The position numbers were made by a program, and so were the translations under genes. 64,000 nucleotides of DNA, taken from contig NC_087245.1 in NCBI RefSeq assembly GCF_037042905.1, positions 12,524,001-12,588,000 on the forward strand. The letters run 5' to 3'. Below the pieces are notes generated by a model. The model was not told the origin of the DNA. It saw only the letters and a list, made by a program, of their open reading frames with translations, and did no database searches. This document shows, piece after piece, positions 1-64,000 of the stretch. Numbering within the stretch: the stretch's first letter is position 1; every line of letters starts with the position of its first letter. This DNA comes from Lytechinus pictus. Taxonomy: Eukaryota.

Positions 1-205
1 TCGGCCGATAAATCCTTTTAAGTCGTAAAGGTGTTCCAAACAATGATGCATTGCGACTATTTACATGGAAAACTTGGTACAGCTGACGGGAAAAATTTCG
101 ACAGGGCGCTGCCATATTGGTTAGATCAATCTACTCGCGAGAGGGAGCTATGCGGAGATCAGTCGTCCTGCTTGCGAATTTACCATCAACAAACAGTGTA
201 CATAA

Positions 206-760
206 TCATCTTGCATCATCATCTTGCATCATCATCATCATCATCACCATCATCGTCATCATCGTCATCATCATCATCATCATCGTCATCATCGTCATGA
301 TCATCATCATCATCTTGCCCCTTCTTGCATCATCATCATCATCTTACATCAAAAGAGTCATCATCATCATAAATTATCATCACCATCATGCATCATCATC
401 ATCACCATCATCAATCATCATCAACATCATCATCATGCATCATCATCATTATCATCATCATCGTCGTCATCATCTTACATTACATCATCATCATCTGCGT
501 CATCATCATCATTATCATCATCATCATCATCACCATCACCACCATCATCATCATCACTTCCCCGTCTCCATCGTCATCAGAAACAGTACCATCATCGTCG
601 TCAACATCATTGTAACCATCATCACTGCCTTCATACATGTAACATATACCGTCAAAAACATTTACAACACCCTCAACAACCACAATATCCTACCAACAAC
701 ACTACCACCGCTGTCACCGCCGCCACATGCAGTACGCCGATTATTATCATTAACAAATCT
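206..760. repeat. Degenerate (CAT/ATC)n trinucleotide low-complexity tract
   Basis: Long run of catcatcat with cac/cgt variants; it produces the poly-His, poly-Ser and poly-Ile ORFs in all three frames. Confidence 0.95.
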
Positions 761-3599
761 TATACTGTAGGAGTTTTTATGTTCCTGCATGGGTAATAAA
801 CTAATTACAAACCATAGGCCCCTATATTATATAGCAACCAAACAAACACACTGGTGTGTCAGCTGCCCCCCCCAAAAAAAAAATGTCTTTACCTCGTAAA
901 AGAAAATTACGTTCAATTCTGCTTCCAGTGGTTCTTCAATACAAGCGTAGGGGACAAATTTGCCCTGAAGCGAGCACAAAATACTTGTGCATGCTCTGTG
1001 GCACGGACCAAGGATATTGTTAATGACTTTCCAAGAAATATGATATTCTTTTTTTATCTGTTCAATTTTGATATCATGACTTGACGTGCTTCATATCTCT
1101 TCAAATATTTTCATTATATTCAGCTGCCGATTCGTGAACCAGCTCATTCCACCGTGAGAACCTTCTTTTATTTCCACGGATTTAAGAAGAAATCTGCCAT
1201 GACAGTCGAGATCAGAGCTGACATTAATATCTAAAATTATTTAGATTCAAATATATTAGATTGAAATCTAAATCCAGTGTTTTCGACTGGTCACTATTCA
1301 CAGCCAATTTGTATTTATTCTAACCCCATGAATTTAAACTTTATAAAGGTGTGCCAGCCCCCGGCCTTTTGTCAGTATCTCTTCGATGGTATTGTAATAA
1401 TAAAACTGTAAGGCCTATACTCATATTAACATTTCAGAATAATTTAAATCCTCATCTTCTTGCATAGTCGAGGCAAGAGATTGTGAGCTCTTTTTTTTTC
1501 ATTATAACTGAACAAGCAAAGCAATAGTGAGCCCCGGCACCCCAATAAAATCAAATAGTTAAAAAAAATTAATTCCAAATTCTATTCAGGTAAAAAGGTA
1601 TAATCGGTCAGATATTTAAAAAAAATAATGATGCTTTAAAATTACAATGGTATAACAATACATGAATAAAATTGTATTTTTAACATCTGTTTAATTGAAC
1701 GCCATCGTAATTTTTTTTTCATAATGGTTTGATGGCCATCTGTTTTGTTTATTTCTACTATATATTTCACTAGTAAAGAATAATTATAGTCTGGAAAACA
1801 CCCAACAAATTTACTGGTAGAAGTAATGCTTATGAAGTGGTTATTGTGTTCCGTTACTTTGTAGTGTTAATTTAAAATTTGGAACGCAATGCGAGTCCGT
1901 TGAAAGAGCTGTATAAAAATTTATTCATTTTTTTATATAGCATATTGCATTGTAAAACTGTAAAAACACAACATGGTCACTGTTTATCCAAACCAGATTT
2001 TCTCAGAAGATATAGTAAGCATGGTCAGGGCATGGTCATTGTCTGACATTTTTCTAGATTAATATTAGCTAATATCATATCCATAAATTTAGTAAGACCA
2101 CCACACACCTTATACGATATAAGCTGTGACCCGATTTGGAATAAAACGGAGTACAATAATGATGATAATATTGAGACATGGAATGTCTTACTATATGTAA
2201 TGTTCTAATTTATCGTACGGATCCTTATGTTCAAATTTGTGACTATCCTATTATTCTTATTAGAATAAAAAACGAATTTAATATCTAGTCGCAATGACGT
2301 CATAGCAATCGTACATTGGCTATTATTTGAAACTAATCTGGCCTTTACTCAAAATAAAGGCTTGTAATCATCTAAAAGTGTTATGTTAGTCTTCTTTCAG
2401 TTAATTTGGACCTCAAATAAAAAGGTAGTTTTCGTTCACATTTTCAGAAAATTAGCAAAATGCGATTTGTTCCAATGTTCCAAAAGGAGAACGTGGACCA
2501 ACCGCAAGATGTGCGTGCGCGGGAGGCCTTTAATTAGCAAAATATTTGGCAGTGAGTAATGACCAGACCCGGTGACAAATATTTTCTAGTCCACGGACAC
2601 AATAAGCTGAGTTTATGGTATTTGCTTAAAAGAAATCCACGATGAGGATTGTTTAGTCAGACGATTTAAGAGGAATCTGAGTCTATGATGATAATCATAT
2701 ATTCCAGCTCCTGCCAAAATTATGATTTTGTGACACAAATTCAGACTTCTATACTGCTGTGTATAATCATAACCGTATATGGCATTTTGTGCAGAGACCG
2801 GGGCAGAGACGCAAGAATAATTATGTTAATGTAAGCGAGAGGGCGAAACAATCGAGTTTATATCACGCACAAAAAAAAATCTTGTGCACACTTTACATGA
2901 TTGTTTTTATAAAATTGCAACAAAAATAGGGGATAGGTCCTATTTCGGGGAGGGCAACTTCCTCCTCTACCCGGTCTTACTTTATTCGTGTTATTCAAAA
3001 GATGTAGGTCTATGTAAATATCAAACCATGCAAAGAGCGTATAGAATCCCCTTGTTGATGGCCATGATATCTTCTGGAATGTAATTTTCTCCAAACTGGA
3101 AATCGGATTAGTGCATATTGTGTCAACGAATATAAAATAATTATCGATTTTTAAAATCTAATTCATACTTGTTAAGGAAAGGCACCCGAAACCCTCATCA
3201 GGTGGATGTCCTAAAGTAAAATGATGGAGGGGCGATTGCTACGAAGTATTGGTAGTAGAGTACACCATTATGTACACCATAACGTCAAAGAGGGGTCACA
3301 GCGTCACTGTGTGTGTGTGCGTGCGTGTGCGTGGGGCGTTGTTATTATTTTGATGTAACTGATTCACGACCCATCTCTCTCTTATTTTAAATTTAATACT
3401 CTCCTTCCTTTCATCCCGCCATCATTCCCCCTTTTCTCCTGCTTTTCCCACAACTACTTGAAAAATCATTGACCGTCATGCACCCGCATGCCCCTGTAGA
3501 GCTGCCCCTATCTTTAAAGTAAAAATTACCTATACGTGCATCAACATGTCTCCTTTTCATGAATTAAAAAAAAAGTTTTAAAAATATGCGTGTTTACAT

Positions 3600-3780
3600 T
3601 TTCTGTGTTCTTTGAAGGCTAACCCCTGTGACTCGATTGGACGCGCACGACTTGCGAATCTCAATGGTTGTGTAGTGCGGTGTGCGAGCGAGGATGCACC
3701 CGACCACCAAACCAAACTCTTTTCCGCCACTCGGCTCACTGTGCTTGGCGACCCCCTCGGGCAACACACACTGCTAAGCT
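3600..3780 (+). promoter_or_regulatory. Probable promoter/TSS region of the p75NTR gene
   Basis: Locally CpG/GC-rich segment with an inverted CCAAT box (ATTGG 3636-3640), about 0.6-0.75 kb upstream of the ATG at 4359. No splice acceptor is required between it and the ATG. The TSS position is inferred. Confidence 0.45.
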
Positions 3781-4358
3781 GCTCTACATTGACTTCATCA
3801 CTTCACCCTTGTTTGTGTATTGTGGGTTTGCGTGTTTGATACCCGTGAAGTTTTATTGTACCTCATAAATCCAACCGGATCGCACACTTTTCGTCCATCC
3901 AACCAAATTAACTTTTGTCATTGTATTCTTTCTGCCTGTGAATAATATTGCTCTTCTCTCGCTGATAATAAAAGATTTCTACACGTTTTGGGAACTCCAC
4001 ATAACACCGTTTGTGATAATCTGTTAATGGATGTTATCCGTCTTGAATGTTTAAAAACACAAGACTGAATTGATAAGAGATACCCTCTTATCGTCAGCTT
4101 CGGATACTCGCGCCCGTTTCTTTTATTTTTGGACTAAATCCCAGCAATAAGGACCTACGGTGCAACATAGTTAGCAAGGAGGTGTACTTTTGGTACCAAA
4201 CTATTTTGAAAATCGCTCCTGAAATCATAATCCATATGCCTACTGTTGAAACCCGTGAGCAGTTCACTACAGCCACAAAAAGAAGATATTATCAATCGAT
4301 CTTCGTGGAATAGTTATCAAGCAGACCTGTTATCAAGGCCTGGAAGACACCAAAGATC

Positions 4359-4445
4359 ATGGATCATTTCTTGAGGAATCGTGTTTTGGTGACTTTCCTG
4401 GTAGGGGCTTTTCTGATTACCTGTGTAAGGGCAACGAACCTGACG
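4359..4445 (+). CDS. NGFR: p75NTR/NGFR coding exon 1 (signal peptide MDHFLRNRVLVTFLVGAFLITCVRA-TNLT)
   Basis: ATG preceded by an in-frame TAG (4311-4313); n/h/c signal peptide ending VRA; strong donor ACG|GTGAGT at 4446; phase 0 joins exon 2 in frame (ACC ACA ATG). Confidence 0.8.
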
Positions 4446-7410
4446 GTGAGTGATAGCTTTATTTTCAAAGGTATAACTAGCAAGAAAGAGGATGGGTTTT
4501 TATTCAGTTTATACCCTTAAATGTTTTTTTAAATGTAATTTACATGTATATTTATGTTTGTACGTTCGTCGTTTGTTTGTATCTTTGTCCATTTTTAAAT
4601 GCACTACTTTACCAAGACATCCACGTACATTAATTGCGACACCACCACCATCTTTACTTCTTATGTGTAATGAACGATATAGCTTTGATATCAAAGTTCC
4701 AACATGCCAATAAGGAACTAAATGGATAACATTTCATTTTACTACAATTGTAAACACTCTCCCTCTGTCACCACTTTAACTCTGCGTCACACCCGACCCC
4801 CTTTGCATTACCCTTTCCTTCAAACCTCAACTCCTTAACAATTTACAAGAATGAAATACGTGGAAGATCTAATGAGGAACAGGCCGGGGAAACAAGGTAC
4901 CAGTTGGCAAAGAGACAGCTTCTATCTCGTTTTCGATCCATTGATCTTTAAATGATTTCTCTGAAGTTCTAGATTTGGTTTAGAGTTAGCCATATTTTCC
5001 TTCTTTTGATGTAGTATACCACGTATTGGTTTCTGATTTTGAACCACCAAAATTGTCATTGCATGCATAAAAAATAGGTCAATCTGAATTTGGACTGCTT
5101 ATCACGCTAAGACATTCCCGCTTGTATAAAGGATTATGATATTTTAGATCAAGGAGTAGAAGAGGGGGCAGACAGACAGAGGAGACAGAGAGATAGAGAG
5201 ATCCAATCATCAATATTTCCGCCGTCATGTCGAACAACTTTTGATTTTAAATGAAATCGAAATGATAAAACCAATATTTGGTTTTTCTCTCAAGTCTCAC
5301 CCTATACTTTGTAAATCCCCCGATCCTCGTAAACATGGTAAACTCGATCAGCTACCGGTAATCCCCACGAACTCATTAGTTAAAAAAAAATCCTATTTTG
5401 GTAGTCGACTTATTATTTCTTTTGAACTTATGGACTGCCTATCATTATTTCTTTATGTATATAATTCATGTTTCATGTGAAATGTATCGCGGTAACACAG
5501 AGGTACCGTTTAATTGCTGCATGGCATTCCGAATAATCCCGTTTGCAGAAAAAAAAAACCTTACAGAAATTCTTACAAGAGAGACGATGCAAACACGGAG
5601 AAAGAGAAATAGAAGGGGGCTTGATGTTGAATTTTCATATTCAATATTCCTTTGGGTATACCGCTTTTTACGGAATGTACTTTCCATCGAAGAATAATTA
5701 TGTAAAAGATTTGCTTCCGTGGAAGCGCTTATGGTAAAATTAAGTCAGGGAAATGGGAATAGAGGGTAAAAGAGAATTCTAGGTTGATGATTTCGTCTGA
5801 AAAGTGTCCAACGTTCATGACATAGTACTAGCTGCTTTGTGTGCCAGTACTACTTATGCGTTAAAATACATTTTTAAATATGAGAACTGAATTTAATGAT
5901 ACCATTTTACAAAACTCAATGAATCTCTAACTATACATGTACATGTATTTCCTTTTAGCCCACAAAATACTTTGAATTCAGCAGCTCATTGTAGCTACTT
6001 GTCTTTGATTCTATTCATTCAAGTGCAACATGCAATTCATGTATGTAGATTGTATATTATTTGGTGAAATTCATTTATATTCATGGTGTCAGGGGCGGAC
6101 CCGGGATTTACACCCCAAAGTTAACACTCCACCTAATTCGGTCATAAATAATGCCTATCCAAAAACAAATCAAATTTAACAATGGGCATAAGATGAGGGC
6201 ACCGCTATTTATCATAGACAACCATTAATTTATATCTTTGAGATAAATGAGGCATTTTCCCTGCACCATCCCCCTCTCTGGACCTGCACGTGCAAGATTA
6301 TTTTTGTCCTAAAACTGACCACCTGCAAGTATCGGATCGATCGTTGATACTTCCGACAGGTCGACAGCATGAAGTGATTTTTACACCCTGGTAACACCTA
6401 GCAGTGGTATTAACACCCCGACTGAACACCTTGATCCGCGTATAGAGATTGTGAGTCATCAATGATTATCTATCGTTCACCATGCTACCACCAATAGTTC
6501 GAAATGTAAAGTCAGGAAGCTCATCAACTCAAATCAGGTGCGCTTGGTGGAATTTATCTAAGATATGCAATGTTCATAGAAAACGTAAAAAAAGGAGAGA
6601 AAAACTCGGAGAATGGCGAAAGTATGAAAGGCTAAACGAATTAGGTGTCATCTTCACCTGTAGGTATAGACCGTCATTGTATTTACAGATTTTGAATAGA
6701 TCCAGTCACTGAAAATCTGGTTGACACTTGGATATCTATTAGTATTATTTAAAGCTAAAGCGATGGTCAGGAATTTACATGAGGAATATGCCTAATATAC
6801 TGCTAAATTATTTGATTGGTTGATTGATTGATGGATGGATGGAATGATTTATGAATCGATTGATTGATACTATGCACTAATTTTTAACGATTCCTCTTTA
6901 CAAGTACTGTTTGGTGGCGATTGTTTCTGTTTTGGTTATCTATACATTAACTAATAAAAGGAGGCATCAAGCACTGATTGTTGTCAACATCATGGACGCT
7001 GAGAAGTTAATTGAAATATTTTGAAGATCGTATGCCATAAAGGTTATCATGACAAGAGGGTTCCAAACCTTTGGAAAGCAGAGAGCATGGCGGATTCATT
7101 CAAGGCGATGAGAATTGAAGTTCATTATTGGAGCAATGTCTATTGTACTCGGGAGGGTAATTATCGGCAGAGATGAAAGAAAGCGACAAGATAATAAAGG
7201 GGGACTGCGCGGTGATTAAAGATGATTGTCGGGCAAAAATATCAGGCTTGTGAATTATGTGCCATGCTTATGTTGTAAATTATAACATGAATCATTCATT
7301 AGGATAAAAGGTATCCTGGATGGGTATCAATGTAATATGAGATAGTTTATAATATAAAGTGAGCAAAGACGGTTTTAAAGTTGATGATAAACGCGACTGA
7401 AATAAGATTA

Positions 7411-7413
<3 letters not shown>

Positions 7414-7488
<75 letters not shown>
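7414..7488. repeat. (TA)n microsatellite
   Basis: About 75 bp of near-perfect TA dinucleotide. Confidence 0.95.
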
Positions 7489-7496
<8 letters not shown>

Positions 7497-10189
7497 CAAT
7501 TCAAAGGTTAATCTAGTTAAGGTTGGCATGGTTGGGCAAAACTAGGCTTCTTTTTTATCAGAGAGAACCAAAAGTTGATGAGCAAGTTTTGGGATGTGAT
7601 TTCATTAGCTATTTTATACTTCTTGCTTTCTGAGTAAGCAAAAAAAATCTACCAAAAAAAAAAGAGAGAAAATATGGAATGGCTAATACAATATGAATGT
7701 CAGATACTGGGCTCAAGTTTACAAAAATCATGAAAATAATTTCTTAAAGTGATTTCAAATATTATGACTTAAGATATTTATAAAATGACATATCAAAAAT
7801 GTAGATCTTTATATTAGGTTTACAGATCATGAATCTACCTATTATTTACATAACTTATCAGAATATTATATCACAAAATCATCAAACGATAATTTTCCTA
7901 CTAAAAGCGAATGATTCGTGATGGCTGATAAGTATTATATTCACGGTATTTGTGTTGAATTAGTAAACTATAACCGGGGTAAATAAAACGATAATATATC
8001 TCTGAAAATACGCGAGATATATCTAGGTGTCATTGTTATCATTATTATTATTATTATTATTATCATTAAGTTATTGCTATTGATATTCCTGTAATATTAT
8101 TCATTTAATTTTATTAACAACATCCAAGGTCTATATATTTGGATTATTCAAATACCCTTCGAAAGGTCACGCTTGAGCAATAGAACAAATTGTATTTATT
8201 ATTCATTGAATATTTAACTCATAACTCCTTCTCGCTCTTTTTTCCCGTAGAAGCGTTAGATAGTTTTCTATATCGGCATTATGAATTCAGAATAATTTAT
8301 AACGCGTACATCTGTAAAGGCGTTTTGTTGTCAAGACCACCTGTAAAAACTATGAATGTGTAACGACGGGCATGTGTGATATATAACAAGGGAATGATGG
8401 GAGGGGTATTATGGGATATATCGAAAAGATGAAGGTGAGAAGGGAGATGTGATGGGCAGGTGAAGTAAAGGTGTTGAATAAGAAATTGAGGCTTATCATG
8501 AGAGAGAGAGAGAGAGAGAGAGGGGGGAGAGGGGTATAATACAACCTAGAATGTATTAAAGATTGATTACTGGAATGCGTCATTAATGACATTGATCAAA
8601 TCAATCTACATGGGTTAACAAACTATTTAGGTAAGCGATTTTATTTTCCAGTTACAAAAATGAAGGAGCAATTTCCTACAACTCCCTAAAATAAAATCAA
8701 CATTAACGTTACAATCCATGAAAGTTTCAACAAGTGAATGTATAAGGAGCAATGTAAGTATTCGAATGGATCCTCTGTCATGTTGGGTACATTCCGCTCC
8801 ACCAACGCACCGCGGAGAGTTATTAATCTAGAGTAGATCGAGACAAAGGGAATGGAATTAGGCATTCTAGCGGCATTTCTAGCGATGACTTATGATGCGA
8901 TAGGTATGATATCATCGTAGAGAGACCATCTAATTGAAAAGACAAAAACCGATGGCAAAATCACCATCTCGATGGAGGGAAAGAAATAATGAAACGCTGG
9001 GGTGACGAAAATGAACTCGCTCATCCAACATAACAAAACAAAAACAAACCGCCTAAGTAGACACAAAATATCACGTGACTTGCCGGCTTAATAACATCGG
9101 CAGACATCAGACAGAATTTAGAACGGGGGACGAGGGAAAGAGGGAGAAAGTTTATTACGAATTGGAAATGGAAAACAATAAACAAGAAATTGATGACTAA
9201 TCGCACGCGCGCTCTCGTGTACGCTCTGCCGCTGCACTTTTATAGATCTACCCATTTCCAACTCTCAGCAGCATTGTGCTTGTACCATTTCTCGTCTGCC
9301 ATCTTTCTTTCTTCCTTTCTCTCTCTCTCTATATATATATAGATCCATCTTTCTTCTTCCTCCACATTGTAATGTGTACAAATACTGAGAAATGTACAAG
9401 CGACTGAAAAGAGCGAGTCCCGGAAAGAATAAAACGTTTAATTTTTCAAAGACCGTGCAGGAAGGTTAGCCCTTTCCACGGGAAAGAGGATACCTACCTG
9501 TAAAAAAAAACAGGTTGAATGATTTAAATATTCAATGGAACTAAATGAAACATAGCCTATGCTTTTGCAACATTAGTTGTTTTTTTAAATATGATTAATT
9601 ACTAGATTTTTATTCAAACGGGGTCATATGAAATTTCTTCGTTCTTTTTCGAAATGCGTCAACCGCTAACTCCAAACAGTATATGGTACCGAACTGATTT
9701 TCATTTCACTATTTTTTTTTAACTTTTATCTACAAATACAAAACAGATTGAGCTTTAAATTATGACATCTCTTTATTATTTTATCTGATGATAGTTACAT
9801 TCACCTGTTACCTTTAAATTCAACGTTTTTCATGCTCTTATGGTTCTGTTTTACATGAATATTCAGTCTAAAACTATTACAATTTTCTTTCATATTTTGC
9901 TGTACATTGAAAAGTGAGTGTAAAAAATGTTCTCTATAGAAATCATGTGCAATATAGGCCAACTGTCGATACCATTATCACTTATTTTTCCACCTTTTTA
10001 TTGTTTTCCTTTTCTTATGAAACATCAACTTCTCTCTTCCCCATGTCCACTCCCCCCCCCCCCCCCCCCGTTTTCCCCTATTTATTCACAATATTTTTAT
10101 TACCTCGTCACATGCATAGTACGTATCAGATGGAACTAATTAAGGATGATTTTGATGCGTTTGATAATTAATTTAAATGAGAAGTATGC

Positions 10190-10340
10190 AAAATGACGTC
10201 ACCCCCAATGAGCCTTACGCGGCATCCCCGATGCAAGATTATAAAAAGAACCCGACGAAATTGCACTCCCATCAAAAGATCGAGAAATAACCAATCAAAT
10301 TGTCTTCTCATTACGCGTTGCTAGGCAACCAGGTCTGACG
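10190..10340. promoter_or_regulatory. Candidate intronic enhancer (CRE + CCAAT + RFX X-box)
   Basis: TGACGTCA 10194-10201, CCAATCA 10291-10297 and GTTGCTAGGCAAC 10317-10329 within 140 bp. Motif match only. Confidence 0.4.
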
Positions 10341-10559
10341 CCGTGTACAGCATGCCAAACTGAGAAGCAAAGCCATTCTCCAAAATCTCTCTCTCTCTCT
10401 CTCTCTCTTTCACTCACATTTTATCTTTCTTCGTAATTCTTTATTTATTATTGTAATACCTGCCAAGTTCTGCCCATCCCCTTTTCATCTCCCTTTCCCT
10501 CCTTGCACTGGAAGTTTTTCTCTATCTAATATTTGCCCCCTGTTCTCTGGATGCACTAC

Positions 10560-11178
10560 TTAAAGGGAAAGTCTACCCCCAACAAAAAGTTGATTTAGAT
10601 AAGAGAAAAATCAACCAAGCATAACACTGAAAATTTCATCAAAACCGGATGTGAAATAAGAAATTTATGTCTTTTTTTAATGTTTCGCTTAATATCACAA
10701 AAAAAGTTTGATGCACATCCTGGCTGATATGCAAATGAGAGGATGACATCACATACTCAGCGTTCCTTTTGTTTTTCCATACATGGTTTATGTAAGATAT
10801 TATAATTTTCTCCATATTGACTTCTTAAACAAACTATTTGTCAGGAATGTTATGTTCTCATTGATTATGTGGAATTACCATTATATTGACCTTTTGTGGT
10901 ACAGGAGAATTCTTACTGTCAAGTCTGTAAAATTTAAAATGTATAATCATAGGATTAAAAACAAAAGAAATAGTGAGTGAGTGACATCATCGACTCTCTC
11001 ATTTGCATGTCACTGAGTTGTGCATGTAATTTTTTGTGAAAAATAAGCGAAAATTTAGAATATCATATAATCTTTATATTTTACATCCTATTTTGATGAA
11101 ATTTTAACGATTATGCTTGTTTTCACTTTTCTCCGTTGATTGAAATAAACTTTTTCTGGGGTGGGCTTGATCTTTGAA
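10560..11178. mobile_element. Non-autonomous DNA transposon (MITE) with TTAA-AGG ends, Kolobok/piggyBac-like
   Basis: Left end TTAAAGGGAAAGTCTACCCC...AAAATTTCATCAAAA is matched by right end TTTTGATGAAATTTT...GGGGTGGGCTTGATCTTTGA; internal inverted sub-repeats (ATGCAAATGAGAG / CTCTCATTTGCAT). Confidence 0.75.
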
Positions 11179-12182
11179 AAAACTCTTTCTACAATAAGGT
11201 TATGGCAGCCGAAAGAAACCGATATACATGTAGCGGGAGAAACAGACAGAGAGGCAGGCATAGAGCACACAGTGAAATTCTGTTACGATATTTAAGTTAA
11301 AATGGTACTCCAATTTCAAAGTCATAAAATATTCATAATAGTTTCATTTCGATTCCCTTCATAATTTATTATTATCAATTCCCAGAGAAGTTGAATATCT
11401 GAAATGGAATTCGTGCTTCTTCCTTTTTATTCAAACTACCCGCATGCGTGTGAAGAAACATCTGACCGAAATAAAATTGTTTGAAATACGACAGAGAAAT
11501 CCTCATAGTGGGTATGGATGAATTAAGATTCATCCATGGTCTTGATCAGTAAGAAATGAATTTCATCATTAGGGAATGATGATTTTTTTAAATTATGTTG
11601 AAATTTTAAAAAAGTGGGACATTAAAAAAATAGATTCGTTGGCCTGATTACGTATAAAAAAAATTGCGACACTAACGACATGAACGAGGAATTACAAAAA
11701 AAAATGAAATAAATGTATAAAGATAAAAATAAGATATGCACCAGCTGCAGTGAATGTCAGACCTTTGTCGCTTTTGACAGATATTCAGGTTATGATCATG
11801 GGTAGAGTTGAAATTGTATACAATGAGAATTCGATAAAATCAGCAATAAACCAGATGGAATGGCGAATTGAACGAGAGACAAAGGGTTAACGAGTTACAG
11901 AATTCAAAGTGGCTTATTTTTCTGCTGTCGGGTCACGCTCGTGACCGCATAAAATGGCAGAAAGCTGCATTAAAATTCGAGTTTCTTGTTTGCCAGGACG
12001 CGATGTGTGACTGGAATATGGGACAAGCTTGTTTGCTGGCCAGCCTCAGAAAGAGGGGAGAGTGGTGCTCACTTTATAGGGGTTTTCAAGGATTTCATGT
12101 AGTCCCACGTATTCAACTTCATGTCGTTAAAGAGCGCATCTTGTCGAGAACACCGTATTGTCGACTGGACGAAGAAGATCTT

Positions 12183-12283
12183 GGCCCTGTCACATAAAGT
12201 TGTATAGGCCTAATTGATATTTACAACCACTTGCAACTAATTATTTGCCATAAACTTACAACAAACTTTCATGTTACAGGGCC
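12183..12283. mobile_element. Short MITE with GGCCC termini
   Basis: GGCCCTGTCACAT ... ATGTTACAGGGCC, a 12/13 inverted match; about 100 bp, non-coding. Confidence 0.6.
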
Positions 12284-12329
12284 CTGGGTATCCAAAAAAT
12301 ATTCATAAAGCTACTCAGAAAATAGTTAC

Positions 12330-13405
12330 AATTTGCCATGACAAAAGACTTTCGAAGGTGTCACACTAGAAAACGATGACCTAATCATATGAGACAACAA
12401 AAACGTGTTCAGCAATTTTGCTGTAGAAGATTGCTAAGACAATTCTTTCCCATTTTGTTCGATGACAATAAGGAAAGGCATTGAAAATGGAGGAGACAGA
12501 GAAGGTAACATGGTTCTTCCCAGTAGAAAGTTTTGAATGTATTAACTTGTGTAATATCTTTGAACAAAGACAGGACAAATGGTTTAATGGAAAGTCAATA
12601 TTATTAAGGGCTGTCGCACCTTACATCACATTTCTGTTATCCTTTAACGTGAAATTGATCAGTGGTGTAGAAGCATTATCCAAGTAACGGAATGGACTGG
12701 TATTTGGAGTGTCCTGGATGGAGGGTTGGATATGCACTTCGTCTGGTATAACAGTACTGACTCCCTTCCTCAGAGAGAGAGGGGGGGGGGGGAGAGAAAG
12801 GAAGGTCTTTGAGAATATCTTCAAGAGGTCTGAAGGCTGATGTTCTAGTTCAAAGCTAATACCTGATGACACTCACACACAAAATAAGTGGAATAGTATC
12901 TATCAAGTCACTGGACCAATTTGTACTTAAATCGTTGGACATGCATTCTTTTCGGTATGACTGACTGTCTGCCCATTGGGGAGAGGTCTTCGAGAATATC
13001 TCCAGGAATGCTATAGGATGGCGTTGATGTTCCACAACTTAAACATTGAAAAAAGATCAGTGGTAATATCCATGTCACAGAATTGATTTGTAGAATGTTC
13101 TGAATGGGAAGGTGGACATCCACTGCATTAGTACTACCGACTGTCTATCCTTTGGAGAGAGGTCTTTGAGAGTATGTTCAAGAATTCAAGAAGGTGGCAT
13201 TCTAGTTCATACATTTAACATGCATTGGCATCGAAGAGTGGTATAGCATTATCCATGTCACGGAATCGATTGGTATTTAGAGTGTTGTGAATTGAGGGTT
13301 GGACATGCACTCCATTTGGTTTGACTGACTGTCCATCCCTTTGAGAGGGAAGCCATCGAGAGTATCTTCAAGAATATTGTAAAGGATGGCGTTCTAGTTC
13401 ACCAA
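12330..13405 (+). mobile_element. Highly decayed non-LTR retrotransposon RT relic, 3' part present as four diverged tandem copies
   Basis: Frameshifted remnants resembling GFRxxHST-DHL, AIFFDxxKAYD and QExGVPQGxVL motifs; a 170-230 bp unit recurs at about 12661, 12887, 13058 and 13236. The tandem structure is clear; the RT origin is a weaker inference. Confidence 0.45.
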
Positions 13406-15043
13406 CCCTTAGGGAAAGGCCAGTGCGTGATGAACTGGAAAACGATCTCGGGAGATTGGATTACGATGACGCGATCGAGGAGGAGACGAAAAACGTGAGG
13501 AAATGATGATATGAGGAGGAAAGTGGGGGGGGGGGGTAGTCGGACGTTGGACATTGATAGCGATAAAAGCCGAGTCTAAGGAAGCATGACGTCTTGCACT
13601 TTGTCTTTGATATAAGAAGTATGAATTATTTGACCAAATTGCGCTTTATTACAAAGGGATGGCATATTATAATCATTTATTTTAACCCCTAACCTGATCC
13701 GGAAGAAAAATTGCGTTTGGTTTGACGCAAAAATTTTCTGCATATTTGGGAGGACGTGGTTTTTAACACACAACATTGGAGGACTATAATGGCATATCAA
13801 CACACTCAGCTTTAACATATGAGACACTAAAAATAGGTATAGACAGAATGAATTAACATAAAGTATGTCGTCAAAGTATCGACGTGAGTAGAGAATGATG
13901 TTACACATAACATGATGATTAACACTTTGATGGTAATCCTTTCTTTATTTCAAAGAATAGTTAAATGTTAAACAAAGTCAAACAATGAAAGAATAAAAGC
14001 ATTCGAATGTTCGGAATATATTGGGTTTGGATTATTATGTATAGGTCTCTGTGAGATCCCACATCAGTAACACTGTTATAAACTTTCGATTATCGATAGA
14101 TATACAGGGCAGAATGCTCAAAAGTAAATGAAAAAAAGTAATCGGATGATTTTGAAAAAATATGATGTATTCAATGAATGATGGATGTAAAATGAAATAA
14201 TTGACTGGCCCTACTTCACGTTCTGCCATTTCAAGATGTTTAATGCCATTCGCAATGAGGGTAAGGTTCCGACATTGCAATCGGCATGCACTGGTCATTA
14301 AATGACAAATGCAATTTATAATCACTAAATCTATTCCTGCTTAATTCATTACCCGTCATTGGTTTATAAAGTACGCACGCTGAAAGTTTGAACCATCTTA
14401 CCCCACCCTCATCTCTCTCTCTCTCTTCTAACTTTTATCGTTCTTCTTATTCCGAGCGATCAATGTCATTAAGCGGTTCTTTATATCTCTTCTTCTGTCC
14501 ACCGATTCTCAAACGATACCGCGGGTTTTTAATCCCACTGAACTGTTTCTTTACATCTTCCATTTTCCCATGGGGGAACCTTTACCATTTTATAAGGTAG
14601 CTCGATCCCGAGGCGAAATTTTGGTCGCGGTGAAATTCGTTTGAAGGTATAAAGTACGCAGTAGATGAGGGAAAAGGGCGAGGTATCGTTTGTATGTTTT
14701 GCACTATTCAATCGAATTGCTATAGAGAGTGTTATATCACGGATCTCAATAACCAGAGGGAATTATGGGATTGGGGGAATGGCAGATACGGGATGAGATG
14801 AAGAGAGGGTGTGCGTGTGTGTGCGTGTCTCTCTCTTCCTCTCTATGTGTGTGCGTGGTTGTAAGTCTCTCTTTCCGTGTGAGTGTGTGTGTGTTGATAC
14901 ATCTCTCTATCTCTTTGCGTATGCGTGTGTGGGTGCGCGTGAGGGTGTGCGTGCAGTTCTGGGGAAGGGGAGCACGTTCCCCGTTGCTTTTTTTCTCTTT
15001 TCGAGATACGCCACACCTTTATTAAGTATGTGCGAGAGATGGG

Positions 15044-15302
15044 AGTGTATACTGGAGGCGCAGTGGTCGAGTGGTCTAATTTGTACGAGTAGGGAAGTAA
15101 AGCTACGGGTTCGTAATTCTGTATGGCACTCGTGAATTTTATCGACATAGCTCTTTATCATACATTAGATGATAAAGTGTATACTGGAGGCGCAGTGGTC
15201 GAGTGGTCTAATTCGTCCGAGTAGGGAAGTAAAGATATGGGTTCGTAATTCTGTATGGCACTCGTGAATTTTATCGACATAGCTCTTTATCATACATTAG
15301 AT
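15044..15302 (+). repeat. Tandem duplication (period 132 bp) of a tRNA-derived SINE head
   Basis: 15044-15170 and 15176-15302 are almost identical; each has an A-box-like TGGTCGAGTGG and a degenerate B-box GGGTTCGTAATTC. Confidence 0.8.
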
Positions 15303-17155
15303 TAAAAAAAGATGATGTTGAATTATGAGTGTCAAGGTTTCGCGCAAGTATATAAAATATAAATGAAAGGGGGACAACGTCAATGTAACAGAGGAAAAGA
15401 AATTTAAGAATCATAGTACGATAAAGAAATAAAAATGGAACCGGACTAAACATCATTTTCAGACAGACTGAATAAAAAGAAACGTGCAGGGTGAGATCAT
15501 TATGGGTTACTTACTCTTTGTTCAGGCAATTTTCTTTTAAAATGGTTCAGAAACAAACAATTAGATAAGGCGAACAGCATAATTCGTACGAATTTTGAAC
15601 ATTACATGTTTTATGGAAGCCCTTGAATGTGAAATAAATGTGACGGGGAGTACAATGTTGGAATTATTATACATATTTTAAATAAAATTCTTCCTCATGA
15701 ATGATTTACAAAAAGGTGATAAAATAGTCTCTGGTGGCCTGTTAGACAGACAGGAAGGAGGGGCAAAATAGGAAGAAAACTGGAGCTTTAAATGGAACAC
15801 GATATAATGCAACTCTATTATCAGAAAGGGAATTGGGAACTCGTTTGCTTTGCCATTTTACTTGGGGTAAAGAGCAAATAGTCTTCAAACAACCCTGAAG
15901 TAATACAATGATATTGCAAAAAAAAGGGGAAAAGAAACAGATCGTCTGAGATTCCGCACGACGGTTTAATTTTCTTTCTCGCGGCCCCATGGCACATCGA
16001 TAAACGGTCGAGATGAATGCTTCGATGATATCGCATCTTAGCAACAAAAACAGTCTCTCGCATTTGTTTCCTTCGAGTTCCTTGAGATATCAGACTCTCT
16101 ATCTCATTTTGAATTCATAATCGGTAAATCATCAGCACTGCGTGAAAAGGTGTTTGATTGAGCCTTTTATAGTGGTAAAGCTAATTTTCTGTTATTTCCA
16201 AAAGGTTCTTTTGAGACGCACTAATTCCTTCATCTATCCCAAAAGGCAGCGTTATGCCTGCGCACCATAAATCCAAACAGAAAGCGAGAATTATATATTT
16301 TTTTCTCCCGACCATTTCTTTTTAAAATCCGTTTGGTGCATTTCCCACGCGGGCGTCTAGTATTTAACGTTGAAAGCGATCAGAACAGCTTGCTAATAAA
16401 AAGAACAATTTTATTCATGAACAAGAGGTTTTGAAGTGTTTGCCTGGCTTTCACAATTGTCGTTTTATCGGCGTATTTTAGAAGCGATTATCGGATTATC
16501 TCTGTTCGGTTTAACGCACTTCAATAGATCTGTTTGATCGTGATCACAATAGGCTCACTTTACAGGTGCAATTTATCGGCAAGCGGGTCGACGAATAATA
16601 TCCCAATCAAAATGTAAATAGAGTGTCAAACTTTATACATGACGTGCGTCCCACTAAAACCAAATAAATTGTAAATATACATCTTTACATTGCCTGAGTA
16701 AAGAGTTAATAATTCTATTTCCTATTTTCATATTTTCACAAGCTATGAATGATGTTAAACATAATATCCACAAACGAGCAGTATTTATTTACTTTATGAC
16801 ATTCATGGCATTTACAAATTGTATGGAAACAATAGAATTCCCTTGCGCTTAACGATAATTTATTATTTAGAAAAATTGCAAAGGAGATGTTAGAATAAAA
16901 AATAATAAGAGGTTGTATTGGTGTTTCATACCCCCGCAACCCCCCCCCCCCCCCACAAAAAACATGTTTCAATAACAATTTAAACATGTTAAAGAGCATA
17001 CTAAAATGCTGGTACAACGAGATGTGCGTAAGAGATCACACACAGAAAAATACAGATTAAACTTGAGTGATGAAACCAAAAATATTATGAAGAGAAAATA
17101 AAAGGATTCTCGTCTAAATGTATATAATAATTATGTAAAAAATAATATGGTGGAG

Positions 17156-18048
17156 GTTAACAGAATTGGATGTATAGCTTTTAATTCACATTTTGTTCAA
17201 ATTTGTTATTCCAAACATTTGTTCCTATATGAGGCTGTGAAAACTTAACTTACCCAAGAAGGATGTTTTACGTTTTGGAGACCAATTGAGACCAAATATA
17301 GCGTTTCAACACCATCTTACAACGTAAAAAGTTATTGAAGTCTGGTATGATATTATTTCATTCCAAGCAACTGCTATTTTTACCCTATTCAGTTGACATT
17401 TTTACAGAAGGGGTGCATTAAGTAGCTAGTACTTCTCACGCTAAGTTTTTTTTTTGCGTGTCCGAGTCAAGCAATTTCATATGTCAATATGCAGATCACA
17501 CACAAAAATATATCCATTTGTCATCCTATTTGGTCAGAAGTCGAGGATTTAAGTAACTTTTGGGTGTTACAATGTGAATGGTTACTTTTGTGGTTTGTAA
17601 ATTTACACAGCGCATGCGTCCAAACGAAGCTCGTTTTAGAGTTTCAGAAACTTTTATCCAAAATAAAGAGAATCAAAGTGATGTATGGGACAACGGGAAC
17701 TGGTTGCTCTTTACAAATTTTTAAAATTATCTTACAATATTAAATAAGATCTCGTGTTTTAAACTAATAAGATATTTCAAGCTTTTTTTATCACGATTAT
17801 CCGAAAATACTATGAAGTCCGAGTTATACTTGTATTTCGATACGTATAGCGTGTTTGAAACATTTTTGTTACATTTTGTTATGAATATTCATGTTTTTTT
17901 CTAATTCTCATATAACATTTGATTTAAAAATTAATGATCTATAAAATGACGGTCATCTATTTATATAAATATTGTTTACATTTTCGTATACCACACAAGA
18001 TGTGTCCTGAGTCTCAAAATGGGATATAAGCCTAACCAGTTCTGTAAA
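17156..18048. mobile_element. Old MITE/DNA transposon derivative with degenerate TIRs
   Basis: GTTAACAGAATTGG...CACATTTTG on the left versus CAAAATGGG...CCAGTTCTGTAAAC on the right; AT-rich non-coding interior. Confidence 0.35.
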
Positions 18049-21000
18049 CATTCAAGCTAAAACCATGTTTTTTTCAACCGGAAATAATATAATAGAACCA
18101 TGTCCAATAACTTTCTCGTAATAAAGTATCAACTTAGACTTAAGGTTATTACAATATTCCACCGCATGTCAAAATGATTCTGAAATTACTCTTACCCTTG
18201 GAGCGATAAGTGAATATTATGTTTCATCGTGAGTTTCGTGTCATTACGGTCATTTTTAAAGAGTATTTTTCCCCTATTTCATCTACTCCATCTTACAAGC
18301 TTGAGCACTGTATTAACTACCTCATCACCGATCCAGACACGCACACTCAGATATCCAATCAAATCGAATTTATAAGATTCTAACACAGAGTCACGTCTGA
18401 CCAATTCAACGAGCCCTTTCTGGAAAGAAAAATGTATCAATTTCAACAATATGGCACGCCCCCGTGTACAAGATTAGAAAGACCTAATTTATCGAACCGA
18501 CACTTTCACACGCGATCCTTGCCTGTGGAAGAATACAAAGAAAGGGGCAAATAATACTATTTCCTGTCATGTAGTCATTATTTTGTGCACCATTTCTATA
18601 TCATCTCAATCAATATCTAATTTGCAATTAGAATTTTGGTTTATTTTTAGTCATGTGTTTTGGAGAAAATGATGGAAATTATCATACGTAGTCTTATGTA
18701 TCTTGATCATAATTGATGTGACATCATACCCATACTTAACATCATGAATCATCTTTCTTTTTCTTTCCTTTTGAAAGAACAGTAGAAGTAATGAATTATG
18801 ATGCATTTGGAAATAAAACAATAATCAGTTATTTCATCGTCATCATTCTTTATAGAAGGGGGTCGATGAAAAATCCTCATCCTGAATTGTACATCAATCA
18901 ATTGTTTTCTCATTCCCCCGCCATTTTGAAAGACCATGTGTGTCCAAACTGAGCCTGGAGCAGACGATCTGGTCGAGAGATAGGGGGCAGGCAAATTTGT
19001 GATGCTATCTCATATGCACGTTTTTAATTTTCACCGCCCCTCTTCCCTGAAGTAATGGCTGCTTCATTTTCTTGATGGTTATCAGGGGAATTGGGCAAGA
19101 AAATTGATTACGTGATGATGAGCTAATGCTAGTTATCTCGAACAGCAACGGGCAGTTCCTGAAGTATGCTGAACATGAATACAGAAATATACACCTAGCA
19201 TGAGAGCAAACTGATGAATCCAACATTGAAAATGTGTGTCTATGAAGTAATATTTAGTTTTCAACACTTCACTCATATTTTTTTATATAACAAAAGTAAT
19301 TGAGATTTGCCTTACACTGCCTACCATGAATTTGCCACAAACCGGTTATCTCAAAGCAAATGAAATTGAAATCCAGAACTATGAAGCCTGAGGGTTGGCT
19401 TTACTATGATAACCCTTGATGGAAAAAAGACTCAGTTTGCTCTAATTCTCTAAATATTAAAGTGAAAAGTGATCATTCCATGGCAATCAAATACATATCA
19501 GAATCAAATATGCAAAGCTTATGGACAGTCTCGATTCGAAACATCTTCTCCTCAAATCCCAAAATAGGGGACTTACTTCTGGGGAAAAATTGAATATTAC
19601 TGAAGAAAAGTATAAGTGCTCCCACTCGGTTTATCTCGAGGCGTTTTTTGGTTATTAAAAAATAGATGAAGATTAAGACAAAAATCAGCATGCAGTTCAA
19701 CTTCAAAAAGTGAGAGGAAAAAGATACAGGACTCCATAAACTCCACCCTCATCTCCACACACCCGAGGATGTATATACGCATATTACCATCCTCTTTGCA
19801 CCACATTCATAATGCACACACACAGTGCACGCACTCACACAACACTTACGCACACACTCAGAATGTTGATAGGGATTGAAAAAAGTATATTATAAAGTGG
19901 AAATAGTAATGTGAAGGAGGGCGAGAGTGAGAGCAGGAAAGAGGCAGAGAAATGAGAGATGATGTTGATAAAGATGATGAATTAGGAGAAGAAGGGTAAA
20001 TATTGAAACGCTCTTCACTTGGCAGTATCATAATGAAAAATGACATGCCTCCATCATCCACCCTTTCGTTTACTTCGGCGCTCTCCTCAAAGGCCAATAC
20101 ATTTCATTACTTGATGTTTGTTGCCAATAGCAAACCAGATAGAAAGAAAAATCATGGGGATAAGAATGACTCAGAACTATATTATTAATCAATCGAAATT
20201 GTCTCTTCTAATTTGGCCCCGCAGAGCAAAATATGAAATTGCAATAATTCATTCGCGGTTGATGAATAGCTTCCTATTCTTGTTGATATGGCCGGGTAAA
20301 TACGCGTCGAAATCAATAAGATTCGTCATTGTTTAATAGATTTGGGAACTGGTATTGAGCTAAAGAAAAGGTTAGCACAGACAGACAATCATGATAAGTG
20401 AAATATAATTACTACTTTAAAATGTTTGGAATGGAAGAAATAACGATCTCATACATTACTTCAGAAATTGCTATTGACAAAGTAAAGAGAATCGAAAAGA
20501 TAAGGAATGATAAATGGTAATGATAGGAGAAAATTGGCAAAAGAGGACAGGGGTGGAAAAAATTGCAGTTTAGCATACTTTAGTTTGGTAGAAACAATCG
20601 GCAATAACAACAAATTAATAAGGAGAGGGAATGGTTACGAATGAAATGATAATTTACGTCCTGGGTTAGGCGGTCATGAAGCTGATGGATCATTGGTGTA
20701 CCACTGCGTGATGAGTGGTCTACATGAGAAAGTCTGGGGTTTGATGCATGGTGGTGACATAAATTAGCATATCTAAAAAATTGAATATCTGATTGATACA
20801 CGTCTTTAAAAATACACACACAAACACACCCACACATGATATATTTTAACAAATTTGTAAATTTTAGTCTTTATTGATGTATATTTCCGACTGCTATCGT
20901 GTTTGTTCAGGAGAATGATCTGTCACAATCACAAAATTATTTAACTAAACTTATACTTATTAATGGTTCGCCAAATATGTGTAAAAAGGATCATTGTACT

Positions 21001-23906
21001 TTTATTCTATTTTGATACAACTCCAATTGGTGAACATGATTATTTTCATTCTCAAATAACATAATGGTTTACTTATCACATTTCTTCCTTTAAATCACGT
21101 TTCGAAATAAGGTATGGATTGAGTTGCAATTCCCATCATTTTAGATTCCACTCCCAAATTCAAATTATCCTTGATCATTCGTCGGTACGTTGTCCGATGA
21201 TTTTCTGTTAACTTGTTTCCTGTTCTTAAACAAACCAATGGTTCACAAATCTTGAAGAACCAAACACGAATGTGAAACATTCTTAACCCTGAAGTAATTT
21301 CGATTGATCGAAACTATTTTGGGAGGGCATTGTTTCTCTTCTCCTTCATAAAATTTGATTTGGGCATAACCTTTTTTTTTGTTCGAGGGGAACATGATAT
21401 CACTGTGCTGACTGCTACAAGGGAGGTACAGTTGTGCCTCATCTCAAAACAAATTTCTTCAAACGAAACATGACATGTGTTCTTGTATTGTCATTGAAAG
21501 GGCTCCGCCGATTGGTAACATCAGGGAGTGCAGGTGCGTCGTCCTGCACTGTGGGGAAGTAGAAAATGGAAGAGATAACATTCTGGGATGAAAAATAAAG
21601 AAAATAGTTGTCATTCTTCATCTTGGTTTTAATGGGTAATATATTGCAAGGCTGATGTTTTTCGTACCTGATGTCCCAACCATATAGCTACTGTTAACAC
21701 TAGAATGAAGAAGAAAACTGGACCTATAAACATGATGAACAGATGAATGATAATTGTTGATAGCCTCTAAGGATTCTTCTTACTTTTGCGGTGGTAACTT
21801 GAATTTCGGCAGATGGAAGAAAATGCATGTGACATTTCCTTAAAAGTAATTAGTGAAAGCAGTTGATATTTTGACAATTCTTAATTATTTATTGTTTTAA
21901 ATATTGATTTGATTCACTCTCCAATACCCTTTTGAAATTAGCTTTGATATTCCGAAAAATGATGCAATGTCATTAATAAAATCTCATTTATCCTCATAAA
22001 AAGATGACTCATTTGGCACTAAATGCATTAATCACTCTGGCCGTTGTTGCCTTTGAGTTCAGAATGGACTGTAGGCCTATACAGTGAAATAATTAAGGCA
22101 GTAAAATAATTTTGAAAGAGCGATTGACGCTAGAGGTGGTGGTATCCTTTCAAATCTTGCCGAGGCGGTCTCAATATCCCCACTTTGGATATGATGATTT
22201 TACTCATGCTGGAATGATCAACATCTTGTATTTGCACCTGACACAATTATTCACCTGACGGCATGAAATACCCATGTCCTGGAAAGTATTGACCAAGTCC
22301 CCAGAGTGATGAAAAGGGGGCAAAACTCCTCCCCAACATTATCAATGACAAGTGGCGTATCTGTAAGAATGAACGGCAAAGAGGGTTTTCTTAAGGAGGA
22401 ACTGACTGAATATGGGTTGCCGAAGTGGACGTCATGTGCAGCTGTAGACCCAATTATATTTTTCACAGCCTTTGTTACATATTGAGATATCTTTATGCGT
22501 CTGAGATTTCTGATCAATATCGTGTTTTTAGAATTATACCAAGCGGCTACCTAAATCGCAAATCTAATCAATATTAGGTTTGAACGGGTTTTATAACTTA
22601 GATAATCATTATTAGCGTGTCCGTTTGCCGTTTTAAAAAGTTTTTTCTTCATAATAGCTTTATGGCTATCTTTTCTAAGATTGTGCATAATACCATTCCC
22701 AGAAAAGGTATCACGCAGAAGTCAATAATACATCATAATAATTTATTGGAAGATTCGAACGGTATACATTTCTTAAAAGAAGTTTTGAAAGCTATGTTTT
22801 TCTTCTAGGTTAATCCTTTGAGAAGAGATCTATGGTTTGCATACCAGCCATAAATTATCATGGTTATATTTCTCACATAATAAATAATATGTGCACACGA
22901 TAATACGTCTTTTAACCATTCTCTACACGAAGTATATATCTGCCAACACCATAGGCAATGTAGTTCTGAAATTATGTAGTATCTCATCGTTTGCTGCCTT
23001 ATGGTACGCTTGAATGCATCCTTAAGAACTCAATCAAGCGATGGTTAATTGTAGTCCTCTCCTCGCTCCGAACAGTGCCATGGTCGAAGATGGAACCGGA
23101 GATTGCCAGAGGTGGACAAGCTAAAACAGGGGGTAAGCCGTAGAATGAGATTAAGTAAGCTGAATTAAATCTAGTACGCCAGAGAAAAGGAACGGGGTCG
23201 CTCTTGGGGGAAAGTAAGCCTATATTGTCAACCAAGGGCCTCGGTTAACATCCAATAATGTGATTACATGGATCAGTTCGAGTGCTTACTTGAAATTGAG
23301 AGCAATGGTTCTATAGGAAATGGTGGGTTTTATGGCACTCACCGTGTATTGGGTTTGCTCTCTTTATCAAAGGAATTCATCGATAAAAATAACACACACC
23401 AATGAAGCGTGGTTCCACTTCATTTTCGACTAGCGGGCTCATCACCTTTGTCTTCTTTATTGTCCTCCATACAACCATTTTATCCTATTTAAAAGAGTTA
23501 TGCAATGCTGATCGTGAACATAAAACATGCTCTGAAAGGGCAGTACTTGCAGTCCCCTCTCCCTCTGTTTAAAAATACATTTTCTTGATCCCTCTCTTTC
23601 TCTCTTGAGGGATGGGCAACCTGTATCAGGTAACCATAAAGACAAGGCTTAAAACATTATTGTATGTAGTTTTGGTATCTAATATATATATATATATTAT
23701 ATAGTGTGATGATAAGTTTACTTCTACCAATCGCTGTTGAGTTGTGAATATTAAACATAATGAGATGAGGCGAGGCCAACTCAACAGATGACGCAGGACA
23801 CCATTATTTGCTTTAGCTTTCGTCTTTTAATTGAGACTTCGTCAGAAGCGTCTGTAATTACAGACTATTGTGATAGTTAAGTATGACCGTATCCTATCTC
23901 GTTCTT

Positions 23907-23954
<48 letters not shown>
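23907..23954. repeat. Compound (TA)n-(GA)n-Gn microsatellite
   Basis: tatata...gagaga...gggggggggg visible directly. Confidence 0.9.
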
Positions 23955-26900
23955 TAGCTGGGAAGATGTAAAGACGCTAGTTTCAATACGATGTTTAAAA
24001 AATTACTGCACTCTATAATCTAATCTGATGATGTCAAATCACTGATTGTTGAAAAGAAAGTAGCATCGACTAATATGGCACCCCCACAAGGAAATGCTCT
24101 TAAACAGCATCAAAATTGCCATATGATACTATACTTTTGCATTCCTTCACCGTTTTAAGTGTGAGAACATGTGATAAACGCATGAATTAAACAATTTTCC
24201 ATCGATAGTTTGTCGACATTGACGGTTGCATAAAACAGCATAACACGTGCTTTTTGTCTCGGTAATTCGAAGATGATTTAATAAAACTGCATTCCAGAGG
24301 CGCCATGGTGGTCAGTGTATGGTGGATTCGAAGTGGCCAAGCATACCAATTAACCATGCATTTACAAGCGTGTTCTAAATCATATACGGCTTTGTGGCTT
24401 ACGGAGAATTTTCCATACTCACCATTATCATATGCGGTTACTGGGTACATTATATTTCAGAATTATCCATGTAGATCAGTTGACTTGTACTCATCAGTGT
24501 GAATTTTATATACAATCACCAACGATTTCCAGGATATCTTTTGATTTCTTATAACCTTATAACAAGTTCAAATATTTAAAGTATCAAATTTAATAAATTG
24601 CATGGTCCAAACATACAGGACTCCATGATGAAGTTTTTAAATTGCAATTTTGTAATTCCGATTATATGATAAAAATTAAAACATGGATTTTACGTTAGTT
24701 TTTCACATAACATATTTATATAGCACCTGATTTACATCTATATGTTATAAAATATATAACACGATACATGCATCATTTATGACGTACAAAATATACAACT
24801 AACTGATATACAATAACAATATTTGATATACCGTAGAACTACATTCAAGTTCTATGTCTTTGGTCTCTAATATCAATCTAGTTATGTGCCGTCAAACAAA
24901 ATACATCACATCTTCAATTTTCTCGTTCTATTCCTTGCATTATTCAAATTCAAATACTTCACTATGGATACCTCTCGTATTCCATTCTTCATATTTGATA
25001 TCCACTCCTACCTTTCTTCTTTGTTGCCTGTATGTATTTCTTTACCCCTTTGAGTTTTTAAAACCCGTCTTCGATTCCATCGCTTACCGGCATTTAATGT
25101 CTAGATCCTCATTTCTTCTCTTTGTGTTATTAGATGCTTTCACCATCTAATGCGCTCACGCACAAATTGTCAATTAAAGTGCGCGGTGACTTTAGATCTA
25201 ATCATATGGATTTAAACCGAATGTTGGCGGTTTAATATGAAGTTAACCCATTCACACCTGAAAATGTTTTTCATCCATGATCATTTACAATTTTAATCTT
25301 ATCATGCCAGTAAACAGGCAAACTATATTTATCTTACATAATTTATAACCCCTATTTTTTGGTTAGACGATTTCAGCTAGTTTATGGGGCTTTCGTGCAG
25401 AAATGTCAGATGTAAAGTTTTCGTCTCTTGTCATGGTTATGTTTCATTGCTCGTACGGCAAAGCATAAGTTTTGGGGGTTATCATCTCCGTTGTCATCAC
25501 TGTCAAAATCATCATCATAAACATCAAAAGCTTCATACAATCATTATTTTTAGAGCAAAGTGATGTGCTATACCATTCCCTTCCGGGCATGCTGCTTCTA
25601 TATTCTTTCATATCACAAGTTTTTCCTGTTTTTTCCCCTGTATGAAATTGGCATCCTGCTCAATCATCAACCGGTATGCAACAAGCTGAGCTTTTAAATG
25701 TGAAATGCGCATCTTGCTCTAAAAGTCCCACGCAATTTGTACATCAGTCGAGCATTCTTTTCCCAGGATTTCAACGAAGATCCCACCATCAATCATTACC
25801 GTAGTAATAGTCATCAGTAGAACATCTTTTATCTGCTGGTAGAATATACTCGACGGGAGGATGGGGAAGATGTATTATAATCTTGTAGAGAGCAAAGCCA
25901 AATAATGGAAGAGATAGCTTAGGTTGGTGTTTTACCCTTCCTCTCTTGCTTTCACGTTTCACATGCCGCGACATTTATCTCTTTCATCACCAAAAAGAGA
26001 GAAGACATTACTGCCGTTCGTTACATTATTATTGTATAATGTATCATATTGATAGCATCATGATATCACCGTGTGTAACACATCGTTCACGGTGTTCTCT
26101 GGAACCTGTTGTTGTCAGTCATCATCTAAATATCTCTTCCCTCCTCCTTCTTTCCACCGCCTCACCATCTCCACTGTTTTATACTACTGCCATCATCATC
26201 ACAATCATCATCATCGTGGCTACCAGTCTATATTTCCACCAAAACCCATTACATGAACACATCTATAAACAACGACATCGTATTCATCGATCATTATCAT
26301 CGTTGTCGTTATCGTTGCTGTCATCGTCAACATTGAGATAGTGTCGTGATATCGACTAGAATCAGAGTAAACCCTTCTCCCTCGTTATAACAAACAATTC
26401 TCAACTTACAAGATTCAAATTGTCCTTAAACATGTCAATTAACAATATGAACTGATAGTCAGAAAACCAACAGAATCGAAATATCGGGAGGTAGGTTAAT
26501 AATATGCTTGAAAGAAAAATAATCACGTTTTAAGTCTTAGTGGTATATTGTTAATACAATAAATCATTCAAGTCTTCTTATTTTAATAGGAATTGAGGCA
26601 TCAAGTGGACAAATTGTATCTTGCTCACATTTCAGATTAGGACGAGTTTCATATCTACTGTAGATGGGAGTAAGAATCACGTGTGTCAGGGAGGGTGTGG
26701 GTGTGTGTGTGTACTATGCACATTTGGAGAAAGCGGGTAAAAGTTATAAATAGAGGGTTGTATATCAATGCTTAATTTTCTGAGGATAAAATGTGTCTTT
26801 GTTTTTAGAGCTGAAAAAAACCGATTGGTTCCAGATTAACACTATCAGCAATTTTTTTCTGACAGCATTCAGTAATTCACCTAAACGACATAATGTGCTT

Positions 26901-27424
26901 ACATTGCTTTCTCGGAGATTGAAATTCTAAAAGGTATTTTACCTCACAGTTGAGAATGAAAGAAAGAATGTTATATATTCACTGGTACAGAGTGGTAAAA
27001 AGTGCTTCCATACATCCCTTCAATCATCTAAGGATTACTGAAATCCAACCAAAGTTGACTAGAAAACACCCTTAAATTTACTTCCCCATCTTACCCTAAT
27101 GCCTGTGCTAATTATTCTCTGCTCTACATGTTACTGATGAGAACTGTACATCGTACTTTGTTTAAAGACCGGAACCTTATTGGGGGCGACCTTTCCGTCA
27201 AATTTCTTGAAGATCTTTATCTTGCATTATTATTCCTCCATTCCTGGCCCATGTAAGTCAAGTATTCATTACAGACAGATAATATTGATATCAAAATGTA
27301 TTTCCATTTAATCATACGTGCATTTAAATTGTATTTTGAGTCTCGTGGAGTTCCAGCTAAGATTATTTATTTATGTCTCTAAGCTTTCTGCTGATGATGT
27401 TGGTGACTAGGTGACTGGTGAATA

Positions 27425-27831
27425 GGGAGGCAGTGTAGCTCAAGGGAGGCAGTGTAGCTCAGTCGGTTAGAGCGCCTGTTCCGGATAAGATCGTAGATCT
27501 CAACGTGCGTGGGTTCGAGTCCCGCAGCATGCCGGAAGACGTCTAACAAAAAAAAAACTGATGCTAGCGTTGTGTGTTAACGTGCCTCACCACTGTGTTC
27601 AGTGCGGGTGTGAATGCAGTTGGAAAACACTCCGTCCATCGGAAAGGACGCAAATGTTGGTCCCGTGTATAGGAGAGTCACAACCTATGCACGTTAAAAC
27701 CAATACACTATTCGTCAAAGAGTAGGGTGTTCACCCGGTGTATTGCACCTGCCGGTCCCCGGTACTACAATACTGCAAGAATCTTCAGGATTGAAGGAGG
27801 CAGTGTAGCTTGAAGAAGAAGAAGAAGAAGA
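27425..27831 (+). mobile_element. Full-length tRNA-derived SINE with Deu/Nin-like central domain and (GAA)n tail
   Basis: A-box TAGCTCAGTCGG 27455-27466 and B-box GTTCGAGTC 27513-27521. The centre TCGGAAAGGACG...GGTCCCGTG...CACTATTCGTCAAAGAGTAGGGTGTTCACCCGGTGT resembles the DeuSINE/Nin domain. (GAA)6 tail at 27812-27831. Confidence 0.8.
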
Positions 27832-30274
27832 CTATTTTTGTATATGATATTACTAAGACTCTTTGTGACAACGGAATGCTACCCGCTGAGACGTGTAGTC
27901 TTTGTACACTGTCGTGTTGCTTGAAGTAAAAAAAATCGTTGATGGAGATGCTTTATTTATCCTTAATTGAGGAGAAAGTCTGGGATCAAAAAATTGTGTG
28001 AAGTTAATAAAAAGTGGCAATCTTAGAATCAGTATGTTGGTAGGCCTACACATAATATAATTTGATATTACAGAGTCACCATCAAAATAGTGATATAAGT
28101 TGTACTGTATTTTTTTTATTCACCACCAGATTAAGTGGTTGATATTATTTTCCAAGTGACCATTAGTTACGGTGGGCCAGACCATCCTTTCCGCGTTATA
28201 GATTGATTTATATTTTGTACATATCTTAAGATATCTTAAAGCCAGTAATGTAACGCTATAACACCGAGTCCACATAAAGGCAACCAACATTCACTCAGAT
28301 GAATAAACAATATAGTCCAATCAATCGATAAATCAATCCATCAACTCATTCATTACTTAGGATCATAACCCTACACTGATTGAATTACATGGGACTGAAC
28401 GTAGGCGACTAGCCATAACTTGAAGACGTTCCGCTGGATTAGCAGCATAAAACGGATGACGAACCTTCAACTTGAAACCCAGCCCGGGAGATTTTCTTTT
28501 GTCGCATGCCGACACGCCAGATAATGTTTCTTCCCTCCAGTAAGATAATTTGTTCAGTTAAATGACGAATGTGCTTTTCTCCCTCCATACCTCGTGGCAG
28601 ACGACGCCGTTCAGCAATCAACATACAGAATGCGATATTTGTGTTATCGATAGCGACCTCTGCTTTTATTAAACTGTAAATACAATTGTACTTTTCTTTG
28701 GTATTATTATATTCTGTTGATTATGAATTCATTAATTATAATATGGGATTATATTGTAAACGATCGCTTGCATAAAATCCAATGAAGTTAGTTAAGGGGT
28801 CATTCAATATTTAATGGATGAGGTGAATTACAATGGGTATGCACGAGTGTATATTCAAGTGCGGGCATTGGTTATTAATTTTATATATTGAATATATGTA
28901 TATGAGTGCAGACAGAAGAATTGTTGTTCATGCCTGGTATGTGTTAGGGTACGGGTCATTCTAATAACATTCTGAGGTATCGATCCCTGCAGTTTCACCA
29001 AGAATACCGCTACGGACAAAGTAAGGGGGCCATAATTGACCCCCTTTCGCGCCTAGCCCAGGGGCATAGCATGTTCTCTAACCATCGTCTCTGCATCCCT
29101 GCGGCGTCGATAATACTTTGCCAATAAAGCGACAAGTGCACGAACGAATTTGAAACAGTAACCAAGTTTGCTTTCAATATTGCATGCCCTCTTTCTGTTT
29201 TCACTTTGCTTCTGAAGCGTGGGAAACATAATATCCGTCAAAAAAGTCGCCTTTTCGGGCAAGAGTAAAGTTTCCTTTTTACAAGATCTCTCGACGGTCT
29301 ATTAGTTTTAAGATCTCACCTCATATAGGAAAATTCAATTAGAAGATGGAGGCCTGTTATTCTTTGATTGTCATTTACACTGCCTTGCCATATTTTCCTG
29401 CATATCATGCCATTTAGCATAACTGATTATTTGGTTCAGCTCTTCTACTAAATGCGATGATTTCAAGTATATTGATAATTAAAATAGGCATTTACCATGA
29501 GGCATTTCCATACTTCCCCTCCTTTTCCCCAATGTGTTAGAAAGAGAGAGTGTGTGTGTGCTGTGTGTGTGTGTAATGGGGGGGGGGGGGTGAACACTTC
29601 CATAAAGATATATATCATGTTTTCTATTCTCCAGGTATCACAAATTACCAACTGATAGCTTTTAACAAATAGAAACTGTGTCAGTAATAGACCACCGTAG
29701 CGAGGTCGAAATTCAGTTACGATGTTTGCAGAAGTTTGACGACTCCCTATGGCTTTACATTAAAACTATAGACAGGATCATCAAACTGTAACAAAGAAAA
29801 TGTTCAAAAGACGTTACTTAATAATACTTTCCACAGCCAATCAGCGATGTCTATTTTCGCGCCTTTTGTACGGTTTTTAATATTTAGATAAGACTGTATA
29901 CCTTTCATTTAAATAACAAGAATGAAGACATGGAAGCTCGATACATTTCTTTCGGTGATATTTTATGATGATTAAAGTCGACACTCCTAGCATGTCTTCC
30001 GTTTTAATGGAGGAAAGAAACACTCTCGGTCCGTTTTCATTCCGCTCATAAAAATCGTAAAAGCAGAACGCTTCAAACAAAGCAATGAAGTAAATATGGA
30101 GGAGCAGAGAGAGGGGGAGGGTGTGGTGAGTGAAGAAGAAGAAGAAGAAGAGAGAAGGAGATAAAGGGGACGTAGAGGGGGTGGGAGAGTACGGGCATTA
30201 ATACGCGGGAAAAGGGGCTAATGTAAAAGGGGGTCGACAAGGATGAGACACGTCTTCACGACTCGCAATCTGCA

Positions 30275-30410
30275 GGACCCTGTATCCCACAAACTAAGCC
30301 AATTATCGTGGGACTGACTTTTACAATTGATTATACATAGATAATTAAGTACAATCAAACATATTAATCAACTTTTATAACCAATCGATGGCCTTTTGAT
30401 AAAAGAACCA
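30275..30410. mobile_element. Diverged ~135-bp MITE, same family as 31984-32123 in opposite orientation
   Basis: Shared ATCGT..G.CT...TTTTACAAT and TAATCAA blocks; decayed GG(A/C)CC-type termini. Confidence 0.4.
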
Positions 30411-31983
30411 GGAGATGTCATGCAGGTCTGTTATTGTTAAACTTCTTGTCGCTTACGTACGAAAGTATATCATTTCCCCCAAAATAAGATAATTGATTTT
30501 TCTGTTGTCGATTATAATCCAGAAAATATTATTGTCTTTGAAAGTTTCAGTTATTGCATACCCAACGTTATGTACATTCATGATGCCTTTGTATGACGTT
30601 TGACCAAGATTTTGGTAGAATGTACCCTGACTTGTTTTTAAGAGAGAGCATGAATTGATGAAATTAGAGAATACTCTATTCTGGCTGTTCGGCGTGCACG
30701 AAAGATTAGAGAGACCGATCTATTAATAAGAAATAAGGGGAAATGTGTTGTCAAGGTAGATCATTAAAGATTACAAATAAAACAATCTTTATCGTTTTTT
30801 ATTTCAAAATTTTGAACGTGTGCCAATAGATGAACGTGAATGGATGAAAGTATTTGATTGTACCCGCTCTCTGGTAAAAGTAGCTAAAATGCCTCAAGTA
30901 ACAGCACGATCGGTAATCGGATTGAAGTAGCTCTAGGACACCAAATACTAAAGGGAATCGTGTCTCTCCTTCTTCGGGTACATAATCTGAAGTAATCCTC
31001 TGTAAGGTATGCTAGAATATCCATTAAAAGGCAGTGCATTAACCTTTCCCAACCTCAAGTGCCCTTTTCCTTGGTCCGTTCTGAGTCCGTTGCTGAAGAC
31101 AGAGATAGAAACGCATCTAAAATTCAATCTTTATTCCATTGATAAGTTCTGATAGGTTGAAAGTCGACTTGTGTTTGATTTTCAGAGTTGCATTTGATTG
31201 CAAATCTGCAACATGTCCGAAGTTGAGATGCTGAAGTTTCTAGTGTTTTTCAATTTCATGTCGATGACTTACAACATGCACTCTATCGCTTCTGTTTGTA
31301 ATTTTGGACTGCATTGGTCAAAGTCTATACCTGCTACCATTCGAATTGGAAAATATATTTCTGTTTAATTATCTCAAACATATCAGAGCGTAAAAAACGA
31401 GACTGAGAAGAAATTCAACCGACAAGAATGACAGCTGTACAAATGATAAACGGACACAATCATTCAGATCCCATGATCAATTCATTGTTTCGCTTTTGCC
31501 CCTTCCTCGTGTTCGTAGTAATTTATTTCACCATGGTCCCACCCCTATCCGAGAATGGGAACGTGCATAACTTATTTTAGAGGGTGTACCATTCCCTGTC
31601 AAAGTTATTTCTTCCTTAAATTTCCGTATTTCTAATTTCAAAAAGCTCGTTAAGACGCTTTGATTTATTCTTTGTCATTGCCATATCTATATTTTCTTAT
31701 TATTATTAGTTGAGATTTCTTGAATGGGCCTTGCCCTTGAATGCCAGAAGGCTTTGTGCGGAGATTACCCATAACATTAATAACATTGAGGATCAGCCGA
31801 CCATATCCATGATCCCTCACTCATTCGTCCGTTTTAAAAGTTAACATCGAGAGTTCCATTGCCTGCATGGAGATTTTATGATTTTCAACACATTTTGATG
31901 AGTGAGTGACGATAACAATAATCTCATTTAGGGTGAGGACATCGGCAATGATAAAAAAGACGTTTTTAATGATCTTGAAGTTC

Positions 31984-32123
31984 AGGGCCGTTTAACGAAA
32001 AGCTTAGCAAATAATTGTACAATTGATTAGTACGATTCATTTACTTATTGTTAGGCCTAATCAATGTAAATTGTAAAACTAGCCGTACGATCGATCGATC
32101 GCCCAGCCTTGTGTAAAGGGGAC
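31984..32123. mobile_element. Diverged ~140-bp MITE with GGGCC/GGACC termini
   Basis: GGGCCGTTTAACGAAAAGCTTAGC ... GCCCAGCCTTGTGTAAAGGGGACC form imperfect inverted ends. Confidence 0.5.
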
Positions 32124-35100
32124 CAGATAGTGCACCCTATCATGCGCTGTTGTCAATGACTGATGAACGTTGATTTGTCGAACTTCCCGACGTCGCTTAA
32201 GATCATTGACATTTTGAGTGGAGGGTGGCGTTGCTTCCTGCCTAGAGGTCAAGTCATATAAAAATTTGAACACGGCTTATCTTAAATACACATGGGATAT
32301 AAATCACCTGCGATCCGAATAATTGTAATTTTGGTGGCGAAATTTAGGAGGACACTTAAGTCAGGTTTGTATATTCATGATATTCGAGGGTAATACATTC
32401 CCATCGAGTCCTTATAGACACGGGACTCATTGCTATATGTGGTTTGAATTCTTAAGTTCAATAATTTGTCTTGAATCACAAACATGCACACTCCGTTATT
32501 TTGGCCCCACTGTCATTTGCAACACGATGTAAGAAAGTTCGATTCCAAAATCAGAGCAAAGTGTTGAATGCACGAGATAGTGTGGGAACCAATTATTATC
32601 TTCTCTCTCTCTCTCTTTTCGGGGGGGGGGGGGGGTTCAGAGTCTTTCAGACGAGGATTTGTGAGACCCTCTTTTGTTATTCTAGTCAGATTGTGAATAC
32701 TATTTTCTTTAAATGCCGACCGTGTTTAGAGTTGATAACTAGTTGAAAACTTTCTTTCTGTCAGATTTTCTCAGGGAAAAATGAAAAAAAAAATTGACCC
32801 ATTCTACCGTTATACATGGTCGACCATGAAAGTAAAACGAATTAAATTAATATAATTATGAAACTATAAGATATGTTTTATTGTTAAGATAGCATAAATG
32901 ACATATTATAGATAGTTCAAGATTCGCAACGTTATCTATATTGGATCATCATTAAATACAAACATTAATAATAATTTCCATACTCTTTCAACCGAATAGC
33001 TTGATGTGTGCCAGACGCTCACGAATATTCCAAAATAGTGCACCGCATAATATTCAATATGAAGCTCACTCATTTTTTTTTCATCATTAAGTCACTACTA
33101 TTTCGTATTATGGTCCAAGCCCCTCCCCTAGAATATGTGTTCTAGAAATACACCTGATCAAGAGGCTGACTTAAAAGCTAATATACCTTTGCAGGTAATT
33201 CCCCGATGAGTCATAGAGCGCGTGTATGCCTTTTCAATCCAATTAGCATGAGTGTTTAATGATACAATTATCACGCCAAAATGCAATAATCAAATTAGTA
33301 CGGACAAAATTAAGGCAAAATGACGCTATATTGTAATATTTAAAGAGAAAAGAAAAGCAAGAAGAACAAGATATTGTTAGAAAAAAAGAAGACAGATTGA
33401 TAAGAATGGGAAAAAATGAGAATGAGAATGAGAGGGAGAAGAAGGTGAATGAGAAGAAGAAAATTAAAATGAAGGAGGAAAGAGAGAAAGTAACTAAGAG
33501 AAAGCAACTTGAATCTTGATGCATTGAAAGGACTGAATGAAAGGGGGAGCTTTGGAGAAAAAAAATCATAGAAATTAAAAAATAGGACAAAAGTCACTTT
33601 TTTAAGATAGCACAATTTCCGACTGCAGCATGGGAGGAAAGGCGAACCAGAATAACAGTGGAGTGCAACGTAGACAAACATGATGATAAAACACTGTCTA
33701 CTGTGGCGGTAAAGATCAAAGAAATTTCTATTTTTTTCCTTCCGCCTTTTATCGAAGACATGAGAGGGAGAAAGATGCAGGCATCGATGCGGCAGAGTAT
33801 CTCGACCTACCAGCTCATTATTAGAGGAAAGGACGGTCATTTTTTCCCCTCCCTTCCCCCTTGTCGGTTAATATCTACTGTACTATAGGTTTGCTCTCTC
33901 TATATCATGAACAACTATAGCGTGTCTCAAAATAAAGAGTGATTGCTCTCAGTCTCCGGTCGAGTTAGAAATGTTCCCACCAATTCTAAAATCCAATTTC
34001 AGCATGGAAATCATAATAATTATGATATCCCGGTTTTCTTATTAGAAAAGTTATGAAGAACACAAATATTTCAAGTGGTTTTCAGAAAAAAAGTATTAGG
34101 CCTAACTTTAATTTATGCACATGTAAATATACGCCTATAATATAATTTATCCACGTCATGGTATTTGATATATGCAATATAAGTAAATCATTTCAAATAA
34201 TATTTTATATGATATTGACCTACATCCTTAGCACTGTTCAATTATCGATATATATATATATAATTTACTTGAATCTCAAAAAGTCAAGTTATTTTTATTC
34301 GCTACTCTTAGTTATTTCTGTACTTATCCTAAGGTCAAATTTATAATATCACTCCGCGTAGTGATAAAATAAAGAGGAAATATGTGTTTGCTGTGAGAAT
34401 GGAGAGATAACAGAAGGTCGAGATCAAAGGGATGAATACATCATCCGAAAGCGAAAAATGAAAATAACGGAAAGGGGGACGCCTGCTTAAGTAAACTTGA
34501 GAGGTGTCCTTTAAGACACTTATCAACTCCCCGATGGACTACTTTCACAAGATAAAAATTCATTAACCGTGAGATTAGAAAGCTGAGAGGGCACGAAAGT
34601 CTCCCCACAAAAAAGGGGTATAAAGCGCCGTCAGTTTTTTTCTTCATCTAATTCAGACGATGAAGGCGTGACTCCGTTGAGAGAGAACACTTTCCAATAG
34701 TCTTGAAAATTAAACCCTTTAAATGTCTTTTTTGGTACTAATATGGATGGATGTGTGTGCGTGCGTGTGCTGGTGTGGATTTGCTTGTCTATCATTGACC
34801 AAATAATAATTTTCTTCTTCAGTTTTTAAAATAACCGACAAACCGAAGTTTTTCAGATGAACTTATAATTTGATCAGTAGTGATTATTGCTTCCCAAAAC
34901 AAATGGCGTGATAAGAGCAATATTTCGTTGCAAACTCTTCAGCCTTAGATTCATATAATTAGAATGGAAATGAAAATGGTGTGAAGAAAGCAAATAGGAA
35001 GTTAATGGCTGTGAGAATAAGGATAACAGATTACGATGCAAAATGCAAGATTTAAATAAGACATCGATAAGAAATTGAAAACGAGTTGTAAGAAGATGAT

Positions 35101-36475
35101 GAGAAAAAAGGGATAACATATTACTTTTTCTACATTATTAGCGATTGTGACTAATAGGGTTTATTGATGGATGTGCACATGCAAAGTGAAAAGAAATAAA
35201 TTACAATGTGCTTGTAGGTATTTTGTGATACTTGAAACAGGTCTGAGAGGGCAGACTATACTCCTGCGAGCGGTAGTTTACCATCTTCCCCTGATGTTCC
35301 TATTATTTTCCCGCCATCGGTGTTTTCATGATATTGATATTCCTCATTCTGCTCTATCTTGCATTCCAATTATATTGCATTTCAAAGGGAACGGGGTTTT
35401 CCCCGCTTTTGTTCAGAATCTATCAGTCGTTTTGGTTTTTGTAATGAGACAAATTAAAACGTTTGTCTTTTGATATCACTTCTCAGTTAGGTTTTTTTAC
35501 ATAGAATTGTATGAGTGTTTCTTGTGAAATTTATTGTTCGATTCGACTGACGTTTTGGTTATTGCGGTATTTGAATTGATAGATGGCAGGGAAGATGACC
35601 GTACTAGGCAAAATTATATTCAAAATTAAATTTCCGATTAAAATTATTCAACGAGAATTGAATAAGGAAAGCGCTGAATATTGAATGATTGAGAAAGGTG
35701 ATATAGAAGGTAAAAAAAAAGTATAGCAATACTGGTTAAGAGGAGGTTGGGTAATGCACTATAGATTTTTTTTTTTGGGGGGGGGGTCGACTCAGGAGCT
35801 GAAGATTCGACATGTTAACTTTTTCTGCAATATTTTTTGTTCTAAAATTTCTTTTCACAAATAATATTTGCACCAATGTTTGTTAAATACATTTGTCTAT
35901 TTTAAGGACAATCGAATGCCAACAAAGGGTTGTAAATAGGACCTTTGAAGTAAAAAAAAATTATTAAGACACATTATTAGGTCTCTTTTCGTGATGATTG
36001 TGAGTAGAAATTAGGGAAAGAGACCATATAAAAATCTACAACGGTTAAGGTTTGCGAGATGGATTTTAGAATAGAAATGAAAGATTTATTAAAGAAAAGC
36101 ACATTGAAATAAAATATTTGCACATACAAATTAATGTAACTGATTTATTGGTATATACCTTTTCCACATCATACTCATTTAACTGAATAATGGTATCGCT
36201 TATCAGGTTCATTGAAAAAATCATGCAATTTTGTTGAAAAAGACAAGGTTATATTTTACAAGTTCAAGTGTGAATTTAATGACATACATGGCCAATCAGA
36301 AAATGATGATAATTTCTCCAAAAAGCCATTTAATGTTTATGAAATGTATGCAATTTTGTTGTAAGTAACATCTTAATTTCCTGTCGAGTTGAAATTCGTG
36401 TCGAGGCGGTGTTCTTCAAACGTAGTGTGAGGTTAGATTCTTAAGGCTCTGTTAGATCCCACAGACACTGTCAGA

Positions 36476-36502
36476 CCAAGGAGATAGGTGATATCTCCTT
36501 GG
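36476..36502. mobile_element. 27-bp palindromic micro-element flanked by a TCAGA direct repeat
   Basis: TCAGA|CCAAGGAGATA-GGTGA-TATCTCCTTGG|TCAGA: perfect 11-bp inverted repeat plus a 5-bp target-site-like duplication. Confidence 0.6.
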
Positions 36503-37489
36503 TCAGAAGCTATACCATCTTAAGATATACCGTCTGAGAAACAAATGCATATCATAATTGCACTTTTTAGATTTGTTCTTAAAATGGTTTAAACGTAGTC
36601 GTAGGCATATTATAGACGTTGAAATGTCGCTACACACGAAGTAAAATCCAAACCCTAGATATAAAAAAAGAACAGCACATTTTGTGTGCTTTCGTACACC
36701 CCGCATGAAACAGGTATAATTTTAATATGTACCACTTTAAAAAAAATTGTACTTGGTTGCGCCCTATTTACAATCAATGGTACGGAAAATTATTAAAGGG
36801 TGCAATTTTGCAGCCTTTGGGATACAGAACGTTACTATCTGCACCCATGACGGTGTGAAAAGGTAATTCTTAGCGTGAAAAAAAAAATTGTCGCCAAAAG
36901 GAGCTTTCAGTGTGATATTTGCATTTTGAAGGGAACCTTTTTTCAGTGTAGCCATTTAAACCTTCCTCAAGATCAAAGATGAATTTTCCGAGGTTTGACA
37001 CCACCTAACATCAAACATTTAGACATAGTTAGATTAAACCTCGTATTAGTGTGAGTGACGCTATTGTAAAACACACCCGTAGTATGTGTCAGGGCCTTAG
37101 CATGCGGGCATGGTGGGTAGTGGTCTTTCATCTGAAAGCTTGGTCGAGCCATTTCAAAGGCCCGGCGGATATTACAGGCAGATGTTACTATAGTCATTCT
37201 TGTCATCTCAAAATGTTTTGCAATGTTCCATCGATCACTTCTTCCATTTTCCCTATCTTTTATCTTTTATCTTTTATCTTTCCCTCTTCCCGACGATGCC
37301 AACTTTCATTTCACCATGCACTCATACCAGGTGTTCAGTTTACTTCATCGAGGTCGGGTCATCGATGGACAGGATCCTCCACAATTTGTTGCTCAACAAA
37401 ATAATTCAAATAAACTTTTCATTGTATCACTTACATTTACAGTTTTCAATACCCTTTTTGGTAGTGGTATAGATTTTACTTGATTGCTA

Positions 37490-37632
37490 AGAAAGCATGA
37501 ATGGGAAGCAGGTCGTCTCTGAAGGATTTGGTAATGAGGAAAATGCATTATAGCTAAGGGCACCAGCCAGCGTACCGGGAATCGAACCCGGGTCACATTG
37601 TTAAAATCGTCACTCTACCAACACTGCAGAGC
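37490..37632 (-). mobile_element. Truncated tRNA-derived SINE fragment
   Basis: Minus strand CCCGGGTTCGATTCCCGG (B-box 37588-37578) followed by a GTGCCCTTAGC...CATTTTCCTCATT body; no complete cloverleaf. Confidence 0.6.
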
Positions 37633-39339
37633 TATCACGCAGTTACAAGCCTTGATTTTGTATTTAGGCTTTAATTACTATTATGATATGTCTGAAATAT
37701 ATCCTACACTTTTGGTGTTCACTATCTATGAGTCACCCCATCCCATGCACTTCTACTTTTTTCGTCACAGTTCATTATCCCGTTGATTTTGTTCTTGTTG
37801 TAAATAAGGTGCAAAGCACGGAGCTAAAAGCGATTAAACTCCAAGGCTCAAAATCAGTGACTTGAAGCGAATAAATGGAAAAGAGTCAGTATAAAAGTAT
37901 TGTCTATAGTACAGTGACCTGTAAATATATCCCAGGTGTACAATACTTGTAACTGACACAAACAAATCTAACCTTATGTACCAGTCGTTTCTATCTTTAT
38001 TTCCATTGATAGAATCAGTGAATCGCCAACATAATGTTTATTAATTCCTCCTCTTAATAATCGCCAGGAATTGTTACAATTTATTGTTCCGTGTTGAATT
38101 CTGCGGCTTGTAACTTAACACTTGTCTTCCTAAGGATAACGACTGGAAATTCTAGACTAGGTCTCGAATTGGAAAATGGGAGAAACACGTGTAGTTGGGG
38201 GCTAGAGGTCGCGTTTGGAACGTGTTATTACATAGATACCGGGGCGTTAGCAATAAGCTTGAACTTGGAAACCCGATCAGGATGGAATTTATATGTCAAG
38301 GGAACGAGATTTTCTTTCCCAAATTGAAAAGAGAAACGATGTGTCAAGGATGTTGTAACATTGGGTCTGAGAGTCAAACTGAAGCATTATTTTTCTTCAA
38401 AATATCGATGGTTATGTGTACATTATAGACGGGGGTTGCCACTAACCCACCACCCCCTTCCCTCATGAAGCCTCCTCTGTTTTAATCCTTACTTCATATA
38501 ACCCAAAGTTTTCACTACAGTTGGTTAAATTTGAAGTCTTGAAATGCAAGAGTTTCCGCTTGATTATCATCGCCCGTTCTTTTCTTTACATTCATTTTGC
38601 GAATGATTTATCCTATAAGAAGCCTTCTTAAGGCAAATTATTGGTACATATGACCATCGTTAACCAAATGTACAATTCAAAGTTAACAGTGGTCTAATGA
38701 TAACCGAATGCTGAAGGTGTGGATTTCGTGCACGATTTCTGAAAAGTACAAGCGAGCGGGCGAAATAAGTAAACGAGAAACAACAAAGTTATGATGATCT
38801 GATGATGATGATGAAAAAAAAATCAGTTCGAATTGTCCACTATCTATTCGTTACAGATTTTTTTTTATCTTAAAGAGTATGATAAAAATATATGATAAAA
38901 ACATGTTTTTACAAACCTTAGTCTATGTTTTCGTTTTTTTTCTGGATTTTTTTTAAAGCGGATGAAGGTCGTTGAAGTCTTGATCGATGATATATGATAT
39001 CAAATCATATACTGAGTTTCTTAATTATTATGAGATTGTTCTGAAATTTTTATTGAAGTTGCATTATTTAACACGTTTTTCTGTCGAACTAATTTTGTAT
39101 GTATCTATATATATTTTTTTGTCTTTCACAAAGTGATTTCTTTTCTTAATACTAACATAATAAATAATATCAAATATTTGTAGATATATCCTGATTTATA
39201 TTTACATGTTGTTTTATATTGGAACGCTTTCCAATTCCGATTTGTGTTCCGAAATTCGTACCAATTTTTACTTCAAGTTTGCGGTCTCATCTTAACCTAA
39301 TTTTCTACTCAGGCCACACCGATTTATCATTTTGTATCC

Positions 39340-39590
39340 GCGTTACCATAACTACACACTAAGTGACGTCATGTATATACATTTCACTCACCTTTTTATA
39401 TTCTTTAAAAAAAATTATTTTCTTGATATTTTTCGCACCTTCGAAAAGCAGAGAATAATGCTAATCGTTCTAAAGCTTGACTCCTGGCAACCACGTAATT
39501 CAAAACCATTACCAGATTATAGCGGCGAGCCGAATGGTGACCTGGATTGACCTTTTATGGGCATGCGCAGAAAATATGACCTCAAGCGGA
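39340..39590. promoter_or_regulatory. Candidate intronic enhancer with a perfect DR4 nuclear-receptor element
   Basis: TGACCT-GGAT-TGACCT 39538-39553, a third TGACCT at 39577-39582, NRF1-like TGGGCATGCGCA 39558-39569 and CRE TGACGTCA 39364-39371. Confidence 0.45.
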
Positions 39591-41031
39591 GGTGAATCCA
39601 TAACGTCTCCAATACACAACCCTTCATACATGTCATAACTACACCCTTCACCCCCTCTCTCTCTCTCTCTCTCTCCTCCCATCACTATATCTCTTCCTCT
39701 TTCCTCTCCCACCTCTTTCCCACTCTGTCTCCCCATTTCCCATCTTTTTTTCTCTCTCTAATATCCGAATAGCCCTTCTTCCCTTGCTGCGCATAAATTT
39801 CCTCGACATATATGTTTTCAGATATACGCTCTAACAAAATCCAGCAAACATTTGTGAATTCATTGTCTGGTTAAAAAAAACTAAGATTCCAGGACAACAT
39901 TACTATCCATATAGGCCTAGGTCACCTTGGTTATGACAATTTTTTATGATCATTGTGGTCAGAATTTTGGCGCCACTTTATGATGTTCTCTGTGCATAAA
40001 GAGGTCAAGTCAATAATCGTAATCTACTACCGATATGATCGAAATGGCAGAATATCAAAATACATATTTCACCATGCAGGTTCACTAAATCTACTGTCTC
40101 TTCATGAAACATAATAGTTATTGACATTTTCTGAGCAACGTAATATTTATCAAAGTCACTTTTGTCCTCCATTCCCTAATCAACATCAGCTTCAGTCCAT
40201 CGAACATTATGCGAATTTTACATCCAAACAAACTTGATATTTTTACATTTTGATGTTAAAAAAGAATTGAAAAAGTCAGTAAATTACCAGTCATATGCAG
40301 AACCTCATTCCTGCGGCGTTTCAAGACAACTTATTTCAAATTATATGGACGTAGTTACCATTTCATACTGGAATGAAGATAGCATCCTTCTATAAAGTAA
40401 TATCGACACATTTATTTAACGAAAGTGATTTTTTTATTAGAGTAGCATCTTATTTAAATGTTAACATTACAATGACTAGACTAGTTTGAAAGTGTATATG
40501 CTACCGTGTTGTTATGGTACGTTTGCAATTTTTGCAATTTTTCAGAAAAAAATGCACCATATCGAAAACTTAGCCCCCTCCCCCACCCTCGGTTGATTTT
40601 ATGCCTCATTAAACCACTGATTATAACATAAGGATGAAGCCATCCTAGATCATTTAATTACATGATCAACGGCAAAGATGCTTCTAAATCTAACACTCTT
40701 ATAAATGCTCTTAGTGCTCCTCAGAACTTGTTCATCAGACGACGGAAAATGATGACCTCCTCCCGATCATCTTTCCCGCCTTCTTCTCCACCCTCGGCAT
40801 CCTTCTAATTGGAAAGAGATCATTAAAAAGTACTCACAACCTCAATTATTATCCTCCATCAAGAACCTCCATTCCGGGCGTGATAAGGAATTAATTCTTT
40901 ATGAGATGACTCTTGTTCACGCGAGAGTGCTGTAATATAGTTCACATCCAAACCTGCAATACTATACCGCTGCCTACTACGGGTTCCACAGTTACTGTTT
41001 TGTGTAGTCGTAAACCATAGAATATATCCCC

Positions 41032-41045
41032 GTTACCATGGCAAC
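41032..41045. promoter_or_regulatory. Consensus RFX X-box
   Basis: GTTACCATGGCAAC matches GTTRCCATGGYAAC exactly. Confidence 0.45.
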
Positions 41046-41390
41046 ATTAAATATAAAATCAAATGTGCAACTGAATGTAAATTTATATCAATAGCAAACA
41101 ATGCGCAAAATGTATTCTATGGAATATATTGGTTGCAATTGTGTCGTGACCCATGCATGCGGCAGAAATGTTTGACTCATTATAGGCCTATTCCCATTTT
41201 CATTTTTCGTCAAACCTTCATCAATGTGTTTCTTACTGTACATTTTCCTGCTGCAATTTAAGCCAACTTGATATCAGAATGAACTTTCCCTTGAAATGTT
41301 AATGTATGTATTTTGATACAAAAACAATATGATGGTTCATTGGATATAATTTATGTGATGAATTGACGTGAAATGATGTTGGTAATAACA

Positions 41391-41424
41391 ATAATATATC
41401 ACCTCTAAAGAGGTGATATATTAT
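41391..41424. repeat. Perfect 16-bp inverted repeat with a 2-nt loop
   Basis: ATAATATATCACCTCT-AA-AGAGGTGATATATTAT. Confidence 0.9.
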
Positions 41425-43959
41425 CCTACCAAGTTGCTGCACCGAGCTCTAAGCTAATAGGGTTTAAACATTTCTACGTTATTGCCCTTTGTTATGCAAC
41501 GAGGATCTAAAATGTCAAGGAGTATTTGCTCCTTATCACTTATCTCTCTCCTCAGCAAATTGACATTGTAATAAAACCATATAATTACAAGCATGTAACC
41601 CATAGTCGGTAAATAACAAGTTACGATGTGTGATTTTCTGCTTCGAAACCTTGTAGAGTGAGTGCCATTGAAACCGCCAAAGATTATTGGCTTCATGGAG
41701 CAAAACGTCGATTGTAAGTTCTCTTACCAAGTACTGTAAATCTTGTAGTATATCCCCAATATATACCAGGAAATGTATTATACTATTGTGAATTGAGTGT
41801 AAGAGGATTCGAATTTCTTTGTAACTTTTTAGATGTTCGAAAACATGTAAAAGAAAAACTAAAGGAAACGAACGTCATTACATAAAATTCTTTATTTCCA
41901 AGAATTAATTCAGCTGTTATTATTGACATAAAACATGGTTTGAATATGACTTACGGATAGCGATTTGTTACATGTAACTATAACTGCACATGTACATCTG
42001 CAATGACGGAAAGATGTTAAATTTGAATATAAACAGACATTCAAAGACTATAAATACAAATTATCCGAATCATGAGTGTAATAAATTACAATTAAAAGCA
42101 AACATATAATTAAATAGTACCCTGCATATAAGCTCTTATCTTTCAGTGATTTCCAGTATTCTTACATTCTTTTATTACTTTATTAAACACATCAAAATCA
42201 AACATTTCAATTGAAAGAATATTAAACTATATTACACAGTGCCTCGTACCTAGAATTTCAAAAAGCATCCGTAAAATGAAATCGTATTTATCCGCGAAAT
42301 GTGAACTTCCTCTCCCTTTTACCTCAGAAACAAAACATGATAAAGAACAACAAAAATATCTCAACCACCACAGATCTTTTGTGCTTAGACACAAACAAAT
42401 CATGGCCAAGAATCATTGCACTATTTTTCTGAGCTGCAACTCATGATGTTTTCTATTTTCAGCAAATGAAAAATGGCGCCCTATCTCGGACAACACGCAG
42501 ACGGTCAACTCCGTGTGAAATTAAAGTGGCGTCTTTTTCGTCGCGTTTATAAACTTTCAGTGCACTACGGGGACGAATTCCAAATACCAAGCCTATATTC
42601 CAATAAACGAACGATCTCACTGATGGCTCCTTTCTTTCATTTTGATTGAGTTGTGATAATCTTTAGGTGTAATAAAACTGGAGGAAATGCTGTGGAATGA
42701 AAAAAAAGTAAGGCGGAATTGAAAATAAGAAAATAAAATAATGTTGAGTATATAAGGTAAATATCAGCCCATGCGCGGAGAGAGGGCGAAAATTACTCTT
42801 CATTTCGTAAACTGGTTTTCGCAATTTTCATATTAGTTTTAAATCAGAATGTGTTTTGATGTAATAACTCGATGGTGTCAAGGTATAGTGTTGTTCTGTA
42901 CTTGTTTTATTGATTACTCGAATATGTAAATAAACTTTGGTTTTAGCTACATTCTATCTTCTCCATCTTATGTTCTTTCCTTACCCCAACCCATCTCTTT
43001 TTGTCCCCTTCTCTTTTTCCCTCATCTCCCTATCTCTTTCCCTTTGTATCCGACTACTTTCTCTCTTTGTTCATTTTCTATCAAAATGAAACATTGAAGA
43101 AATAGAGTTGGAAAATATATTCCACCTTGGAACTGAAGCCAGTCCTACTATAAACAAAAACAATATAGAGCAAACTAGGAAAGCTTTTAATCGTTTATGG
43201 ACAGCTATGATTGATCTTTCTATGACGCATTCCCAATTTTGATAACTGGTTCTGCATGATTAGATTTCAATTTTGCTAATACCGAGTCCCGTCATTAATA
43301 TCGCCTGTTGTTGCTAAATCACTTCATATCATCGGCAAACCCAGTTTTATCAATAATTGTAATGAATGTTTTATAATCCACATAGGGTGTTGCAAGAACA
43401 ACCACGTTTTCATTCCACCTCTCCTTCTCTATTTCTTTGTCCCTTGTTTCCCCACCCCCATGTTTAGCTGTCTATTTTGTTACTCCTTTTCTATCGGTCT
43501 TTTATCTATCACTCAAACAGTATTTTTAAGCATGTCTGGAAATTATACGGCCGCTTCATGTTGTTAAACATAATCTGTAACCTCCTAAGTTATTGTTATT
43601 TATTCGACACATTTAATGCTCTATGTTATCCGGCGAAAATGAAATCCCTTCTAATTCAGTAAAATTTATTTCACCTCAATAACTTAAAAAGAACTAACTA
43701 CATGATAATGTTAGGAGCACACACTATGAAGTGCAGCAGTCTAAATTATGTTCACAGTTATTAAAGATGGTTGAATCGTTCTCCATCGCGAATAATATTT
43801 TCACAAGACACAACCATATTTCACGGCACACCCTATAGCATTCTCTCCTCTCTTCCCGAAGCATATTTTCCGACTTTTAAATACCATCCCACCAAAATAA
43901 AATGCAATAATCATCCAACCCGAACGCCTATTGTTCGGACCCGCATTATCAATTTTTAC

Positions 43960-44545
43960 CTAATTGATATTAGGCTCCATGACCGCGAATTTGTGACTGT
44001 ACAACTGGGAGGAGATAGCACAATAAATATACACCAAGCGTTTGCACTTTTCCAGGGGTCAAATACGTTGGATAGTCTCGGCACAAGCCATCGTGGTTTG
44101 TTGTAATCTTTGTGCTAATTATTATATTGTAGCAAGATGACTCCCGTCGTTGGTACATCGTGTTCCCTGGTCATGTTTGTATAATAGGGAAATATGTCAA
44201 GAATGTCTCTATAGATTGTGGCTGTCATTGCCTCGTTGTGCAAGTATATGAAAATTAATTTTCCATTTCCGGCAAGTCCAGATAGACATTGAAAGGATAA
44301 CTTCAGCATGGATGTTTTGATGTCTGTAACATTCTGGGTGAGTGGAGAATCATGAAAATTATCGTTTTGAAATGGAACTGGCATATATATTTGTTTATAA
44401 CACATCATTCAATGACGTAAGCAATTCTGGTGGGATACTTACATCCCCTTACATCATGGACCTGCTATATGCTTACATCTTCTGTAGCCGCACTCAGTGA
44501 TGATTTTGACGTGAATTTTTGATGATGAAAAGAATTTCAGCTCAT
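43960..44545 (-). mobile_element. Decayed Tc1/mariner transposase relic
   Basis: Translation GNGKLIFI...MTATIYRDIL...GVILLQYNN*HKD...WL...VFDPW resembles the Tc1 DDE region (GxGxLxFIxGxMxAxxYxDIL...FQQDNxxxH...WL...VLxWP); stops present and the catalytic D is lost. Confidence 0.5.
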
Positions 44546-46092
44546 TTTATTGTGAAGGTACCCCAAGGTACTTAATTACCCCTCTGAGCTTGAAACAACA
44601 GTGTTGATTTAAAATACATACATAGGTGTAATAGAGTTTACTGTTGACATAAATTTCGTCTGATGAACTCAGAATTTAGTGATATCGAACACAGTATTCA
44701 TAGGCCTATCATGGATTTAAAGGGTCATAACATATTTACAATAATACTATAATAAGTTAAAGCATTATGTCCACAGACGAGCATGGTGAGCTTTGTGAAA
44801 ATGATCTAAGTCTCGTTATATTTCTCATAAATTGTCGTTATACATCTTTTTGACATTCGATCACTCCTTTCATCATCTCTCCACTAATTTTCTTGGTTGC
44901 AACGGCCCACTCTTATCTTTCTCTCCGATGTCTACGAATAATTTGTAATCAACGTATACATGTATTATATTATAATCATGTCCATGTTATGTAGTGTTCA
45001 CCTGAATTTTTTTGTTATTATTTTATTTTGTTAATTTTTCTTTGTATGGCAAGAATTGACAAGTGTATACAATTATCCTTGTTAGCGGACACAGTAAATG
45101 AAATAAAATGAATACTTTCTTCTTGCATATCACCCGACCCCCTGAACACCGCTTGTTCTAATGATTTATTTCCCAGGATGGGAGGGGGTCTTCCCCACCA
45201 TCCTTTGCTACGCCATCCTGTAAGATAAGACCATGAACCCTAAGACCATCCCTCCTGATCATTCTGATCGTACCAGCCCTTGACTCCCCGTGAAGTCCCG
45301 TCGTATGTCATGTTCTATTACGCTCCCCGTTGAGAGAACGCGTCAGCACGACTGGGTCGAACAAATTTACTCCTCTTCTCGAAACAGTATCAACCTTCTC
45401 CAGCCAATTTTTATTTTCCCGTCATAAAGTCAACAGACTCTTGGTTGAGCGGCAGGTGGGGACTAACATTGCCTTCAAACTCTTATAACCATCTCGCAGC
45501 AGTGTTCTTTTATGGACATTTTTGTTTGATTCGCTGGTGCCGCGACTTGACCTCATCAAAGTTTTATTCCTGACCATAACCTCGCCACAAGACGGGAATA
45601 CGACTCGGTTTTATTACTCGGTGTGAAATGGTGACTCACTAGGCCAATTCATGCACATTCAGGGGCAAAATGATGCCTCGATATAATGGTCCTGTTCTAT
45701 CCATTAGAGATGGCGCTGTTCAAAATAAAGAAATATCACCATTCAATTTGGATGTGGGTGTATTCCTTAATATTGTATATATGCTGATATGCTGTGTCAG
45801 GAAACCCCAAAGTAGTAAGCAATTATGTTACTATCAGCATCAGATAACTCGATTCGTCTTAGGTAGGCCAACCATTCTTACCAGTTTAGAAATGAAAACT
45901 AGTGTTCATAACGTTTATTTTAATGACATTTCCATCCTCACAATTTGATTATAAACATAAATTATCAGGAAGTATATATAGCAAACGAATGCAAGTTTCT
46001 CATTTTATCTTGATAGTGATTTAAAGTTGCAACACTAAGCCACGAATATAAATTTTATTTATAATATGCCTATCGCCCTTCTTTGATTACAG

Positions 46093-46693
46093 ACCACAAT
46101 GCCCTCCGATACAGAGGAACCACTTACATCCATCTCACCAACAAAGATACCAATGAATGATACAGTCACACAAACAGATGGGTGCATGACGGGAGTTTAC
46201 TCCGCCACCGGTGAATGTTGCGAATCGTGTCCGATTGGCTTCGGCGTTCATCGGAAATGTTCGGACCCCAACGCCACCAACACGATCTGTACAGTCTGTG
46301 AACCAGGCATAACGTTCTCCTCCGTCACAAGTCACGTGATGCTGTGTCAACCCTGCACAAGATGTAGCCACAATGAGGTGATGACGTCAGCATGCAGCAT
46401 CATGCAAGACACGGTGTGCGAATGTGCGCCGAACTACTTCCGAACGGATCCACAGACCGGTGACTCGGCACCTGGCCCCACATCGGCATGCAGCCAGTGT
46501 ATGTTTTGTCCTCCTGGGTTCGGCGCGGCAGTTCCATGTTCTCCTCGACAAAGCTCTCAGTGTCAAATATGTGCGAATGGGACCTACTCGGATATCGTCA
46601 GCTCGACCGAAGGGTGTAGGAAGTGTTCTGTTTGTAATGAAGGCAGCATCGTACTCAAGCGTTGTACTGATATATCAGACACCGTCTGTTCAG
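46093..46693 (+). CDS. NGFR: p75NTR/NGFR coding exon 2 (S/T/P-rich leader + four TNFR cysteine-rich domains)
   Basis: Acceptor TTGATTACAG| at 46092. CMTGVYSATGECCESCPIGFGV...ITFSSVTS...GTYSD...DTVCS parallels vertebrate p75 CPTGLYTHSGECCKAC...VTFSDVVS...GTYSD. Donor CAG|GTATCT, phase 1. Confidence 0.95.
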
Positions 46694-47554
46694 GTATCTA
46701 TAATTCATATAAAGCAATATACCCTAGTCCTTCCAATGTAAAGACCGATGCAAGACAGACGCGAGAACATTTTTTATTTTGCCTTTTGCCTCCCAGGCCA
46801 CAGACAACGCAAAACAAATTTAGTCATAATAATTGATTTAACTGATTCACATTACCCCTCAGCGTCATCCTGCAAAAATCATATCACCACGATTTCCAAA
46901 AAAGAAAGGAAGACAAGTAATAAAGGAAACATAACATTCTAATAAATGGAAGATATTCAGTTAAGCACCCTAAACATACATTAAGTGGCAATTTTTTTAT
47001 AGCATATAATGAGAAAGTTGCATAAATAGTACTTATTAGCATTTTACACCCTTCTTGACGATCACATATCGTAAATCTTGTAAATTAGAAATTTCGTATT
47101 TTGGGGTCGTCTATTTCCTTCGTCACCAATGAATTAGGCAGCATTTGTCTTCATGTAACCATGTCTGATACCCTTATTTTGATACACGCTGAGCAGCCCT
47201 TTGTATCATTAAATTCACTGAATCAACCGAGTGGTATCCTCACTATGTTATAGCCCAGGATCAAAGTCCAGGCTACACAAAATTTTTAATCCAATGTTTC
47301 TATGGAAGGTTTAATAAAATCATACCGAATAATTTTTCATCGTCATTCATATGATATTAATACTTCTTTTATGTTCTACCTCATTTGAAAGTATTTTCAG
47401 GAATCTTTTCACTGCAAAAGTATAATCCTTAGCATTCATGATGATGAATAATAGGGAACTTGTACTTCATGAAAGTTTCTATTATAAAACTGGTTTCACT
47501 TGATCAACGCGGAGGCAATACCATTTTTTTTTGTAATTTCTTACTTATGCACAG

Positions 47555-47771
47555 ATACATACATACCTTCAATCACCGACAGACCACAGAATGATAAAAT
47601 GACGACGACGACATGGATACCGAAATCAAACACGAAATCGTCAGGTTTCAGCGTCGTACCCATCTTCTGTACTCTTCTCGGACTCGTCATCTTCGGTCTG
47701 CTTGCTTACGTCATCTTCAAGAAATGGTCGTTTAAGAAGATGAAGCTGAGACAGACTCAGAAAATGACAAG
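47555..47771 (+). CDS. NGFR: p75NTR/NGFR coding exon 3 (stalk + transmembrane helix)
   Basis: Acceptor TGCACAG|; VVPIFCTLLGLVIFGLLAYVIFKKW aligns with p75 LIPVYCSILAAVVVGLVAYIAFKRW; donor AAG|GTTTGT, phase 2. Confidence 0.95.
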
Positions 47772-47844
47772 GTTTGTAGTCATAACAATATGGCATTTTA
47801 GCAACACTTCGCAGACGCTTTCCAAACACTGATTATCTTTGTCA

Positions 47845-48030
47845 AAGCCCTTTATAACAAAGCAGCCTTTGTCGAAAATTGGTGAATCAAAACAGCAATG
47901 TCGTCCTGGACCCTGGACAAACGACATATTTGCCATTTTTCATCCGGTCCGAATCTTAAGACGATGTGCTCTCCCGGTCCACCAACTTCCGATGATGACA
48001 TTTAATCTGTCCATTGTGATTTGACGGGCA
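47845..48030. mobile_element. Palindromic repeat element, intron-3 copy (paralogue of 50135-50326)
   Basis: Shares CTTTGTCGAAAAT.GGTGAA...CAAACGACAT...ATTTGACGGGCATTTT with the 3' copy. Confidence 0.7.
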
Positions 48031-48667
48031 TTTTGAATAGAATACTAAACGTTGCAGAAAGCGTCTGTGAAGTGGATGCTAAAATACGCTCTTGCCACCA
48101 AAAATGGACATATCGTCTGTCATTCATAATAATGCAATATCTTTGAATGGTCTGCACTCAGTTTTATTGGTACCATGAAATTGCTTTAAGGAAGGTTGGA
48201 GAACTATGAAAACGTAAATAGAGTGTCAATCCATGGAAATATTCTATGCGCTGCGAGGATAGCATTGTCCTGTTCACATGACCAAAAACTTTTTGTCTGA
48301 ATAGTATCAGAAAAATCGGCAAGAGTGAATGTTGCTGCGTTCCTATATGCGTTCGTCTCCAAAGGTATACCGTCGTGAATCGTCAAGTCGCTATACGAGG
48401 GGGTAACGAGAATCAGATCTGATCGGTGATGGTTCAAAACTCAATGTTAAATATGTGGTATTTAAGTTCACCCATCCGGGTTCCAAGTAATATTTCACAG
48501 GATAACGTTTGAAAATAATGAAATCATTGAAACCAAATAGATAATGAGATTTAAATGAGAATCAATGCGTTTTAAAATAAAATAAAATAAAGCTCATTTT
48601 TTCTCAAAAACGACCCCATCCCATCTTGCACCTTTTTTCATGCTCTTTTTTATACTCAACCATGCAG

Positions 48668-48807
48668 GTCCAGTTCTTGTCATACTGATATTGAAGGAAA
48701 CACTATCTCCATTCTATCTCTAAAGAATGGTCACAACTATACATCTCGGGACTCGGCATTAGATAGGTCAGGTATTGGCAGCATCTGTAGACAACCGCTC
48801 ATGGCAG
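48668..48807 (+). CDS. NGFR: p75NTR/NGFR coding exon 4 (cytoplasmic juxtamembrane region)
   Basis: Pyrimidine tract + CATGCAG| acceptor; 140 nt open in the required frame (SSSCHTDIEG...RSGIGSICRQPLMA); donor CAG|GTAAGC. It converts phase 2 to phase 1 as needed to join exons 3 and 5. Confidence 0.85.
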
Positions 48808-49413
48808 GTAAGCATCTAGACACCAGAATCATTTTTTTTTCAAATAGCCTTTTTTTATCCTGATAGCTCATCTAACATGATTGACACCGGTCTACTTTGA
48901 TGAACGTCACTCTGGTAATTGCCGACCTGAACACTATGAACATGTGCAAAATGAGGCAAAGCACTGTTGAACAAGGAAGTTAGATCCTGATCTTTTTGCC
49001 AATATCTTGATTGAATCTGATAAAGTTGATCAGTTCGGTAGTGGGAAATTAGCGTAAGCATCCAAAATATTTTTGGGAATGTACGAATGTTCGACATTTT
49101 TGCTATTGTTTCTTCATCAGTTTCTACGTTTAATGATTTCTCAATTCTAGCTTTGGACTGTTTTTCTTGAATCCATTATTCGGAGACTATACCCATAAAG
49201 CCGAATGGTGACACATCCTCGAAAACTTGTTCTCGGACACGTTCTCGGATTTACGCCATCAGACGGAATGGCGCGAATAGTTGGCAAGAATTTGCAAACT
49301 TTCTGTCTAACATAAACGGAAGAAGTTCTACATTTTTTAGAACATAAATGAAGTCTCGTCCACCATATTTCCTGTTCAGTCATTCCTACCATTTAATTTC
49401 ATTTACTTTTCAG

Positions 49414-49742
49414 TTCCAAGTGCGATGCCATATCAGCAGTTACCCTCAGATAAACGTCACGAGGTCGAACGCTCTCTTTCAGTCTCGAGAATGGACGGTC
49501 GTGATTGGCGAGGTTTGGCCCGGGAACTAGGATTTTCAGATCTAGACATCGTTCATATCGCCCAAACATGTACAGCATCAACACCACCAGCCAGGGCCTT
49601 GTTTATTGCCTTGCATAGCAGAGATACCAAACGCGCAACCGTTGGAACGATTGTGGAAGCGCTCAGGAGAATACGACGAAATGACGTTGCCGATTTAATA
49701 CCAGTTTTCACTTATAGCGCTTACCACTTTCCAGGTTCATGA
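49414..49742 (+). CDS. NGFR: p75NTR/NGFR coding exon 5 (death domain)
   Basis: Acceptor TACTTTTCAG|. YQQLPSDKRHEVERSL...DWRGLARELGF...EALRRIRRNDVADLI matches the p75 death domain (YSSLPPAKREEVEKLL...TWRHLAGELGY...AALRRIQRADLVESL). TGA at 49740-49742. Confidence 0.95.
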
Positions 49743-50134
49743 TGTCTGGTTTAAAACTTTTTTAATGTGAAAAGGACTTAATGTAAACAATTTCAACTTT
49801 TTTGTATATATAGGTTACAGATGGGGTTATTTTGTACTCCAAGTAAATGTTGAGTTGATATTAGGCCTCTGTATAGGTCTACTTGCCAGAGATATAAATT
49901 TATATTCACGAACGAGGCACCCTGCACTGTTTACCAAGATAATTTCTTGATATTTCTTTCTTGAAAAACCTTATTCATCCTAGTATGAAAGTGAATGATT
50001 AACGATTCTTGGAACAAAGTTTTCAGGTTGCTATGCCTAACAGGCCTCTGCCAAACTTTGAAACAATTGTTAAAAGTGAGTTTCACTCCTCGGACGTACA
50101 GAGGGTTCAAGAACATAGAAAATGTATTGTACAG

Positions 50135-50326
50135 TGCCCTTCAGTAAAAGAGCAACCAAAAAGTCTTTGTCGAAAATCGGTGAAACGAAACAGCATTTTC
50201 GTCCTTGACTCTCTGCACAAACGACATTTGTAATTTTTTGTCCGCTCCGAAACTTAGGACGAAACTGCTGTTCCAGTTTACCAATTTCCGACAAAGACCT
50301 TCTTGGTTTTTGTCATTTGACGGGCA
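50135..50326. mobile_element. Palindromic repeat element in the probable p75NTR 3' UTR
   Basis: TGCCC...GTCTTTGTCGAAAATCGGTGAAAC...ACAGCATTTTCGTCCT is inverted against AGGACGAAACTGCTGT...GTTTACCAATTTCCGACAAAGAC...GGGCA. Confidence 0.75.
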
Positions 50327-50716
50327 TTTTCAAATCATTTACTTTGATTAAAACGTATCAATAAAAAATGAATGTTTGTTGAAATATAAATTTTACACTC
50401 AGAATGCGCTTCTGTAGAAGTTAGACGATCAGCAGAGCAGAGAAATGTTCATTGAATGATGTTTGATCCAGGACGGTAGCTCATAAACTGGCTTTCCTTT
50501 TGCATGACGGATGCTTCTGATCTCCAACGATGAAATTATTCTATACATGCTGATGTCTCATCAATCTTCTAGTTTTGGCAACTTTTTCGGGATGAATCAG
50601 CGTTGTGCCGAAAATGATAACATGATCATGTAAACGGAGGCTTATACGCGAATAAAGGAGCATGAAAATTCTCCATGTTTAGTTTCTCATGGTATCATTC
50701 AGACATATTATACATT

Positions 50717-50897
50717 CAGGTGGGTGTTTCGTGAAACTGTTAAAGTTACGCACGACTGGAACATGTTCTTAGGTCATAAATCAATTACATAGGGATATCA
50801 CATTGCACAAGAAAGGATACCAGTCGTTCGTAAAGTCATTCGTGTCGTTCGTAAAGTCATTCGTATCTTACGAACAGCTTTATGAAACGCCCACCTG
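50717..50897. mobile_element. MITE with ~25-bp TIRs and an internal 21-bp tandem duplication
   Basis: CAGGTGGGTGTTTCGTGAAACTGTT ... AACAGCTTTATGAAACGCCCACCTG; GTCGTTCGTAAAGTCATTCGT occurs twice at 50823-50864. Confidence 0.8.
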
Positions 50898-51939
50898 GTG
50901 TGATGTCACTAGAGCATGTTCGCATGGATCCCTCTTTTCTACCAGTTACCGTCACCCTCTGCGTACCCCTCTCCCTTATGATAAAGGCTAATTAACATTA
51001 TGGTACCCAATAGGGATTATTTAGTCATACTACGCCTTATGAATATTCAGGGTTCATGAGAACAGAATATAGCGTAATTTCCAACGCAGCGATATTAAAC
51101 TTGCCTGGTGTGGTGCGATCGGTGAAACGGTGCGCTATTGTCATGATTGCGAGTTTACTGTAGTCAAGATCAATGACGCAGATTGGATAAAAGTTTTCTT
51201 CATTAAAAAAATGAGACAAGACTGGATATAAAAAAAAGTCCTGACAATTTGTAGTCCGATTCAAAGCATCGAAAATAGTTGGCCCTTAAAGTTTTTTTTT
51301 TGGGGGGGGGGATACCCACTGTCTAGAGAGCTACCTTTCAGAAACGCAAGCTTTAAAGTGACAGTATTGGTCTGTCATATTGGGTTTTTTATTTTCTAGA
51401 TTTCCTCAGTTCACTTGTGATAACTGAATACATTCAAAGTCATATTGGATTAGTCGAGTTGCGTAATGAAAAAAAAATGCTATGCAAAGTGCTATCAACG
51501 ACGTTCTTGTATTTCAACACCATTCTATGCTAAATTGTGAACAGCATTTCCGGTATATTCATGAAGTTCATATGAAGCTCACAGCAAAAAGATCATAATA
51601 ATAATCGAGTACATTGGTGCAATCTCTTGTTTAATTGTTTATTGCAATAATTGTGTTTACTAAAGTACAACTCTATTAATCTAATCTGTAGATTAAATGA
51701 ATAAATTTTAGATGTAACGTGGAAGCGGGCAACGAAGAAGTCCTGAAAGCTTTCATAAATATCGGTTTGACGGATAAATATTAAGCATGGGATAAATGAC
51801 GTGAGTGTAATACTGAATGTATATGTAAAGTGTACAATGTAAATATCACAATTTTGTATAAATATAAACACGAGAGATCGTACTGTTTTTCAATGTGTTC
51901 AGTGTCGTTTCAAGTTAAAATAATGGATGGCATTGTGAA

Positions 51940-52146
51940 AGAGGGGAGATGAGAGGGGGAGAGGGGAGTTAAGAAAGTAGACGACAGAGAAGATATAGAG
52001 GGGAGGGGGAAGAAAGGGGAGAAGAGAGAGAGGGGGGAGGATGAGAGAGAGATAGAGGGGGAGAAGAGAAGGGGTAGAGGGATGGGAGAGGGGGATGGGA
52101 GAGACTAGTGACAAGAGAGGGGTCGAAGAAAGTGGGGGGGGGGGTA
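51940..52146. repeat. Polypurine (GA/G-rich) low-complexity tract between the convergent genes
   Basis: About 200 bp of almost exclusively G/A on the + strand. Confidence 0.9.
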
Positions 52147-52709
52147 GACATGCATGGCTTAGAACGGAGTAAATATAAAGGCGATTGAACAGTTATGGGC
52201 TAGAATAGATATATGCGAATAAGATGGAAACTCAACGCGGAGACAAGAAATAAAATGATTTAACTATAAACTATTTACAAATGGTATGACAATGTAGCTT
52301 CAAAACTCGAACATTTTTCTTTCAAGTTTTGAATCTTTTTCATTCAAAATAAAAATTTGTGAATAAAATTACATTTCAATATCCCAAACCCAGTATTTGT
52401 TCCCAAACCAAGAGGTTCTTTTAACAAAAAAAAATCACTGTTAAATAACATTCGTAGTATTCAAATGTTCGGAATGACCATTTGGAATAACAAGATGTCA
52501 TTATTAATCGAACATTTCTCGTACAGTATACAGCAGATCGTATATTTTTATCAAATTTGAGGCATAGGGATATTCTAAAAGGAACAAACAAAGCACAATA
52601 ATCCAATATTTTAGAAATTAATTCAACTTTATTGTATACAAAAAGCCATATCAAAATCCGTTTACATTTAGAGGAATGAGGAAATTACGATGATTAGTTT
52701 AGAGACTTT

Positions 52710-52814
52710 TCAGTCATTGGTTATAAAATCGTTGTCTGGTAGAGTTTCTCGAACTGACTGTCCCAATGGCATTGGGTAGCTGTGCTGCTTAGTTTTTATC
52801 CTATCCAGCTCGTC
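52710..52814 (-). CDS. Unknown secreted protein, terminal exon (coding extent is isoform-dependent)
   Basis: Acceptor TTTTTTTCTTCATTGCAG| at 52815. Phase-0 reading gives DELDRIK...FITND* (TGA 52712-52710); phase-2 reading gives TSWIG* (ends 52796). AATAAA on the - strand at 52633-52628. Confidence 0.6.
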   Translation of the reverse strand, partial: DELDRIKTKQHSYPMPLGQSVRETLPDNDFITND

Positions 52815-53106
52815 CTGCAATGAAGAAAAAAAATGGATTTAAAGAAACTTTTCGGCTCTGTTGATTTACTAATAAAATTGAACTATTTTGCCTGCTATGT
52901 ATTTTGAAGGGATTTCTTTAAATGTATGTCTAGTTGATGAATAATGAAATTATTTAACTGCTAATGGTAAATGAATATTATACAAGACTCAAGAGCTTTT
53001 GAACTATTTCCTTAATGTTTGGTTTAAAACTTAGCAGAATCGATTTATTCTCATAATTTATAAGTTATTGTTTCTATGAATATAGAAGAAAATTGTTACT
53101 TCTCAC

Positions 53107-53128
53107 CTTACTTGTCGAAACATATTCC
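53107..53128 (-). CDS. Unknown secreted protein, candidate 17/22-nt micro-exon (GICFDK)
   Basis: Acceptor TTTTTATATTCACATGTACAG|; GGA ATA TGT TTC GAC AAG TAA; two overlapping donors, CAA|GTAAGG (after 53112) and AAG|GTGAGA (after 53107). Confidence 0.5.
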
Positions 53129-53450
53129 CTGTACATGTGAATATAAAAAGCAACATTATATTAAAATCGGTGACAAATAATGAAAGAGCGAATTTTACCA
53201 TTGAATTATTTTTCAAAGAACCTGGACATGCTTTGTGATTGCTGGGCGAATTAAAATTATTAGCTCCTATTTGTTTTCAGAAATTCCATCATAGTAATAA
53301 AAATCTGGATTTTAATTCTGCCTACAAAAAAAATTAATATAAATCATTGTTTAAGTATTTAAACACAATAGACTATATCAATACATCATTTATGACTAGT
53401 ACGTTTTTCCCCTTAACGTTAAAAAGGATTATAGAACAAAAATTACTTAC

Positions 53451-53463
53451 CGTCGGGCAGAAT
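53451..53463 (-). CDS. Unknown secreted protein, 13-nt micro-exon (G-FCPT)
   Basis: Acceptor TTTCATTTTCGTTTCAG| and donor ACG|GTAAGT bracket 13 nt; phase 2 in, phase 0 out. Confidence 0.65.
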
Positions 53464-53834
53464 CTGAAACGAAAATGAAATCAGAAAGTTATTGAAAAAA
53501 ACTGCCAGCTATTTTCTAGATCTTTTATCGAAGAAAGCAACAATGCGTTGATTCTAATGTGAACCGTCAAAATTGGAATTGACGTCAGTTATCATTCTGG
53601 TCCGGTAGAAATTTCTTTGCCAATTCTCGTTTAACCAGTCTAAATAAATATGCATTTACAAACGCCCACCAATAGATCATGGTAATTATATTTCATTTAC
53701 AATCAGCATTTACCAACTTTTATCATTTAAATGATGTTTATATGAAATCACTTCTTGCGACTCTGATGTTACAAAAATAATACTTGGGATTATTATCTGA
53801 TAAGTAGCGATTCGTCGAGTCCAATTAAACTTAC

Positions 53835-53873
53835 CCCCTATAGAAAATTTCCAGGGCAGGATCCATGCTTTCC
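53835..53873 (-). CDS. Unknown secreted protein, 39-nt exon (Q-ESMDPALEIFYR-G)
   Basis: Acceptor TTCTTTACCTTTACAG|, donor GGG|GTAAGT; symmetric phase 2-2, open frame. Confidence 0.65.
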
Positions 53874-54823
53874 CTGTAAAGGTAAAGAATGTGATACGCG
53901 ACATAAGTATATTTTGAGGATTATCATAGTCATTTGGTCCTCTTTAAAATCATGGCGAGAAATCAAAGCGACTCACCAAAAAGATTAAACAACAATGGTG
54001 AAAATGCATTTGGAACAGAAAGTAGACATGGTCTGAACGTGGATAATATAATCGGGGGGGGGGGGGGGTTCATAATGTTGGATGTACAAGAAACGAAAAT
54101 TGAAGTTTTTCTTTTATTCATACCAGCTCAAATTCTTATCATATGGATATGTAAAAAAATTGAGGGTTCGGGAAATTCACTTCCATTTTAGAAACACCAG
54201 GAAAAATTGTGAATGAGATGAAAATCAACTAGAGCAAATTACGAACAACAATTGGAAATTTGTAGAAGAAACATTTGATGAGGGGATCAACGTATCAAAA
54301 TGAATGTAATTCTAGGTTTGGCATCCAGATGCCGATATACAAAGAGCACATCAAAGAGGACATGTCCTATACCCTAACCCAATCACAGTATATCAAGTCG
54401 TAAATTTTCAAAGAGCTGTAATATTTTGGTTTTATTTCTACATTTGAATAATATAGTATATATTCATTCTCAGCATTTCATCGCATTATGATAATAATGA
54501 TTAACATAGTATTGTTTCCAGTCAGATATATACATGGACAATGTTAACGACATAATATGCATATAAACTACTTAAAAAAACATTAATCGTTTCCATTATA
54601 GAGAAAGAAGCCTTTTCATTAGTTTTAACTGTTCAATTCGTTGGAGTTTTCTTTTCCCTTTACCTTTTTGCCATTTCTCTCTATTTAGGTCGGAGATTAT
54701 CGTCATTTATATTTTGAGAGACAAGGTTTACGCTGTATAATGTACACTTGGGGATTTAACAAACTAGGCTAGATTTTGTTAAACTCGCCCTTTTACAGTT
54801 TGACACATTAGTTGGATACTTAC

Positions 54824-54968
54824 TGACTCGATTGGGGAACCTTTTGATCCACGGATTCTCTTGATTGAGATTTATCATCAAGACAGACTGATGACGTCAA
54901 TCCGGAGATCAGACTGGAATATTTGGACAAGAAATCACTCAGCTTGGATGACATCGCTTCCAGGGTTT
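54824..54968 (-). CDS. Unknown secreted protein, coding exon 4
   Basis: Acceptor TTCATCTACAG|; KTLEAMSSKLSDFLSKYSSLISGLTSSVCLDDK...VPQSS is open in the phase-1 frame; donor CA|GTAAGT. Confidence 0.8.
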
Positions 54969-55259
54969 CTGTAGATGAATAACAAATATTTTGAGTGGGA
55001 TTATCTTAACTGGCATTTAATTAAAAATTGTTAAACCAGTCATAAGTTATTTAAATTGGCAAGGACTGCTGATCCGTTCCTTGCTGATCTGTCCATTGCA
55101 ACAAAGTATGAAAAAATCTTAATATCGTATTCAACTTCATGGATACTTATTTCAAATAGCAGAATGTATGCTATTGACAATATGAAACATTTTCAGACAT
55201 TTGCAATAAAAAGCAAAGGGGATAAGAATATATTACTTGTTTTGCATGTTAGGAATACC

Positions 55260-55400
55260 TGGGCCCCGTTTTACAAAGAGTTACGATTGATCCGATCAAT
55301 TTCAAGTATACAGGTATATGGAAATCCATCAATGTCATAATTTTTATTCGGTAAAGTTGCACAATATCCTTTGTAAACAAAGAGAAGCGCAGTGAATAAG
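55260..55400. mobile_element. Truncated GGGCCCC-type MITE in an intron of the minus-strand gene
   Basis: GGGCCCCGTTTTACAAAGAGTTACGATTGATCCGATCAA end resembles the other GGCCC-terminal MITEs in this window; the second TIR is not clear. Confidence 0.4.
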
Positions 55401-55668
55401 ATACATATGAATATACATCATAGAAAATATTCTAAAACAAACATTCAGAAATGTACCAGGTCCCAGTTCCCGATTTGAAATTTTTGCGATCATTTCTAGT
55501 CTAAAACAATAAGGTTTTTTAATTGCTAACAAAATGTAAGTTTCCCCGGCTCTTTCATGCCCCCCTCCCCCTATTTATGAAATCTTGGATCTATTTCAGG
55601 CCAAGTTCCTCCCATGGATGTCCCAAAACGAAAAGAAAAGTGAGCCAATTCTCGAATATAAGACTTAC

Positions 55669-55845
55669 TTTGGTCCGTCTCGCCATGGGCAAGGAGGTTA
55701 CTGACATATTCGATCCCGTGAGCGATCAGGGTTGCTGTATCAGTATGAGTCTTGATCTCTTCTCTCTTCGACACAAGGTAGGGGAGTGCAGGGGAGAACT
55801 TGGGCTCAGATTTGGCCTTGCACTTGTATATAACGGTCATGTCGA
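55669..55845 (-). CDS. Unknown secreted protein, coding exon 3
   Basis: Acceptor CCCCTTTTTTGCAG|; IDMTVIYKCKAKSEPK...LLAHGETDQ; donor CAAA|GTAAGT; phase 1-1. Confidence 0.85.
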
Positions 55846-56333
55846 CTGCAAAAAAGGGGAGAAATACACGTTATAATTCTCGCTTTGGCCAGAATGAGGG
55901 ATCCCAAAAGAGTGAATAGAGTTCTTGCGACAAGTCTGAGTGTTGCTCAGTGTCAGAAAATTTTATCACATATTGCCAACCACACAGGGATAACGCTTGT
56001 CATGGTATACTATTTCGTAGTTGTAGTTCAGTATTCAATCAAAACTCGAAGTCGTACTCATATTGTCAAAAGAATCGCAAATTATCAGTACAATGTTGTC
56101 AGAATACTAGTTATTCCTTTGCCTGTGATTATGTAATTATAGTACATATAATACATTGGGATCATCGTCAGGACTCGGGTTGACCGAGTTGCATTTCGTT
56201 ACATTTTAAAAGTTACGTGTACACAATGAGTCAATGACCATGTTTACAAGTAAGGAATAATCATACGAGTGCTTTGAAGCACGAGAATATTGTTTTGGAA
56301 GTTTTTTGTTTTATGTAAAATATACAAACTCAC

Positions 56334-56400
56334 TATCTGGAACGATGACGCTTGGAATAGAAACGCCAGTCTTGACAGCAATGCTGTGTATTTTCGAAAT
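56334..56400 (-). CDS. Unknown secreted protein, coding exon 2
   Basis: Acceptor CTTTTCTCTTTTTCAG|; ISKIHSIAVKTGVSIPSVIVPD; donor ATA|GTGAGT; phase 0 in, phase 1 out. Confidence 0.8.
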
Positions 56401-56655
56401 CTGAAAAAGAGAAAAGGCGATCTAAATTTTCAAAAGACCAGGATCTCTCAAAGTAAAATTAACCAAGTCTCGATGTTCAACAAGTTATGAGTTAGTTAAC
56501 CCTATTTTTTGCATTCACAATGACACGAAATACTCGTTTGATTGTATTTTGCAAAATGGTATTCCAAGATTTGGAATAATTCTCATTTATCCTGTTGAAT
56601 TCTGTAGCATATAATGTAAGCTTTGTCTTGTAGCAAGATAGTATTTTAAGCCTAC

Positions 56656-56895
56656 CTGTAAATCAAGAGACGACATCGCCGACATCAAGGGAGAGAGCAT
56701 TTCGACGACTGCCATGTGAGAAACGCTCTGGATATACATGGCGCTGTCCACGATCGTCTCATCGTTCGACTGCGCATCGGAGTGAACGGTGTCGGTCGAT
56801 TGCGACTGTGATGTTGATGGTTTGGCGTCGGTCGATGAGACGGGGGTGCCGCAAGCCATAGCGACGGCGCAGAGAAGGAGGAGAACGGACTTCAT
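56656..56895 (-). CDS. Unknown secreted protein, coding exon 1 (signal peptide MKSVLLLLCAVAMACG + S/T/D-rich segment)
   Basis: GC-rich coding-like sequence, AAGATGA start context, typical signal peptide, donor CAG|GTAGGC after 80 codons. Confidence 0.88.
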
Positions 56896-57015
56896 CTTCT
56901 ATAGATAGGAAAGTAGCAACCTGTCGTGTAGAACTATGATGTCTTGAGACACAGTGTAGTTGGACGTGCCCTGTAACTCCTCGAAATCCTTCTGCATGCG
57001 AGCTGCGAATGACAA

Positions 57016-57023
57016 TTTATATA
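57016..57023 (-). promoter_or_regulatory. TATA box of the minus-strand gene
   Basis: TATATAAA on the - strand about 120 nt upstream of the ATG; C/EBP-like TTGCGCAT about 55 nt further upstream. Confidence 0.6.
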
Positions 57024-57397
57024 CCCTTAACAAGGGTGTATGAATTGACAAGGGGGAAATAATTAAACCACTCATGCGCAACTGTTGCTCCAACAATAAT
57101 GAAATGTTATGCCAAAACCCCAAATAATGACAATTAGGTATGCTTTCTAACTGATTCAAATTTATGGATGCTTCTTTTTTGCAAACCTAGTTACGAGGTA
57201 TTCCTTTTACCATTATAGATAAACATTAATACATGGAACTCAGTTTGCATACATTACTTGTTGCTATGTCTGGCATGTCTTTAGAAAGATTTAAGGTTCC
57301 AAGAACATTCATTTGTTTGAAAAGTATGCATACAATTTGAATGTAATTATAGTAAAGAGATCTATTTGAGAGCGATTCACTCGTCAGCAGATTAGTT

Positions 57398-57561
57398 ATA
57401 CCTTGGTCACATTTGCTCTACGGCGGCCGTACGGCGAGTCGAAAACAGCCGTTTTAACATTTTTTGTACCAACTACATATTGGTGGTTTGCATTAAAGTT
57501 AATAAAACGGCTGTTTTCGACTCGCCGTACGGCCACCGTAGAACAAATGTGACCAAGGTAT
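57398..57561. mobile_element. Young palindromic MITE with ~60-bp near-perfect TIRs
   Basis: ATACCTTGGTCACATTTGCTCTACGGCGGCCGTACGGCGAGTCGAAAACAGCCGTTTTA and its reverse complement (2 mismatches) around a ~45-bp spacer. Confidence 0.9.
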
Positions 57562-58576
57562 CACTGAATAGACCAACAAAATGCCTGGTTGAATTTTCTG
57601 CGCTTGCATTCATGGGAACTTTGTTACGAGATATCCTTTTAACATGTGAGTAAAGAATGCACTACAATGCTTGGAATCTAGTTTGTTTAACTATTTGATC
57701 CATCTACATGCAAAACGGTGGTGAGCTTTCAAGTTATCAAAAATAATCTTTGTTAAAACGTGATCCTAATTGTAAAATGAAGTCCGATGAATAACTTTAA
57801 CTTAGTGCCAGTAAACAGGTGTATTATGAAAACGGTCTTGTCAAGTTCACGAATATGAATGGACCTATTACTATTGCTTGGGGAAGCAATATACCATTTC
57901 GTAGTTACCTCATGGGCAATTTTGGTCTAATGACCTTTCATTTCTTTCATTATGATATTCAGAATTCAGAGCAGGATATTACGTAAGCAAGCCTTACATA
58001 GCAGGACGAAGAAATTGAATACACCAGGTGACTAGAATAGCACACCAATGAACAACATATGAAGGTATTAGTTGCATTTCTACTTTGAATGCATTAGCAT
58101 GGTGGCCAACTGTGAAATACCAATCGCTAGTTGACGCATTGTTTTATCTTTTATCTTTTTTTTTTTTTTTGCTTTTTGGGGTGAATCTATTGAAAAACAC
58201 AAATCAAAAGAATATATGAATAATCAAGACATCAATGTTGTTTTTTATCTCATTAAACCATCATGTCACTTGAGTACCAATGACCTTCTTCTAATCATGC
58301 ACAGAATGGAACTACCAACTGACTTATTTATACAAGCTTAGCTTTACACACGTATGCAATTAAAACTCTGCCTGTTGAAATAAGTCATTCTTGACAGGTG
58401 AATTCAATAGCTTGTTGTAATTTTGTAATATATTCATCTGGAAAATGGTCCCCAATGCCTAAGGTATGGAAGTATAGTTTCCTTAACAATTTGATATATA
58501 TCACGTCAAACAGTTCATCGCCATGACCCAAAACGAATTTGTCTTATTTAGATTTTATCCATGTAGATTTCATAGA

Positions 58577-58827
58577 CATGGCCGTACGCAGCAGGGGGCA
58601 CTGCCCCCCCCCCCCGCCCCTTCAGAGAGTTTGAAAACTTACACATTTTTACTGAAAATTTTCAAAAAATTAACCAAAAGTATGTTAGAAATCCTTCAAT
58701 TTCACTGTACAAGATGCAAAAGCTCCCCAATGACAAGCTTGGTCGCTTTCCTTTCTTGATTTTGAGTTTTTACCCAAAAAGTTTAAGCTTCCTGCCCCCT
58801 AGCAAAAAAAATGTGCGTACGGCCATT
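58577..58827. mobile_element. hAT-like MITE with an 8-bp target-site duplication
   Basis: TIR ATGGCCGTACGCA / TGCGTACGGCCAT; flanks TTCATAGA (58569-58576) and TTCATAGG (58828-58835). Confidence 0.8.
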
Positions 58828-59858
58828 TTCATAGGCCTGTGTAAGGGATTATAATAAATTTACTGATTCTAGGAATCAAATGTATATAGATTACTTTTTG
58901 CTTTGTCTGACAAATCTCTTACAAGCGCTGTGGACAACGTGTTTAAAATCCGTTCAAAAGGAATTCTTTTAGATGCTTTTGCATGCATCTATGTCTATTC
59001 AAGGAGATTCAAGGCGAAATCATTGCTTTTAGTATGCACGAAGAAATAGCGCCACCCCTTCCGCACAAACGTGTTTTCACCATCCTTTTAACTTTTAACG
59101 AGGAATTTATTTTTATCGTTATTAATAAATAGACTGCAATACTTGAAACCATGTTTGCATACATACATCACTTGTTGTTACCTTACCTGGCATGCTTTGG
59201 TGTTTAGAATTTAAATGTTTTGTTCTCTGTGAGCATTTTTTGTTAGGGGCTCAGTGGTGTTACGAGTCTCACATCTTTAGGCCAGACATGGCGTAAACGG
59301 GCAAAAAACTGCGAGTAATCGAAGCGAGCGAGCAACAATTTTGACCTCTTTCAAATATAAAATATTTTTTTCTTTAGCTTTGCTAAGAGTTTTTAGATAT
59401 GTATAATATTTCACCCATATATTTTTCTTTCTTTTATACTTTTTTTGGGGAGGGGGTCCATTGCGCCAAGGCCTAAATATGAACGCAAACGGGGAAGAAT
59501 AGTCCTTTACTCTGAAGTTTTAAGTATATTTAAGACTAAGTACTATATTTACATGTAAGGACTAAATAAAAAATGCGAGCGCGAAGCGCGAACTGACATT
59601 TTGAAAAATTGACATGAAAATGAGCCATCTTGAGGACTCTTATCGCTTTTAAATGATTGTTTTCCTTTTCAACACTCTTAAATGTCTTTTGTATATTCTC
59701 CACTTATTTTACAACATTAATCGGAAAATAGAATACTGAAACAAACATCAATGGCATACAAAAGGGTATTAAAATAAACGGGGCACACTCATGCACTAGT
59801 TTTCGGAGAGGGATAAAAAAAACATGTATTCTCTCCTTCGCCACAGATTATTTCATTT

Positions 59859-60052
59859 TTCGGATTAACGAACCTTATATTGTTTTCGGATTAACGAACC
59901 TTCGGAATAACGAACCTTATTTCGCTTTCGGACTAACGAACCTTCGGAATTACGAATCTTATTGCGTTTTCGGACTAACGAACCTTCAGAATAACGAACC
60001 TTCGGAATTTTCGAACCTTCGGAATAACGAACCTTCGGAATTACGAATGTCA
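59859..60052. repeat. Minisatellite of ~10 copies of TTCGGAnTAACGAACC with a 42-bp higher-order period
   Basis: Units at about 59859, 59885, 59901, 59927, 59943, 59969, 59985, 60001, 60018 and 60034; probably the subterminal array of a non-autonomous transposon. Confidence 0.85.
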
Positions 60053-60661
60053 CCTATATCACCCCCCCCCCCCCCCCCATTAACACCCATGGCAATAACC
60101 CATGTATAGCCTTTAAAGTGTACGTCATTTACAGTATCCATTCCTTTTGTTTTTATTTTATTTGTCGTATTTCATTGCAAAGGTGTTATTTTTACTTTTC
60201 TTCTAACAATGTAAACACTCAATCATTAGACTTACAGAAGTATCCTCAATAGCGAGAATATACTCAACAATGAATCTTTAATTCGTCCATGTTTACTCCA
60301 GAGGTGAGCTAATAAGTAGAACATCAAATATATGTAGCTCATTGTTATATTACGCAATCTTTCTATTTACTGACGACTGTTCAGACTCTTTTCCTAAGAT
60401 ATGACTCTGGGCTATATTGGGAGGGGGCTTTAAAATCATTGACCAATGTTACTCGTACATCTGTGCGTGCAATTCTGGTCAATAAAGTATAACGGTGTCA
60501 CAAAAGTGAATATAATTAGAGGTGCAAGTCTTGACATGTACATGTAGATATATAAAAATTATTGCGCCAAGAATTCATGGTCGAAATGAAATACATCCCT
60601 GTCAGTGCATATACAAGACAAGGCCATAAAATGTGGATCTTATGGCTTGTTTTTCTATCAA

Positions 60662-60915
60662 ATTATATTATTAATAATAATCATTATTATATAGCGCTCA
60701 AATACTTACTTTATCAGAAATCTCCAAGCGATTTACAATAATACAGCATAATTACCCTAACTTTAGCAGCGAAGCTGTTATGTGTCCTGTTTTTATGGAA
60801 TAAATTCCTATACCTGGTACCCATTCACCTCATCTAGCTGGGTTGAATGTAGCACAATGTGGGTTAATTTCTTTCCGAAGGAAAACACGCCATGGCTTGG
60901 AATCGAACTCATGTC
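60662..60915 (-). mobile_element. 5'-truncated tRNA-derived SINE (CORE-like body, L2-type tail)
   Basis: Minus strand: B-box GAGTTCGATTCC, then TTAACCCACATTGTGCT...ACCCAGCT...AATGGGTACC, ending GAGCGCTATATAA plus an ATT-rich tail. Confidence 0.7.
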
Positions 60916-61814
60916 CAAAGTTTTGGTCACATACCCCCCCCCCCCCCCAAAAAAAAAAGTCTCCACAGAGGGACATTATTCTCATGACAAAATATCATGT
61001 AAGTCTTATTTATATTTATATTTTTCTTCAATGGTAAAACGATGAGGACTTCATCAATATATCTTCGCTATATCTTAATGGGTTTGGGAATACAATAGTG
61101 ATGTTTGTATCATCACTGTTTAGTTATTATTGCAAATATGTTTTATTAATGTAATCCAACTTTGATCCAAATAAATGCAAACTGAAGTTCAATAATTATA
61201 TGCATCTGATTGTATGTATACACGCTGTGGGGAAGGTTGCCCTGATTTTTTTCCAAACAGTAAGTAAACGTCTGGAAATTTGTGAAAACTTTGAATAAAT
61301 TTTGTTTTGTAAATTAACTTTTTGAAGACGAATTTTCACAAATTGAACAAATTTAGACCAAAGATCCATTAATTTCAAAATATTTGTTAACACTTCAGCT
61401 CATTCGCTTCGTGACCTCGTTTTTCCTGTTCTATAACATTTAACGTTGCTTTGCCCCCCCCCCCCAGAAAAACTTGCGAGCGGAATTCGGTTTAACATGT
61501 TTTTGACAGCATGTTGCAAATATTGCATCTTTTTAACAAGTAGTATTTGTTGAATGCCAAATATTCAGCAAACATAGTTCAATAATGAGCTGGTGTCAAA
61601 TATCGTATTCATAATTCTATATTTTACCATGATGTATAACCAAACAATATTAAACAGTTGGATACATTGTTTTATCAGGAGTGATTCGGAATTTCATAAA
61701 AGTGTGTTTGTGTGTGTGGGGGGGGGGGGGGTGGGGAAAAATCTCTAATATTCTCTGTAAACTTTACTTAAAGAGAGGTTTATATCCTTTTGAAATGTTT
61801 TTATGAAGGTTTGA

Positions 61815-62250
61815 GTTCAAAGGGGCGAGTATTTCATTAGTGGGGGCACAATGCCAAAGTTTGAAAATTTGGTCAAACTGGGCACCACACCCTGTGCCAA
61901 TGGATCCGGGTATGATTTGATTGTTCTAATGCTGCATGGACTCGGTCTGCCTTTTAGCAGGTGGACGAAAAATAAACAATCCATTGGCTCCTTTAGACCT
62001 TTACTCATCAAAACAATGACATCATACCTTAAAATGTCATCTTAAGGACATCCAATGCACTTGTAGTCCAATTCACCTGTAAATAGCAGGGATGGGTCAG
62101 GGATTGGGGACACTTTCGTGCCCCAAAAAATGTGGAAAGCAAAAAACGTTATCACCACACGTTAAAAAATTATAAGTAAAAGAACTTTTAAAAAGGGAGA
62201 AAAGAGGATGTTCCAAAGTCAGCCAGGGTGCTCCTGGATCATCTCCTGGT
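61815..62250 (-). mobile_element. Possible decayed LINE RT fragment
   Basis: FFVHLLKGRP...SIRTIKS...LAQGVVPSLTKF loosely resembles FIxxFLxxR...VR...GVPQGSVLSPTLF; weak. Confidence 0.3.
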
Positions 62251-64000
62251 AATAAAACATTGATATTAACATAAAATCGTTCAAAATGAGAACAAATGAA
62301 ATGTAGAATAGGAGACAAACAGAATAATAAAAGGGAAAGAATGTGTACAACAAAATTATAGATACCTAACACCATGCCAATTAAAAACAAATTATGAGTA
62401 GATAGCTGACCCTGTGGGTACAATTTTTTTTTTATGATAAAGTTATGAATTATAATAATCACTTGATTTGAATTCAAATGGTAAAGAATTGAATAGAGAA
62501 CCTGACAAATGTTTGAACCTCGACATCATTTCATTCGATGGCTATATCTGAACGTGCGCAAATTCTTTCAACGCAGTAAGTTCGCATTCTTACTTCAGAC
62601 ATAAGATGTTCAATTATTCGGATTTACCTTCTTTTAAGGCATACAGTATGTTTAGCAATAACATATGTTAATCAAAAGAAGAAATACGTATGAAAGATAT
62701 GAGACCAATGAAATTGAATCGATTTACTTTATTTATTAGGCTCGTAGCCTTATGGTCATTAGAACGCTGAAGCCACTCAGTGATTAAACCTTAAGGTCCA
62801 TTTCAACTTTATGGTATCACATTCTCATTATTTTCTAGATTATCTTCTGGGTGAGTCATATCCTGTTTCCAAGATATTTGAATCTGTATATCACATCTAT
62901 ATAGATAGTTATATAGGGTTTACATTTACTTGGTTTCTGAACAAAATAATTTATATTCTCACAATATTGGATCAAAATATTTGAAGACCCGGCTTTAGTA
63001 TGTTACCAACTCATTTACCAAACACTGATCATTCTAACCCTGCATCTCCCATACTTTTATTTCGAAAGAAATGAGCAGGAAACGATAATAAAAAAAATCA
63101 TTAGTGCAAAAACGAATTTCGATTTTTGTTTTGGTATTATTATTTTAGCCTTCAAAAGAAGTCTGGACTATTACAACGACAAAACTATTTTTTATATGTA
63201 TTTGATGGTGGGCCTTGATGAAACCCTAATAAATTATTTTACTCGAAGTAATTAAAAAGAAAGCAAGATTTGATATATATTGTATTCTAGAAAACCCAAA
63301 CTAGTGGATAATTGCATATTTTACTACAGAATAGACCTAATCATTACTGTCATGATGTTTAATGACTATTTTCTTTCTGCCCGTCAGTCCAACTTTCTTT
63401 CTGTCTCTTCCATTTTGTCGTTTATATACAATACACCCCGTTTTTATTCGCCGACTGTGATGCGTATCGCAAACCATGCGAGCAATGAAAAGGATATGTT
63501 GTTGTTGGGCTTCATAATCATTCCGTATCCCAAACATACATAATTCCACAAACAATTCTTTACACAACCAAGTAGGCCTAGTTTTTGTTAATTATACCAA
63601 AACTTGAAACATCAGAGACCTTTACAACCCCTTTTCCCAAAATACAAATTCATGCACAATGTTCCAGAAACATGTTGGACAAGCATTTCCAGTTATTTAT
63701 CATGCATGTTTTACTTGAGTCAATACCATCATGAGACATGATCTTGTTTTTATAAGCATTAAATCTTTATTCTGTTGAGCTTAGCAGCTCGGTGATCCAA
63801 TTTATGCAGTTATCTTTGTGTCCCCAACAACTGTCTCGTGCAATGTGTTCATACAGTCAATTCGGAAGTTTAAAAAGGTCCATATCCACTCCCTCCCAGC
63901 CCTCCTGTTTATATGTCTCTTTTGTTACCGGACTACAGCGTACATTGCTACCATGTCAACAGTCAATACTCAACGGAGATTGTGTGCTCTTAAAGCTGTG

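Follow-up and report, generated by a model that had tools for sequence, protein, structure and literature searches.

Speract precursors of sea urchins consist of a signal peptide, a pro-region that is removed during processing, a short motif and decapeptides followed by Lys, with about 5–10 peptide cassettes per precursor. In the speract gene, each unit is encoded by a pair of micro-exons of 13 and 20 nt, repeated at least 7 times. Cys-loop sperm-activating peptides (SAPs) of other echinoid orders have been purified from egg jelly and are active on sperm; in Suzuki's account of 1995, SAP-IIB of Glyptocidaris is reportedly KLCPGGNCV, and SAP-IV and SAP-V are said to be further Cys-loop classes. 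Resact (SAP-IIA) of Arbacia is a short egg-derived peptide with one intramolecular disulfide, C1-C8 (PMC4137060), and SAPs work via sperm receptor guanylyl cyclases (PMC1435932).

LOC129257573 of Lytechinus pictus lies in the window analysed here (a 64,000-nucleotide stretch of contig NC_087245.1) and encodes a protein with the same order of parts as the speract precursors P11761/NP_999771 and Q25121 and the product of the speract gene on L. pictus contig C2 ("sperm-activating peptides-like"), but with one cassette only. A sequence-only reading had proposed an unrecognised, lineage-restricted gene for an undescribed secreted protein, an interpretation that is partly supported by the present analysis. 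We consider it probable (about 0.68) that the product is a prepropeptide of the SAP/speract precursor family giving one disulfide-looped, SAP-like decapeptide.

Gene model and expression

LOC129257573 spans positions 52610-57023 of the window on the minus strand, comprises 8 exons and is expressed (Table 1). All of its introns have GT..AG borders, and the phases at the ends of exons 1 to 6 (0, 1, 1, 2, 2 and 0) are those given by the sequence-only reading, whose TATA box and polyA signal were also located. The 227-aa product deduced in that reading maps exactly onto the minus-strand exons, but the transcript seen in RNA-seq adds GICFDK, resulting in 233 aa. RefSeq lists the identical protein as XP_054751912.1 ("uncharacterized protein LOC129257573 isoform X2", Lytechinus pictus). 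Since RefSeq already carries this exact model together with an L. variegatus orthologue, the gene was not unrecognised. Synteny with a p75NTR-like neighbour is kept.

Raw stranded RNA-seq reads of L. pictus, sampled at ~6% of each of runs X5 and X6, support each of the 7 introns and agree in strand: 7 reads cross 56400/56656 (exons 1-2), 21 cross 55845/56334 (exons 2-3), 12 cross 54968/55669 (exons 3-4), 6 cross 53872/54823 (exons 4-5) and 8 cross 52813/53106 (exons 7-8), while 10 reads span the joint 53129/53835 (exons 5-6-7) with 12 letters of the micro-exon between both sides. The first mates of all junction reads map to the plus strand, indicating, as for most stranded libraries, that the RNA derives from the minus strand. 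Coverage tracks the exons and ends upstream of ~56991 (56828-56991 covered, 56992-57155 zero). The earlier reading had allowed 7 or 8 exons; the 8-exon form was seen, but the 7-exon alternative, in which exon 6 is joined to exon 8, remained below the threshold of 3 reads in this sample, as did RefSeq isoform X1.

Comparison with L. variegatus, one of the checks proposed for the gene, gave 4.0% substitutions in exons versus 8.6% in introns and a dN/dS of 0.30-0.54. Exon 8, which is 3'UTR, is 92% identical between the two species, and the introns are 84% identical.

Table 1. Features of LOC129257573 (positions in the window)
Feature	Position	Strand	Remarks
TATA box (TATATAAA)	57016..57023	-	~30 nt upstream of RNA coverage start
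Exon 1	56656..56991	-	5'UTR, ATG at 56895, coding 56895-56656, end phase 0; 7 junction reads
Parts of exon 1	56895-56848 (signal peptide)	-	Signal peptide, then Ser/Thr-rich linker, then start of helix A
Helical pro-domain, residues 44-194	54871..56766	-	Coding span with introns; AF2 model and identities
Exon 2, 67 nt	56334..56400	-	End of helix A and ...IP..VP loop; junction reads
Exon 3, 177 nt	55669..55845	-	Cys111 in C-K-A-K-x-x-P-K-F/Y motif, helix B; 21 junction reads
Exon 4, 145 nt	54824..54968	-	Helix C, conserved Cys190, poorly conserved linker; junction reads
Exon 5, 39 nt	53835..53873	-	Pre-cleavage motif ESMDPALEIFYR and first two bases of peptide Gly1 codon
Exon 6, 13-nt micro-exon (A+TTC TGC CCG ACG)	53451..53463	-	Peptide residues 2-5, FCPT; cassette half "a"
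Exon 7, 22 nt	53107..53128	-	Peptide residues 6-10 (GICFD), Lys233, TAA 53110-53108; cassette half "b"
Exon 8, 3'UTR	52610..52814	-	AATAAA at 52633-52628; 3' end approximate

Protein architecture and family relationships

The deduced protein begins with MKSVLLLLCAVAMACG. The core of this segment is hydrophobic, with a Kyte-Doolittle mean of 1.8 over 19 residues, positions -3 and -1 hold small residues, and in the family alignment it lies opposite the signal peptides of precursors of the P11761 type. The mature part contains no stretch of transmembrane-level hydrophobicity (best 19-residue mean 1.2), and a Pfam search of the protein found no domain, in agreement with what had been deduced earlier on all three points. 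The signal peptide is followed by a variable linker, three long helices with two conserved cysteines, a pre-peptide motif and the C-terminal cassette. In an AF2 model built on a 15-sequence alignment, pLDDT is mostly >90 across residues 60-190 and helices occupy residues 42-91, 122-155 and 161-189; residues 195-233 are disordered, as expected of a processed tail.

Long helices with loops between them, secretion and one conserved disulfide are also features of a long-chain four-helix cytokine-like ligand. However, the model contains three long and two short helices instead of an up-up-down-down four-helix bundle. A Foldseek search of the PDB had no match at E <= 0.001 and a top 50 free of cytokines, and the one significant match in the AFDB clusters is an unnamed protein at 32% identity, probably a relative. 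A wide VIA-align search returned generic bundles, with no cytokine among the matches listed and a best Z of 9.4 (a plant CC domain), below the ~13 common for helical models. Thus, neither the AF2 model nor the Foldseek and VIA-align searches placed the protein among class-I long-chain helical cytokines, although with a 15-sequence model a remote likeness is possible. As sequence homology leads to SAP precursors instead, we regard a cytokine-like ligand as very improbable.

Judged by its sequence, the LOC129257573 product is a member of the sea-urchin SAP/speract precursor family and shares a homologous helical pro-region with P11761, the speract precursor of S. purpuratus. A profile of exon 3 had only 6 true matches among 1.84 billion representatives (E 1e-16 to 1e-27): the protein itself, two Lytechinus "sperm-activating peptides-like" proteins, P11761 (E 1.6e-16) and two fragments/transcripts. 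A full-length family profile matched 12 proteins among 5.8 billion, including Q25121 (H. pulcherrimus SAP-I, E 2e-84) and P11761 (E 3e-82). Every match bearing a source name in these searches is a sea urchin protein; as far as found, the family appears restricted to sea urchins, which bears out the proposed lineage restriction. The same searches of 1.84 billion representatives and 5.8 billion proteins gave no annotated S. purpuratus orthologue in the clade of LOC129257573. The sequence-only reading had stated that a clear match to a characterised family would remove the novelty of the gene. Such a match was obtained, and the claim of novelty is therefore refuted: the gene is paralogous to that of the speract (SAP-I) precursor, the family has cloned entries (P11761, AAA30079), and the orthologue from P. 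depressus has been deposited as "Sperm-activating peptide I".

The family tree has three paralogue clades with support of 99-100. Clade A (LOC129257573) is separate from the speract precursors (clade B), and the two L. pictus genes lie on different chromosome-scale contigs. Clades A and C have G-x-C-x-x-G-x-C-x-x peptides, whereas clade B has the classical G-F-x-L-x-G-G-G-V-G. Both pro-domain cysteines and several motifs are conserved across the family, and pro-region identity between LOC129257573 and the speract precursors is 33-36%. Exon 2 measures 67 nt in all three L. pictus paralogues, with phases that agree. The best single-sequence relative is the P. depressus orthologue, E2S049 (unreviewed in UniProt; 63% identity, 100% coverage), which is built alike and ends in a lone R-GNCLTGGCID-K unit but has no Ser/Thr-rich insert behind the signal peptide and differs at 4/10 peptide residues; it was deposited under a name that points to speract, although its peptide is unlike speract. 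Clade C, comprising S. purpuratus XP_011671754 ("sperm-activating peptides isoform X2") and a locus on L. pictus contig C7 (chromosome 7), has the same pro-domain and likewise Cys-loop decapeptides of the form G-x-C-x-x-G-x-C, e.g. GFCLEG(S/K)C.., on 13-nt micro-exons (QCPN and FCLE in the C7 gene). Unlike LOC129257573, its members have two cassettes, connected through K-K or I-K-K, and their C-terminal tail is longer.

The C-terminal cassette and the proposed product

The protein ends in R-GFCPTGICFD-K-stop, a Gly-initiated decapeptide between single basic residues that constitutes its only SAP-type cassette. This unit shares alignment columns with the first decapeptide of the speract precursor, K-GTMPTGAGVD-K, with RGFCPTGICFDK sitting beneath KGTMPTGAGV(D/T)K. 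The pre-cleavage motif recurs in the speract precursors as DYMETPLSLFLK-G, and in these M-x-(P/T)-x-L-x-x-(F/I)-x-(K/R) likewise precedes a Gly-initiated decapeptide and Lys. The exon plan is also alike in the speract gene, with a 67-nt exon 2, a 39-nt exon 5 and cassettes of a 13-nt plus a ~20-nt micro-exon: i) a 39-nt stretch homologous to exon 5, with the same end phase, lies at c2 7123-7161, ii) exon 6 has the form ag-N+4 codons-gtaagt of the FDLN, TMPT and ISPI micro-exons, and iii) exon 7 has its homologues in the 20-nt G-x-x-x-x-K-GG exons of the speract gene, although, unlike the speract-gene cassettes, that of LOC129257573 ends in a stop.

The peptide itself differs from speract in its cysteines, at positions 3 and 8, and in the lack of a GGGVG tail, and for this reason Pfam PF08250 (SAP decapeptide, G-F-x-L-x-G-G-G-V-G) does not match it. 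PF08250 matched neither the LOC129257573 protein nor its P. depressus orthologue, and it matched S. purpuratus P0012 with an E of 2.6e-9. This mismatch bars the names SAP-I and speract but still allows membership of the precursor family. Residues 3-8 of GFCPTGICFD are in the register of the reported SAP-IIB motif, C-P-x-G-x-C. The predicted peptide, being short and with one intramolecular disulfide, would be similar to resact and to the Cys-loop SAPs of other orders, which, in contrast, are known as isolated peptides. The orthologue peptides GFCPTGICSS and GNCLTGGCID retain G1, C3, T5, G6 and C8 as well as the preceding Arg and the terminal Lys before the stop, and the last two residues are not alike between the two Lytechinus species. 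Such low conservation fits the species-specific evolution of SAPs and equally fits a tail of little importance.

In an alternative reading, the functional product would be a secreted, disulfide-stapled three-helix protein, with the Cys tail as an unreleased structural appendage or the remnant of a SAP cassette. Conservation is highest in the helical domain (114/151 identities, or 75%, with P. depressus and 56/151, or 37%, with each paralogue, versus 6/10 for the peptide), which is modelled with high confidence and is kept in all three clades, and the cassette is single. However, the tail holds the exact SAP frame (basic residue, Gly-initiated decapeptide, Lys), with both cysteines present in three species, the micro-exon cassette and pre-cleavage motif are maintained under selection, and the same domain in clade B is part of a precursor named for its released sperm-activating peptides (P11761). 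We therefore consider the helical protein unlikely to be the functional product, but the better conservation of the pro-domain suggests that this domain probably also serves a function itself, for instance in the folding, sorting or presentation of the peptide.

Somewhat less likely still is that the gene, following duplication within the SAP family and neofunctionalisation, encodes the precursor of a somatic neuropeptide or hormone instead of a gamete chemoattractant. Duplicated peptide-precursor genes frequently switch tissue and target, 6/10 positions differ from speract with no PF08250 match, and the transcripts were seen at modest RNA-seq depth. In contrast, all characterised family members are egg-associated SAP precursors by source name, and sperm activators with a Cys loop and of similar length are known from other echinoid orders, as in the case of the resact disulfide (PMC4137060).

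If LOC129257573 encodes a SAP-like prepropeptide, as we favour, the precursor would enter the secretory pathway and be cut after Arg222, with Lys233 trimmed as proposed for the Lys-flanked units of speract, and Cys225 and Cys230 would form the loop of a cyclic decapeptide. The ovary or egg coat would be the most likely source of the free decapeptide, which may act on sperm, like other SAPs, by way of receptor guanylyl cyclase and cGMP. Two features speak against this reading: a lone Arg before the peptide is a weak processing signal, and one peptide per 233-aa precursor is uneconomical beside the speract precursor, which has around 10 copies.

A possible second class of egg peptides in camarodonts

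LOC129257573 adds to the known SAP-precursor family a further member with one two-cysteine peptide unit in place of many speract copies. A broader and distinctly more tentative proposal is that camarodonts, among them the laboratory models L. pictus and S. purpuratus, produce egg peptides of a second, unrecognised class in addition to speract, namely disulfide-looped decapeptides of the form G-x-C-x-x-G-x-C-x-x. These would come from two extra SAP-precursor paralogues, would be relatives of the Cys-loop SAPs found in other orders of echinoids, and might act on sperm via a receptor of their own or directly on a receptor guanylyl cyclase. If this is true, the linear and looped SAP classes would represent ancient paralogous cassettes, not order-specific inventions, and the micro-exon pair would be the unit by which the number and mixture of peptides evolve, perhaps varied by splicing.

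Gene model and transcription

The sequence-only reading described a minus-strand, multi-exon gene for a secreted protein of 227 aa, and this observation was correct and is well supported. The proposed protein string showed zero mismatches to the five long minus-strand exon pieces and, once the boundaries were set to splice sites, the model comprised 8 exons, none exceeding 80 aa, with the proposed phases (0, 1, 1, 2, 2, 0) and with GT at the start and AG at the end of every intron. The expected polyadenylation signal and a TATA-type element were also found (see table).

Features of LOC129257573, its product, its neighbour and its paralogues (window positions unless stated otherwise)
Feature	Position	Strand	Remark
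TATATAAA	57023-57016		TATA-type, promoter side
e1	56895-56656	-	
e2	56400-56334	-	
e3	55845-55669	-	
e4	54968-54824	-	
e5	53873-53835	-	
e6	53463-53451	-	13 nt
e7	53128-53107	-	22 nt
e8	52814 to about 52610	-	
AATAAA	52633-52628		polyadenylation signal
L5F	56883		non-synonymous, RNA-seq vs reference
K90E	56373		non-synonymous, RNA-seq vs reference
D214Y	53863		non-synonymous, RNA-seq vs reference; in conserved pre-cleavage motif
Signal peptide	residues 1-16		
Ser/Thr-rich linker	after signal peptide		variable, disordered
Helical domain	helices 42-91, 122-155, 161-189		AlphaFold2, confident; pLDDT mostly >90 over 60-190
Long loop	inside helical domain		invariant Cys111 in C-K-A-K-x-x-P-K-(F/Y)
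Second cysteine	C190		conserved wherever its region is present
Second linker	between helical domain and pre-cleavage motif		disordered, poorly conserved
ESMDPALEIFYR	directly ahead of peptide block		conserved motif
GFCPTGICFD, Lys, stop	C-terminal end		
TNFR_c6 repeats	46099-46833	+	p75NTR-like neighbour
TNFR_16 transmembrane domain	47500-47829	+	p75NTR-like neighbour
Death domain	49425-49739	+	p75NTR-like neighbour
Speract-type gene cassettes	C2:23920000-23938999, joined coordinates 7123-11385		
C7 paralogue	C7:9674000-9692999, joined coordinates 3370-9960		clade C
QCPN micro-exon	C7, 8369-8381		13 nt
FCLE micro-exon	C7, 9118-9130		13 nt

Two stranded raw RNA-seq runs with the same species label (about 6% of each) were mapped to 52400-57300. 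Junction-spanning reads, which had been named as the check on the predicted introns, numbered 6 to 21 at each of seven junctions; all seven introns had CT..AC ends on the plus strand, and the first mate lay on the plus strand in all junction reads, giving one consistent orientation. The 13-nt exon 6 appeared in the reads as 12 letters between both sides of the joint 53129/53835. RNA coverage tracked the exons, starting downstream of the TATA box, and the observed transcript encodes a product of 233 aa with the C-terminus ...PTGICFDK, the stop codon lying in exon 7. Neither an alternative joining of exon 6 to exon 8, suggested from the sequence, nor the junction of RefSeq isoform X1 reached the 3-read listing threshold in these two runs. 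Isoform X1 (239 aa, P0009) joins exon 5 to an alternative, more upstream acceptor of exon 8 (tail at 52843-52799, minus strand), so that the peptide cassette is skipped. Most reads were 95–99% alike, as expected for a sea urchin with high polymorphism. Besides the non-synonymous differences from the reference listed in the table, three further ones in the gene were synonymous.

Four other runs (X1 to X4), containing about 0.2 of the words, were rejected as evidence for the gene, as repeats, located in intron 3 and upstream of the gene, are all that they cover. Their apparent word share is due to a high-copy repeat in intron 3 (55257-55400), where RNA-seq depth exceeded 100 on both strands, with many variant letters, loose ends, and joints that go back or change to the opposite strand. 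Beyond the promoter on its upstream side, a second short segment that resembles a repeat (57241-57272) was present at a depth of about 100 in contigs of runs X1 and X2, with unrelated sequence on both of its sides.

Family membership and conservation

The L. pictus genome (812 Mb) was searched exon by exon for paralogues. Contigs C7 and C2 each had one additional locus that matched exons 1, 3 and 4 colinearly at 30–43% identity, with the same splice phases and the same 67-nt exon 2. An exon 3 profile built from the three loci and scored against 1.84 billion representative proteins gave only six true matches. One of them, P0001 (XP_054751912.1, 'uncharacterized protein LOC129257573 isoform X2 [Lytechinus pictus]'), equals the RNA-supported model residue for residue; the gene had therefore already been predicted by NCBI, and the description of it as unrecognised does not hold, since RefSeq has exactly this model. 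The L. variegatus orthologue falls in the same 90% cluster, and the other matches were Lytechinus 'sperm-activating peptides-like' proteins, the speract precursor of S. purpuratus (P11761/NP_999771) and two unnamed sequences. In a full-length search, Pseudocentrotus depressus E2S049, 'Sperm-activating peptide I', showed 63% identity at 100% coverage. Searching 5.8 billion proteins with a family profile yielded 12 members in total, including H. pulcherrimus SAP-I (Q25121), and all those with a source name are sea urchin proteins. Pfam gave nothing above threshold for single exons or the full protein, and the matches of the family profile among PDB sequences were all at chance level (E >0.3).

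The recommended search for relatives thus returned a clear match to the speract-precursor family, whose founder has cloned precursor entries. The gene is not the undescribed orphan it was taken for, as its Pseudocentrotus orthologue was deposited as a sperm-activating peptide (SAP) precursor and it is itself a member of the speract-precursor family, for which no more than a name is lacking.

A maximum-likelihood tree of the pro-regions resolved three clades with support of 99–100: A (the window gene and its L. variegatus and P. depressus orthologues), B (speract/SAP-I precursors) and C (C7-type genes). At the L. variegatus locus the gene could be aligned over its whole length, with substitutions in 4.0% of coding exon positions vs 8.6% in introns, and the dN/dS calculation gave 0.30 (NG86) to 0.54 (LWL85) over 226 codons. 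A pseudogene or a chance chain of ORFs is ruled out by the junction reads together with dN/dS <1. The convergent neighbour (46099-49742, plus strand) encodes a p75NTR-like receptor, and the same neighbour lies beside the L. variegatus orthologue.

The layout of the protein was derived from family alignments and an AlphaFold2 model on 15 family sequences. Compared with L. variegatus, the Ser/Thr-rich linker has an indel of 7 residues (residues 22-28; 56832-56812, minus strand). The P. depressus orthologue has a linker shorter by 12 residues, and for clades B and C this difference is about 18-19 residues; the segment is a fast-evolving spacer, possibly O-glycosylated. For the pro-domain model, Foldseek found no match in PDB at E ≤ 0.001, and the only significant match in the AFDB clusters was an unnamed protein with 32% identity. 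A wide VIA-align search of 48,161 chains returned generic helical bundles and no cytokine, the best Z of 9.4 being below what the tool itself rates as common among helical models. These searches leave the pro-domain without an identifiable fold relative. A helical-cytokine reading was rejected, since the model consists of three long helices and no cytokine emerged from the structure searches.

Identities to P. depressus were 114/151 in the helical domain, 8/12 in the pre-cleavage motif and 6/10 in the peptide, and 3/16 and 8/27 in the linkers. This better conservation of the pro-domain than of the peptide would suit an active product that is the helical protein itself, and two further points speak against peptide release, namely the weakness of a single Arg as a processing site and the presence of only one cassette in the gene; we nevertheless regard this alternative as unlikely.

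The peptide slot and its micro-exons

Within the SAP-precursor family, the product is a prepropeptide of secreted type that has a single, cysteine-bearing cassette. Its GFCPTGICFD block aligns exactly with the first decapeptide unit in the precursor of S. purpuratus (K/GTMPTGAGVD/K) and with K/GTMPTGAGVT/K of the L. pictus speract-type gene (C2). The orthologue peptides are R/GFCPTGICSS/K (L. variegatus) and R/GNCLTGGCID/K (P. depressus), in which G1, C3, T5, G6, C8, the preceding Arg and the terminal Lys are kept. SAP-IIB of Glyptocidaris, KLCPGGNCV, has the C-P-x-G-x-C register in common with the window peptide.

Mapping the protein on the C2 locus revealed that each 33-nt unit of decapeptide plus Lys consists of two micro-exons, the first of 13 nt (one base plus four codons, e.g. 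FDLN, ag/A TTC GAC TTG AAC/gtaagt) and the second of 20 nt (G-x-x-x-x-(K/R) plus GG), with at least 7 such pairs in succession, spaced by a few hundred bases. The RefSeq isoforms of this gene (264 and 287 aa) have different sets of peptide units, so alternative cassette inclusion could vary the peptide mixture. Exons 6 (ag/A TTC TGC CCG ACG/gt, FCPT) and 7 (GICFDK, stop) of the window gene form one such pair, and exon 5 is the counterpart of the 39-nt exon preceding the first C2 pair. In alignment position, flanks and exon structure alike, the window decapeptide is homologous to a speract unit.

A motif search of the paralogous loci found no intact peptide motifs, as micro-exon boundaries interrupt the peptides; these were located instead by mapping 4-residue words. 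At the C7 locus, the two 13-nt micro-exons are followed by GDCRMKKG and GKCID... exons, in agreement with S. purpuratus XP_011671754, which ends ...GQCPDGDCSRIKKGFCLEGSCV.... The only clade-C entry from L. pictus in the family search was an 87-aa fragment (P0017), and the C7 gene looks under-annotated.

Proposed peptide and its significance

If processed like the speract units, which are bounded by Lys, the precursor would be cleaved after Arg222, Lys233 would be removed and a Cys225-Cys230 loop would form, the cyclic decapeptide being released from the ovary or egg investments. SAPs act through a sperm receptor guanylyl-cyclase/cGMP pathway (PMC1435932), and the looped decapeptide may act on sperm by the same route. 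The disulfide-looped SAP resact has a C1-C8 bridge (PMC4137060), whereas the loop of the window peptide is a prediction.

Assignment of the 'uncharacterized' gene to the SAP-precursor family, conserved Cys-loop decapeptides in two of the three paralogue clades and the cassette architecture of micro-exon pairs appear to be new; the literature searched contained nothing on any of these. Duplication of the 13-nt plus 20-nt pair gives an explanation of how multi-copy SAP precursors grew, and this, too, was absent from the literature searched. If the peptide is not made, there remains a strongly conserved helical pro-domain for which neither a fold relative nor a function is known.

In sperm of L. 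pictus and S. purpuratus, speract signalling serves as a textbook model for chemotaxis and for signalling via receptor guanylyl cyclases, and is generally treated as a one-ligand system. Here, two paralogues with conserved cysteine-loop cassettes, one of them listed in RefSeq as 'uncharacterized', are placed in the speract-precursor family, which provides a concrete, cheap and experimentally testable hypothesis.
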